A stretch of DNA of 61,231 nucleotides, the filler included, from Dugesia japonica (lineage: Eukaryota), in the NCBI GenBank assembly GCA_001938525.1. It is 5 parts of 5 records of this genome, joined end to end, with 100 filler letters (N's around TTAATTAATTAA, not from the genome) between each part and the next. Parts side by side here need not be neighbours in the genome. Positions count along the whole stretch, not along the records: positions 51,508 to 61,231 come from MQRL01624021.1; 4 more parts are not named here. One strand, 5' to 3'. Position 1 is the first letter of the stretch, and each line of letters starts with the position of its first letter. Positions 1 to 61,231 of this stretch are shown here, piece by piece. The position numbers and the translations under genes were made by a program. The notes under the pieces are model-generated. The model made no database searches and was not told the origin of the DNA. It was given only the letters and a program-made list of their open reading frames with translations.

Positions 1-1
1 G

Positions 2-307
2 TGGAAGGTGGTTGACTGACACAGGTATTAATGCAGGACCGTCCTGCCACGTACTGGTTATATGATTAGTTACGGGATCTACGGTAGTAACACGATGCAT
101 TACTTCTTGGGTGCGATTGAGGCTGTTCCATTGGTAAAAAGCTTGGCGCTCCGCCGCAGCCTATTCTCTCTCATTGTCTGCCTCTTCATTAGACAAGTTT
201 GAGTAGTCAGCTAAGATGCCCGCATTACGGTTATAAGAATTAGTGTATTTCTTAAAAATGGTACGTCCCGAGCGTCTGTCCCATAATACTTCTCACTTGT
301 TTTCCAT
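2..307 (-). pseudogene. Family A orphan ORF, homolog of 56619-56972; two in-frame stops, truncated by window edge
   Basis: Manual translation MENK*EVLWDRRSGRTIFKKYTNSYNRNAGILADYSNL aligns ungapped with MESIWEKVIDRRTHRIIFQRHHNPHNQDVGILADRLNL (18/38 identical). Confidence 0.8.
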
Positions 308-491
308 CCTAATATTATTAGTTTCTACAATGATGATCAAATTTAACAAAGAAATATGGAATTCTGGTGAAAATCATCGATGATAAACTGATAAACCAAC
401 AAGAAATAAACCAAATATGATAAAATAAATGATGAATAACTAATTTTATTTAGACTAAAAGATGTCAGAGATTTCATTTTGCAAGGAGTTC

Positions 492-674
492 TTACCCTTC
501 ATCAAGATCCACCGGAAATAATAAGGGGAACATCTCCACGAAACAAGCCAAATCGGTTTCGTCGGGATGTTCTATTAGATTAGGAAACAACCGATGTTCG
601 ATAAGTTGTCTTCTCCGTGCTATTTGGCATTGTCTTAAAATGAAACGCAATGTGTTTCTTAATTCTGCCGGCAT
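492..674 (-). CDS. Small hypothetical protein (60 aa) within family A copy 1
   Basis: ATG-to-stop ORF, GC-richer than its flanks, same strand as the other cargo ORFs; no recognisable domain. Confidence 0.45.
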   Translation of the reverse strand: MPAELRNTLRFILRQCQIARRRQLIEHRLFPNLIEHPDETDLACFVEMFPLLFPVDLDEG

Positions 675-1346
675 GATTTACAATAAGGGAATTAAATAGG
701 AAAATTAGAAAGTTTTAGAAGGCGGTTATTAATATATTAACTTATTCATAATTCTAGCCACCTCAGGCCTAGGGAAATTGATATCAGCGTCACTATATTT
801 GTTTATTAGCATAAGACTATTGATAGTGATTTGTGCATGAATGACTCAGAAAAGATTCCGATAGTACATTTATTCGCTATCTAACTACCCCAACAAAAAT
901 ATACTTGATAATCGTATTATTATTTAACTATGGCATTAAGAATAAATTATCGACGAATTAACCCCGGTGGCGACACAGATATATCACGATTATATTGATA
1001 GGTGCTGTTGCCAATATTGATTAACTAATAAAAGTAGTAGTAACATCCCCTCCTAGGTTTACCAAGTGGTAAAAACATAATTTACTAGTTAAAATGTCTA
1101 ACCACCATGGATGACCCAGTTCCTAAAAACAGTTATCATTCAGCATCACATTCATAATAAAATTTGAACAAATTGATTATAGTAATTTAATGCATAATAA
1201 ACACACAATCAAACAATGATATGTTGATTATAAATCTACTTTCACCTTAGCCGAAACCCAGATGAATATTTGGAAAATATAAACATGACAACGGGATTCC
1301 AGAATCAATGCGGCGGTTCGGGTCACTTGCATCAATTCCACTCTTC

Positions 1347-1502
1347 TTAGATATCATATAGGCCAATTTCAAACGCATAGTGAACGTGAAAAGAAAAATG
1401 GTGAGAGAAGTCTTCATTATAAATTGATAGGTTCAACCGCAAAAAGTTACAAAGAGAGAAAATAGTCGGCTTACATCGCCATAATGAGGGGTGAGCGATC
1501 AT
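1347..1502 (-). CDS. Possible small ORF (51 aa, MIAHPSLWRCKPTIF...) within family A copy 1
   Basis: Manual translation; preceded by a TGTTAG acceptor-like site; below the ORF-track cutoff. Confidence 0.3.
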   Translation of the reverse strand: MIAHPSLWRCKPTIFSLCNFLRLNLSIYNEDFSHHFSFHVHYAFEIGLYDI

Positions 1503-3280
1503 GGTAGGCACGACCTAACATAGAGTAATTTTTTCTGAATAATCTTAGATTCCAACAATATATTCCAACGACAACCGAGTGAATTCAAGTGAAGCACTAA
1601 TATCATTTATTTAATAATCATAAAATTACTAGGTAACTTACAATCTATTCAGAACAGACTCATCTTTCGATTGGCGGTTGGAGTGTGTCTAATCTAATAG
1701 TAGTTACATGCCAACTGGAAAAAGAAAAATTTCATATATCGATTTGTAATTATCTCCGGTACTGCTCGTATTGATGAAGGCAACAGTTACAAGAAGAAAT
1801 TTCGTTAGAATAAATATCTATGTGTGCATGCATCGAGCGGCTTTGGTGAATCGTTATGGCGACAATGAATTGTTAGTTGCCTACTAGTCAATTTTTATTT
1901 CGGTCGTGCTTATACACACCACGAGCAGCCTCACTGTATAGAATCGTGTGTTGGTGTGTGGGGAGTCGAATTTAGATAGATGAGTTTAACCGGCTTAATA
2001 AATGATTGCTCGTGGGATCATTGTGGCTTTATTCAATCTGACATAATAAGTAAGCGAACATGTAACCAAGGGACTTCATGTCTCTCCGGGAAATTAGAAA
2101 TCATTTCTGGATCATAATTAACACTTATCATCACCAGTTGATATCTGTCAAAAACATCTAAAATAAAGTCAGTGGTTGCAGTGTGACACGCAATATTGTT
2201 TCATCGATCATGGTAGAAATGAAAATCATAATGACCGCGAGTAAAAACCCCATACTCAATTATAGAGACACGTATTTTTAAGTTAATGAAAATCAAAAAT
2301 AAAATAACTAAAATTCATCTATTAATATATTAAGTTTAAATTTCAACATATTCTTATTCATACATTAACCAAAATTACAACATCAGCTTACTTAATTTCA
2401 GATTTCTCTATGCTGCAACGGGAGTAATAGCAGAACGAATTTTGGTTTGAGAATGCTTCTTCTGGTGTTTTTGATTTTATTGATTTTCTTTTCTAAAATG
2501 CTCAATAATTTCTCTGAACAAATTTATAAAAATTAAACCACTGATAGTGTCGAGTTTTCTCGTTGATGATTCCACAGATTTCGTTATGGCACTCAAAGTT
2601 TATGGTTTGCTCTGAATTAATGGAGCGGTTTTGATTAGAAAATGAATGAATTAATGAATTTTTGCTAAGTTTTCCGGCGGTTTAAATAGCTTTCTGGATG
2701 CAACCCGATTTGATCATCAGTGGCCGGCTATTTTTAATTTCGATTTCTAGTTTTCCATTGGCGTAGAATTGGATTTCTGAGAATTTTTGCTATTTTTCTG
2801 TTACACCATTGGCGTCTATTTTTTACTCCTCATGTGGTTTTTGAGTCTTTGTTTTATTTTTATTTTTTGGGTTGTTATTGGCTCAATCTTCCAACCCCTG
2901 TGATAGTCCTTCTGATGGTAGTAAAGTTTTTCAATTACGAAATCACATTGACCAGATAACACTTCTTTCCAATTTTTCTTACCGCAAGATTCTGGGATTA
3001 ACCAGAGTAGNNNNNNNNNNNNNNNNNNNNNNNNNNNNNNNNNNNNNNNNNNNNNNNNNNNNNNNNNNNNNNNNNNNNTAATTAATTATTTTGAAATAAC
3101 AAATTTGTTTGTTTTTATAATATAAATTTGATTTTTCTTTAATTAACAAAGATTGGATTCAATTATTCTTCAGATGTTTCTATTTTTGGCTCTTTCAGTG
3201 TTATTTTCTTATTCCCATTTTCTGTCTTCTTTTTCCTTTTAGATAACTGGTTGTTTCACCCCAACACTTCTATCAATTGT

Positions 3281-3357
3281 TTTGTTTTTGATAATATTTC
3301 GAATTTTTGACTTAGGAATTAACTAAGGCAAAAATTCGAAATTTTATCAAAAACAAA
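3281..3357. repeat. Inverted repeat/hairpin (35-bp arms, 7-nt loop)
   Basis: TTTGTTTTTGATAATATTTCGAATTTTTGACTTAG vs reverse complement of CTAAGGCAAAAATTCGAAATTTTATCAAAAACAAA, 33/35 match. Confidence 0.85.
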
Positions 3358-4379
3358 AAAAAATGTGATCGAATCTTTTTAATGAATTCAAATTTTTTTT
3401 ACCTAAATGTAATTAAAAACATTGTGGAAAGGAAAAGTTTAAGATTAAAAAAGATTTTACTGTTTTTTCTGATTACTTCATGTCATTGTATTATGTATAA
3501 GACGTAATTAGATTGCAGTTTTTGCTTTGCTGTCAAAAACTAGAATTTTGCACTTAATGCATAGCTTTTCTTTTTATATAGTGTACTTTGTATTTAGATT
3601 CTACTGTGTAACTTAAATATTTTTAGGAATCATAGTTATCATGAAACAAGTAAATAATCTNCTAAATAATTAATTTTGTTTATATAATAATGATTATGAC
3701 AATTTCCTTTGACAAAATTTTGCAAACTACAACAATAACATTATATATTCATGCACATAACCAATACAATGCATCAACAAATAAACGTTTTCTAGACGAC
3801 TTTCACACTCTGCAGATTACCAATAGAAATAAATTCTAATTGTCGCGAATCGACGTTCCTTTAAGAGGGAATGTTTTTGGAATTGCATCCTAAAATCTTA
3901 TAATATTCATATTTTCTATACGAACCATCAACAATACTACAATTACTTAATTACGAAATGCTCTGTATTTTCATTAATGATTTTATTTAAATTTAATCAT
4001 TCGAAATTTTTCTAACATATTTTATCAAACATCATTTATTAGAATAAGTTGTGGTTAGTAATTTAATAAATTTTAACCAACATCATTTTTCTAATTTCAT
4101 CACATTAAAATAATACTTATGTATTAAATTTTCCCTATTTTTTTTGGGTAATTCAATGAAGTATTTATTCTAATTGGTAGGTTTCTAGGGGTGACCGTTT
4201 TTTTCTTTGTTCAATATTGATCATAACGGCAGCTCAATCTAGGGTAACCTGGCCTGGTGAAACCCCAAAAAAATTTTAATCTAATGTCCCTGTTCTAGAT
4301 TTTCGTAATGGAACCGGTGATTTGTAATCCGTTGTTCGAGTGCATACTTGCATTCCTTTTGTTTGGTTTCAAACCTCAA

Positions 4380-6673
4380 TAATTTTTGCTCTGGTTTGAC
4401 AGACAACTTTGTTACCCCATTGATCAGGATGACTGTTATTGTGTTGGGTATTTCTACTCAACAAAATATTTATGGTTTGTGAATTTGACTTAATATATAT
4501 CGATAGGTATAAAATTTTACAAATGTTGATTTTATCCCTTTGTATGTGTAGATACTATATTATGTAATCGATATTTTACTGAAAACTAATTATTTTCTCA
4601 ATTAAAAGTTTGGCTATTGTCTCTGCAGTTTCATCTTTTGTAGGGAACGCTTTTGCCCATGTTGTGAAATAGTCATTAAATAAAAATATGTGTTTATTAC
4701 ATTTTATGGTTGTTGGTAATTTGCATAGAAAATATACTGCACACGTCTCCATTGGTGAGCTTAGTATTGGCATTGGTTGTAATGAAACTTTAATTTTTGT
4801 TCCTGTTTTTTTACTTGTGGCACAAATGGTACATGGTTGACATCATTTTTTCACATCATCCTTAAAATTATCCCAATAATACTTTTGCAACAATCTCGAC
4901 GTGGTTTTTCTACTTGATAGGTGACCTTTGAGTGCTCCATCATGGTATTGTAATAGTAATAACTGTTTTAGAGAATGTGGTACTACCATCACATTTTTAC
5001 CTAAGTTATTGTGCATGAACAGATTTTTATACATTTTATATTTAGTATTCTTTTCTTGAATCATTATCTCCTGTATTTTTTATCTTTATTTTGTTCGCCT
5101 AAGAACGTTTTTGGATTATTCATATACTGTGATACGACGGGCTCAAGTGTTACATCTATTGAGATATTGTTTTGTTTAAATACATCAAATAGAAAGGTTA
5201 GTACCCTTTTATTTTCGGTTGTATTATGTATAAAAAATGTGGGTTTAATAAAGAGATTCCAATCATTTTTGTTTTTATTTGTCCATAAACCCGTTAATGG
5301 TTTATGATCTGTTCGTATAACTATTTCAGTCCCATATATAAATAGTCTTAATTGTTTTAAANCAAATATAATAGCTAGAAATTCTTTCTCGATTGTTGAG
5401 TATCTTGTTTCCGTTCCTTTTAATATTCTACTCGTATATGCAATAACAACATCTTTATTTTTCTCGTCTTCTTGTTCTAGTACTGCCTGCATGGCATATC
5501 CGCTTGCATCTGTCATTACTATGAACTTTTTTGTGAAATCAGGATATCTCAATATTGAAGCTGTTAACAATCGCTGCTTTAGTGTATCAAAAGCTTCTTG
5601 TTGTTTTGGACCTAATTTCTTTTGAGGTTTCTGTGATTTCTCATCTAATTGTTCTACAATTATGACATTTTTACTTTCGGCTTGTGTTTTCATACATTTT
5701 GTTAATTCTACCAATGGTGCAGCTATTAATGCAAAGCTTTCTATAAATCTTCGATAATATCCAATTAGGCCGTCAAACCCTTGTAATTGTACACTTTTTG
5801 ATACTGAAAANTCTTGAACTGCTTTTACCTTTTCTGGATTTGGTTCTAATCCCATTGAAGATACAATATGTCCTAAGTACAAGACACTTTCCTCTGCCCA
5901 TTTACATTTTGTATGTTTCAATTTGATATTCGTTTTTTGATTCTCGATAATACATTTTCTATATTAACCAAATGTTGCTCAAATGATTCAGATGCTATCA
6001 ATATATCGTCCATGTATAGAAATACATGTTCTACACCAGAAAATACTGTGTTCATTAGTCNTGAGAAAGTAGCTGGTGCATTACATAACCCAAATGGTAA
6101 TCTAACAAATTTATACAATCCATCATCAGTGCAAAAATGCTGTCTTTTCTCGATCTTTCTTTTGTACTGAAATCACATTATAACCCTTATTTGCATCTAA
6201 AATTACAAAATACCATGCATTCATTAGCTTGTTGAATTGTTCATATATTTTTGGAAACGGATGTGTATCTTTTTTAGTAACTTTGTCGAGCTTTCTGTAA
6301 TCTGAACACATTCAAATTTCTTCATCTTTCCTTTTTACTGGTACTATTGGCCATGCCCATTGAAAAATACTATCTTGTATGATTCTATTTGCTTTCTGTT
6401 CTTGTATTTGTCTTTTTATCTCTGATCTTAACGCATATGGTGCTACATACGGTCATTGCTTTATTAGCCTCACATTACCTGTATCAATCATATGTTTTAT
6501 AATGTTTGTTCCTCCCATATCGAATTCATGTTTAGCAAATGCATCTTCATATTTATCCAATAATTTTAGTAGTTGTTGTTTTTGACACTTTGTATGGTCT
6601 TATAATGTTTGTTCCTCCCATATCGAATTCATGTTTAGCAAATGCATCTTCATATTTATCCAATAATTTTAGT
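4380..6673 (-). mobile_element. Degenerate Ty3/Gypsy pol (RT-RNase H-integrase), frameshifted
   Basis: RT motifs DYRKL, LDANKGY, LPFGLCNAPATF, YMDDILI, YLGHIVS. RNase H TDAS, YSTIEKE, TDHKPL. Integrase HDGALKGH..YYW and DYFTTWAKAFP. Gypsy domain order. Confidence 0.95.
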
Positions 6674-7314
6674 ANNNNNNNNNNNNNNNNNNNNNNNNNN
6701 NNNNNNNNNNNNNNNNNNNNNNNNNNNNNNNNNNNNNNNNNNNNNNNNNNNNNNNNNNNNNNNNNNNNTTAGCTTTCCAATTTCTCTTTGGTGATCTGCT
6801 ATAACTTCAAGTAGCTCATGAACACTTAATTGACTTGCCAATGTTTCAATTTTTTCCGCTGTCAATATGTTATGAGAGTAGACAGATAGTTCAGCATGGC
6901 CTCACGATACTCCCACTTCCTGGATAGAAAAAGTTTTGGAGCTTCAGTTTGATTGGTCAAATTTAAGCTGTATGATTACGCAAATTAGTGACATTAATAC
7001 TGAAATTTGATTGGTCCAAATTGTGTGTATGTTGGTTACGTAAAGATTACATTATAATTATGTAAAAATGGCGTAATGGTTATGCAATGATCGCATAATC
7101 ATAACATAACAATTATTCTTGTTTAAATGAAGTGAAATTATTGATTTTTTTTGTTTAACGAAATTAGTTATTTTTTGTTTGATATAATCGAAATGAATGA
7201 TTATTTGTTTTAATTTAATAAAACTAATAATTTTTGAGCTTCTTCACGGAAAAGTTATTTAAAAATTTATGTTAGTTTAAATTAAGCAAAATTTATCGAA
7301 TGTGATTTACTCTC

Positions 7315-7580
7315 CGACAATATTAATATAAAATCTTCCCCTGGGCAATAGTAATGTTAATGTTAACATGATCATAATATTGGCCAGTAGATATTAACAT
7401 TGATCTCGTCCATGAGATGTTAACATTGCCATTAATATTATCATTAATATTGCCTGGTGGATGTTTACGTCAATATTTACTTAGCTGGGAGATATTAACA
7501 TTAACATTAATAGTAATATTGCCGGGGATGTTAACATTAACATTAATATTAATATTGCCCGGGGAACAACTAATATCATA
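7315..7580. repeat. Low-complexity array of palindromic GTTAAC/TTAATATTAA units
   Basis: Repeated TGTTAACATTAA(C/T)ATTAATATTGCC. Confidence 0.7.
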
Positions 7581-7699
7581 GTAAAAGTAACTCTTTTTGT
7601 GAATATAATTTTAAGGGTTTTCTCTGGTTTTATAAAGGTTTTCTCGATAAAGAATTGTCTACGTTTTTAAAGAATTATACATAATTTTTATGGTTAATG

Positions 7700-9980
7700 T
7701 AAACTTTACATTCAATCATATATATTTCGAAGCCAATACAAAAAAGCTATAATCCCTCACATTAAAATTGCATTTAATCACACACAAAAGGTCTTAGTTA
7801 ACTCATGAAAATTTCTAAGTCAACACATAAAGGTATAATCCATCGGATAAAATTAAAATCCATCACACAAAATATTTACTCAACTCATGAAAATTAAAAC
7901 TCAACACATGACAATCACATAGAAGCCATTAAAAATTTTCATAAATTAAATATAAGTAATCAGTAACTTTCAAAATTATCAAAACATTACACAGATGTCA
8001 ATAAAACCTTTAAAGTTTTACTAGAAGTCAATTGAAGTCTTCAAAAATTACATAGAAGTCATTAAAACTATCATTCATCATACCAAAATTGCATTCCATC
8101 AAACAAAAATTAACACTCAACATGCAATAACTTTAAGCCAACGCACAAAAATTACATTTTATCACATACAATTATAATCCATTATGTTAAAATTAAAAAG
8201 AAGTCATGAGAAATTATCATAAACTATAAAGAAGTTAATAAATTTTCTAAGTCAAAACAAAAATTCTAAATAATCAGATAAATTAATAATCAATCACACT
8301 TAACTATAGTTCATCACATTGAAAGTTTTAAGTTATTACTTTAAAATTATAATCCAGACACTAAATTAATTTTGTCACATAAAATTTCTTAGTCAACACA
8401 TAAAACCTTCAACCAACAAGTTAAACTTATAATCTGTCACACTAGAATGTAGTTCATTACATTGAAATTTCTAAGTCAACGCTTTAAAATTTCGATCCAT
8501 CTCAAAAAGTCTAATTAAAAAAGTCTAAAAAATTAACACTCAACAAGTAAAACTCTTAGTTTTAACATTAATATAGGTCTGAGGACATTAATGTCAATAT
8601 TGTCCGGGGAGCTTTTAAAACATAGAGAAATAAGTCTTTGTGTATATAATTTTCAAGATTACTATGATTTTATAAGTGTTTTTTAGAGTTAACGTAAAAC
8701 TTACAAACATTTACATAAATTTCTAAACCAAGACATAAAAATTATAAGACAACATGTAAAATGTCTATGTCAACGCATAGAAAACTATACTGCATCACAT
8801 TAAAAGGGCATTCAATCACAAAGAATTTCTTAGTCAACACATAAAATTATAATTCATCACATAAAAGTATAATCTATCACACTAGAATTACAATCTATCA
8901 TTCAAAATTGTAACACATTTTATTAAAATTATAATCAATCACACAAAAGTTTCATTCCATTATACAAAATTTAACTCAACTCACGAAATTAAAGTTCAAC
9001 ACAGAATTGTATAGACGTCATAAATAATTTTCAAATATTCTAAAGAATTTATTGAAATTATCATATATTACATAAAAGTAATCAAAGTCTTTCAAAATTA
9101 CGTAGACGTCATTAAAAAGTCTCAAAAATACATAAGTTAATAAAGATTTACTAGAAGTCAATTAATGTTTTCAAACATTACATAGAAGTAAAAAAAATTA
9201 AGTTCATAACACTAAATTACATTCCATCATACAAAGAATTATAACGCAACATATAAAAACTCTAAGTCAACATATAAAACATAATACATACCACTAAAAT
9301 TAAATTCAATCACATTAAATCTGTAATTCATTACATAAAAGTTATATTTCATTACACAAAATTCTAAGCCAACACATAAAATGTCTAAGTCAGCATATAA
9401 TGTCTAGTTTGCTACAAAAACATTCTTAGTCAACACATAATAATTCTAACCAACAGGTTAAACTTATAATTTGTCACACTAAAAATATAGTTCATCACAT
9501 TGAAATTTTTAAGTCAATGCTTTAAATTTTAATCCATTTCACAAAAGCCTAATATAGCCCATACAAATGAACACTAAACAAGTAAAACGCATAAAATATC
9601 TAAGTCAACACATAAAAGTTATAATCTATAACACTAAAATTACATTCTATATCACAAAATTTCATTCAATCACAGTCAAATTCTAAGTGGACACATTAAA
9701 TTTCTAAATCAGTACATAAAAATTATAATTCATCATGCTAAAGTTATATAGAAGTCATTAAAATTACATTTCATCACACAAAATTCTAAAACAACACAAT
9801 AAATTTCTAAGTCAACATGTAAAATATACGATTCATAATTGAAAATAAACACTTAAACATAGAAAATAATCCATTTGTCATGAGAAATTATAGTTTCAAC
9901 ACAAAACATAGGCACTTTATCATAGAAAATTAGAGACAACTACATAGAAAGTATATAATTCGTCATTTAAAATACAACTT
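7700..9980. repeat. Degenerate CA-rich minisatellite (TTCTAAGTCAACACATAAAA / TTATAATCCATCACAC subunits)
   Basis: Dozens of ~20-bp variant units, with larger internal duplications (e.g. 8385-8560 vs 9423-9590). Confidence 0.85.
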
Positions 9981-11399
9981 TCACCATAAACCTTAAAATT
10001 CATAAGATTTTAAGAAAAGAATTTATATATTTCAATTTAATAAGAATCAAATTTTACCAGCATAAAATTCATAGGAATCAAAATTATAAAGTTTAAAATT
10101 AATAAAAATTAAAATTTATCAGTTTGAAATTAATATGAAACAAATTAAACAGTTTAAAATTAATATAGATTAAAATTAAAATTGATCATTTAGAATTAAT
10201 GTTTTTTAAAATTGATTTTTGTTAAATTAAATTAATTAGTTTATTAAAATATATTAAACAATTATTTATTATTAAATAATTTTGTTTAAACATATTAATT
10301 AAATATGGCCTGAATGGAATAATTTCATATTATTTCGATATTTAACAATATCAAGTAATGTTTTCTTTAATTTGCTATATTATTAATTGTATTTTAGATT
10401 ATTTAGGAAAACGTGAAATTGTGAAATATATAATATGAAAATTTATTGTTATCAATGTTATAAAAAATTTGATCAATTATGTAAATAAGTACGGATTTAT
10501 TTATATTTAAATTAAACGGTAATGATTGTTTTAAATTTTAATAATTTTCGTAATGATTTTATTTAAATTTAACAATTTTTAAAATTAATAATTTCTTTTC
10601 AGTTAATAAATTCATTTTCAGATGATAATTGTATGCGTTATTAAATCTTTATAATATGATTAAAGTTATTAGAGATATGGTAAATTATTACGAATTTTTA
10701 CCATTATGAATTTTGATAATAAGTAAGGATTTATTCTATTAAAATTAAATGGTAATAATTTTATTTAAATGGTAATGTTTTTCTTACATAATTTAACTTA
10801 ATGAAGTTTTATTAATGCTTTTCCTTAATGATAATAAGTAATGATTTCTTGTAATGATATAATTTAAAGATTTATTTAATAACAGTTTACTTTGAATTCT
10901 TTACCATTTTGTGGATCTGAGTCTGGCCAAATATTGGCGTTGACGACTAACTGTTTATATCTTATATAGGTTAAACAGTTGTAGCAATGTATATTTAAGA
11001 CCGGACGTGAACGGTTGGAAGCATTGCTGCCAGAGATACACATACTGTAATCGAGCTTAGTCTAGTTAAAACTACACAAGCTGATCGATAAGTTCAATTA
11101 TGAATGGACTCGATTGGATGCAAACGAACCTTGATAGATTTTCTCTGTCGGACTGTATATATCGGAGGAGGTAATGTAATGGTATAGAATTCAATCAAAA
11201 CTGTTATTGAAACAATGTATGAAAATAATTTTTAATGATATTATTGATAATAATTTTACTTAGAATGCAAATAATATACTGATTTCGTTAATTATACTAA
11301 GACGAAGAATAATTTTACTTAAAAAACATATTTAGAATGATTTTCCATGATATATTAATAGTTTATTTGGATGAGAAGCTATTGAAACTGTGCACATTA

Positions 11400-11600
11400 A
11401 ATGTCAGGAGCAAATAAATAGTTTGTTCAGGAATGATCTAATGTTGGAGCACATAATAGTACGTGTCAGGTAGCATCTATTGTCGGAGCATCTAATAGTA
11501 TGAAACAGGAGCATCTATGTTCGGAGCATCAAATAGTATGAGTCATGGAGCATCCAGTATTATGAGCTCTGGAGCAACTAATAGTATTAGCCATTAAACA
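11400..11600. repeat. Short tandem repeat GGAGCATCTAATAGTATG
   Basis: About 7-8 variant copies of GGAGCA..AATAGT. Confidence 0.7.
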
Positions 11601-12991
11601 ACTAACAGTATTGTTGGGCTGAAACAACCTTTCGTAAAATATGAAAGTTATAGAAGGAAATAAATTAAAGAGTAATAAGAAAATGAATAAAAATAAATAA
11701 ATAAATAATGAGAAATAAAAGAAATATAGAACATCTATGAGCACATAATCCGCTACAGAATTAACAAAAATAAAAATAATCACGTCCATATTTGGACATC
11801 TATATGGAAGCTACGGGTGAGCAAAGTACGATTTCTTGCATTAGCAGAAATCTGAGGTGGACGCCAACTGTATCTGTCAAAATTTGACAATAAAGTGAGA
11901 TATAAAAGGAAATCAAAATCATTAGAATAACACTCTTAAAAATTTCCATTAAACGCCATTAACTGTTTAATTAAATCAGAACAACTATCGGGAAAAGAAT
12001 TAAGGATTCCTTCTATTTTTATGTTATCGTATTTTAAATTGTTAAATGTTTTTTATTTTTTTGGAAGACACTGAAGGAGGGATCGTTGGGGGTTAGCTCT
12101 GCTATCTCTGAGGATCCATCTTATCAGCTACTTCCTCGCGAGATCTTCCACTCATAAATAACAAATTGACAATGTGTTGCAAGAAAGCAACGTGTCGCGA
12201 AATGATAAATATTAGCGTAGGGTAACAAGGAAGAAATGACAATTTCCTGTCTTGATAAATAAAAGAGCTGAGATGTTATACTATGATGATTAGAACGAAA
12301 AATTATTACTAGATAATAAACGGCGAATTGATTGTAGTGATAGAATGAGACACTCGTCGTTCACAACTTATTTTTCTATTAAACGCGAGTAACCTGATGT
12401 GGGAGGTGGGTGGTTGGATCTTTCTCCTTATTATATGACCATTAAACTGAAATAAACGATAGTTCATTGTATGTAAAAATATCAAACTTTAAACTATGTG
12501 TTTATTATAAATTAATTTCATATTGTATAATAAACATTTATTTGGATTACTGTTAATTGATTAATATTAATATCTTAGCTATAATTTCAGTATTTAAACT
12601 TTAAAGTTTTTTTAGATACGAAAATACACTTTGTGATATTACAATAGTGATGCTCTAAGAGATAGAAGGACCATTCATCATCCGGAGGGAATTGGATTCC
12701 TGATAATTCTCGATTGATTACAATACGGTCACCATGAAATATTATGTATAGTGATGTGGATAATCAGGTCTGAAATAGAAAGGGAGTATTCAATGAACTT
12801 CATAAAAGACTTCCATCTCCATCCAAGAGGATGAGTGGTCGATGATATATCAAGAGTAGTATGGATAAACGAAACGAGATTTATCGGTTAACATTCCTTT
12901 AATTAATAATATATACTGTTCTTTGAGTTGATTTACGATTTTTCAGTAGCCACATATTATTAACTTAATAATATTATTACTTCGAACATAA

Positions 12992-13501
12992 ATGACCCAT
13001 CAATTCGTGAGAGCAGAAGCCATCGCCAGTTTAAGTGAAGCAAGACTCAGTTTCAACAGCGGTTCAAACAGTAGCATGTCTCACGTTTGGGATTCCAAAG
13101 GGCTGGAAGATACCAATACCGAGCCCTGGTGAATGATACAAGATAAAATAAATCATAAGGAGGATTGCATCAAAAGGCTGGAGGAGAAAATGGCTAGTCA
13201 GGAACAACAACATTTCGAGAAATTGAAGCGATTAGAGGGAAAAATCAGGGAACAAGAGCAACAGTATGAGCATCAATTAACCAAAGCTATCATGAATCAG
13301 GAGGAAAGAGAAAAAGAGCTGGTCGCTCTGCTTATCAAATCCCCCGAGTTGGCCAAACAATAGCAGCAGGTCATTCAGTCCATGCGATCAACGCAAATCA
13401 AGGCGGACGAATACACAAAGATATCTGAGGGACTGTTGACAAGAACCGAAACAATCCTGCGACAGATTTTGATACAGTTGGACGAAACAAGTGACCTTTA
13501 A
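12992..13501 (+). pseudogene. Coiled-coil orphan ORF (~169 aa, two in-frame stops), family A copy 2
   Basis: Track ORF 13133-13363 extends in frame both ways: MTHQFVRAEAIASL...PW*MIQDK...LAKQ*QQVIQSMR...DETSDL*. Heptad-like E/K/Q/L composition. Confidence 0.65.
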
Positions 13502-13787
13502 ACGACATAATGTGAAATGTGTTAAATATAATAAAATTCTATTCTAATCACATCCTTCATAATTAATATTATTAAAGATTTAATACAATATAAAGATTTA
13601 AAGATAAAATGATTAAATGTTGATAAGTAAATACTCAATGATAATATAAAGAGATAAAATGTGCAATAATTTAACTCTATCATTATAATAAAAATTAATT
13701 AATTATTACGAATTTATGTAATAAAATTGTTATACCGATAAAATCGAACTATTTTATGATGAATGATTAGTCTATTTAAATTATAGA

Positions 13788-14135
13788 ATGTCAATGAGAA
13801 TCANNNNNNNNNNNNNNNAAGAGTTGTTGATCGATCAGCGCGTGGCCAGACTAGAACTAAAAAGGCTACGTAAGGAAAACAAAGAACTACGAGAAACGGC
13901 CAGCCTCACCAAACGAAGAATATCTACTTTGCGAGAACGGTTGAGTGTGAGTCGCCGGAGAGAACTCACACTCATCGCGAACAACCGAATGTTTGTCGAG
14001 ATAATAAAATCCTATGCAGATCGAGAAACATCCGTCCTCGCCAACGTAAAGACATTATGAAAGGAATATGAGGTGAAAAACAAAAGTGACGATGAATGTG
14101 TGATTACCGAGGAAACAGTCTTCGGGTCACCATAA
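13788..14135 (+). pseudogene. Coiled-coil orphan ORF homologous to 56019-56377 (one internal stop)
   Basis: SRRRELTLIANNRMFVEIIKSYADRETSVLANVKTL vs SHSQECIWKRQVESFSEMIRSSHDRENKLVSDILLL, ungapped, 10/36 identical (F.E.I.S..DRE). ATG preceded by TTATAG-A. Confidence 0.65.
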
Positions 14136-14213
14136 ATTATGTCAAAATAAATGTGTAATTATTATCGAAGTCTCTTCATTGTTTAAAGAATAAATTGATT
14201 CANNNNNNNNNNA

Positions 14214-14463
14214 GCCATAACAACTAAGACTTTCTAAAAGACGGGATACCGCATAGTCCCGCATGGACTCGGGGTGGATGGAGCAATGCATTGAGTGTTG
14301 CCAAATTTTTGCCGGCTCCGGGGTATCTGCCCCGAGAAGATAATTCGATAAAAGGAATGTCAAGAAAGAAGTACCAAGAGTTACAATAAAGGAAATAAAA
14401 CATCAAAACCTCGGAGCTCAACAGAAATTTTGGGAGCTCATCCAGGATTTCATAATAAACTGA
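14214..14463 (+). pseudogene. Degenerate third small ORF of family A copy 2
   Basis: GC-rich island translating as ..RMDSGWMEQCIECCQIFAGSG.. with several stops. Confidence 0.3.
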
Positions 14464-15996
14464 TCCTAGAAAAGAAAAATTGTTAAAGCATAGCCAAGAT
14501 TGAATATTTAATTTTTAAAAAAATGGTTTGTGACCAACACCACAGATTATATCGTAATGATGATTTCAATTTGATAACATCTTTAAATTGCGAGTGTCCT
14601 GCACGGGTTGGTTCATCGGAGACGGAAGCATGTGGTATGTTTTGATCGAGATGATGACCTTAATAATAAAATATTCTGTTATTAAGTATAATTATAAAAA
14701 ATATTCGAATAAAAATAACTGAAATTTTATACGTTAATTTTAGCTTTTAACAAATATTTGTAGAAAAAATCCACAAATGAATAAAAGGACTAAATAAAAA
14801 GAAAATTACAAGAAACAGTTTTTCTATTTTCTTAAGAAATTTTAGAAAACTTTTTTTGCAATACGAATTTAAAGAGTTAATGCATATTGTAATATAATGC
14901 ATGTTTTTTGTAATAATACTAATAGGAGTTGAACAAAGAAACAATCGGACACTTTTTGTAGATGAAATATGAAAAACTACATGAACACAAAAATGTATTT
15001 ATCAATTTTGTGCAAATCAAAGAGGATATGACGACAATAAACGAAGAAGAGAAGATGAGGATCAGTTCAAGGATATAAATGTACAAATAAAAGTAGAAAT
15101 TGATTTTTATTTTCTATTGATTGATTTTTCTATTTTCTTTTTTTTCTTATTTGTTCTGCTTGTTTTTCTTAATGTGCTTAGAGAAGATTCAACTACCATG
15201 GACGACAGAAACGAATTTCAATAAAATTACTAACATGATAAAAATTAAATATGAAGTCCAGAACTTATTAGGAGCTCAGGATAAAATGAATTTTTTTGAG
15301 AAATGAGTGGATGATGTCGGAAAATAGTGAGAATTTGTGCATTCCTAATAATAATTATTTTGATATTTTAAATGATTTTATTTATATATTGATATTTTAA
15401 TGAATATTATTTAAATCGATGTTTGCACTGTAAGTAAAATTTAACTAAGTGAATTTCCGTAATAATTGAACATTAATATTTTGGAGTAAACCATTGAACA
15501 GTAATAATTTTTGTTATAAATTTGAAGTAAATTTTAGCAATAAATTAATTAAAATTTTGAGATATTGCAACCACAAATAATTGTTTTGTTTTTGATTATT
15601 AATTTAATGATTACGAATATAATGAGCTGAGCTAACATAAATAGTTNGGGGGTATTATTTAACTAGCATGACAATTAACAGAGGTTTGATGGGTGCACAC
15701 TGTTGAGTTAGTGATATTTTAAAATGATTTTACCTATTTGATGGTTCGCTTTTTACTTTAAATTTTCTTAAATAAATTCGAGCAAAAATTGAAGAAAAAT
15801 AATGTTAAAGATAATGATAATAAATGAGATTTGAAAATTGTGATAAAATTATTTAGATAAAAATTAATTAATTATTAAGTCCTGAAATGATTATATTGGT
15901 AAAGAACAGACAAATTGTTTAAATAATTAACCTCAGTGTCGATAATATTTCTGACATTTCAGGAAACCCACTAAATAATATACGAAATTAATTTAC

Positions 15997-16069
15997 TCAG
16001 TCTTCTTTTAAATTGAGATTCTACATAAACGCAAAACAAAGCAAATAAAATAATCAAAAATAATTTCAT
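15997..16069 (-). CDS. Possible first exon of a small secreted protein (signal peptide MKLFLIILFALFCVYVES)
   Basis: Classical n-h-c signal-peptide pattern followed by a GTAAAT donor-like site; downstream exons not resolved. Confidence 0.35.
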
Positions 16070-16347
16070 AGTTATTGAATAATTACAGTAGATAATTGTG
16101 ATCCTAATTTGGGATGAACAAACATGGATTTCACAATCGATAAACAATTTCATTATTGTTATTAATTGATAAAAACAACATTTGAAATTTATCATCAAAG
16201 ATTGGCGGCCATCTATGGGTTATCGAGTGACCCTCTGATAATTTTAAATGACCCACTTGAGTTCCGAAAATAAAGTACATAATTAAACAAGAAACGAACT
16301 CTTTGAGAATACATGAAAAACATAATTATCAAATAAGTAGTGGGAAA

Positions 16348-16805
16348 GGAGGACACAAGGACAGAAGACAAAAAGGGGTGGAGGGAGGGGGTAACCGAAA
16401 CCATTNNNNNNNNNNNNNNNNNNNNNNNNNNNNNNNNNNNNNNNNNNNNNNNNNNNNNNNNNNNNNNNNNNNNNNNNNNNNNNNNNNNNNNNNNNNNNNN
16501 NNNNNNNNNNNNNNNNNNNNNNNNNNNNNNNNNNNNNNNNNNNNNNNNNNNNNNNNNNNNNNNNNNNNNATAATGTGTACCCAAGGTGTGCGTATCTATA
16601 TGACATGTTGTCATGGCAACCAAAAATTTTTTAATAATTTTTTTAGAATTTTTTCTGAAAAAACAAAAAACGTTTTTCGATATTTGAAAATTTTAAAATG
16701 TTAAATTGAGAAAAATATGGAGAGTTTATTGATATTTTTTTAAAATTTTTCTTTAGAAAATTGGTGACGATATAAGGTTCCAAAGTTCCTGTCCTCGTGT
16801 CCTCC
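16348..16805. mobile_element. Possible MITE with 17-bp inverted repeats
   Basis: GGAGGACACAAGGACAG (16348-16364) vs reverse complement of CTGTCCTCGTGTCCTCC (16789-16805), 16/17 match. Confidence 0.45.
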
Positions 16806-16919
16806 CATAATTTTGAGCAACTTACACTATAGTTTTTTGAAAAATTATTTTTGTAATGGGATGTGGATATTTTTCTGAGTAGAAATGTAAATAAAAATTT
16901 ATGAAATGTGAAAAACTTA

Positions 16920-19900
16920 TTAAAACTTGCATCTGTAATGAGATTTTTTATAAAAAAATTGCAACGCTAATGAGACTTTCTATTTAAAATTGTAACACTA
17001 ATGATATTTTTTAGAGAAAATTGTCACTAGTAATATGGTTTTTATAGAAAACTGTCACTAGTTATATGGTTTTTTATAGAAAATTACNNNNNNNNNNNNN
17101 NNNNNNNNNNNNNNNNNNNNNNNNNNNNNNNNNNNNNNNNNNNNNNNNNNNNNNNNNNNNNNNNNNNNNNNNNNNNNNNNNNNNNNNNNNNNNNNNNNNN
17201 NNNNNNNNNNNNNNNNNNNNNNNNNNNNNNNNNNNNNNNNNNNNNNNNNNNNNNNNNNNNNNNNNNNNNNNGATAATAGAAGTATCTTAAAGACTACCCA
17301 ATATCTTGCAATAATATCAAAAAAAGTATAAAGACTGTTCAATATCATACATAAATAACAAAACTGCGAATTATGCCAATTTTTTAATAATAAATGCAAT
17401 AGGGATGAAATATGTATGCAGTACAGCAACACTTGCCTGGGAATTTTAATAAATGCAATAAGCATGCAAAAGGGTTGCAATAAGGATGCAACACAGTTGC
17501 AACACATATTCACTGAAAATCATGCACTTGGGAATTTTTAAAATTTGCTGTCAAAAATAAGTTTTTTTAATTTCCCGCCAAAAAATTTTTTTTTAATTTC
17601 CCGTCAAAATTGAAATTTTTTAAATTTTCCGCCAAAAAATTTTGTTTTGAATTGCGATATATATGCAATATGAATGTAATACAGCAACACGTGCCTGGGA
17701 AATTCAATAAATGCAATAGGTATGCAACTCAGATGCAACACAATTGAAACACACCAAAATGTGCCTGGTAATTTTTTAAACTACTCAAACCACTAAAATA
17801 ATGCAATAATCTAAAGAAAACTTCTCCCACATAGCGTAACTATGTAAATAATACAAACTAGGCATGGTAAATAAGTAAATACTCGGTAACTATGTAATTA
17901 ATAAAATAGTTTTTAAAAATTTATATTTTATTCATTTCATATTGACATAATTATAGTAATTACAATTATGATAATATGAATTAGCATTCTTAATTTTAAA
18001 TGCAATTAAGATTTTAAAATTAAAAAATCAATATATTATTGATTTTTTATTTTATATTTACTTAATTGCATTTAAAATGGAGAATTAAAAATGGAGAATT
18101 TTAAAATGGTGAGTTTATTTCTTTTATATATTAATTTAATGTAAATTTAGGTAAATCAAATGAAAAGTTTCGTTATTATATGGTCAATTATGTTTAAAAG
18201 TTCCATAGTAACATAGTCTATGATATTTAAAGGTTTCATAGTAATATGGTATATGAGTTGGTAGATAGTGGCACACGGGCACAATTTATTTTGGGCAAAA
18301 TTTTAAAAATTAATACCCCTAGGGGGGTTGGGCTCGGAAACACATTACGTTTCAGCTGCGTTTTTTAGACATCATTTTTGTGCTCGTGTTTTTAAAGATT
18401 TTTGATCGGATCAAATTTTTTTGATCCTAAAGTGCGTGTGTGTATTTTTAAATTCTAAATTTTGTGTGTTTATGGGTTGCTAAGGTGGTTTTTAAAAAGT
18501 AGGTCAAGTTGATTTTGTGTGTCAGATTGAAAAAAACGAGTAGGAGGAGCTGGGGATCTTGGATATAATTTTTTTGTAGTTTTAAAGATTTGGTTGTGGT
18601 TGGACAAAAATTTGGTTTATATATTGTCTAAAGGACTTATGAGTTTGGATGGATGGTTCCTTCTACAAGGGTACAGGCGTATGAGTTATCGTGGGTAGTT
18701 TTTATGGAGGCTGTAGGTTTGTATGTTTTTGATGGAATTTGTTGGTTGATGGTTTGTTGGAGATGTAATGTGGTGGGGAAGATGTTGGTTGTCGAATGTG
18801 CTTTGATTTCTTATTTTAAGGGCTACTATTTGATTGGTTTATTTTGTAAGAAGTATAAGTGTGTTAACAAAATTTTTCGTGAGGTGGAGGTTGGTATGTG
18901 TGGAAAGAGAATTAATTATCGGATTTTATAAGATTTATTTGAAAATTTTCTGTTTGGTGGTTATAACGTCATAATTTTGTGAAATCTTTATTTTGGTTAC
19001 AAATGCTGTATTTTGCTTAAATTGATGAATTTAATGAAAGTAATGTTATTTTAATGTATTTGATGTATTTTTGGTTATTGTTTCGGTATTTTAAACAGGG
19101 AAAAGTTGTTTTTTAATATTTTCGAACGGAGAAGAGGGGAGTCTTGATATTTTTAAAACTTTTTTGGCGGGAAATTCAAAAAAAAATATTTTTAGCGGGA
19201 AATTCAAAACAAATATATTTTAAGCGGGAAATTCAAAAAAATATTTTTTGGCCAGAAATTCCAAAAAAGATTTTGGTTGGAAATTTTCCATTTCAATGTG
19301 GGAAATCTTTTTATAATAATTTCATTAAATTAAATTTAATTTAATTAAATTAATTTATTTATGTAAGAGATGTGGTAGTCTTGATATTTTGCATGCCGAG
19401 TCATTAGATTTTGCATAAGATGAGCAGTTTTGATATTTTTTAAGATATCATTAGAAGATATCGAGCAGTCTTGATATTTTTTAAGATATTATTACAAGAT
19501 TAAAGCATTATTGATTATTTCTTTATATTTTACTTTAGATGGGTCAGTCTTGATATATTTGTAATAGATTGAGACATTATTGATTTTTTAAAAAATATTT
19601 TTGCTTTGGATGGGAATCAAAATGGTGGCAATATTGAGTTTTAAAAATTCTTAGACTTGTGATTTTCAGTGTATGTGTGTTGCAGCTGTAATGCTTCTGA
19701 GTTGCATTTATGAATATATATGTATCAAAAAACTTCAAAGAGATGTCTTTGTGATATTTAAATGAGTAAATATTCAAATTAAAACCTTTCTTTACAAAAT
19801 GATAAAAAAACAACATTTTTCAAAAACATATTACTAGTGACAATTTTCTCAAAAAAATCTCATAACCGATGCAATTTGTAATAAAAAAATCTCATTAGCC

Positions 19901-19960
19901 ATTCAATTTTCTATAAAAACATATATGCAGTGACAATTTTCTATACAAAATGATAAAAAC
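16920..19960. mobile_element. Foldback-like element with modular long inverted arms (A-B-C...C'-B'-A')
   Basis: A: AAAATTGTCACTAGTAATATG repeats 16920-17087 / 19820-19950. B: AAGACTG.TCAATATC 17290-17360 / 19375-19570. C: TTTCCCGCCAAAA 17570-17650 / 19160-19290. All mirrored around ~18300. Confidence 0.7.
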
Positions 19961-20049
19961 ATAGAAATTCTCCACACACACACACACACATATATATATA
20001 TAGCTAATAAGCCTATATAAAAAAGACTTATAAGTAAATATTTTGATAT

Positions 20050-21615
20050 CTAAATAAGGTTTATGAGTGTATAACGTTTAAGAGTGAAGAGGGTTAAAGA
20101 AGAAATAGGGTTTATGAGTGTATGTTTTGCATTGGTAAATTGTATTATAGGATTTATTTATATAATTCAGATGACAAATCATAGTTACTATGTTTTATTG
20201 ACATAGCAGCCATGTAATATAGGGTTTATGAGTGTATTTTTACACAATAACCTTGTATTATATGGTGTATGAGTGTTTTGTTTNNNNNNNNNNNNNNNNN
20301 NNNNNNNNNNNNNNNNNNNNNNNNNNNNNNNNNNNNNNNNNNAGACTTATGAGTGTATTAATACACAGTAATCCTGTAATATAATGTTTACGAGTATATT
20401 ATTTGTTTAGATATCATGTAATATTTACATAAAAACCTTTTAATATATGGTTTTTTTGTGTGTTATTTGCATATTAACCGTGTATTATACGATTTATAAG
20501 TGTATTATTTGCATAGTTACCTTGTATTTTTGACATAGCAACTATGTATTATAAGGATTTTGTGTGTAATAATACATAGTAACCCTGTATTATAAGGTTT
20601 ATGAGTATATTATTTGATATTTATCTTGTAATATTTACATAGCAACCATGAAATATAAGGTTTATGCAATATAAGGCTTATGGGGGAATTATTTTACATA
20701 ACAAACGTGTAATATAAGGCTTATGAAGGTAATTTTTACATAGTAAAAATGTTTTATAGAGTTTATGGGTATATTATTTACACATTAGCCGTGTAATATA
20801 TGGTTTATAAGTGTATTATTTGCTTAGATATCATGTAATATTTACATAACAACCGTTTAATATATGATTTTTGTGTGTATTATTTACATAGCAACCATGT
20901 ATTTTTAAGATTTTGTGTGTATTAATACATATTAACTGTATTATAAGGTTTATGAGTATATTATTTACATATTTTTCGTGTAATATAAGGCTTACGGAGG
21001 TATTATTTACATGAAAACTGAATAATATAAGACTTATGAGGGAAATATTTACATAACATACTTGTATAATAAGGATTATAACATTTACGAGTGTATTATT
21101 TGCTTATGTAACATGTAATATTTATGAAACAACCATTTAATGGTTTTTGTATGTATTATTTACATAGCAACCATGTATTATAAGGATTTTGTGTGTATTA
21201 ATAGATAGTAACTATGTATTATAAGGTTTATGAATATATTATTTGATAGTTACCTTGCATTATCTACATAGCAACCATCTATTATAAAGATTCTGAGTGT
21301 ATTATTACATAGCAACCATGTATTATAAGGATTATGAGTGTATTATTTTTAAAGCAACCATGAAATATAAGGTATTTGAAATATAAGACATATGAGGGAA
21401 TTATTTACATAGCAAACGTCTATTATAAGGTTTATGAAGGTATTTGTACATAGTCATCATCTAATATATGATTTATGAGTGTAATACTTGTATATTTACA
21501 TTGTTTTATATACTTAGTAGCTATGTATTGTGTTTTATGAGTGTATTATTTACTAAACAACTATGTATTTCTTTCTAAAAACTGTGTAATATAAGACTTA
21601 TGAGGGTATTTTTTA
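20050..21615. repeat. ~42-bp minisatellite (TATAAGGTTTATGAGTGTATTATTTACATAGCAACCATGTAT)
   Basis: Many degenerate tandem copies. Confidence 0.9.
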
Positions 21616-21722
21616 CGTAAGATAATTTGATTATCATTTCTTTATCTCTATTTTTGTTAATTTATTCATAATTTAGTACATTGTTTTAACGAATCAATTA
21701 AATTAAATTCATAAAAACCCCA

Positions 21723-22176
21723 ATGTTCTTCTTTAATTCATTAATTATGATAACCAATATTAATTACAGAGGTGAAATGACGCAAGAAAATAAGCTTTCC
21801 TACAGGCAAACCATGTCAATTTAAAGTCAAAAGTGAAAAATTTATAATTATGTACTTTAGATCAGGAAAATGTAGAATAATGTGTTGTAAGAAACCATTG
21901 GAACCTCATGATTTGAATCCTATAATACAAAAAATTTAAAATTACAATAGCTATTTATTGTCGTAAATATAGGAGTTTTAATAAACCTGTATAAATTAGC
22001 AAGAATAGTCAACTGTTGGTTCGAACCAGAGTTATTTCCTGCTCTAAGACTTGTAAAATATGACTTTATGAGTAAATGTGTTCTCAACAGGAAAGCTAGT
22101 AATATTAGGGCTTTAAAATTTGTATTTTCAAGAATATCTGAATAACATTACTTCAGATTTAACAAATTTTATTTAA
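21723..22176 (+). pseudogene. Compact intronless TATA-binding-protein-like gene, disrupted
   Basis: Manual translation across frameshifts: MITNINYRG..KPCQFKVKSEKFIIMYFRSGKCRIMCCK..VNIGVLINLYKLARIVNCWFEPELFPALRL..VNVFSTGKLVILGL*NLYFQEYLNNITSDLTNF. Matches the TBP signatures IFSSGKMVCTGAK, YEPELFPGL and IFVSGKVVLTG. Confidence 0.85.
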
Positions 22177-22276
22177 AAAATTTAGAAAATTCGCAACACG
22201 GATGCAAAACTTTTACAATTCAAGTACAAAAAATATTAATTTAAATTTAGATATTTAAATTTCAAATAATTAATAT

Positions 22277-23484
22277 TGTTGGGGTTTTACCCTAGGTGGG
22301 TTGATTTCTTATATGATTAAATCTAGCGGAGTCGAACTTTATATAAAATTAAGTCTAGGATAATCAACATGGTAAAACCCCGCGATGAATTTGAATCTGG
22401 TGTCCCCCAAAATATCCAGATCTTCGGAATGAAGCCGTTGACTCTTAACTCGAGTACAGACTCGCACTCCTTTGGTTCGGGTTAGTTTTACATGTTACTC
22501 GCTTGATTTACTAATCACAATTAGCCTTTACAATTATCCACTTATAATTTTCCGTTTAGTGGGGTGATCCTTAATTCGGTCATTCTATATTTGTTTATAA
22601 TCTTAATAGCCATATTATCAATTTGGAAAAACAAAAGAACTTTTAACTGAAAAATATTTTATATTATTTAAATTTCACTTGGAGTACAATAACCTAACTA
22701 ATAACATAATTAACAAAACTAACGTAACCTTGATCCCGATCTGGAACAAAAACAAGACCATAACATCCATCCCATTCGTCCAATAGTGACTTCCGAGGTC
22801 CTAAATAATAATAAGTCATAGCAATCCAGTCGGAAACCGTTGTTTGCAATCAACAACGAGAAATTACTGTAGAATCAATTCTTCGCTTCAATAATAATGT
22901 TGATTGTACTCCTGAAATTTAGGTGCTTCCGAATCTATTGTTACTCTTCTTGTAATTAGAAATTGGTGCGATCAGATTTTTTTATACTTTCCTTTAATGA
23001 AAATTTCATCGGTATTTATACCAGATTCGTCGACGCCTTCCTTCGTTTCATTGGTAGATATAAATTCTCGGTGTTTTCATTGGCTAGATGGTCACATGTG
23101 TGTTTTTCATTGGTAGTTATTTTGGGATTCCAAAATTATTGGTCCATTATCAAACCTTTGTAACTTCTTTCTTATCCTTGCCATGATTTTCTATCTTTGA
23201 TTTTTGAAATCCCCGATTTTTTCTTGACCCGAATTTTCTAAATTGATAATTTTGGCGTCACTATAAGTCCTAATTTTCTTAGTTTTTTGGTAGAAAATTT
23301 AATTTTCTTTTTAAAATAAATGATTTTAACTCTTATGATTTATTTTATTTAAATAAATAAATAATTTATTTTATTTTCTTTGTGTATCTTAATTAAGTGT
23401 TCATTTCTTAGTTTTGTCTGATTTAATTTTAATTTAATTTCATTGTTTTCTTCTATTAATTAATTCATTTAATTAATTTTTTCT
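22277..23484 (-). mobile_element. Family A short LTR (inverted, truncated at scaffold end)
   Basis: Terminus TGTTGGGGTTTTAC at 22277. 22400-22485 is closely similar to the reverse complement of 41001-41085. Multiple CCAAT boxes 23060-23145 and TATAAATA near 23015 on the minus strand. Confidence 0.75.
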
Positions 23485-23528
23485 NNNNNNNNNNNNNNNN
23501 NNNNNNNNNNNNNNNNNNNNNNNNNNNN

Positions 23529-23540
23529 TTAATTAATTAA
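23529..23540. other. Assembly spacer TTAATTAATTAA between 44-N blocks (also 32702-32713, 42470-42481, 51452-51463)
   Basis: Identical N44+12+N44 = 100-bp motif four times; gives stops in all six frames. Confidence 0.97.
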
Positions 23541-26500
23541 NNNNNNNNNNNNNNNNNNNNNNNNNNNNNNNNNNNNNNNNNNNNTTATACCGCCAAAAGT
23601 ATTTATTTGAAGCAATTCCCTAATTTGGGCGGTATAAGAAGGGTTGACTGTAATATCGAGAATTTAATTGAAAAGGTTACAATTGATAGTGATGTGTCAA
23701 CAGAATCAGAAATAAATATCTATTTAACGGTTATTATTTTATACTTTTAATTAATATATAATTTTAAAAAATCATATATATATAATTTAAATAATTAAGT
23801 ATATAATTAGTATATTTTATATGAAACATGTAACAATTTATTTTCATTTCTTATGAATTTTCCTTCATTAAATCACCCTCATTACACCGTAATTTGAAAC
23901 TTACTGTTTGTAACATTCTATTAATTTTTTTTTATTTAAAAACATTATTCAAAATAATTTGCATTTAAATGNGAAAATGTTGAAAAATAAATTCTCAAAA
24001 ATAATGATTTTTAAATTTTTTTTTCACTATTTAAAGAAATAAAAAAAATTTAATTAAACAATTGTAAATATTTGGTTGGTGCTTTTAAAATGATGGAAAG
24101 TTTTACTAGGCTCACGTTTATAAAACTGAGTTTATTATCAAAATATAAATGCATCAGTGTTTCTTTTTAGTATTGGCAAAGGATAATTTATACTTTTAAT
24201 ATCAAATGCATTACAATTTGTTATGAGTTCAAATTTAGGTTTCCAGTCCCGGAATTACTGATACTGGAATCTTGGTATTACCGGATAAGTATTGTTTAAG
24301 AAAATACCAGTATTTCTAACAAGCAATACCGGTATTTACTTTATTAAAAATTTAGCTAAAAAATACATATAGTTAAAACTGCATATAAAATTTATAAGTA
24401 ATTTTAAACATGTATTTTCAAGTTAAATTTTTATTACCGAAAATATGGGTATTTCTGCTCCTGGTATAGGTTTAATCCAGAAATACCGGTATTAGTTAAA
24501 TTCAAAGTCTCACAAGTCTACATAAATTATTAATTAATTATTACAAATCTTTTATTAAAATGAAAAATGCTAAAGCACAATTCACAATATTGAAACAAAT
24601 AATCTGAGAAATCTTAATAAAATATTTTTCAAAAATATTGATTTTTTAAATTCCAAAATACTTTTATTTAACCTGTATTTTTAATTATTTTTTAACCTAA
24701 TTTTACAAAATAATTTTTAAAATTTTATAATTTTACACAATATAAAATATCGGCTTTAATTTTAAAATAACTTTATTTTACATATATTTATTTATTTTTA
24801 AACCTAATTTTACAAAATATTTTTTATAATTTTAAAATTTAACATAATATAATANATAGACTTTATTCAATTAATTTGTATTTTAAAAACACCGGTTTTA
24901 TATTTTAAGTTTCAAAAAACTAATTTTAATATTAATTAAAAAAATTAAAAAATCTAAGATATTTGAAATCCATAGATCGCTACTCACAACCAGTATTGAA
25001 AACCATAGTTAAAACTTAGACACGATGCAGCTTACAAAACTCATATTATTAGAAGTGTACACGAAAAGACTTTCGTAACTGAACGAACAATTCTTCAAAA
25101 ATGAAATTTAAATAAATTTCAAAATTTTCAAATTTGATTCTTTTATCAAACACTAATTATATCAGTAATTATTATTGCATANTTATATAGAAATCAGAAC
25201 GTGATGAAATATCATTTTATTTACTATTATTTTTTTCAGCAACATCGAAACATTCGTTTTCTTTGGATGTGTAAAATATAATTCAATTTAAATCACTTTT
25301 ACTGATATTTTAATTATAATTTAAATCTGTTAAACAATGATATCAGATTTTGATTGATAATGATAAGAGTAACAATATTGGAAAATTTAATTACATCAGC
25401 AACACCCATTACTTTCGGAAGTGGTTTATTTTATTGACTAACTGAATTTACTATAAATTGATTTAAAAACAGCGTTACTCGTGAAAAAAATTAATTGTAA
25501 AGTGTAAGATGAGTAAGTTATGATGAGATCTTATCTTTTGACAGGCATATTAATCACGATCAAGTTAATAATAATCAAGATATACAGTTCTGGCGTGACG
25601 ATCTTTTTCACTGACTTGTATGCTCTGACTACGCGCTTCATTATTTTTCGATGTTTTGTTGCTTGTTATCAACTTATCATAATCAAAGGTTTTCACTATG
25701 TATTATAATAGCAGTTAGTTTTAACATTAATACAGTATTCATTGTTTATAATTGCAAAATTAATTTCAAAGAGTTTCTTTGTTTAAAATTTAAATATTTA
25801 ATTTTATGATTTATGTAAATAATGTAATAATTAGATTGATGATATGGCGCTCTCTCCACAATAACGCCCGTATAAAACGCAGGCTTTGAAATCCCGCCTA
25901 CCCNNNNNNNNNNNNNNNNNNNNNNNNNNNNNNNNNNNNNNNNNNNNNNNNNNTATATATATAAACTGATTCCAGTTCGACTGCAGTGGTTCTTGCAAAG
26001 GTTAAATTTAAAGCTGAGCCGCAAGCCAAATCTATTGCATCAGTACTCCAGGAATTATATTTCTTGTATAAGTTATGCTTTCATAATTGATAAAAAATTA
26101 TGTATTTTGAATAATTTACAACAAAGAAATTCATAAATTTTATTTTTCTTTCAAATAGTTTTTTGAATAATGCACAGATAAATAAATCCGTGTTTTGTTT
26201 AAAAATTCAGTGAACAATTAAAAATTTTGAATTTTCTATAATAAAAATAAATCTAAATGTATAATTTAGAGAAAAAGTACAATTTTCAGTGCACCTATGT
26301 GTTGACAAATGAACCGGTGCTAGTTTAGAAAATCAATCCACCTGGCCCAGCCATATTTATATTTTAATTTAACGTTTACTGATTAAATAACAATAGTAAT
26401 TTCATTCAAATGAATGTATGAAACATATAATCCAAAGTAAATAGTAATGTATGTTTAATTATTCTTAACTTCAAAGCAATTATTTAAACTTAACGTTTGT

Positions 26501-41195: not shown

Positions 41196-41229
<34 letters not shown>

Positions 41230-41279
41230 NNNNNNNNNNNNNNNNNNNNNNNNNNNNNNNNNNNNNNNNNNNNNNNNNN

Positions 41280-41346
<67 letters not shown>
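41157..41346. repeat. (AAT)n microsatellite
   Basis: Direct observation; the left part of the tract is at 39841-39862. Confidence 0.98.
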
Positions 41347-41348
<2 letters not shown>

Positions 41349-42174
41349 TCTAATATTACAGGTTTTTGTAGAAATATATTTAAAAAGTTTCAAAATATAT
41401 GTAAAATTTGTTTGAATTTACACACTTTCAAAAAATGAATACATCTATTTTATTTATTTAAAATAAAATTTAAATTTATTTAATTAAATGTATATGAATA
41501 TTGGAATATTTGATTTATATATATTTTGAGCATTTTACAAGATTATTATTTTAAATATATTTCTTCAAAAACTTGTAATAAAAAATAACTGTTTAAAATT
41601 TGTTAACAGATATTAGCTAGTTTCATGTTTTTCTAGACTTTCAGGCATTAATTAATATTGAACGATAACAAAATATTCTATTAAAAANTTTAATCACACA
41701 AATTAGGTTAAATATTAATGTTAAGAAATAGGTTTTCAAAATATATTTTTTGAGAATATTTCGTGATTGTAAAGGTGAAAACTAATAATTACAAATTAAA
41801 AAGTATTACAATTATTGAAAAACTACAAATTCCACATATTACAAATACAACAATATATAAATATTTACACCCAACCAAATACTCAGCAAAACAAGCCAAT
41901 ATCAAATATAGAATAAAAACCCAAAGAATAATATTCATCATGCAATATAGATTACCAATCAGTTTCGGCAAATAACAACTCTAATTGCAAATTTTAACAT
42001 GATTATAAATTGTCTCTCTAAATTCAAATTCTAATTTCAGCCGTGTTATAAACTTTATTTAAACATCAAAAAATTTTCTGTATATTTAATTCCTGATAAA
42101 AATAATCAAGGAAATTTATTTTTCCGCATCAATTAAATTTGTTTAAATTAATCAAATAATTCATAAAACTAAAA

Positions 42175-42425
42175 ATGGAAAACAGTTGTCCAATTTGCTA
42201 TGAAAATTTGTCTGATGATGGTTGCATAATATTTTCTGGATGTGATCACAAGTTTTGTTTGCAATGTAGTAAAGAATTGATATTTAAAATAAAAGTAAAT
42301 TGCCCACTGGATCGAACAAATATTCAATTTATCCAACAATCTCAACACGATAACAAAATTGTTTCTAAATCCATTTTTGAATTTCAGTGTGAATTGTGGG
42401 AAGAAAAACAATCAGAATTTCAAAA
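42175..42425 (+). CDS. C3HC4-type RING finger protein, 5' part (truncated by scaffold end)
   Basis: CPIC-x13-CDHKFCLQC-x11-CPLDR (last ligand Asp, as in some RING variants). Confidence 0.8.
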
Positions 42426-42899
42426 NNNNNNNNNNNNNNNNNNNNNNNNNNNNNNNNNNNNNNNNNNNNTTAATTAATTAANNNNNNNNNNNNNNNNNNN
42501 NNNNNNNNNNNNNNNNNNNNNNNNNCCAAGACAGAAAAGATAACCAAGCAAAGAAAGACGATGGAACAATAATGAATGAGAATTAAGATCAGAGAGATAA
42601 TCATTAAACATCAAAAAGCCTAGTAACCCAACAATGGAATGTATTATTACAGTCTGGCTCAAAATATCTATATTTGCGAATATAATTATATTGTTTGTGA
42701 GGATATTTTATATTTATTATAAATGTTTATTAAAACTGTATGTTGCATAATTAATATTTGACAATGAGTTCAAATATTTTGTATGTTGCATAACAGGTCA
42801 ATGTTTGTTTGCTGATTGAGGTATTTTGATTGCTCAAATCATAATTGCATATATATTTATTCATCCTTTTTAAATTGTTATATTAATAAATATTATGGT

Positions 42900-44020
42900 T
42901 ATGAAACAGACTTCTTACATAGCGACCACCCAAGGACATATGCTCAATTCCTTTGTTCCTACTCCAAAAACCTTCGATATTGGAGACGATGTGGAATAAT
43001 TTTTAATCGAGATAGCAAGATTTTATAAGCTTACAATGACTCAAGGTCATGAAAATCTCTTAAAACTTCCCATTCGAAACCATTAGTTTTTATTTCATAA
43101 TTAGAAATATGCAATGGAGATAATATATAACTTTTTCGGAGTGTCATATTATTTTCAAGCGGTTTTTGATCTTATTTAAGGACATTTATAGAAATGTTGA
43201 ATAATTTTTCCAAAGTGTTAATCTTATTTATTGGAAAAGCTGTCTTCATTACTTGATTTAGGTCTATACCATTTTCCATAAATACATCAGTATTTATTGC
43301 CTTAAAATATTTTGAATAATATTAAAATTCAATTTTATGGTGTAACTCATCCGGTTGAGGAAATAAATATGCAATTATATGACAAAATATGCAGAAATTA
43401 TCTTTTGTTTTAATATTTATAATTGAGTTGAATCTTAATGGAAAATTTGAAATGTGTCCTCCACGTAGAAATTTAACTCTGATGAATTCTAATGCAAGTT
43501 CTTTAAAACCTATCATTCTCCAATTGCTTCCTTGTAAACTATTCATCTTTTTCTCGAAAACATTATTTATGCTAATATACATTTCTTCATAATTATTTCT
43601 ACTATTATTAAAACAAATTAAAGGATGCGACCGAATTAATATATCCTGTTCTAAAGTATTTCTATTTTATATCTATTCATTAATTAATAAATCGTCTCTT
43701 TTCATATAAACGGTGCTGGAGATTATAGATTTGAAGTTCTTGTAAGGAAAGTGTTCTATCTTATCCATAATTGTATTTTCAAAACTGGATAAATAGGTAT
43801 TTATATTATCAGTTAAAATTAATTCATGGAATATAAGCTCATTAAAATAATAGGCGTGAACATTTATTGCTTCCAATCTATTAATCTCCCGTTGTTCGCG
43901 ATTATATCTTCGCTCTTCTTGCCGATTAAAGAAACGGATGGACCTATTAATTCTATTTCTCCTATTTCTCCTTATAATTGGAGGTAAATTAGGATTATTA
44001 TTTCTTCGTAACGCTGGCAT
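42900..44020 (-). pseudogene. Decayed N-terminal part of a Maverick/Polinton-type (protein-primed PolB-associated) ORF
   Basis: QGSNW...LRGGHISNFP...IINIKTKDNFCIFCHIIAYLFP and FPINKINTLEKLFNISINV resemble the GSGW..LP..IIN..N.D..CF.W.I.A / FP..I..FE..N.ISINV pattern I recall for such elements. No catalytic motifs present. Confidence 0.6.
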
Positions 44021-44700
44021 AACTTTTTATTATTATTTCATTTTTATTTATTTAAAATAATGTTATTTATTAAAGTGTAATAGTTATTGAATGGGATGAA
44101 TGTCACTTGTGGCTTATTTTTTCAGCGTTTTTGCATGGTTTTATTTATTTTATTTAATCATTTTAGTCAATTGATACAAATTTTGGGTTTTCTGTCATTG
44201 AATCGAAAAAACCCTTAAAAACGTCCATTTTCGACATGGTGAAAAAATCCAAAAAAGTGCTATAGGGCCGATTCCGCTCATTTAACAACTACTTAAATGA
44301 ACGTGTACTAATTAACCCGAAAATGTTAAATTCATTGAAAATAGCGATTTATTGGTTTTTATAAATTTGAACAATAGATTTATTTTGATAATTATGTTTG
44401 GCTAGAACACATACGTCCGGCAACANNNNNNNNNNNNNNNNNNNNNNNNNNNNNNNNNNNNNNNNNNNNNNNNNNNNNNNNNNNNNNNNNNNNNNNNNNN
44501 NNNNNNNNNNNNNNNNNNNNNNNNNNNNNNNNNNNNNNNNNNNNNNNNNNNNNNNNNNNNNNNNNNNNNNNNNNNNNNNNNNNNNNNNNNNNNNNNNNNN
44601 NNNNNNNNNNNNNNNNNNNNNNNNNNNNNNNNNNNNNNNNNNNNNNNNNNNNNNNNNNNNNNNNNNNNNNNNNNNNNNNNNNNNNNNNNNNNNNNNNNNN

Positions 44701-46650
44701 TATAAATAAAGAGGTCTCTACAACCTTATTTTATTACTATAATAAAGAGAAAATTCTCTTTTAATATTATTTTTTTTATAATTTTTCTTGTTATTTGGTT
44801 AATTAACGAAAATAACAACAAGTAGCCCAGGCACTGCATAATTTATCTGCTGGTTTTTCCAAATGCTGAATCAGCAAAATTCAGCTGAATTCAGACAAAG
44901 CAGATAAAGCTATTTTCACTTGATGACCTGAATTTGGATTTTCGAAATTCAGTGTCAATCATTCTTGCTTACAGACACAAAATGAAGATGTCCAGAGAAG
45001 AGAGAGCACGCGTAACGAGAATAAAGTAACTCCCAATCAAAACGCTAGATTTTTAAATTCTCGACGAGATATATTCAAAATGAAAGAAAATAATCGACAC
45101 TTTTTTTACGAAACCACTTTAATCACTAAAACTTGTATTAGTTCGATTTGTTCAACAGCAGGAAAAGTTTTGGCGGAGCTAAAAGAAAATTTTTACATAA
45201 TCAAACAATTTACCGGAAAAAACCAAATTTGAGATAAAGAGTAATTTTAATTTTTTTAGCTTTTAATAACTTGTTAATCCGAGTGACTTTCTCCAAAAAG
45301 AACGACCGTGCTTCTGATGGAACATGTACAAATTATTACAGAGAATTAAATGAAAAATATCATTGTACCGACGATCGTACTCCAACAGCATCAATTTAAA
45401 ACAAATCGAGAAATAAAACGTGCCGAGTTTAAAACAGATGGGGACTTAGAGTGTATGAAAGTTAAACAGATTGAAAATTAAAATGAAGTAACTTTGAATC
45501 TGGCCAAGAGTTAAAAAGTGCTGACGTTAGAGTCAATCGAGAGTAAGAATTATTGACGTTGAAATGCCGGTCAAATCAGCGAGGATAAAACGCAGTAATA
45601 GAGTTAAAATATTCTTAATTAAAATATTATTATAGATAATAAAATTGAAATGATCAAAATTAGATGGATGTTTGAGATCATAAAGCTGGAATGTTAATTG
45701 AAATACTAAAGTCAAACGGCTAGTCGAAATATGTTACGTGGAAATATGGTTCGAGAAATGAAGTGGTAATGATTAAAGATAAAATGTCATCCGAACTAAT
45801 AAAGTGAAACAATCAAAGTTAAAATATTGTTCGAGATGAAGAAGTTGAAATGTTTGAAGTTCAAATGCTATTCGGGATAAAACAGTGAATTGATTAAAGT
45901 TAAAATGACGTACGAGAGAAGATCGTCAAATGTTCGAAGTTAAAGGTTGGTCGAGATTAAAGCTGACCTGTTATGCGGGTTAATAAAGTTAGAATGTTAG
46001 TTGAGATTAATAACATATCTGGGAATAATATGTTGTGGGACATTGAGAAAATATCTGAACGGAGAATGTGGTAACTGAGATAATTACATGTCAGAAGCTC
46101 GATTATGATTCGCGGAAATTAAATAATGAGGAGAGATCTGTTTTAATGTAACATTTTCCTTTCTTGGTTGATGTAGTATGGCATTTTTAATTTAATTTTG
46201 TTTATTTTAAATCTGATAATAAACCTATTAAGATCATATGATATTTTAATTAATTTTGTTTATTGAAGTAAATAATCATTAATCGACTAATCAATTCAGT
46301 CTTAATTTTATTGTAAAGAAAAAGTCGTTAAGATCTCAGTGAAACTGAGACGTCATGTTGTACAACTCTCATATGATAATTACATCTAAGTTGTATTCGA
46401 AAAGCTATAATCGAACATGTAGTTATAAATAAATAGTTATTGTTGTTGAGAGAGTATTATAGTGTTCTAGTTTTGTATTATCAATTTCATTGTTTGTATA
46501 AGCTGTGATAAGGAGAATCGAGATGGTAGAAGTACTGAGCAGAGTATAAAAATCAAGTATCAGGATAGAGAATTTCATTGTAAAGACGCGAAACCACATA
46601 GTCGCGCATGAACTCTGAAACAGATGGGCATGGTACATTGGTACCATCAA
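44701..46650 (+). mobile_element. Family B copy (inverted relative to 37667-39612)
   Basis: TAAAGAGG.CTCTAC.ACCTTATT, TAGCCCAGGC, GACCTGAATTTG, AATTCAGTGTCAATCATT and ACCACA..GTCGCG shared in collinear order. Confidence 0.75.
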
Positions 46651-47665
46651 CGCTTGTGATTTTTAGGTATGCCCCTGGACACCGTAGTGAGAAATATAAA
46701 TTTTGAGTACAAGAAAAACTGATGATAAAATCAATTCAAACAACAAAATAAAATTTAAACTGTCATTTAAAAAAATCATAAAAACCCAACAATTATTATA
46801 ATATTAATTTAACCTATACTTTTTAAAACTAAATTTTAATATAATTAACAATTTAAAAATTTAAGTATGCATTCGTTAATAAAATGGATTCATAAATAGT
46901 AAAACGAATTCAAAGTTATTTTTTGTAAAAATATGCCCTTATTTATAAAACTCAAAGTAAAAGAAAAGTTTACAATTTATAAACGTAACACAAAATAAAT
47001 TGGATGTGTAACATTTTTTATTGTATTGATAATTAAGCATATTTTTAAGTATTTAAAAATAAATATTATTCATATATTGGTCTGATTTGCTTCTAATTAT
47101 ATGTATTAATAATTAAAATTAATAATAATTATAATCAATAATAATTATTATTAATAATGATTATAATTAATAATAATTATAATTTTAAATAATGATCATT
47201 AATAGCCTAACCGTAAGATTTAATAATAATTATAAATTCAATTTAGAATGATCGAGTTAAGTTTTCCAAATCTTCCGCGACACACTGTTTGAGAAAAACT
47301 GTATTAAATTGAAAATTATGAAAAACTATAGAAAGAAGAAAATGTATTAAGTTTACTATTATACTTTCTAGAATTTTTTTGTTACGAATTTTAAAATGAA
47401 ATTGGTCATTTTAGATTTCATTCATATTTTAAAAGACTGAATAACTGAATATTTTTAATTAAATTAATTTATACTTTGTTTAAATAAAAAATAGCAATTA
47501 ATTATTTTTGAATTATGGGTATGATGAAATTTTAAGTTTTTATATTAAATTAATTTTATTTTAGAATCTTNNNNNNNNNNNNNNNNNNNNNNNNNNNNNN
47601 NNNNNNNNNNNNNNNNNNNNNNNNNNNNNNNNNNNNNNNNNNNNNNNNNNNNNNNNNNNNNNNAT

Positions 47666-50600
47666 AATAGAACCTTTTTAGTTGAAGATAGACTAACAGA
47701 TGCTGATAAAAGTGTGTTTTTGACCTTGCACAATAATGATAGCTTTCGTTCATTACTGAACTCTAATGCCTTATCCACAAATTTGGTGAGATATTACAAT
47801 TACTTAGTTCAATTAGATGAAATAAAAGTTGTTCTGTCAAAACTAAAAACTACTACATCAGCACCGAAAGAAGTTAAATCAACATCTTCGGTACAATTTG
47901 AAGATGGTGGAAAATTTATTGCTCTTAAAAATGCTACAAAGGGTAATGTAGTAGTACGGTTTCCTCCTGAAGCTAGTGGTTATTTGCACATTGGTCATGC
48001 TAAAGCTGCTTTGATTAATCAACATTACAAAGATCATTATGAAGGTAAATTGATAATGAGATTTGATGACACAAATCCTGCTAAAGAATCTGCCGAATTT
48101 GAAAAAATTATTTTGGAGGATGTTAAAAGTCTTGGAATTACATATGACCATTTCAGTTATTCTTCAGATCATTTTGACTTATTAATAAAGTACTGCGAAG
48201 ATTTAATAATTTCCGGAAATGCTTACGCTGATGATACAGATCCTGTACAAATGAAAAAAGATCGCGAAGAGAAAGTTATATCAAAATGTAGAAATCGGTC
48301 TGTTGAAGAAAATCTACATATTTGGAATGAAATGAAATTAGGATCAGATGTGGGAGTAAAAAATTGCGTCCGTATTAAATTTGATATGAACTCTAATAAT
48401 GGCTGTATGAGAGATCCAACTATTTACAGATGCAAACCTGAAATTCATCCTAAAACCGGTGATAGATATAAAGTCTATCCAACGTACGATTTTGCTTGCC
48501 CAATTGTTGATAGTATTGAAGGTGTGACACACACTTTAAGAACCAGTGAATATAACGACAGGAATGAACAATTTTACAAATTTCTTGATCTACTTAAACT
48601 CAGGAAATCCGCTATCGCAGACTATTCGAGATTATCTTTACAAAACACTGTTTTATCAAAGCGTAAATTAACTTACATTGTCGATGAGGGTTATGTCGAT
48701 GGATGGGATGATCCTAGAATGCCGACAGTTCGAGGAATTCTCAGACACGGTATGACCATTAATGGATTGAAAGAATTTGTTCTGGCACAAGGATTCGGAC
48801 GTGCCAATGTTGTGATGGAGTGGGATAAATTATGGGCATTTAATAAGAAGGTTATTGACCCGATTGTTCCTCGATATACTGGCTTGACTGGATCGGAAAA
48901 ATCATTAGTTTTAGTGAAAATAATCGATCAATCCACCATTGTAAAAGATTCTGTTGTTAAACATCCGAAAAACGATTCTATTGGCAAGAAATCTATTTGG
49001 TTCAGCCCAAGTGTATTTGTGGAAATGAACGACGCTGTTGATTTTGTAGAGGGAACAAATGTCACTTTTATCAACTGGGGTAACATTTTAATTACCAAAA
49101 TTCATCGAAATAGTGACAATACGATCAAATTTGTCGAGGGAAAATTGAATTTATCCGACAGAGACTTCAAAAAAACTCAAAAAATCACATGGATGCCTTT
49201 GGGAGAGAATGATGACGTCACAGCGTTTTCAATACCGATTTCGACGATTTTCTACGACAATATTATCACGAAAAACGTTCTTGGAAAGGATGACGACTTC
49301 AAAAATTTCCTAAATAAAAACTCGAAACGAGAAGAATGTTTAATCGGAGATATTGAGTTGAAAGATTTGAAAAAAGGAGAAATTGTTCAGTTACAACGAC
49401 GAGGATTCTTTATTTGCGATGAAGAATATCGAAAGAAATGTAAAGTGACTGGAAATGAGTTGCCGTTGGTTTTGATCAATATACCCGAAGGAAATACCAA
49501 AGAACGACCGACTGTAGGTATGAAACAAAAATCTGGAACAACTTCAAAACCAGATTCCGGTGACCAAAATGATAAAAAGAAAGAAAAGAAGGACGGCTCT
49601 AGTGCAAGAGAAACCAAGAAGGATGGTTCTAGTGGAAGAGAAACCAAGAAGGATGGCTCTAGGGCAAGAGAAACCAAAAAGGATGCATCAAGTGCAAAAG
49701 AAACCAAGAAGGATGCATCAAGTGCAAGAGAAACCAAGAAGGATGCATCAAGTGCAAGAGAAACCAAGAAGGATGCATCAAGTGCAAAAGAAACCAAGAA
49801 GGATGCATCAAGTGTAAAAGAAACCAAGAAGGATGCAACAGATGTGAGTAAAACCGAATCTCAAGTGAAAAAGGTTACTCGCCTAGGTCTAGAAGTATCA
49901 AAGAGTGAAAATTTTTCCGAATGGTACACTCAGATTATCATAAAGGCAGGCCTAATTGAATATTACGATATCAAAGGTTGTTACATTCTTTTGCCGTTAA
50001 CTATGAAGTTGTGGGAAAAAATCCAAAACCATATCAACCAATTCATCGAGACAATCGGAGTTGAACCGTGTAGCTTTCCGTATTTTATTTCGAAAAGTGC
50101 TTTAACCAAAGAAAAAGATCATATCGCAGACTTCTCTCCAGAGGTAGCTTGGGTAACAATGGCTGGTGATAAGAACTTAGAGGAACCAATAGCGATTAGA
50201 CCGACTAGTGAAACGGCCATGTATCCGTATTACGCCAAGTTTATCCAGTCTCACAGAGATCTGCCATTGAAATTCAACCAGTGGTGCAGTGTGGTCAGGT
50301 GGGAATTCAAGCATCCCATGCCATTTCTGAGGAGTAGAGAATTCCATTGGCAGGAAGGTCACACAGCATTTTCCAATCAGAAAGACGCTACTGATGAGGT
50401 CTATCAAATTTTGGATCTTTATGCTTCGGTCTATGAAGATTTATTGGCGATTCCTGTTGTGAAAGGAAGAAAAACCGAAAAGGAAAAGTTTGCAGGAGCT
50501 GATTTTACGACGACAACTGAAGTTTACATAGGAGCTTCCGGTCGTGCCATACAAGGTGCCACGTCTCATCATTTGGGTCAGAATTTCAGTAAAATGTTCG

Positions 50601-51376
50601 ACATTAGTTTCGAGTCAACCAGCGGGAAACAGGAATTTGTCTATCAGAACTCATGGGGCATGACAACTAGAACCCTGGGTATATTGGTTATGGTACATGG
50701 TGACGATAAAGGGCTTGTATTGCCACCGAGAGCTGCACTACATCAAGTGGTAATTGTACCGTGTGGACTGACAGTCAAATCGACTGACGAAGAATCTCAA
50801 TCAATCTATGATAAGTGTAAAAGCTTGGCTGAGAGATTGCGCAAGGTGAATATCAGAGTTCAGGCAGATTTAGAAACTCATCGATCTCCTGGATTTAAAT
50901 TTAACAAATGGGAATTAAAGGGTGTACCGATTAGAATTGAAATGGGCCCCAAAGATATAGCCAATAAGAAAATTGTTTTGTGCTACAGATTAAATGGAGT
51001 AAAAGAAACAATTGATGACGAAGGAATGGAACAAGTTATGCTTGAAAAGCTGGAAGATATTCAAAAAATGATGTTTAACAAAGCAAAAGAAGAATTGGAC
51101 AGTCATAGAACAGTGGCTTATAATATGGATAATCTGTGTAAAGCACTTAATAACAAGATGCTGGTAACATGTCCATTTTGCGGAGATAAAGCTTGTGAAG
51201 ACAAAATTAAGCTTTTAAGTGCTGGAGAGTCGATTGTCGAAGAAGGTGCTCCCTCAATGGGTGCAAAATCATTATGTATTCCATTTGATCAGCCTGACAA
51301 TCTTGGTGACAAATGCATCAATAATGAGTGCACCTTGAAACCAAAATATTTTACAATGTTTGGAAGAAGTTATTAA
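47666..51376 (+). CDS. EPRS: Bifunctional glutamyl-prolyl-tRNA synthetase, main exon; true start upstream (possible first exon ATG at 47248, N gap in between)
   Basis: GST-C-like remnant RTFLVEDRLTDADKSVF. GluRS motifs RFPPEASGYLHIGH, RFDDTNP, YPTYDFACP, VLSKR, GWDDPR. Eukaryote-type ProRS motifs IRPTSET, FLRSREFHWQEGH, QGATSHHLGQNF and C-terminal FGRSY. Confidence 0.98.
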   Translation, partial: NRTFLVEDRLTDADKSVFLTLHNNDSFRSLLNSNALSTNLVRYYNYLVQLDEIKVVLSKLKTTTSAPKEVKSTSSVQFEDGGKFIALKNATKGNVVVRFPPEASGYLHIGHAKAALINQHYKDHYEGKLIMRFDDTNPAKESAEFEKIILEDVKSLGITYDHFSYSSDHFDLLIKYCEDLIISGNAYADDTDPVQMKKDREEKVISKCRNRSVEENLHIWNEMKLGSDVGVKNCVRIKFDMNSNNGCMRDPTIYRCKPEIHPKTGDRYKVYPTYDFACPIVDSIEGVTHTLRTSEYNDRNEQFYKFLDLLKLRKSAIADYSRLSLQNTVLSKRKLTYIVDEGYVDGWDDPRMPTVRGILRHGMTINGLKEFVLAQGFGRANVVMEWDKLWAFNKKVIDPIVPRYTGLTGSEKSLVLVKIIDQSTIVKDSVVKHPKNDSIGKKSIWFSPSVFVEMNDAVDFVEGTNVTFINWGNILITKIHRNSDNTIKFVEGKLNLSDRDFKKTQKITWMPLGENDDVTAFSIPISTIFYDNIITKNVLGKDDDFKNFLNKNSKREECLIGDIELKDLKKGEIVQLQRRGFFICDEEYRKKCKVTGNELPLVLINIPEGNTKERPTVGMKQKSGTTSKPDSGDQNDKKKEKKDGSSARETKKDGSSGRETKKDGSRARETKKDASSAKETKKDASSARETKKDASSARETKKDASSAKETKKDASSVKETKKDATDVSKTESQVKKVTRLGLEVSKSENFSEWYTQIIIKAGLIEYYDIKGCYILLPLTMKLWEKIQNHINQFIETIGVEPCSFPYFISKSALTKEKDHIADFSPEVAWVTMAGDKNLEEPIAIRPTSETAMYPYYAKFIQSHRDLPLKFNQWCSVVRWEFKHPMPFLRSREFHWQEGHTAFSNQKDATDEVYQILDLYASVYEDLLAIPVVKGRKTEKEKFAGADFTTTTEVYIGASGRAIQGATSHHLGQNFSKMFDISFESTSGKQEFVYQNSWGMTTRTLGILVMVHGDDKGLVLPPRAALHQVVIVPCGLTVKSTDEESQSIYDKCKSLAERLRKVNIRVQADLETHRSPGFKFNKWELKGVPIRIEMGPKDIANKKIVLCYRLNGVKETIDDEGMEQVMLEKLEDIQKMMFNKAKEELDSHRTVAYNMDNLCKALNNKMLVTCPFCGDKACEDKIKLLSAGESIVEEGAPSMGAKSLCIPFDQPDNLGDKCINNECTLKPKYFTMFGRSY
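49586..49836 (+). repeat. Coding 30-bp tandem repeat (KKDASSARET x8 plus partial) in the EPRS linker
   Basis: AAGAAGGATGCATCAAGTGCAAGAGAAACC units, in frame. Confidence 0.98.
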
Positions 51377-51751
51377 AAACTGTTTTTTAATATAGCTTGG
51401 TTTTTTANNNNNNNNNNNNNNNNNNNNNNNNNNNNNNNNNNNNNNNNNNNNTTAATTAATTAANNNNNNNNNNNNNNNNNNNNNNNNNNNNNNNNNNNNN
51501 NNNNNNNTTGTGATTGAATTTTCTTTCATCTTTTTTCCCAATTCTCTTCATGTTTGACGGTAATCCTCTGTCAATAGAACGTTCAAATGGTCCTCATCGA
51601 ATTTGGATGGTAGACCAGAGTGGCAAGTATCCTAAAGGTCGAAATATACCATTTTGTAACATGGTGGACTAATCCTTTGCAGTACTTGAGACCATTGCAC
51701 CTTCTCTGTACACAGCACAAATATCTCGGACAACTTTTGCAACTTTTAGAC

Positions 51752-51860
51752 CTCGACGCTCATACTAGTTTGGGTACACCCGATCTCGGAAGTTAAGCAG
51801 CACTAGGCCTCGTTAGTACTTAAAACGTGAGCAGTGTCGACTGAGCCTGGCTGGTGTTTG
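51752..51860 (+). pseudogene. 5S rRNA-derived sequence (pseudogene or SINE3-like head)
   Basis: CATACTAGTTTGGGTACACCCGATCTCGGAAGTTAAGCAGCACTAGGCCTCGTTAGTACTT matches eukaryotic 5S (CATAC..CCCGATCTCG[~10 nt deleted]GAAG.TAAGCAG..GGCC..GTTAGTACTT). Box C region diverged. Confidence 0.75.
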
Positions 51861-52905
51861 GTTAGTGATAACCTTACGCATTACCATGGCAAAAGAAGTC
51901 CACCACTTCGTATACGGATGTTTGCGCCAAGTCTTTCAAGGTTCTCTAAGAATCATTTATCTGCCTTAGAAGAAGTTCATAAGAAGTTCATTAAACGCGA
52001 ATAAAAGTAGATATCTAAAATGTTATTTTTTTTTATCTACTTAAAATTCACTGAAATTTCTAACCGAGTAAAGATTTGGATGTGAAAATGGATTTTTATT
52101 TTNNNNNNNNNNNNNNNNNNNNNNNNNNNNNNNNNNNNNNNNNNNNNNNNNNCATTAGATCGTCGATGGGATACTCCAATCAGCTAGTAGAATCTGATCC
52201 TGCTAGTTGATTTCCCTACGACATCAGATCTACGATGCCCAGTAATGGGGTTTCTTCGCCTGAAAGGGCAATGTTAATCTCGGCGTTAAAATACGTGTTG
52301 TTCACTGGGCCTCGTTAGTACATATAACGTGAGCAGTGTCGACTGAGCCTGGCTGGTGTTTGGTGTTTGGGGTTTCTTCGTCTGAAAGGGCAATGTTAAT
52401 CTCGGCGTTAAAATACGTGTTGTTCACTAGGCCTTGTTATTACTGATAACGTGAGCCTGGTTGAAGTTTGGTTAGAGATAACATTACGCATTTCCTGTGC
52501 AAAAATGAGTCTACCACTTCGTATTTGATGTCTCGGTTGTTCAAGTTAGTTTCGGTTAAGTCCTTTCAAATTTTCTTATAATTCTCTGCCTAATAGAGAG
52601 TTTCATCATTAGATCGTCAATGGGACATTCAACATCATCTAGTAGATTTATATTCCTGCTAGTTTATATCCCAGCGACATCCGATCTACGGTGCACATTC
52701 TGCAAATGGCTATTTTCACTGAGGCGTATTAATACGTGTAGTTCACTTAGACGTGTATTTAAATAATAAGTATTTAATAAATTTTTTATCTGTATTTTAA
52801 CAGTCTGCAAATGGCTATTTTCACTGAGGCGTATTAATACGTGTAGTTCACTTAGACGTGTATTTAAATAATAAGTATTTAATAAATTTTTTATCTGTAT
52901 TTTAT
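51800..52905 (+). repeat. Complex tandem repeat containing the 3' half of the 5S-like sequence
   Basis: CACTAGGCCTCGTTAGTAC..ACGTGAGC recurs at 52303 and 52425. CATTAGATCGTC block at 52153 and 52607 (454-bp period). ~114-bp duplication at 52690-52905. Confidence 0.8.
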
Positions 52906-53819
52906 ACTCATTTGTCAATATTTATTTATAAATAATCAGTATTCAATGTATCAATATTAAAGTGACCGATTTAATTTGAATAATAACTAACATGTCAGTA
53001 TAATAACTAAAAGATCGGCATATAATATAATGTCAGTATTAAAATAGCAATGGGTCAGCATGTAATAAAAGACATCAGTGTTTTGATATAAAAAATCTCA
53101 AATGTTTATGTATGGTTATTTTATGTAGTAAATGTTTTAATTTTAATAATTTTTAAATTACTATTTTGATTATTATTTTATGTTTAGTATTTATTTTATT
53201 TGGGAAATAAAATTTAAAACGTAAATTATTATTATTCTGATCATAAACGTAATATGGNNNNGGAAACTGCTTTTTAACCAGCAAGCAAAAGGAAAAGTCA
53301 ACAAACTTGGATTGAAATGAGCACATTATAAAAAACGTCAACAATGACAACCCACAATTTTCAATGCTGCACTTTTAATAGATCAAGTATTTTGTATTTC
53401 AACGTGTAAGTTGGCATATTTCTGTATTTGATTAATAAAATCTTTTTAATTTTTGTAATTTGCTTTTTTCTTTAACAAAAATCAGCTTAACACTACTGTT
53501 AATAAAGAAAGAAAATTAAATACAGAATTGGAAAGATTTTAATATATTTTGTATGTATCTTCAGATTCTTTGCAACAAATTCTCAAGCGAAAAATAATCA
53601 TACTGACATGTCAATCTTTTCACTANCCATATATGAAATACAATACTGATTAGTTTTTTAAGTTATATTGAAAGCAATTTAAAATTATACGTACATATTT
53701 GAAATTTTCTACTGACATTTTAATATTTTTTGATGATCAGATTTTAAATAAAATACTGACAATTTCGATATAAAAATACAGAGAGTTTAGTAAATATATC
53801 TTAATAATAATATGTTCTC

Positions 53820-54045
53820 TACGCAATTTCAATCCCAAAATTCTTTGGAAATATATTCCAGCCATAATATCTGGAAAAACGTTTTCTACAACTACAAATT
53901 CTATCTTCTTTACTATTTCTCCCAGTTGAACTTCTACCATAACTCTACCTTTAGTTACCAAACCACTTCCATTAGCACATCGTAATCTGTCATCTGATAC
54001 TTTTAAACAAATTCGCGACCAACTACTGAAACATTTTTCATTCAT
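53820..54045 (-). mobile_element. Retrotransposon aspartic-protease-like fragment
   Basis: LRCANGSGLVTKGRVMVEVQLG..IEFVVVENVFPDIMAGIYFQ, typical of the second half of a Gypsy retropepsin. Confidence 0.7.
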
Positions 54046-54270
54046 AACATTAATGCAAGCTCCTTGAATTTAGGGTTCTCGTTAAACATGTTTTCTGTAC
54101 CATGACAAGATGCATTATCCACCAATAACAAAGCCTTGATTGGGAGACTTTTATTGTAAATGAAGAGTAACTTAAAGGATAAAGATCTCATTGTACTAGG
54201 TTTTAAAATTGGAACTCGTTTGCCAAGCATTTTTTGATGNAGCCCGCTTGTGAAATATTTTGGAATTTTT
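54046..54270 (-). mobile_element. pogo/Tigger-type DDE transposase fragment
   Basis: LPIKALLLVDNASCHG motif. Confidence 0.65.
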
Positions 54271-55099
54271 GAATATTTAATTGCTTTTTTCCAGTAGTTC
54301 TAACTAAAATTTAACCAATACCGTTCTGTTTGTCATATCATTGCACATATAATAATATCAATTTTATTGTAAAAAAACATAGTTTTAAATGAACTTTGAC
54401 CAATTTAATTGATAAATACCTTTGGCTGCCATTTTGATTGGTAAGGAAGCATTTTTCGATAAAAGTTTATGAGTCAATCCTGACTTACTTTTCAATATTT
54501 TATGTAAATCCGAAAACCTAATTTCTATGCCGCATTGTCGGTAGAGATGGGTACTATTTACCTACTATATAAACTCTGTAAAAATAAGTAGAGAAATTAA
54601 TAATGAAGCTCCGTTAATACCAACTCTTTCTAGTACTTTAAAAGTATAGTTATTTCTCTTCTAATGCGGTATGTATTTAATGCGTCATAGAAGACGGACC
54701 TAGAACACCGTGTAACGCACTGTTTATACAGAATTAACTTAAATAAGCTTTATTTATAATTATTTCCAAATTTGACATTTTGACATTTACAAGGGATAAC
54801 TGTATATATAAAATATTTATTAAATGATGAAAACATTGCATACCTCATTTTAGTAGATTATATTAAAAAAAATTTGAAAAAAATAAATTTGAAAATAATA
54901 AAAGTAAATTTATTTTCCAAATATAAATATATTATAACAACCACAATAGTAACATAACATTTAAATTTGAAAATTGAATAAAAATGTGATGATACAGGAG
55001 TTTTCACTTCTTAAACAAATCTATTTTATCATGAAGAATATAAAGAGATGTCTGAATTAAAAAGTCACTATATATTGCGTACAGATATAGATACATTTA

Positions 55100-55630
55100 T
55101 GTAGAAATAAAACATTTCCAATATTTTAAAAAAAGTGGTCTTGTAATGGTTGACAATTTGTCTCTTATTTTGACAATAATTCTTATGAACTTTATTGAAA
55201 GTCTAATAATTCTTAAAGCAAAGAAGAAAATATTTCTATTTTTTAGATACACCGACGATATTTTCTTTGTTACTAATTCTCTTTTAGAGAATATTTTGGA
55301 ATTAGTCACAAGTATTAATGATAAAATCAAATTCAATTTAGAGAAGTCAATTGACTTTCAGATTCTTTTTTATGGACCCCTTAATATAAACGAAACCTGA
55401 TGAAATATACACTACCCAGTTATATATGAAACCATTTCAAAATTGACATATATAACACTGGAGTAGTAATACTATACTCAGATAGAAAATTAGAATAAGT
55501 GAAAGAATAAGAGAGAAAAGACTATCTTCAAATGAAGAAATGAAATTGNCTTGTCTCGGGTTGATAAAAAATAAATTCTTAAATAATGACTATCCAAATA
55601 AAATGATAACGAAATATTTATCTTTGACTA
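55100..55630 (+). mobile_element. Penelope-like element reverse transcriptase remnant
   Basis: MVDNLSLILTIILMNFIE..FFRYTDDIF..SINDKIKFNLE and downstream LNNDYPNKMI, a PLE-type RT/thumb pattern. Confidence 0.7.
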
Positions 55631-55638
55631 AACAAATA

Positions 55639-55886
55639 TCACTGCTTTAGGAACTCTATTTTTCTTTGCAAAATTTGTTTGGTTTCAGCTTCCAGGGCCT
55701 TAGTTTCGATTGCTAAATCACCCTGTTTCTTTATTATGTGGTCGAGTTTTTTAATTAGCCTATCCCGTTGATTTAGGTGCCTTAGTAGAGCTTTATCTGT
55801 CTTCCGTTTTAAATGTCGCTCTACCAACAGGCGGCGCATTATACAGTTATATCGACGGAGGTAATTGGGAAAGTGGATGTGAGGCA
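55639..55886 (-). CDS. Basic coiled-coil small protein (family A cargo)
   Basis: Open frame PHIHFPNYLRR...QILQRKIEFLKQ following a TTTTATTTTTCAG acceptor-like site. Confidence 0.6.
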
Positions 55887-56018
55887 CTGAAAAATAAAAT
55901 AAGTTTAATATACAAGCGTTCGACCACAAAACTCAAGCAAAAATTAAGGCAATAATGGAATCCGTAAAGAAAAATTGAACAATAAGTTTATTAACAAAGA
56001 AAAATCATTTCTATATGT

Positions 56019-56377
56019 CTAGTTGCAAGGGGTCTGGGTGCCCTTCTCGATCATCAGCGGCTCGAGAGGGATTTTCTCCCGGAGAAGTAAAATGTCACTA
56101 ACCAGTTTATTTTCTCGGTCGTGGCTGGACCGAATCATCTCCGAGAAAGACTCTACTTGTCTTTTCCAAATGCACTCCTGGGAATGGGAGGCTTCTGCTT
56201 CCTTTTTAAAGAGGGTGCATTTTTTCTTATAGCGTAGGACATTACTGTTGGCTGTGGCTACCTCAGCTTCCCATCGTCGTTTGGCTAACCGATACAAGTC
56301 CTAAGTGCGTTCGAGGTCCTTACTGGTATCTCGGATTTTCTTCGTGGGGGCTGGAGGGCGATTGAACGAGTAATGCA
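56019..56377 (-). CDS. Coiled-coil small protein (family A cargo; one internal TAG)
   Basis: HYSFNRPPAPTKKIRDTSKDLERT*DLYRLAKRR... following CTTTTCTTTTTAG. Homologous to 13788-14135. Confidence 0.6.
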
Positions 56378-56618
56378 CTAAAAAGAAAAGACATATACAT
56401 ATTATCGAAAAATAGCACTCATAACTTTATGTTCTACAAGATGCAGCAGTTACGAGTCCAATCATTAAGTTTTAGACCATCTAAATTGATTAAAAAACCT
56501 AGAAAAACACCTAGAATTGGAAGCAAATCAAATCTCTTAAAAATTATCCAAGACATTGAACATATATTTTAGACGAGGACAACCACATAATTTTATTGTA
56601 CATTATATATATGAATCA

Positions 56619-56972
56619 CTAAGGAGAAGTTGATGAATCTGGCGCTGGTGCGGCTTTTTCCGAGTCTTTGCTACCCGAGGGTTCTCTTATTCCCCACAGC
56701 AGGTTGGTGATATAGGCCTGTACCGCGGGAGCTGAGGGTGCTTTTTTAGGCTGGTATTGGAATGGTGTTGCAAGGGTGCAAAGAGGGCCAAACCAGACTT
56801 GGTATCGTTGACGCTCGCCAAAGATTCTTATGCGTTCAACGATGGATTCTACCGGCGGCAAATTCAATCTGTCGGCCAAAATGCCCACGTCCTGATTGTG
56901 CGGGTTGTGATGTCGTTGGAAGATAATTCGATGGGTCCTCCTATCTATCACCTTTTCCCAGATCGATTCCAT
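56619..56972 (-). CDS. Intact 117-aa orphan protein (family A cargo)
   Basis: ATG-to-stop, GC-rich against its flanks, with a diverged homolog at 2-307. Confidence 0.75.
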   Translation of the reverse strand: MESIWEKVIDRRTHRIIFQRHHNPHNQDVGILADRLNLPPVESIVERIRIFGERQRYQVWFGPLCTLATPFQYQPKKAPSAPAVQAYITNLLWGIREPSGSKDSEKAAPAPDSSTSP

Positions 56973-59256
56973 TCTATAAGTAATAGAAAGTCTATTTAAA
57001 TTAATTTATCAATTAATAGTAAATAGAAAGAAACAACAAATAGAATTAGTCAAAGTATTAATTTATTTCAGACAAATAACCAATATGAATGATATGTTTT
57101 GCTACTTTAATTCATAGGCGACAATGATTAAGATGCGAATATTAGTCATATGGAATTTACTGGGTAACAGCAACACTAAAACTTTTCACTCTAACTGGAT
57201 AAACAATGATAATTAACGATGAGTGTGTCTATCTGATATTTTACTGCCAAAACTCCTCAGTTCCAGACTAGTGGTAGATGCGTTGAAGTTACTTTTCTCG
57301 ATTGCTGCGTCACAAATAACATTCCTACGATATTAACAAAAGTTTCCGGTGATAATATAGCATAAATTGGGGACACTATGTCGTTGTATTAGTCAATTTA
57401 ATAAATGAAAAGATTATTCGTGGATATTTTCTCGTTCACTGGAATTAATGCGTTCACCTATTCATGTCGTTTTGGAATTATATAATCTATGGTTGGAAAA
57501 CAGTGAGCTATCTATTGAAAAATAAATAAAAATAATTGTGAATTCTTTATTGTAATTTATCTATTAATTTGTTTTTTCTTTTACTGTAAAATAATTTATT
57601 TTGTTTCTAAATAACATTTATTGTCATAACAGATACAAACATTATAGTATAAAGTATATATAAAATTTACATTTTTAATCGAAAAACTTGTTTCTGCAAC
57701 GGGTAAATATTGGGAACCTGCAATTAAATAATTTGATAGGTGATCTCTTCTTCGTTTTATCTTGATGAATTAATCGTTTTTCCGTCCGGTCGACACTATG
57801 ATTTCTCTTTACAGTGTCAGTGATAGCGGTTGAACCAAATGATTTTTGCTTGAGTTAATAGTGGCTGTTTATAGTGGTGGTTTTTAAGAAACTTGAATTA
57901 ATATCCTTCCAAAATAGTTTGTAATAATACACAGTAGTGCTAACTTAGCTAAATTGGAATTTTTCTTGTTGTTTTTCTGCTAAAGTCAGGGGCCCATTTA
58001 TAGGATTTTCTCATGCACCCCGGCATCATTTCTATTGGTTTTTTATTTTTAGTTTGAAATCACGGATTTTCATTGGCGTTGGTGCAACTTTTCTGGAATT
58101 CCGTGGACTTTTCTGTGATTCCGTTGGCAGTTACTTTGGGATTGTCAGGTGAGCTTTTGTTCTTTGTTATATTTTTATTTTAAATCTCCTATTGGTCCAA
58201 TCTTGGGGACCCTGCAGCAACCCTCTGGAAGGTGGTAAGTTTTTCTTTGTAGTAATTTCAACTGCATCTTGATATTTTCTTTCCGTATTTTCTTATCCTG
58301 CTTCTTTCTGATTTTCCTGAGTGAAGATATTCGGATAAAACGAATTTTTTGTTAATTTCACTTCTTTTTTTATTTAAAATAAATTAATATTTTTCTTCTG
58401 TTAATTGATTATTTTCATACCGATTTTCTTGGTTTTATTATTATTTAATAATTCTTCTTAATTCCGCTACCGATATAGTTTGTTTTATGACACTTAAATC
58501 GTTGAACCCACCTTCGATGGTAGTTTAGTCCTCTTTACAGATTATTTCCGTTACAATCTTTCCAAATTATAATTGCTTTCTTCTTTTGAATTCTATTACA
58601 AGTAAATTTACAGGTTCTACCATTCTTCTTTGCCGATTTTGAATTTTTGGTCTTATTACCTTTCTTCACGGGTGTTTCACCCCAACACAATAATTAATTT
58701 TTTTACAATAATTAAAATGTTTAAAAAATTAGTAAAAAATTAGAGTTTTAATATTGTAATATTTTAATGTTAATAAAATACATATTTTAAATATTTGAAT
58801 ACTTTATTGTATTAATTGTTTTTTTTTTAAAAATTTGAGAAATTTCAATTCAATTTAATAAAAAGGTTTTTTAAGATTTAATTTTAATACAAAAAAATTA
58901 TAATTTAACTAGACCAATAAAATCTTTTTGTAGCAAAAATCTATTGTCGTTTTGAATTTATCAAAAAGTCATCATTCCTGAAAAATACAAGTGTTGAAAA
59001 TTTGAATTTCTTTAAAAATACATTTTATTTTGATCGAATCTTTTTCTTTATTTTATTGAAATTTTTGAGGTTCAATTTTACTTTTCTTTTCCGATCAACT
59101 TTCATTGAATAATCATTATTGTTGTATGAATCTATGAACATACTTAAGCCCTGCAAGTATTTGTAAATTCTCTGTGACATGCCTCAATTTTATGTTTATT
59201 CTTAGATGCCATACATAACCGAAAAAATAACTTAACAATAGTATTACTAAATTTCA

Positions 59257-59463
59257 TTAACCATCCAAGTCTACTGTATTTTCCTTGTTATTGGGTTCCT
59301 CTTTCGGCGGTAGGTAAGTCAACCACACAGTTTGAAGAGGGACGACGAGGGGTGATTCCCGTTCAGCGTAGATTTTTATAATATCAGCTGACTCGGTTGG
59401 CTTGCTGTAACGCCACTGTCTTTCCTTCAATTCCAGTAGTATACTTTCATATTTTGTATACAA
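59257..59463 (-). CDS. Small hypothetical ORF, probably an element-derived remnant
   Basis: Protein-like composition in a GC-richer island; TTG start only. Confidence 0.3.
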   Translation of the reverse strand: MYTKYESILLELKERQWRYSKPTESADIIKIYAERESPLVVPLQTVWLTYLPPKEEPNNKENTVDLDG

Positions 59464-60289
59464 TCTTTTTAATCTTATTATTTTGTTTCACAGTTCCCCT
59501 ATTCTCATCTTTCCATCGCTTTGTATTGANAACACATTTTTTTGGCACCTGCTCGTCGTTTTATTGATTCACTAAATTATTTGTTAAAGGATTATGATTG
59601 TGAAAATAGTATTTAATTAAAGAAAGACTTTAAATATGTAAATTTCGTTTTAAAAATTGAAAATTAAAAGTCTCGAATATAATTTTAATTTATTATAATT
59701 TATTTGAACAAAACAAATCTCCGCCCTATAGGTTACTGGTTTATAATTCATTTTGAACATCAGTAATCAACATTTTTAGATATAGAGGTCAATTTCCCAT
59801 GATTCCCGTTAATTGGCAAATTTATTCATCCTATTAACTTTCAACAATCGACCTGTTACACCCTGCTTCTACAGTTTAGACGCAACACTTCCAAAATAAA
59901 AATTATTGTGACATACATATCACAGAAAATTTTCTATTACAACAACATTAATAAATTCATTTATACAAAACTGATTTGTCAGATATTGTCAATCAGACCC
60001 ATCAATTCTGTCATCAATGAAGCCTCTTCCATTCATTCATCTTGTTTAAACAGTTGTTATATGAGTTCTTGAACAATGGCGTTTTCTGTATCAGTCATTG
60101 GTAGTTGTTCCGCAACTTTATGCAAAAAGGCACTACATATTTTAATATGCCCTATCTCGTTGGCTGAATGCTGATTGCCTGAAGTTTTCTTTTGCAATAA
60201 GTTGCCGCTACATTAATTCCATCTCAGATCTTAATTCTCTCAGTGTCTGTTTAGATTGAGCTCTCGCATTTTCCATCATCTCTTGGACC

Positions 60290-61231
60290 TCTGTTTACTC
60301 AATGTAATAAAAACCATTGGAGTCGATGTATGGTCACATATAATGTTTTATTTTAATCCTTCTATAGTCACGGTTCAAGTGGTCCATCTGCCAGCAACAA
60401 TCTTAATTAAACGTTAATTACTAAATATAAATTTAATTTTCAATTCAGTTATTATAATGAATTTTTGGCATGTTACCTTATATTTTGTGTTCCTCTACTC
60501 CTGAAGTAGTGCCCAGGGAAGATATCCGCTATTAACTGTTATCTTTCTTCATCCATGATTTACCGGAGCATTAGCAAAATTTCCTTAATATTTTCAACCA
60601 GACAATATTTATTTAATACATATTAATGTGAACATAATTATGCCTTAAGATCATTATTTAATCGTTCAAACGTTAGCTTTGACTTAATTCGACATTTCAA
60701 TTCTAGTATTAACTCCAACGACCTCTTTAATAATAAACTAAACGTAATCAAGGATTTTCGAAAAACTATTCATTTTAACATTCTATTACTGTAAAATTAT
60801 TATTACATCCACATTTGAGACTAGTGATATAAAATTTAATATTCATTTAAAGTTGACAATACCCAAAACTACTAAACCACAGTGGGAGAATTAAGTGAAC
60901 TAAGAGGAAAATGTATTAAGCATTGAGGTTTATGACCAAGTTCCCATGTCAACAAATGCGAGTAATTTCTCTTTTAGACTCTCCACGTCTTCTTTGCAAC
61001 TTTTGACTGCTATCTTGGCAACGATGTTTTTGACTCATAATTTCAGTCGTTAATTCGATGGTGATAATTTTATGTTTCTTACACTTCTCGAGCATCCCAT
61101 CGGCGGTGATAATTTCGACATTTTTCATAATTTTCGATCATCGAATTAGTTGTAATCACTTTTCCCTATTCATCGTATCTCATTACTCAATTAACTGACA
61201 CTTTTTACATATTTTCGGGCAATATATATAT
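60290..61231 (-). mobile_element. Family B partial copy
   Basis: 60490-60590 similar to 38155-38255; 60931 TATGACCAAGTTC as at 38599. Confidence 0.55.

What the first reader, a model, noticed from the sequence alone, without database searches (positions are those of the whole stretch)
21723..22176. Hidden minimal, intronless TBP-like gene missed by the ORF track
Seen: both TBP repeats are recognisable (YFRSGKCRIMCCK; FEPELFPAL; VFSTGKLVILGL) in only ~150 codons, with frameshifts and stops. The first repeat is shortened and far more diverged than canonical animal TBP/TRF, so it is unlikely to be a recent processed pseudogene of host TBP. It lies amid minisatellite and foldback-like DNA. Known: some large DNA viruses encode their own TBP. 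Inference: cargo of an endogenous DNA virus or Maverick-like element carrying a basal transcription factor.
Basis: partly seen in the sequence, partly recalled or inferred. Interest (0 to 1): 0.72.

Follow-up and report, generated by a model that had tools for sequence, protein, structure and literature searches.

The report
Broken Maverick-virus mini TATA-binding gene
This is a dead, frameshifted copy of a miniature TATA-binding-protein gene from a family carried by Maverick/Polinton virus-like elements, whose intact members likely switch on the element's capsid and packaging genes through a shared promoter word.

Summary
A TBP-like gene lies at 21747-22185 (+), intronless, with three frame breaks and three in-frame stops. 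It is not a host TBP copy. It nests in a family of intact ~150-aa proteins (73% identical to the nearest; union with cellular TBPs rejected, AU p 3e-8). An intact relative folds as a full TBP saddle (Z 12.8).

Family members sit in Maverick/Polinton elements beside packaging ATPase, integrase, protease, pPolB and a double-jelly-roll capsid. The window copy has no such neighbour nearby. It belongs to a very high-copy repeat of this organism, and other copies appear transcribed.

In relatives, ATAAAC precedes 23 of 27 packaging/structural genes but only 2 of 19 TBP genes. The protein keeps the TFIIB-contact glutamates and lacks the lobe-1 regulatory helix. I infer a late-gene promoter factor, like herpesvirus TBP mimics; binding is untested.

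The scan found this family before on other DNA (9 notes). In print I found only a bare 'TBP' label in one figure legend. This locus is a decayed member.

The parts
21747..22185 (+). Broken mini-TBP gene (about 146 codons, no intron, three frame switches, three in-frame stops)
   Evidence: 73% identity to intact 150-aa P0004 over repeat 2
21747..21920 (+). First TBP lobe, shortened as in the whole family (short first helix, no long second helix in the model of the intact relative)
21921..22185 (+). Second TBP lobe with the FEPELFP stirrup and VNVFSTGK strand
   Evidence: Pfam PF00352 27.9 bits; tree position
21660..21746 (+). 5' flank carrying the TGTTT(T/A)A word 65 nt before the ATG and a TCATT word just before it, as in relatives; likely the element's own promoter region
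   Evidence: TGTTTWA before 12 of 19 family TBP genes (shuffle mean 2.8, 0 of 300 shuffles reach it) and before the window gene; read depth runs on from here into the gene
20050..21650 (.). Degenerate minisatellite (21/42-nt period) abutting the 5' flank; high-copy in this organism; link to the element not shown
22280..23484 (-). Unrelated high-copy repeat inserted 3' of the gene, second copy at about 40200-41130 (+) ending in a (TAA)n run; likely the 3' end of a non-LTR retroelement (R4/Dong-like by recalled motifs; no database hit)
   Evidence: no Pfam, Atlas or Rfam support

Best explanation
The locus is a decayed copy, one of very many in this genome, of a 150-residue TATA-binding-protein gene from a family carried by Maverick/Polinton elements, and the intact protein likely acts as the element's own late-gene promoter factor. 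Shown: the gene and its breaks, family membership, the Maverick context of relatives, the predicted TBP saddle, purifying selection on intact members, and the sense-strand ATAAAC word before packaging and capsid genes. Inferred: the mini-TBP is made early from a different promoter, binds (C/T)ATAAAC with its altered DNA-facing surface, and recruits host TFIIB and RNA polymerase II through the kept acidic stirrup. Lacking the lobe-1 helix, it would escape host regulators such as TFIIA, TAF1 and Mot1/BTAF1. The window copy cannot make the protein. Odds: about 0.9 for the identity, about 0.55 for the mechanism.
For: Family: 94 proteins of 100-224 aa at E<=1e-3; 471 hits among 50%-cluster representatives, canonical TBPs included. 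Tree: the window piece lies in starred clades of mini-TBPs; union with 9 cellular eukaryotic TBPs rejected, dlnL 98.7, p-AU 2.8e-8. Context: 9 of 26 family loci, and all 5 longer than 4 kb, carry ATPase, integrase, capsid, protease or PolB. Pfam confirms Pox_A32, rve, Peptidase_C5, DNA_pol_B_2 and PLA2; the capsid model matches PBCV-1, Sputnik and mavirus capsid proteins (E 5e-14 to 1e-11). Fold: P0004 pLDDT 93.6; 148 of 150 residues align to human TBP, Z 12.8, rmsd 2.9, 20% identity. Selection: pN<pS in 105 of 105 pairs of 15 intact ORFs. Motif: ATAAAC before 23 of 27 packaging/structural genes (shuffle mean 2.6) and 2 of 19 TBP genes; (C/T)ATAAAC 50 times on the sense strand and once on the other in six loci (about 10 expected per strand); not enriched in four Maverick loci with longer TBP variants (6 and 4, about 7 expected). 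Residues: E97 in 50 of 51 and E99 in 51 of 51; N6, R47, M49, C113 and N115 invariant. The two acidic C-lobe positions bind TFIIB and a basic N-lobe helix-2 patch binds regulators (PMC7221094, passages). Copies: 17,043-23,497 different contigs per DNA run lie on the 2.5-kb stretch, with summed depth 430,000-701,000 over the gene in run X1 against 7-37 for single listed contigs. RNA: first-mate-minus reads outnumber plus reads 1.7- to 10-fold over the gene in three poly(A) runs, and depth rises about five-fold at the start.
Against: No ATPase, capsid, protease or Maverick integrase remnant lies in the window; the integrase hits fall on LTR-retroelement remnants. No Maverick terminus was found. 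The nearest relatives (64-77% to P0004) come from short contigs without context; the context-bearing loci are only about 35-50% identical. The motif was picked from the same upstream set on which it was counted, and the 27 regions come from 9 contigs. No TBP-less Maverick control was obtained (empty). TATAAAC is close to a canonical TATA box, so host TBP could read it. Summed contig depth is not a copy number. The RNA signal comes from one study, library strandedness is not on record, the minisatellite has reads with the same bias, and the other study's run gave only 61 reads. No open-frame copy in this organism was shown.
Confidence: 0.62

Rival explanations
1. Same origin, different job: the mini-TBP is a decoy or repressor. 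It occupies TATA-like DNA or sequesters host TFIIB to damp host or element transcription, while host TBP reads the ATAAAC promoters.
For: The late word resembles a canonical TATA box. The kept glutamates would allow TFIIB sequestration. The word upstream of TBP genes resembles the late word reversed, which could be a feedback site. The protein has no extra activation domain.
Against: Invariant non-canonical residues on the DNA-facing strands suggest a specificity of its own. The word tracks the mini-TBP lineage and not the Mavericks with longer TBP variants.
Confidence: 0.2
2. The high-copy unit in this organism is no longer a Maverick but a small non-autonomous element or dispersed satellite (minisatellite, promoter and TBP gene) that amplified on its own.
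For: Depth is high and continuous from about 21580 to 22240 and high over the minisatellite. No Maverick gene follows or precedes the TBP gene here, whereas relatives have an ATPase or another element gene next door.
Against: The locus is cut by a retroelement insertion and an assembly gap at 23485, so loss of neighbours is expected. No contig spans the unit. This rival concerns how copies spread, not where the gene came from.
Confidence: 0.12
3. Old processed pseudogene or fast-evolving paralog of the host's TBP/TRF genes.
For: Intronless and broken; the host is likely an animal (fused Glu/Pro-tRNA synthetase in the window; the link to animals is recalled). No animal TBP or TRF2 was in the trees.
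Against: 111 bits against P0004 versus about 26 bits against human TBP; AU rejection; family-type 5' flank retained; very many copies; intact relatives lie in Maverick gene clusters.
Confidence: 0.02
4. Fragment of an endogenised giant virus (NCLDV) that encodes TBP.
For: Giant viruses encode TBPs, and the fold matches several of them.
Against: Giant-virus-like TBPs fall with cellular TBPs, away from this clade (group labels assigned by eye). Only 4 distant loci came from the viral contig collection. Relatives carry an rve integrase and a protein-primed PolB.
Confidence: 0.02

Closest known systems
Cellular and archaeal TATA-binding protein (Pfam PF00352; PDB 7egb_P, 1mp9, 2z8u)
   Same: Two-lobe saddle fold (Z 12.8 over 148 residues); EPE stirrup and GK motifs; three clear intercalating phenylalanines (F41, F101, F117 invariant).
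   Different: 150 instead of about 180 residues; 18-25% identity; short first helix and no long second helix in lobe 1; invariant non-canonical residues on the DNA-facing strands; encoded by a mobile element.
Maverick/Polinton elements, adintoviruses (PMC8502044: term passages, section 3.4 and a supplement term search; its preprint 10.1101/697771: passages; PMC8097293 and PMC6431247: term passages)
   Same: Relatives of the gene lie with pPolB, rve integrase, A32-type ATPase, adenovirus-type protease, PLA2 domain and double-jelly-roll capsid. [quoted passage not shown]
   Different: That label concerns MELD viruses in a section on non-animal datasets and comes with no analysis; the figure itself could not be seen. 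None of the papers searched describes a 150-aa family or a late promoter word. The window copy has no core gene or terminus beside it.
Beta/gamma-herpesvirus TBP mimics ORF24, BcRF1, UL87 (PMC6541308, passages)
   Same: A viral TBP-like protein paired with a variant TATA word (TATT there, ATAAAC here) enriched before structural late genes, using host RNA polymerase II.
   Different: Those proteins are large, bind Pol II directly and need five more viral factors. This one is a bare core that keeps the TFIIB contacts, and its function is only inferred.
Giant-virus (NCLDV) TBP/TFIIB pairs (PMC7221094, passages)
   Same: Viral TBP that has lost the N-lobe residues used by host regulators.
   Different: Those TBPs have variable TFIIB-contact residues and mostly a viral TFIIB. 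Here both glutamates are nearly invariant, and no TFIIB family hit was seen among 53 ORFs scanned from partial loci.

Membership tests
TBP family (PF00352) | Profile match above the curated cut-off | tested here: met
   27.9 bits against 22.9 for repeat 2 read through with X
TBP family (PF00352) | Two-lobe saddle fold | tested here: met
   On the intact relative P0004: pLDDT 93.6; Z 12.8, rmsd 2.9, 148 aligned
TBP family (PF00352) | Four intercalating phenylalanines | tested here: inconclusive
   Three invariant; the first appears replaced (P26/Q28 region), mapped by eye with recalled numbering
TBP family (PF00352) | Two C-lobe glutamates that contact TFIIB | tested here: met
   E97 50 of 51, E99 51 of 51; role from PMC7221094
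Eukaryotic cellular TBP | N-lobe helix 2 with basic patch for TFIIA/TAF1/Mot1 | tested here: not met
   No long helix between strands E45-51 and E66-78 in the model
TBP family (PF00352) | Binds TATA-type DNA and nucleates transcription | not testable with these tools
   Needs a binding or transcription assay
Host TBP/TRF pseudogene | Groups with cellular eukaryotic TBPs | tested here: not met
   p-AU 2.8e-8 against 9 non-animal eukaryotic TBPs; about 26 bits against human TBP
Host TBP/TRF pseudogene | Groups with the host's own TBP or TRF2 | not tested
   No host genome was held; no animal paralog in the trees
Host TBP/TRF pseudogene | Single or low copy | tested here: not met
   Thousands of different contigs per DNA run cover it
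Maverick/Polinton (gene family) | pPolB, rve integrase, packaging ATPase, protease, jelly-roll capsid in the same element | tested here: met
   In relatives: 9 of 26 loci, 5 of 5 longer than 4 kb
Maverick/Polinton (this locus) | Core genes adjacent to the window copy | tested here: not met
   None by tblastn or by profiles on six frames; only a weak PolB-like signal 21 kb away, across two assembly gaps
Maverick/Polinton (this locus) | Terminal inverted repeats and target-site duplication | tested here: inconclusive
   No paired terminus found; the locus ends at an insertion and a gap
Herpesvirus-type viral TBP late-transcription system | Variant TATA word enriched before structural genes | tested here: met
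   ATAAAC 23 of 27 against 2.6 expected; sense-strand 50 to 1; word chosen after looking
Herpesvirus-type viral TBP late-transcription system | Extra Pol II-binding domain and partner viral factors | tested here: not met
   The 150-aa protein is all TBP core; it works like, but is not a member of, that system
NCLDV TBP/TFIIB system | Cognate viral TFIIB in the same genome | tested here: inconclusive
   No TFIIB hit among 53 ORFs of partial loci

The most novel reading that the evidence does not exclude
A widespread lineage of animal Mavericks runs a minimal late-transcription switch: one 150-residue TBP, the smallest kind of two-lobe TBP, reads a private (C/T)ATAAAC box before capsid, ATPase, protease and integrase genes, borrows host TFIIB and Pol II, and is immune to host TBP regulators. 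In this organism the gene has multiplied to thousands of copies, some still transcribed, so an orthogonal TBP may be present in host cells.
Probability: 0.45. Interest if true: 0.75.

Novelty: new variant of a known kind. Interest (0 to 1): 0.42.

Why it matters
How Mavericks/Polintons time their genes, and whether they still behave as viruses, is open. An element-encoded TBP paired with a defined promoter word before the virion genes makes that question testable with one small protein and a short DNA word. It would be a second, independent route to a viral TBP that uses host Pol II, besides herpesviruses. A natural TBP stripped of its regulatory helix and with altered DNA-facing residues is also a useful probe of the minimal TBP function. 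The window copy itself is dead; its value is as a marker of a very large, partly transcribed family in this genome.

Tried and rejected
No whole genome was held, so copy number and intact copies could only be approached through sequencing runs. Viral contig scans with P0004, a capsid protein and an ATPase found nothing, and the alignment found 4 distant loci; no TBP-less Maverick control resulted. The run search listed no holder on record as RNA; raw RNA reads of the same species label were laid instead. tblastn and profile searches for Maverick genes in the window were empty apart from TBP. The PolB-like piece at 43.3-43.7 kb found no homolog, and its profile score was weak (iE 0.03). The repeat 3' of the gene got no Pfam, Atlas or Rfam match. 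The capsid alignment had no sequence hit in PDB or NCBIfam; only the fold identified it. The ESM Atlas named TBP clusters with unreliable taxa. An intron explanation of the frame breaks was rejected: relatives are colinear over each break. Reading ATAAAC as a poly(A) signal was rejected: it is preceded by C or T and often lies inside the upstream coding sequence. The 76-row tree finished only as a quick tree; a 35-row careful tree without the mixture model was used for the test. A complex prediction with TFIIB was not run, because a textbook pair with a stand-in partner would say little. Eight literature searches and term look-ups in PMC11131425, PMC8097293, PMC6431247, 10.64898/2026.10.13.758929 and 10.64898/2026.06.19.733378 found no account of a Maverick TBP. 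One supplement file of PMC8502044 held no TBP term; figures, bioRxiv supplements and subscription papers could not be seen and may bear on novelty.

Full report
Observation. Six-frame translation shows the pieces in two alternating frames on the + strand: MITNINYRG from 21747, KKISF...YFRSGKCRIMCCK (21784-21936)...FEPELFPAL... (21921-22070) and VNVFSTGKLVILGL... (22072 on). There are three frame switches and in-frame stops at 21948, 22114 and 22174. Repeat 2, read through with X at the breaks, passes the Pfam TBP cut-off (27.9 bits). An intact relative scores 97 bits on the window and at most 29.3 on 100 shuffled windows. The gene spans about 21747-22185.

Family. Repeat 2 found three intact proteins of 150-155 aa, the best 73% identical. 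That protein, P0004, found 94 relatives among 96 candidates, and 471 cluster representatives at E<=1e-3, canonical TBPs included. In an alignment of 51 of the 94 the short first lobe is universal, so it is a family trait. Among 15 intact ORFs from fetched loci, pN<pS in 105 of 105 pairs. The AlphaFold model of P0004 has pLDDT 93.6 and aligns over 148 residues to human TBP (Z 12.8, rmsd 2.9, 20% identity); the next unrelated fold scores 6.9. Lobe 1 has a short first helix and no long second helix.

Not a host TBP. The window piece nests with P0004, P0007 and P0013 in starred clades in both trees. Forcing it with 9 cellular eukaryotic TBPs is rejected (p-AU 2.8e-8). Limits: the window row fills 36% of the columns, outgroup labels were assigned by eye from sequence motifs, the test tree used 35 of the 76 rows, and no animal TBP or TRF2 was included. 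Against human TBP the piece scores about 26 bits, against P0004 111.

Context of relatives. A metagenome scan kept 80 loci of 144 confirmed; the top 26 belong to this family. Nine of the 26, and all five longer than 4 kb, carry Maverick core genes; 14 more share other genes with that set, and 3 short ones show none (the reference proteins came from these loci). Pfam confirms Pox_A32 ATPase, rve integrase with chromodomain, Peptidase_C5, DNA_pol_B_2 with endonuclease VII, PLA2 and KilA-N. The presumed major capsid protein folds like PBCV-1, Sputnik and mavirus capsid proteins. The minor-capsid label rests on gene order and recall. L023 holds nearly a whole element with TBP directly before the ATPase. 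Five further loci (L032-034, L038, L050) are Mavericks with longer TBP variants on separate branches.

Context in the window. No Maverick gene was found near the copy by tblastn or by profiles on all six frames. Upstream lies a degenerate 21/42-nt minisatellite. Downstream, from about 22280, lies another repeat with a second copy at 40.2-41.1 kb, then an assembly gap at 23485. The 5' flank keeps the family's TGTTT(T/A)A word at -65 (12 of 19 relatives), which fits a DNA-level remnant of the element rather than a retrocopy.

Copies and transcription. No genome was held. Twenty listed runs from 9 studies, all one organism label, hold the stretch or part of it. In three DNA-type runs 17,043-23,497 different contigs lie on 21000-23480. 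Summed depth over the gene is 430,000-701,000 in X1, against 7-37 for single listed contigs. This is not a copy count, but it shows a very large, diverged family. Most copies differ from the window at many sites, including at or beside several of its breaks, so intact copies are likely but not shown. In three poly(A) runs of one study, first-mate-minus depth over 21708-22127 is 29-61 against 3-21 for plus, and 5-8 in the bin before. If the library is stranded in the usual way this is sense transcription of other copies; only 8-9 reads per run were 99% alike to the window. The minisatellite also has reads, and the second study's run gave 61 reads only, so this is weak evidence of low-level expression.

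Mechanism. Earlier scan notes suggested a shared TATA-like word; I tested it. Among 55 upstream regions the top 7-mers were ATAAACA and TATAAAC. After dropping the unnamed OB-like genes and the duplicate L016 rows, ATAAAC stood before 23 of 27 ATPase, integrase, capsid, protease and adjacent genes (shuffle mean 2.6, 0 of 300 reach it) and before 2 of 19 TBP genes. Over six whole loci (C/T)ATAAAC occurs 50 times on the coding strand and once on the other. In four loci with longer TBP variants it is at chance level. The word was chosen after looking and the regions come from 9 contigs. The protein keeps E97 and E99, the positions that bind TFIIB, and lacks the N-lobe helix that carries the basic patch for host regulators (PMC7221094, passages). 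Invariant N6, R47 and M49 replace canonical small residues on DNA-facing strands (canonical residues recalled). No TFIIB was seen among 53 ORFs scanned. I infer an early-made factor that reads the late word and recruits host TFIIB and Pol II. A decoy role is the main rival.

Known work. [quoted passage not shown] Herpesvirus TBP mimics with TATT late promoters are the functional analogue (PMC6541308, passages). Eight searches and term look-ups in five other papers found no description of this family. The scan itself holds 9 earlier notes on it in other genomes (8 shown); these are unchecked notes and not independent support.

Verdict. Real; a dead member of a Maverick-borne mini-TBP family; new variant of a known kind. 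Interest 0.42: the family and its promoter word are worth an experiment, but this locus is a stray fragment and the family has been reported repeatedly in this scan.

Noticed in passing
window 47549-51376 (+): Intronless fused glutamyl/prolyl-tRNA synthetase gene. The linker has no WHEP hit and holds 8.4 copies of a 30-nt repeat (a 10-residue, lysine-rich unit) instead.
   Followed up: partly
window 42530-44030 (-) and 42160-42423 (+): Decayed reading frame resembling the N-terminal part of a Maverick-type PolB (weak profile hit, iE 0.03; no homolog found). A RING-finger ORF (Pfam) lies across the adjacent assembly gap.
   Followed up: partly
window 20059-21430 (-): The minisatellite unit carries the Maverick late word (C/T)ATAAAC on the minus strand 10 times. 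The copies are one repeated unit, so this may be chance.
   Followed up: partly
window 22355-22504 and 40977-41128: A 150-nt segment of the downstream repeat is far more abundant than its flanks in DNA and poly(A) RNA, with minus-strand bias and loose ends on both sides; it may be a SINE-like or truncated 3' end. No Rfam match.
   Followed up: partly
window 16900-17650 and 19150-19950: Foldback-type pair of inverted arms built from short tandem units, around a G-rich spacer.
   Followed up: no
window 7700-9800: A second degenerate 21-nt minisatellite with the opposite strand bias to the one beside the TBP gene.
   Followed up: no
window 4576-6900, 30649-31720, 33494-35315: LTR-retroelement remnants; rve and integrase zinc-finger hits at 30.6-31.7 kb, the others by sight.
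   Followed up: partly
L032, L033, L034, L038, L050: Mavericks with longer TBP variants (170-195 aa), some with a complete first repeat, on separate branches and without the ATAAAC enrichment. This suggests stepwise reduction or more than one TBP capture.
   Followed up: partly
L027, L028, L035, L052: Archaeal-type contigs with divergent TBP paralogs, two or more per contig in L028 and L052.
   Followed up: no
window 23485, 32658, 42426, 51408: Assembly gaps of 100 letters with an artificial 12-nt linker in the middle; they produce false inverted repeats.
   Followed up: yes

What the first reader, a model, noticed from the sequence alone, without database searches (positions are those of the whole stretch)
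55870..56990. Cargo ORFs sit behind their own 3' splice sites; two may gain their AUG only by splicing (A|UG)
Seen on the minus strand: CTTTTCTTTTTAG|TG CAT TAC at 56377 and TTTTATTTTTCAG|TG CCT CAC at 55886. A leader exon ending in A would create an in-frame AUG in both. Other cargo ORFs have TTATAG-A-ATG (56972, 13788) or ATTAG-G-ATG (307). Copy 1 has a donor-like AA|GTAAGC near 2391, just after the conserved CCCGTTGCAG block; the equivalent copy 3 site (AT|GTAAAT) fits less well. Every ORF has its own stop, so they are not exons of one protein. Inference: one promoter and leader are spliced (cis or trans) to alternative acceptors, as in complex retroviruses.
Basis: partly seen in the sequence, partly recalled or inferred. 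Interest (0 to 1): 0.7.

Follow-up and report, generated by a model that had tools for sequence, protein, structure and literature searches.

The report
Retroelement cargo genes needing spliced starts
A repeated, retrotransposon-like element in an AT-rich animal genome carries several small unknown genes, each behind a splice-acceptor-like site, and one gene evolves as protein-coding for 80 codons without any start codon, so its start is likely built by splicing to a shared leader, a step no RNA read has yet shown.

Summary
The motifs are real: TTTTAG|TG (56377) and TTTTCAG|TG (55886) sit where AT-rich spacer turns into GC-richer ORF, in a multi-copy element with a gypsy-LTR-like left end. Other copies show no listed majority change at either AG|TG. 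Between the 56377 acceptor and the first in-frame AUG (80 codons on), their differences fall 3/4/15 on codon positions 1/2/3 of the x|TG frame (p=9e-4). So ORF B is coding and needs a start from elsewhere. The leaders of copies 1 and 3 are AUG-free up to a donor-like site, and 4 of 5 ORFs have AATAAA 21-41 nt after the stop. This fits one leader spliced to alternative last exons, with A|UG. Against: three raw RNA runs and one RNA-guess assembly show no reads across the acceptors, so no junction is shown. Copy 3's donor ends in AT (giving AUUG). ORF C has its own AUG 16 codons in. ORF B carries a private stop in this copy. Split AUGs are known (Drosophila gypsy env, AU|G); one leader serving several cargo exons, each with its own poly(A) signal, was not found in my searches. 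Verdict: likely a real new variant, mechanism about 50%.

The parts
58674..58687 (-). Copy 3 left end TGTTGGGGTGAAAC (LTR-like terminus; the same in copy 1 at 3266, one letter different in copy 2 at 11612)
57996..58235 (-). Promoter-like module: CCAAT at 58195, 58076, 58038; TATAAAT at 58002; about 61% identical to copy 1 2659-3008
57673..57985 (-). Predicted non-coding leader, 0 ATG against 2.8 expected (p=0.03); holds CCCGTTGCAG 57703-57694, which itself looks like an acceptor
   Evidence: start site inferred from the TATA box
57663..57672 (-). Donor-like AT|GTAAAT (5 of 7 consensus positions); would give AUUG, not AUG, with acceptors B and C
56973..56992 (-). Acceptor A (TTATAG|A ATG)
56619..56972 (-). 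ORF A, 117 aa, own ATG; homologous to the copy 1 ORF at 307 and to unnamed protein P0123
56592..56597 (-). AATAAA 21 nt after the ORF A stop, followed by a U/GU-rich stretch
56377..56397 (-). Acceptor B (CTTTTCTTTTTAG|TG), phase 1
56019..56377 (-). ORF B exon, about 119 codons, coiled-coil-like by eye; first in-frame ATG at 56138; broken in this copy by a stop at 56303-56301 that other copies lack; third-position bias among copies
55987..55992 (-). AATAAA 26 nt after the ORF B stop, 106 nt before acceptor C
55886..55906 (-). Acceptor C (TTTTATTTTTCAG|TG), phase 1
55639..55886 (-). ORF C exon, 81 codons after the junction; in-frame ATG at 55839 (66 aa)
55056..55586 (+). High-copy repeat with a reverse transcriptase fragment (RYTDDIF) that appears to cut copy 3 off; not part of the element
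   Evidence: RVT_1 E=0.007, below the curated cut-off
2384..3266 (-). Copy 1 left end, promoter module (TATTTAAA 2688), AUG-free leader (0 against 3.6 expected, p=0.008) and donor-like A|GTAAGC at 2391
1..674 (-). Copy 1 cargo ORFs: 674-492 (plain ATG, tract without AG) and 307 to the window edge (ORF A homologue, two stops)
11612..14060 (+). Copy 2: left end 11612; broken coiled-coil-like ORF 12992-13501; ORF B homologue 13788-14060 with AG|A ATG
39863..41156 (+). Short solo-LTR-like element G1 (TATTGGGGTGAAAT ... AAAACCCCCACA) whose left end matches the cargo copies; relatives at about 23480-22277(-) and 4469-4156(-), the last just downstream of a decayed pol

Best explanation
A multi-copy, likely gypsy-LTR-derived element carries small novel ORFs, each behind an acceptor-like AG and most followed by a poly(A) signal, and one promoter with an AUG-free leader is likely cis-spliced to these alternative last exons, so that a leader ending in A would complete A|UG for ORF B and probably ORF C. 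Shown: the motifs, the AUG-free leaders, codon-type divergence of ORF B from the acceptor on without an in-frame AUG for 80 codons, and no listed majority change at either AG|TG among other copies. Inferred: the transcription start, which donor is used, the splicing itself and the A|UG start. ORF A and the copy 1 and 2 ORFs keep a full ATG just behind the AG, so the same AUG-free leader would serve them too. This copy is decayed (private stop in B, donor ending in AT, right end lost).
For: Majority differences among other copies between 56377 and 56138 fall 3/4/15 on codon positions 1/2/3 of the x|TG frame (22 places, p=9e-4). In the first 25 codons they fall 1/2/7 (p=0.02); per run 3/4/11 (X1) and 3/4/13 (X14); neither other frame shows this bias. 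There is no ATG in that frame upstream either. No row at either AG|TG among the 40 of 60 rows shown; in X1, 34 of 41 majority places are shown and only one C>T place is hidden, so at most one of the two sites could read ATG in most copies. The untruncated indel table has nothing there. Both leaders lack ATG up to the donor-like site (p=0.008 and 0.03), which disfavours a coding leader. B and C share phase 1. AATAAA lies 21-41 nt after the stop in 4 of 5 ORFs against 2.8 per kb background. Precedent for a start codon made by splicing: gypsy env AT|G (PMC2585583; bioRxiv 2023.08.03.551782).
Against: No junction seen. Raw RNA runs X2 and X3 (6% and 25% read) have zero depth in the bins holding both acceptors. 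X6 gave 3 reads and X9 2 contigs, none across an acceptor. Copy 3's best donor ends in AT; the nearby A|GT at 57687 is weak, and part of the other copies differ at 57686. Copy 1's A|GTAAGC matches only 4 of 7 consensus positions, and sites of 5 or more occur 1.6 per kb. ORF C has its own ATG and no selection test was possible on its first 16 codons (no rows listed in 55840-55887). ORF B's homologue in copy 2 starts with a plain ATG. Phase-1 donors with an upstream AUG exist in the A-B spacer (56510, 56453). 20 variant rows were hidden, 18 of 55 places for X14.
Confidence: 0.5

Rival explanations
1. The acceptors are real, but B and C are second coding exons: an upstream exon with its own AUG ends one base into a codon (phase 1), as ZAM/Beagle env is joined to a short peptide. 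TG is then just the rest of an internal codon.
For: Explains the shared phase 1 and the codon-type divergence equally well. Phase-1 donor-like sites with an open upstream AUG exist at 56510 and 56453, and a phase-1 A|GTAAG lies inside ORF B at 56323, which could join B to C. Precedent in bioRxiv 2023.08.03.551782.
Against: The leaders are AUG-free up to the first donor-like site. The candidate donors match only 4 of 7 positions and lie in AT-rich spacer. It needs TG twice by coincidence.
Confidence: 0.22
2. The element is an operon-like polycistron resolved by polyadenylation and spliced-leader trans-splicing at each AG, with starts at the next AUG or at a near-cognate codon made at the junction.
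For: Each ORF has an acceptor, and 4 of 5 have a nearby AATAAA; AATAAA to next acceptor is 106 nt for B to C. No convincing cis donor in copy 3.
Against: A leader ending in AUG (flatworm type, PMC12582326) opens only 30 and 15 codons at B and C and is not the frame under selection. Other leaders I recall end in G, which would give GUG. A to B spacing is 220 nt. The host taxon and its leader RNA are unknown.
Confidence: 0.13
3. No splicing is needed: B starts at the GUG formed by the AG's G plus TG on short transcripts from the AT-rich spacers, and C starts at that GUG or at its own AUG (55839).
For: GTG is in frame at both sites, and C has an in-frame ATG giving 66 aa.
Against: Does not explain the pyrimidine tract plus AG at all three copy 3 ORFs, or AG one base before the ATG in copies 1-3. 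No promoter-like signal was noted in the spacers by eye; not tested formally.
Confidence: 0.1
4. Artefact of decay: this copy's ATGs mutated to GTG and the acceptor look is chance in 70% AT DNA.
For: The copy is decayed (private stop, many majority differences). Homologous ORFs in copies 1 and 2 have a plain ATG. Medium acceptors occur 1.15 per kb.
Against: No majority change is listed at either site; X1 leaves room for at most one.
Confidence: 0.05

Closest known systems
Drosophila gypsy / springer-subclade errantivirus env (start codon made by splicing)
   Same: A leader donor is spliced to an acceptor in front of an ORF that lacks its own AUG (PMC2585583 and bioRxiv 2023.08.03.551782, passages read).
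   Different: There the split is AU|G, serves one ORF (an F-type envelope) and is mapped in RNA. Here it would be A|UG, for two of several small non-envelope ORFs, and is unmapped.
HIV-1 D1 to A1-A5 alternative splicing
   Same: One donor in a 5' UTR is joined to the ORF behind whichever acceptor is used (PMC7912102, passages read).
   Different: Here most ORFs have their own AATAAA (alternative last exons), the ORFs do not overlap, and no gag/pol/env lies in the copies. HIV accessory genes keep whole AUGs (recalled).
ZAM/Beagle env; C. elegans Cer1 CERV; Oikopleura Tor3a env; bdelloid ORF3
   Same: Invertebrate LTR retrotransposons that express extra ORFs from spliced mRNA; Cer1 uses TTTCAG acceptors.
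   Different: Each has one extra product, with a coding upstream exon or a whole AUG, inside an autonomous element.
Burro/GYPSM1 giant gypsy elements of planarians
   Same: Gypsy-like, thousands of copies, accessory ORFs, in AT-rich genomes (PMC6431247, passages read).
   Different: No sequence comparison was possible, and the host being a planarian is only a guess. Burro cargo as described is mostly polyprotein domains.

Membership tests
Ty3/gypsy LTR retrotransposon (or its LTR) | TG...CA termini with short inverted repeats | tested here: inconclusive
   Left end TGTTGGG[GC]TGAAAC in 3 of 3 copies, 12 of 14 letters equal to the left end of solo-LTR-like G1. No right end found for any copy with a profile of the G right ends; copy 1 leaves the window and copy 3 appears cut off.
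Ty3/gypsy LTR retrotransposon (or its LTR) | 4-6 bp target site duplication | tested here: inconclusive
   None for copy 2; one unconvincing 5-mer for copy 3.
Ty3/gypsy LTR retrotransposon (or its LTR) | gag/pol (RT-RNase H-integrase order) in or linked to the element | tested here: inconclusive
   None inside the copies. A decayed RT-RNase H (Pfam) with an integrase-like tail (by eye) precedes a right end of the related short LTR at 4469-4156.
Ty3/gypsy LTR retrotransposon (or its LTR) | U3 promoter homologous to the short LTRs | tested here: inconclusive
   Pairwise p = 0.006, 0.02, 0.03 and 0.42 for copies 1 and 3 against G1 and G2; profile E about 0.95.
Ty3/gypsy LTR retrotransposon (or its LTR) | Dispersed, multi-copy | tested here: met
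   1363 X1 records laid on 581 bases, 573 of them under 90% alike; three diverged copies in the window.
Ty3/gypsy LTR retrotransposon (or its LTR) | Primer binding site and polypurine tract | not tested
   Looked for by eye only; none obvious.
Errantivirus-type env with splice-made AUG | Coding ORF without its own AUG directly behind an acceptor | tested here: met
   ORF B. ORF C only partly (ATG 16 codons in).
Errantivirus-type env with splice-made AUG | Mapped junction that creates AUG | tested here: inconclusive
   No RNA coverage across the acceptors in X2, X3, X6, X9.
Errantivirus-type env with splice-made AUG | Product is an F-type envelope glycoprotein | tested here: not met
   81-119 codon ORFs, no Pfam family above cut-off.
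Complex-retrovirus-type expression (HIV-1) | One 5' UTR donor in an AUG-free leader | tested here: inconclusive
   Leaders are AUG-free; donors are weak.
Complex-retrovirus-type expression (HIV-1) | One shared 3' end for all mRNAs | tested here: inconclusive
   4 of 5 ORFs have their own AATAAA, which points away from it; no 3' ends mapped.
Spliced-leader operon | Leader-tagged reads at the acceptors | tested here: inconclusive
   No RNA reads or loose ends at the acceptors.
Spliced-leader operon | Leader-supplied AUG (flatworm type) in frame with the ORFs | tested here: not met
   Phase 0 opens 10, 30 and 15 codons at A, B and C.

The most novel reading that the evidence does not exclude
An invertebrate gypsy-type LTR has become a multi-gene expression cassette: one promoter and an AUG-free leader ending in A are spliced to a row of exchangeable last exons, each with its own acceptor, stop and poly(A) site. 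Some exons have given up the A of their start codon, so their proteins can be made only from the spliced element transcript.
Probability: 0.4. Interest if true: 0.72.

Novelty: new variant of a known kind. Interest (0 to 1): 0.52.

Why it matters
If true, it shows a retrotransposon running an accessory-gene programme close to that of complex retroviruses, with proteins of no known family, in a high-copy animal repeat. A split A|UG would act as a lock that ties translation to correct splicing. Gene predictors would miss such ORFs or start them wrongly. The claim is directly testable with RNA from conditions where the family is expressed.

Tried and rejected
No genome is held for the window. Run search: no RNA holder listed; 1 of 24 rows held the stretch, which is no evidence on expression. 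Homologue searches: ORF A, 0 of 9 candidates; the 93-aa part of ORF B, none; ORF A profile, 1 hit in 1.84 billion, P0123, unnamed; ESM Atlas blank for A and C, and ORF B was not searched there. Metagenome scans (ORF B, ORF A alignment) and one viral scan were blank. Pfam gave nothing above cut-off for the cargo ORFs. A fold of ORF A was queued but never returned, so there is no structure. Homology of ORF C to the copy 1 ORF at 674 looked plausible by eye but is not significant (p=0.11), so it is not used. A right LTR end near 14530 for copy 2 was rejected (p 0.4-0.98). My first guess of a Strongyloides-type nematode is unsupported: EPRS best hits were mostly vertebrates at about 60%, and the taxon stays open. 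None of the 12 joints... listed (15 of 166 shown) or the 3 has CT..AC ends, i.e. none is a minus-strand GT-AG intron. Earlier-scan look-ups returned nothing. Grohme et al. 2018 was not held.

Full report
Setting. The window is AT-rich animal DNA with one intronless fused Glu/Pro-tRNA synthetase, whose best hits are mostly vertebrates at about 60%, and much decayed mobile DNA. The taxon was not determined. No genome is held. One contig set (X1) holds 53% of the sampled words of copy 3. RNA runs under the same label share other repeats of the window, with matching loose ends, so they are likely the same or a close species.

The element. Three diverged copies begin TGTTGGG[GC]TGAAAC at 3266(-), 11612(+) and 58687(-). 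Copies 1 and 3 share a CCAAT/TATA module (61% over 360 nt). The same left end opens a 1.3-kb solo-LTR-like element (39863-41156). A relative of its right end lies just downstream of a decayed gypsy-type pol. The promoter likeness to these short LTRs is only suggestive (p 0.006 to 0.42), and no right end or target duplication was found for the cargo copies. So 'gypsy-LTR-derived' is likely, not shown. Copy 3 appears cut at about 55586 by a high-copy repeat with an RT fragment.

The observation. All quoted motifs are present. GC rises from 17-30% to 45-53% across the three copy 3 acceptors, with change-points at +3, +17 and -3 nt. Only 12 comparable AG|TG sites exist in 118.9 kb of both strands. 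Three corrections: ORF B has a stop 24 codons after the junction; ORF C has an in-frame ATG 16 codons in; and two cargo ORFs (674, 12992) have no AG at their ATG. ORF A matches the copy 1 ORF at 307 (p<0.001), and ORF B matches the copy 2 ORF at 13788 (p about 0.003), which has AG|A ATG. C against 674 is not significant.

Other copies. Laying contigs on 55840-56420 gave 1363 X1 and 175 X14 records. 40 of 60 difference rows at 40% share or more were shown, and none lies at either AG|TG. For X1, 34 of 41 places are shown and one C>T place is hidden, so at most one site could read ATG in most copies. For X14, 37 of 55 are shown. The indel table is complete and has nothing there. The stop in ORF B is private to this copy: 833.7 of 853 depth in X1 and all 104.7 in X14 read otherwise within that codon. 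Between the acceptor and the first in-frame ATG (56138, 80 codons on), the 22 listed places fall 3/4/15 on codon positions 1/2/3 of the x|TG frame (p=9e-4), and 1/2/7 in the first 25 codons (p=0.02). The other two frames show no third-position excess. Each run alone gives 3/4/11 and 3/4/13. The places are not independent events, and hidden rows were left out. ORF B is therefore coding from the acceptor on and must get its start elsewhere. No rows were listed for the first 16 codons of ORF C, so the same test could not be made there.

Leader, donor, 3' ends. From just below the TATA box to the donor-like site, copy 1 has 0 ATG (3.6 expected, p=0.008) and copy 3 has 0 (2.8 expected, p=0.03); in both, ATGs begin right at or after that site. 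This favours a non-coding leader and hence A|UG over a coding first exon. But the donors are weak: A|GTAAGC matches 4 of 7 positions, and AT|GTAAAT matches 5 of 7 but would give AUUG. AATAAA lies 21, 26, 41 and about 27 nt after the stop in 4 of 5 ORFs examined, and about 80 nt after in the fifth, against 2.8 per kb. The units thus look like alternative last exons, or cistrons of an operon.

RNA. X2 and X3 (6% and 25% read) have zero depth in the bins holding both acceptors. X6 (25% read) gave 3 reads under 90% alike, and X9 2 short contig pieces, none across an acceptor. Splicing is untested, not refuted.

Known systems. A start codon made by splicing is known: gypsy env takes AT from the donor and G from the acceptor (PMC2585583, passages). 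Springer-subclade env uses AU|G, while ZAM/Beagle join a short peptide (bioRxiv 2023.08.03.551782, passages). HIV-1 joins donor D1 to acceptors A1-A5 (PMC7912102, passages). Spliced extra ORFs occur in Cer1 (PMC10309623: abstract, Background, passages), Tor3a (PMC4402516: abstract, one section) and bdelloid elements (PMC5408684, passages). Flatworm leaders end in ATG (PMC12582326, passages), which gives the wrong frame here. Burro elements were read about in PMC6431247, PMC8532177 and PMC11410931 (passages) without a way to compare sequences. PMC13524379 had nothing relevant. Nine searches listed no element with several alternative last exons and A|UG starts. The library lacks most subscription journals and repeat databases, and no supplements were read, so this is weak evidence of novelty.

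Verdict. The acceptors are very likely real and ORF B needs an outside start (about 0.8-0.85). That the start is A|UG from a shared cis-spliced leader is about 0.5; a phase-1 coding exon 0.22; trans-splicing 0.13; GUG or internal AUG without splicing 0.1; decay 0.05. New variant of a known kind; interest 0.52.

Noticed in passing
window 51752-51842(+) and 51800-52900: 5S rRNA-like match (Rfam RF00001, 43.9 bits) beside a set of short repeats with very high depth in DNA contigs and some RNA reads; possibly a 5S-derived SINE or array remnant.
   Followed up: no
window 56100-56139: A 40-nt part of ORF B has over 100 times the contig depth of its flanks (246,000 in X1), with loose ends on both sides: a far more abundant relative appears to share this stretch.
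   Followed up: no
window 57703-57694 and 2422-2413 (-): The conserved CCCGTTGCAG block follows a pyrimidine-rich run and may itself be an acceptor, making a 21-23 nt mini-exon before the donor-like site.
   Followed up: partly
window 56323(-): Phase-1 donor-like A|GTAAG inside ORF B that could join the first 18 codons of B to exon C.
   Followed up: no
window 47666-51376(+): Intronless fused EPRS with a KKDASSARET-type repeat linker and no WHEP domain hit; no close relative found.
   Followed up: partly
window 39841(-) and 44395(+): A second pair of repeats beginning TGTT[AT]GGCTAGAACAC, about 70% alike over 290 nt.
   Followed up: no
window 43325-44026(-): Two broken ORFs that recall a Polinton polymerase-associated region (from memory); no Pfam hit.
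   Followed up: no
window 23529, 32702, 42470, 51452: A 12-nt TTAATTAATTAA-type spacer between runs of 44 N, probably an assembly linker.
   Followed up: no
window 30652-31720(-), 33494-34090(+), 4600-6670(-): Further decayed gypsy-type RT, RNase H and integrase fragments.
   Followed up: partly

What the first reader, a model, noticed from the sequence alone, without database searches (positions are those of the whole stretch)
55639..58687. LTR-like family carrying a variable cassette of small orphan genes downstream of its own promoter
Seen: four segments share the 5' terminus TGTTGGGGTGAAA or a variant (3266-, 11612+, 39863+, 58687-). A fifth, at 22277, carries the 3' terminus. All five have a TATA box, four with clear CCAAT clusters. 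The short form (39863-41156) is a complete ~1.3-kb TG..CA solo LTR with a 4-bp TSD. The three long forms continue >=3 kb and hold about three GC-rich small ORFs each, separated by AT-rich spacers. The ORFs are homologous between copies at protein level: 2-307 vs 56619-56972 is 18/38 ungapped, and 13788 vs 56019 shares F.E.I.S..DRE. ORF content differs per copy. I found no LTR end or primer-binding site between promoter and ORFs. Inference: these are expanded 'coding LTRs' with exchangeable accessory genes unrelated to gag/pol/env, whose protein sequence was conserved during divergence.
Basis: partly seen in the sequence, partly recalled or inferred. Interest (0 to 1): 0.85.

Follow-up and report, generated by a model that had tools for sequence, protein, structure and literature searches.

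The report
Retrotransposon ends carrying spliced accessory genes
Several decayed jumping-gene ends in an animal genome each carry a promoter followed by a row of small, unfamiliar protein genes that appear to be read out one at a time by alternative splicing; whether these genes sit inside the terminal repeat itself is still open.

Summary
Mostly confirmed. Four segments share the 13-bp end TGTTGGGGTGAAA (0-1 mismatch; simulations gave at most 1). The small ORFs were under protein-level selection: E1 vs A6 is 25/60 identical, identity by codon position 53/60/25%, pN/pS 0.41. An open 94-aa relative exists elsewhere. New: each ORF looks like a separate terminal exon, with AATAAA within 60 nt of the stop in 6 of 7 ORFs versus 11 of 96 control ORFs and acceptor-like sites upstream. 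Not shown: that the ORFs lie inside an LTR. No long copy has a 3' end, PBS or PPT; the only element with both ends (39863-41156) has no demonstrable ORF; long and short forms are at least three promoter families sharing only the terminus. Best reading: accessory-gene cassettes at the promoter end of Ty3/Gypsy-type elements, working like Drosophila MDG1-group sORF1/2 plus gypsy-env-style splicing, with new protein families. LTR boundary unresolved.

The parts
58675..58687 (-). E: LTR-type 5' terminus (TGT..., 9-bp inverted match to the 3' end of C)
57995..58200 (-). E: promoter, CCAAT at 58195, 58076, 58038 and TATA at 58002; colinear with the promoter of A
57660..57994 (-). E: predicted non-coding leader, still alignable with A (about 50% identity), followed by an AT-rich intron-like stretch
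   Evidence: splicing inferred
57090..57511 (-). E0: module with an acceptor-like site at its start but no intact ORF; possibly a further leader exon or a decayed ORF
   Evidence: homology to A and B modules not significant
56619..56972 (-). E1: intact 117-aa ORF, ATG one base after an acceptor-like AG, AATAAA at 56597; family with A6 and P0121
56019..56377 (-). E2: basic, heptad-periodic ORF from an AG|TG acceptor, one in-frame stop near its start, AATAAA at 55992; family with B3 and G3
55639..55886 (-). E3: open frame from an AG|TG acceptor (81 codons; 66 aa from the ATG at 55839), basic, heptad-periodic; no relative found; no canonical AATAAA within 400 nt
55056..55560 (+). Penelope-like RT relic (recognised by eye from motif order, label recalled) that abuts and truncates the E cassette
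59257..61231 (-). G: fourth cassette-like segment, 5' end off the window; last ORF G3 (59487-59257) belongs to the E2/B3 family; upstream modules decayed
1..3266 (-). A: terminus, CCAAT cluster (2881-2761), TATA 2688, decayed modules, ORF A5 (674-492, 60 aa) and ORF A6 (307-2, two in-frame stops, runs off the window)
11612..14660 (+). B: terminus (1 mismatch), TATA 11901 without CCAAT, ORF B2 (12992-13501, two in-frame stops), ORF B3 (13788-14135, N gap and one stop), decayed modules; right end not defined
22277..23484 (-). C: short-form LTR-like element, 5' end lost in an assembly gap; CCAAT x4, TATA 23020, 3' terminus
39863..41156 (+). D: complete short-form solo-LTR-like element in an (AAT)n run; no demonstrated ORF
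4174..4463 (-). F: piece 65% identical to the last 220 bp of D, lying 110 bp downstream of a truncated Gypsy integrase on the same strand
4576..6900 (-). Decayed pol in the order RT, RNase H, integrase (Ty3/Gypsy type); broken by stops and frame changes
   Evidence: RT_RNaseH_2 E 7e-32

Best explanation
A, B, E and G are decayed promoter-proximal ends of Ty3/Gypsy-type LTR retrotransposons (at least two long families, plus a related short-LTR family C/D/F that shares the integrase-recognised terminus). Each long element carries a row of accessory genes downstream of the LTR promoter. Steps: (1, shown) terminus, CCAAT/TATA promoter and ORFs lie on one strand in that order; (2, shown) two ORF families were conserved as protein while synonymous sites saturated; (3, shown statistically) ORFs end at their own poly(A) signals; (4, inferred) one short leader exon is spliced to one of several acceptors and the RNA is cut at that ORF's poly(A) site, giving one small mRNA per gene; for E2 and E3 the acceptor reads AG|TG in frame, so a leader ending in A would supply the start codon, as splicing does for Drosophila gypsy env; (5, inferred) the products are small soluble, mostly basic helical proteins without a membrane segment, so regulators acting on the element's RNA or on host silencing (Rev/CERV-like export or anti-silencing) are more likely than fusogens; (6, inferred) full-length genomic RNA reads through these signals, and cassettes diverge by recombination or loss of whole acceptor-ORF-poly(A) modules. 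Whether the LTR's right boundary lies before or after the cassette is undecided (about even).
For: Terminus not by chance and of the TGTNR type described for Gypsy ends (PMC2836005). F links the C/D 3' block to a Gypsy pol on the same strand. E1/A6: pN/pS 0.41 (bootstrap 0.28-0.58), 16 of 23 identical degenerate codons differ synonymously, permutation p 2e-4; P0121 is open and 55% identical to A6 over 60 aa. E2+G3 profile finds B3 as best non-self hit, E 0.005; B3-G3 DNA score 42 vs control maximum 34. AATAAA within 60 nt of the stop in 6 of 7 ORFs vs 11 of 96 other ORFs >=60 aa, and p 0.002 against AT-rich background. The four E modules start at AG sites in the top 0.5-7% for pyrimidine content; of 178 strong acceptor-like sites in the window only 3 continue TG plus >=20 open codons and 2 of these are E2 and E3. 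No hydrophobic 19-mer above 1.1 in 9 of 9 proteins. Precedents: MDG1 sORF1/2 with a short RNA ending after sORF1 (PMC11952523); splice-made ATG in gypsy env (PMC2585583); spliced CERV of Cer1 (PMC10309623 abstract).
Against: No gag or pol is joined to A, B, E or G; the nearest same-strand protease relic (54050-53800) is separated from E by two other relics. The Gypsy link rests on F's adjacency and on a shared terminus, and the long families do not cross-detect C/D. Acceptors of A6, B3 and G3 are weak (background fraction 0.45-0.89), acceptor sites were picked by eye, and the AG|TG pattern was noticed after the fact. No donor ending in A is firmly identified in E; the candidate shared leader exon in A, B, E is not significant. 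The 7 ORFs counted for poly(A) exclude A6 (no stop in the window) and ten decayed modules. No RNA data. Protein function is inferred from composition only: Pfam, PHROGs, PDB and fold searches gave nothing usable.
Confidence: 0.6

Rival explanations
1. Coding LTR: the cassette lies in a greatly expanded R-U5, is present in both LTRs of full-length elements and is left behind in solo LTRs as a self-contained multi-gene unit. This is a sub-case of the best explanation as to expression, differing in the boundary.
For: 5' termini survive at 13/13, 13/13 and 12/13, yet no equally conserved 3' terminus, TGG-type PBS or self-priming match lies between promoter and ORFs in A, B or E. D already has about 700 bp downstream of its TATA with a donor-like site. 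Very long LTRs are known (Ogre 1.9-6.5 kb, PMC6431247).
Against: No far end or target-site duplication for B, E or G; D, the only two-ended element, failed the coding test (best-of-six-frames p 0.135; D-F fixed frame p 0.44). It needs minus-strand strong-stop DNA of 2.5 kb or more and read-through of several poly(A) sites.
Confidence: 0.3
2. Internal 5' accessory ORFs (MDG1/Burro/Ogre layout): the LTR ends about 1.3 kb in, its end and primer site have decayed or are non-canonical, and the ORFs sit once between 5' LTR and gag.
For: This layout is the documented one (PMC11952523 section 7; upstream accessory ORF in a Burro-like element, PMC6431247). A has a 2-mismatch match to D's 3' end at offset 1310, close to D's length of 1294.
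Against: That match is at the chance rate (0.2-0.5 per kb of strand), is not followed by TGG and has no counterpart in B or E; no gag follows any cassette.
Confidence: 0.33
3. The promoter fires inward from a 3' LTR and the ORFs are antisense to gag-pol (Grande/Retand/HTLV-like).
For: [quoted passage not shown] It would explain the missing PBS.
Against: No CA followed by a reverse polypurine tract in A, B, E or G; in F the LTR-like piece has the same orientation as pol.
Confidence: 0.1
4. Non-autonomous or non-retro elements (LARD-like mini-elements, or Ginger-like DNA transposons with Gypsy-type ends) carrying cargo genes.
For: No gag/pol joined to any cassette; Ginger ends are also TGTNR with 4-bp duplications (PMC2836005).
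Against: Ginger inverted repeats are 40-270 bp; D's ends match over about 9 bp only, and D has LTR-like promoter anatomy.
Confidence: 0.17
5. Ordinary host genes or chance ORFs next to LTR promoters.
For: The ORFs have no known viral or TE relatives in the libraries searched.
Against: Four cassettes in 61 kb, mostly with in-frame stops, always on the promoter strand; codon-position pattern excludes chance for E1/A6.
Confidence: 0.04

Closest known systems
Drosophila MDG1 group (412, mdg1, Stalker, blood) sORF1/sORF2 (PMC11952523; passages and section 7 read)
   Same: Small (70-110 aa) accessory ORFs downstream of the LTR promoter and upstream of gag, low dN/dS, an internal poly(A) site giving a short RNA that ends after sORF1, ORF loss in some members.
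   Different: MDG1 RNAs showed no splicing and carry two ORFs in the internal region; here there are three or more modules each with its own poly(A) signal and acceptor-like site, no membrane segment or MGxxxS/T, and no LTR end before the ORFs.
Drosophila gypsy env splicing (PMC2585583; passages read)
   Same: Start codon assembled at the splice junction from a 5' leader and a 3' acceptor, as proposed for E2 and E3.
   Different: There AT+G and one downstream env gene; here A+TG is inferred, several acceptors, non-env products.
C. elegans Cer1 CERV (PMC10309623; abstract and outline read)
   Same: Novel accessory protein of an LTR retrotransposon made from a spliced RNA; model for a nuclear RNA-export role.
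   Different: No sequence relationship tested or known; one gene, not a cassette.
Planarian Burro and plant Ogre giant Gypsy elements (PMC6431247; passages read)
   Same: Gypsy elements with long LTRs or upstream accessory ORFs in repeat-rich genomes; Burro occurs in an AT-rich animal.
   Different: Burro cargo has recognisable domains (BIR, MATH, BCL2, ankyrin) largely inside one polyprotein; none was found here. The host of this window is not identified, and Burro LTR sequences could not be compared.
Plant antisense additional ORFs (Grande, RIRE2, Retand) (PMC7264820; parts 1-2 of 3 read)
   Same: Family-conserved orphan ORFs, some nuclear or coiled-coil, with their own transcription.
   Different: [quoted passage not shown]
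MMTV sag and HIV nef (recalled, no call)
   Same: Protein-coding sequence inside an LTR.
   Different: Those ORFs lie in U3, upstream of the transcription start; here they would lie downstream of it.

Membership tests
Ty3/Gypsy LTR (short family C/D/F) | TG...CA ends with short inverted repeat | tested here: met
   C ends CCCCAACA; D runs TATTGGGG...CCCCCACA (one mismatch at each end)
Ty3/Gypsy LTR (short family C/D/F) | 4-5 bp target-site duplication | tested here: inconclusive
   D lies in (AAT)n; phase fits 4 bp but also 1 or 7; C lacks its 5' end
Ty3/Gypsy LTR (short family C/D/F) | Linked pol in order RT-RNase H-integrase | tested here: inconclusive
   F lies 110 bp after a truncated integrase on the same strand, without a polypurine tract; adjacency could be a separate insertion
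Ty3/Gypsy LTR (long segments A, B, E, G) | 5' terminus TGTNR plus internal Pol II promoter | tested here: met
   A, B, E; G's start is off the window
Ty3/Gypsy LTR (long segments A, B, E, G) | 3' terminus with matching target-site duplication, or paired direct repeats | tested here: inconclusive
   None found; A runs off the window, E is cut by another relic, matches are at chance rate
Ty3/Gypsy LTR (long segments A, B, E, G) | PBS after the 5' LTR or PPT before the 3' LTR | tested here: inconclusive
   No end-like CA plus TGG, no reverse PPT, no self-priming match of 11 nt; copies are decayed and host tRNAs were not available
Ty3/Gypsy LTR (long segments A, B, E, G) | gag-pol in the same element | not testable with these tools
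   No full-length copy in the window and no eukaryotic genome collection
MDG1-group sORF2 / FAST-like fusogens | Central transmembrane segment and N-myristoylation motif | tested here: not met
   Maximum 19-residue hydropathy 1.08, no MGxxxS/T in 9 of 9 proteins
MDG1-group sORF1 | Position between 5' LTR and gag; sequence relationship | not tested
   No sORF1 sequence was fetched; boundary unknown
Ginger DNA transposons | Terminal inverted repeats of 40-270 bp | tested here: not met
   D's two ends match over about 9 bp (feature from PMC2836005); not testable for A, B, E
Burro giant Gypsy elements | 25-kb internal region, polyprotein with BIR/MATH/BCL2/ankyrin domains | not testable with these tools
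   No internal region attached; no such Pfam domain in the cassette ORFs; primary paper not held
WW domain (E1 N-terminus, resemblance by eye) | Three-stranded sheet with two signature tryptophans; Pfam WW match | tested here: inconclusive
   Low-confidence model has three short strands then a helix (pLDDT 52.6); no Pfam or PDB match listed; no second tryptophan at the recalled spacing

The most novel reading that the evidence does not exclude
The long elements have 3-5 kb LTRs whose R-U5 part has become a multi-gene transcription unit: one leader spliced to several alternative last exons, each with its own poly(A) site, encoding new protein families that are swapped between element families. 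Every solo LTR would then be an autonomous, mobile expression cassette for several regulatory proteins.
Probability: 0.3. Interest if true: 0.8.

Novelty: new variant of a known kind. Interest (0 to 1): 0.55.

Why it matters
Accessory genes of LTR retrotransposons are poorly catalogued in invertebrates, and the few studied ones turned out to do RNA export (CERV) or to be linked to cell-to-cell spread (sORF2). Two new, selected ORF families with an alternative-last-exon layout give direct targets for such tests. If the cassette proves to be inside the LTR, solo LTRs would scatter ready-made protein-coding units through the host genome, which repeat annotation would mask and gene annotation would miss.

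Tried and rejected
Homologue searches for E1: none at E<=0.1 among 9 candidates; one hit, P0121, in 1.84 billion representatives; the 3-sequence profile returned only P0121 among 116 candidates (lengths 51-205 aa only, so fused forms were not searched); no relative among 183 pattern matches in bacterial and archaeal genomes; ESM Atlas gave no usable hit for E1 or P0121. E2, E3, A5, B2, B3 and G3 were searched only against Pfam and PHROGs and the window; four window ORFs were also looked up by exact sequence and not found. Structure of E1: pLDDT 52.6, best Z 3.1 of 48,161 chains, no viral match at E<=0.001; uninformative, not evidence of a new fold. WW-like look of E1: not backed by any library. 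A coding frame, by eye chromodomain-like, in the conserved 3' block of C/D/F: pN/pS 0.29 in the best frame but p 0.135 after allowing for six frames, p 0.44 in D vs F, no Pfam or PDB match; rejected. F's start as a true 5' terminus: it also aligns to internal D sequence; not relied on. Shared leader exon in A, B, E: motif AGACAC(AC)TC occurs exactly three times, once in each, but single-sequence and two-sequence profiles do not cross-detect, and shared 10-mers do not exceed controls; kept only as a lead. B2 related to G's middle module: not detected. 3' ends guided by target-site duplication for B and E: only chance-level matches. No tRNA gene; Rfam found only a 5S relic. Host: EPRS is 56-61% identical to animal EPRS proteins from many phyla with no close relative; planarian was considered from AT content and Gypsy load but is not established. 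Literature searches for ORFs inside Gypsy LTRs returned 0, 0 and 1 irrelevant paper, and one search listed none by title or abstract; these are phrase searches of open-access text, do not cover Repbase or Dfam, and supplements were not read, so a prior description of this family is not excluded. Viral and metagenome contig collections stayed unchecked.
Full report
Setting. The window is a 28% GC draft assembly with many N gaps. It holds an uninterrupted glutamyl-prolyl-tRNA synthetase frame at 47549-51376 whose ProRS half is 56-61% identical to animal EPRS proteins of many phyla, with no close relative in the collection, and many transposon relics. The host is therefore a divergent animal; it is not identified further. 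Labels: A 3266-, B 11612+, C ending 22277-, D 39863-41156+, E 58687- (the finding), F 4463-4174-, G 61231-59257-.

Termini and promoters. The 13-mer is exact in A and E and has one mismatch in B and D. In 200 simulated windows the count at one mismatch or fewer averaged 0.08 and never exceeded 1. C and D end in AAAACCCC(A/C)ACA, an inverted match of about 9 bp to the 5' end, as expected for integrase attachment sites; TGTNR ends are described for Gypsy and Ginger elements (PMC2836005, passages). All five have a TATA-like box; A, C, D and E have 3-4 CCAAT boxes upstream, B none. D starts with TA, is 1294 bp including 55 N, and sits in an (AAT)n run where the phase fits a 4-bp duplication without proving it.

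One family or several. A and E align over promoter and leader (61% over 360 bp by blastn; 340 of 643 columns overall). C and D align with each other (63% over 431 bp, 77% over 157 bp). Across the groups, profiles give E 0.69, 1.4 and 3.6, and B matches only in its first 90 bp and in AT-rich stretches. So there are at least three promoter types sharing one terminus. D is not simply the short form of E. F is 65% identical to D's last 220 bp and lies 110 bp after a truncated integrase of an RT-RNase H-integrase relic on the same strand, which ties the short family loosely to Ty3/Gypsy.

The ORFs are real genes. E1 (117 aa, intact) and A6 (two in-frame stops in 60 codons) are 25/60 identical without gaps; blastn misses the pair, tblastn finds it at 9e-9. 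Identity by codon position is 53, 60 and 25%; synonymous sites are saturated (pS 0.99) and pN/pS is 0.41, bootstrap 0.28-0.58; permutation p 2e-4. A search of 1.84 billion representatives found one relative, P0121 (94 aa, E 9e-7, unnamed ENA record), open throughout and 33/60 identical to A6. This family is supported but much weaker than the first. E3, A5 and B2 have no relative in the window. E thus shares promoter and one ORF family with A, and another ORF family with B and G; the E1-family gene is the first ORF in E (offset about 1.7 kb) but lies at offset about 3.0 kb in A. Exchange of modules and differential loss both fit.

What the proteins are. No Pfam hit reached its curated cut-off, PHROGs and PDB gave nothing, and the E1 model is too poor to interpret (pLDDT 52.6). 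None of 9 proteins has a membrane segment or myristoylation motif; E2, E3 and B3 are rich in Lys/Arg (21-24 residues), and E2, E3, B2 and B3 show their strongest hydrophobic periodicity at 3.5 among the eight periods tested. They look like small soluble helical proteins. A nuclear regulatory role is an inference from this and from precedent.

Exon-like layout. AATAAA follows the stop within 10-56 nt in 6 of 7 ORFs with a visible stop (E3 lacks it); the rate is 11 of 96 for other ORFs of 60 aa or more in the window, 0.14 for random positions and 0.26 for AT-rich windows (binomial p 0.002 on the last). A6 and ten decayed modules were not counted. The four E modules begin at AG sites in the top 0.5-7% for pyrimidine content, while those of A6, B3 and G3 are unremarkable; E1, A6 and B3 have ATG one base after TAG, against 5 of 57 ATG-started ORFs window-wide with AG that close. 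E2 and E3 begin AG|TG in frame; only 3 of 178 strong acceptor-like sites in the window do this with 20 or more open codons. A leader exon ending in A would complete the start codon, much as gypsy env gets its ATG from splicing (AT+G; PMC2585583, passages). These sites were chosen by eye and the pattern was seen after the fact; the donor is not pinned down.

Where the LTR ends. No 3' terminus, TGG-type primer site, reverse polypurine tract or 11-nt self-priming match was found in A, B, E or G. A has a 2-mismatch match to D's end at offset 1310, but such matches occur at 0.2-0.5 per kb. A runs off the window; E stops against a Penelope-like relic at about 55560, followed by a pogo-like and a protease relic (labels recalled from motifs). 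D, the only two-ended element, has no demonstrable coding frame. The 'coding LTR' claim is therefore neither shown nor excluded. For it: well-kept 5' ends with no matching 3' end before the ORFs in three copies. Against it: no far end either, and the known layout for such genes is internal.

Comparison. The closest working model is the Drosophila MDG1 group: two small selected ORFs between LTR and gag, with a short RNA ending at a poly(A) site after sORF1 and no splicing seen (PMC11952523, section 7). Cer1 CERV is a spliced accessory protein needed for RNA export (PMC10309623, abstract). Burro and Ogre show long LTRs and upstream accessory ORFs (PMC6431247, passages); plant antisense ORFs are a different geometry (PMC7264820, parts 1-2 of 3). 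PMC8532177, PMC11410931 and bioRxiv 10.64898/2025.12.11.693146 (passages) added nothing on LTR structure. Phrase searches for ORFs inside Gypsy LTRs found no matching report, but repeat databases and supplements were not searched.

Verdict. A real feature: LTR-type promoter ends followed by cassettes of selected orphan genes with an alternative-last-exon layout. It works like known accessory-ORF systems of Gypsy elements; the protein families were not found in any library searched, and the multi-exon cassette goes beyond the described cases I read. New variant of a known kind, interest 0.55; the fully novel case (genes inside both LTRs) has probability about 0.3 and would merit 0.8.

Noticed in passing
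window 47549-51376 +: Uninterrupted EPRS frame (no introns over 3.7 kb, no WHEP domain hit in Pfam); the linker between the two synthetases is 8.4 copies of a 30-bp repeat (49586-49837). N-terminus lost in a gap.
   Followed up: partly
window 51752-51842 + and 51800-52700: 5S rRNA match (43.9 bits) next to several 60-110 bp direct repeats; could be a 5S-derived SINE or decayed 5S array.
   Followed up: no
window 59950-60420 and 60920-61231 -: Decayed coiled-coil-like frames in cassette G upstream of G3; no relative detected in the window.
   Followed up: partly
window 895 -: A 9-bp match to the 5' terminus inside cassette A on the element strand, with no promoter behind it; probably chance.
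   Followed up: partly
window 33494-35452 +, 30649-31720 -, 53800-54050 -: Further decayed Gypsy-type pol and protease relics, not linked to the terminus family.
   Followed up: no
window 42160-42477 +: Small RING-finger ORF (Pfam zf-C3HC4_3 E 1e-7) running into a gap; nearby 43322-44026 - frames resemble Polinton-type sequence by eye.
   Followed up: no
window 7500-9830 and 20100-21630: Two degenerate minisatellite fields with 20-21 and 41-bp periods.
   Followed up: no
window 16900-19950: Nested inverted repeats around a central palindrome at 17986-18085, like a foldback or MITE-type element; smaller palindromes at 3277-3361, 24322-24456, 33027-33194, 41354-41580.
   Followed up: no
window 23485-23584, 32658-32757, 42426-42525, 51408-51507: Four identical gap markers (44 N, 12 bases, 44 N): artificial scaffold joins, so adjacency across them is not evidence; C's 5' end is lost at one.
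   Followed up: yes
window 36560-36817 + and 54050-54805 -: Mariner-like and pogo-like transposase relics (labels recalled from motifs).
   Followed up: no
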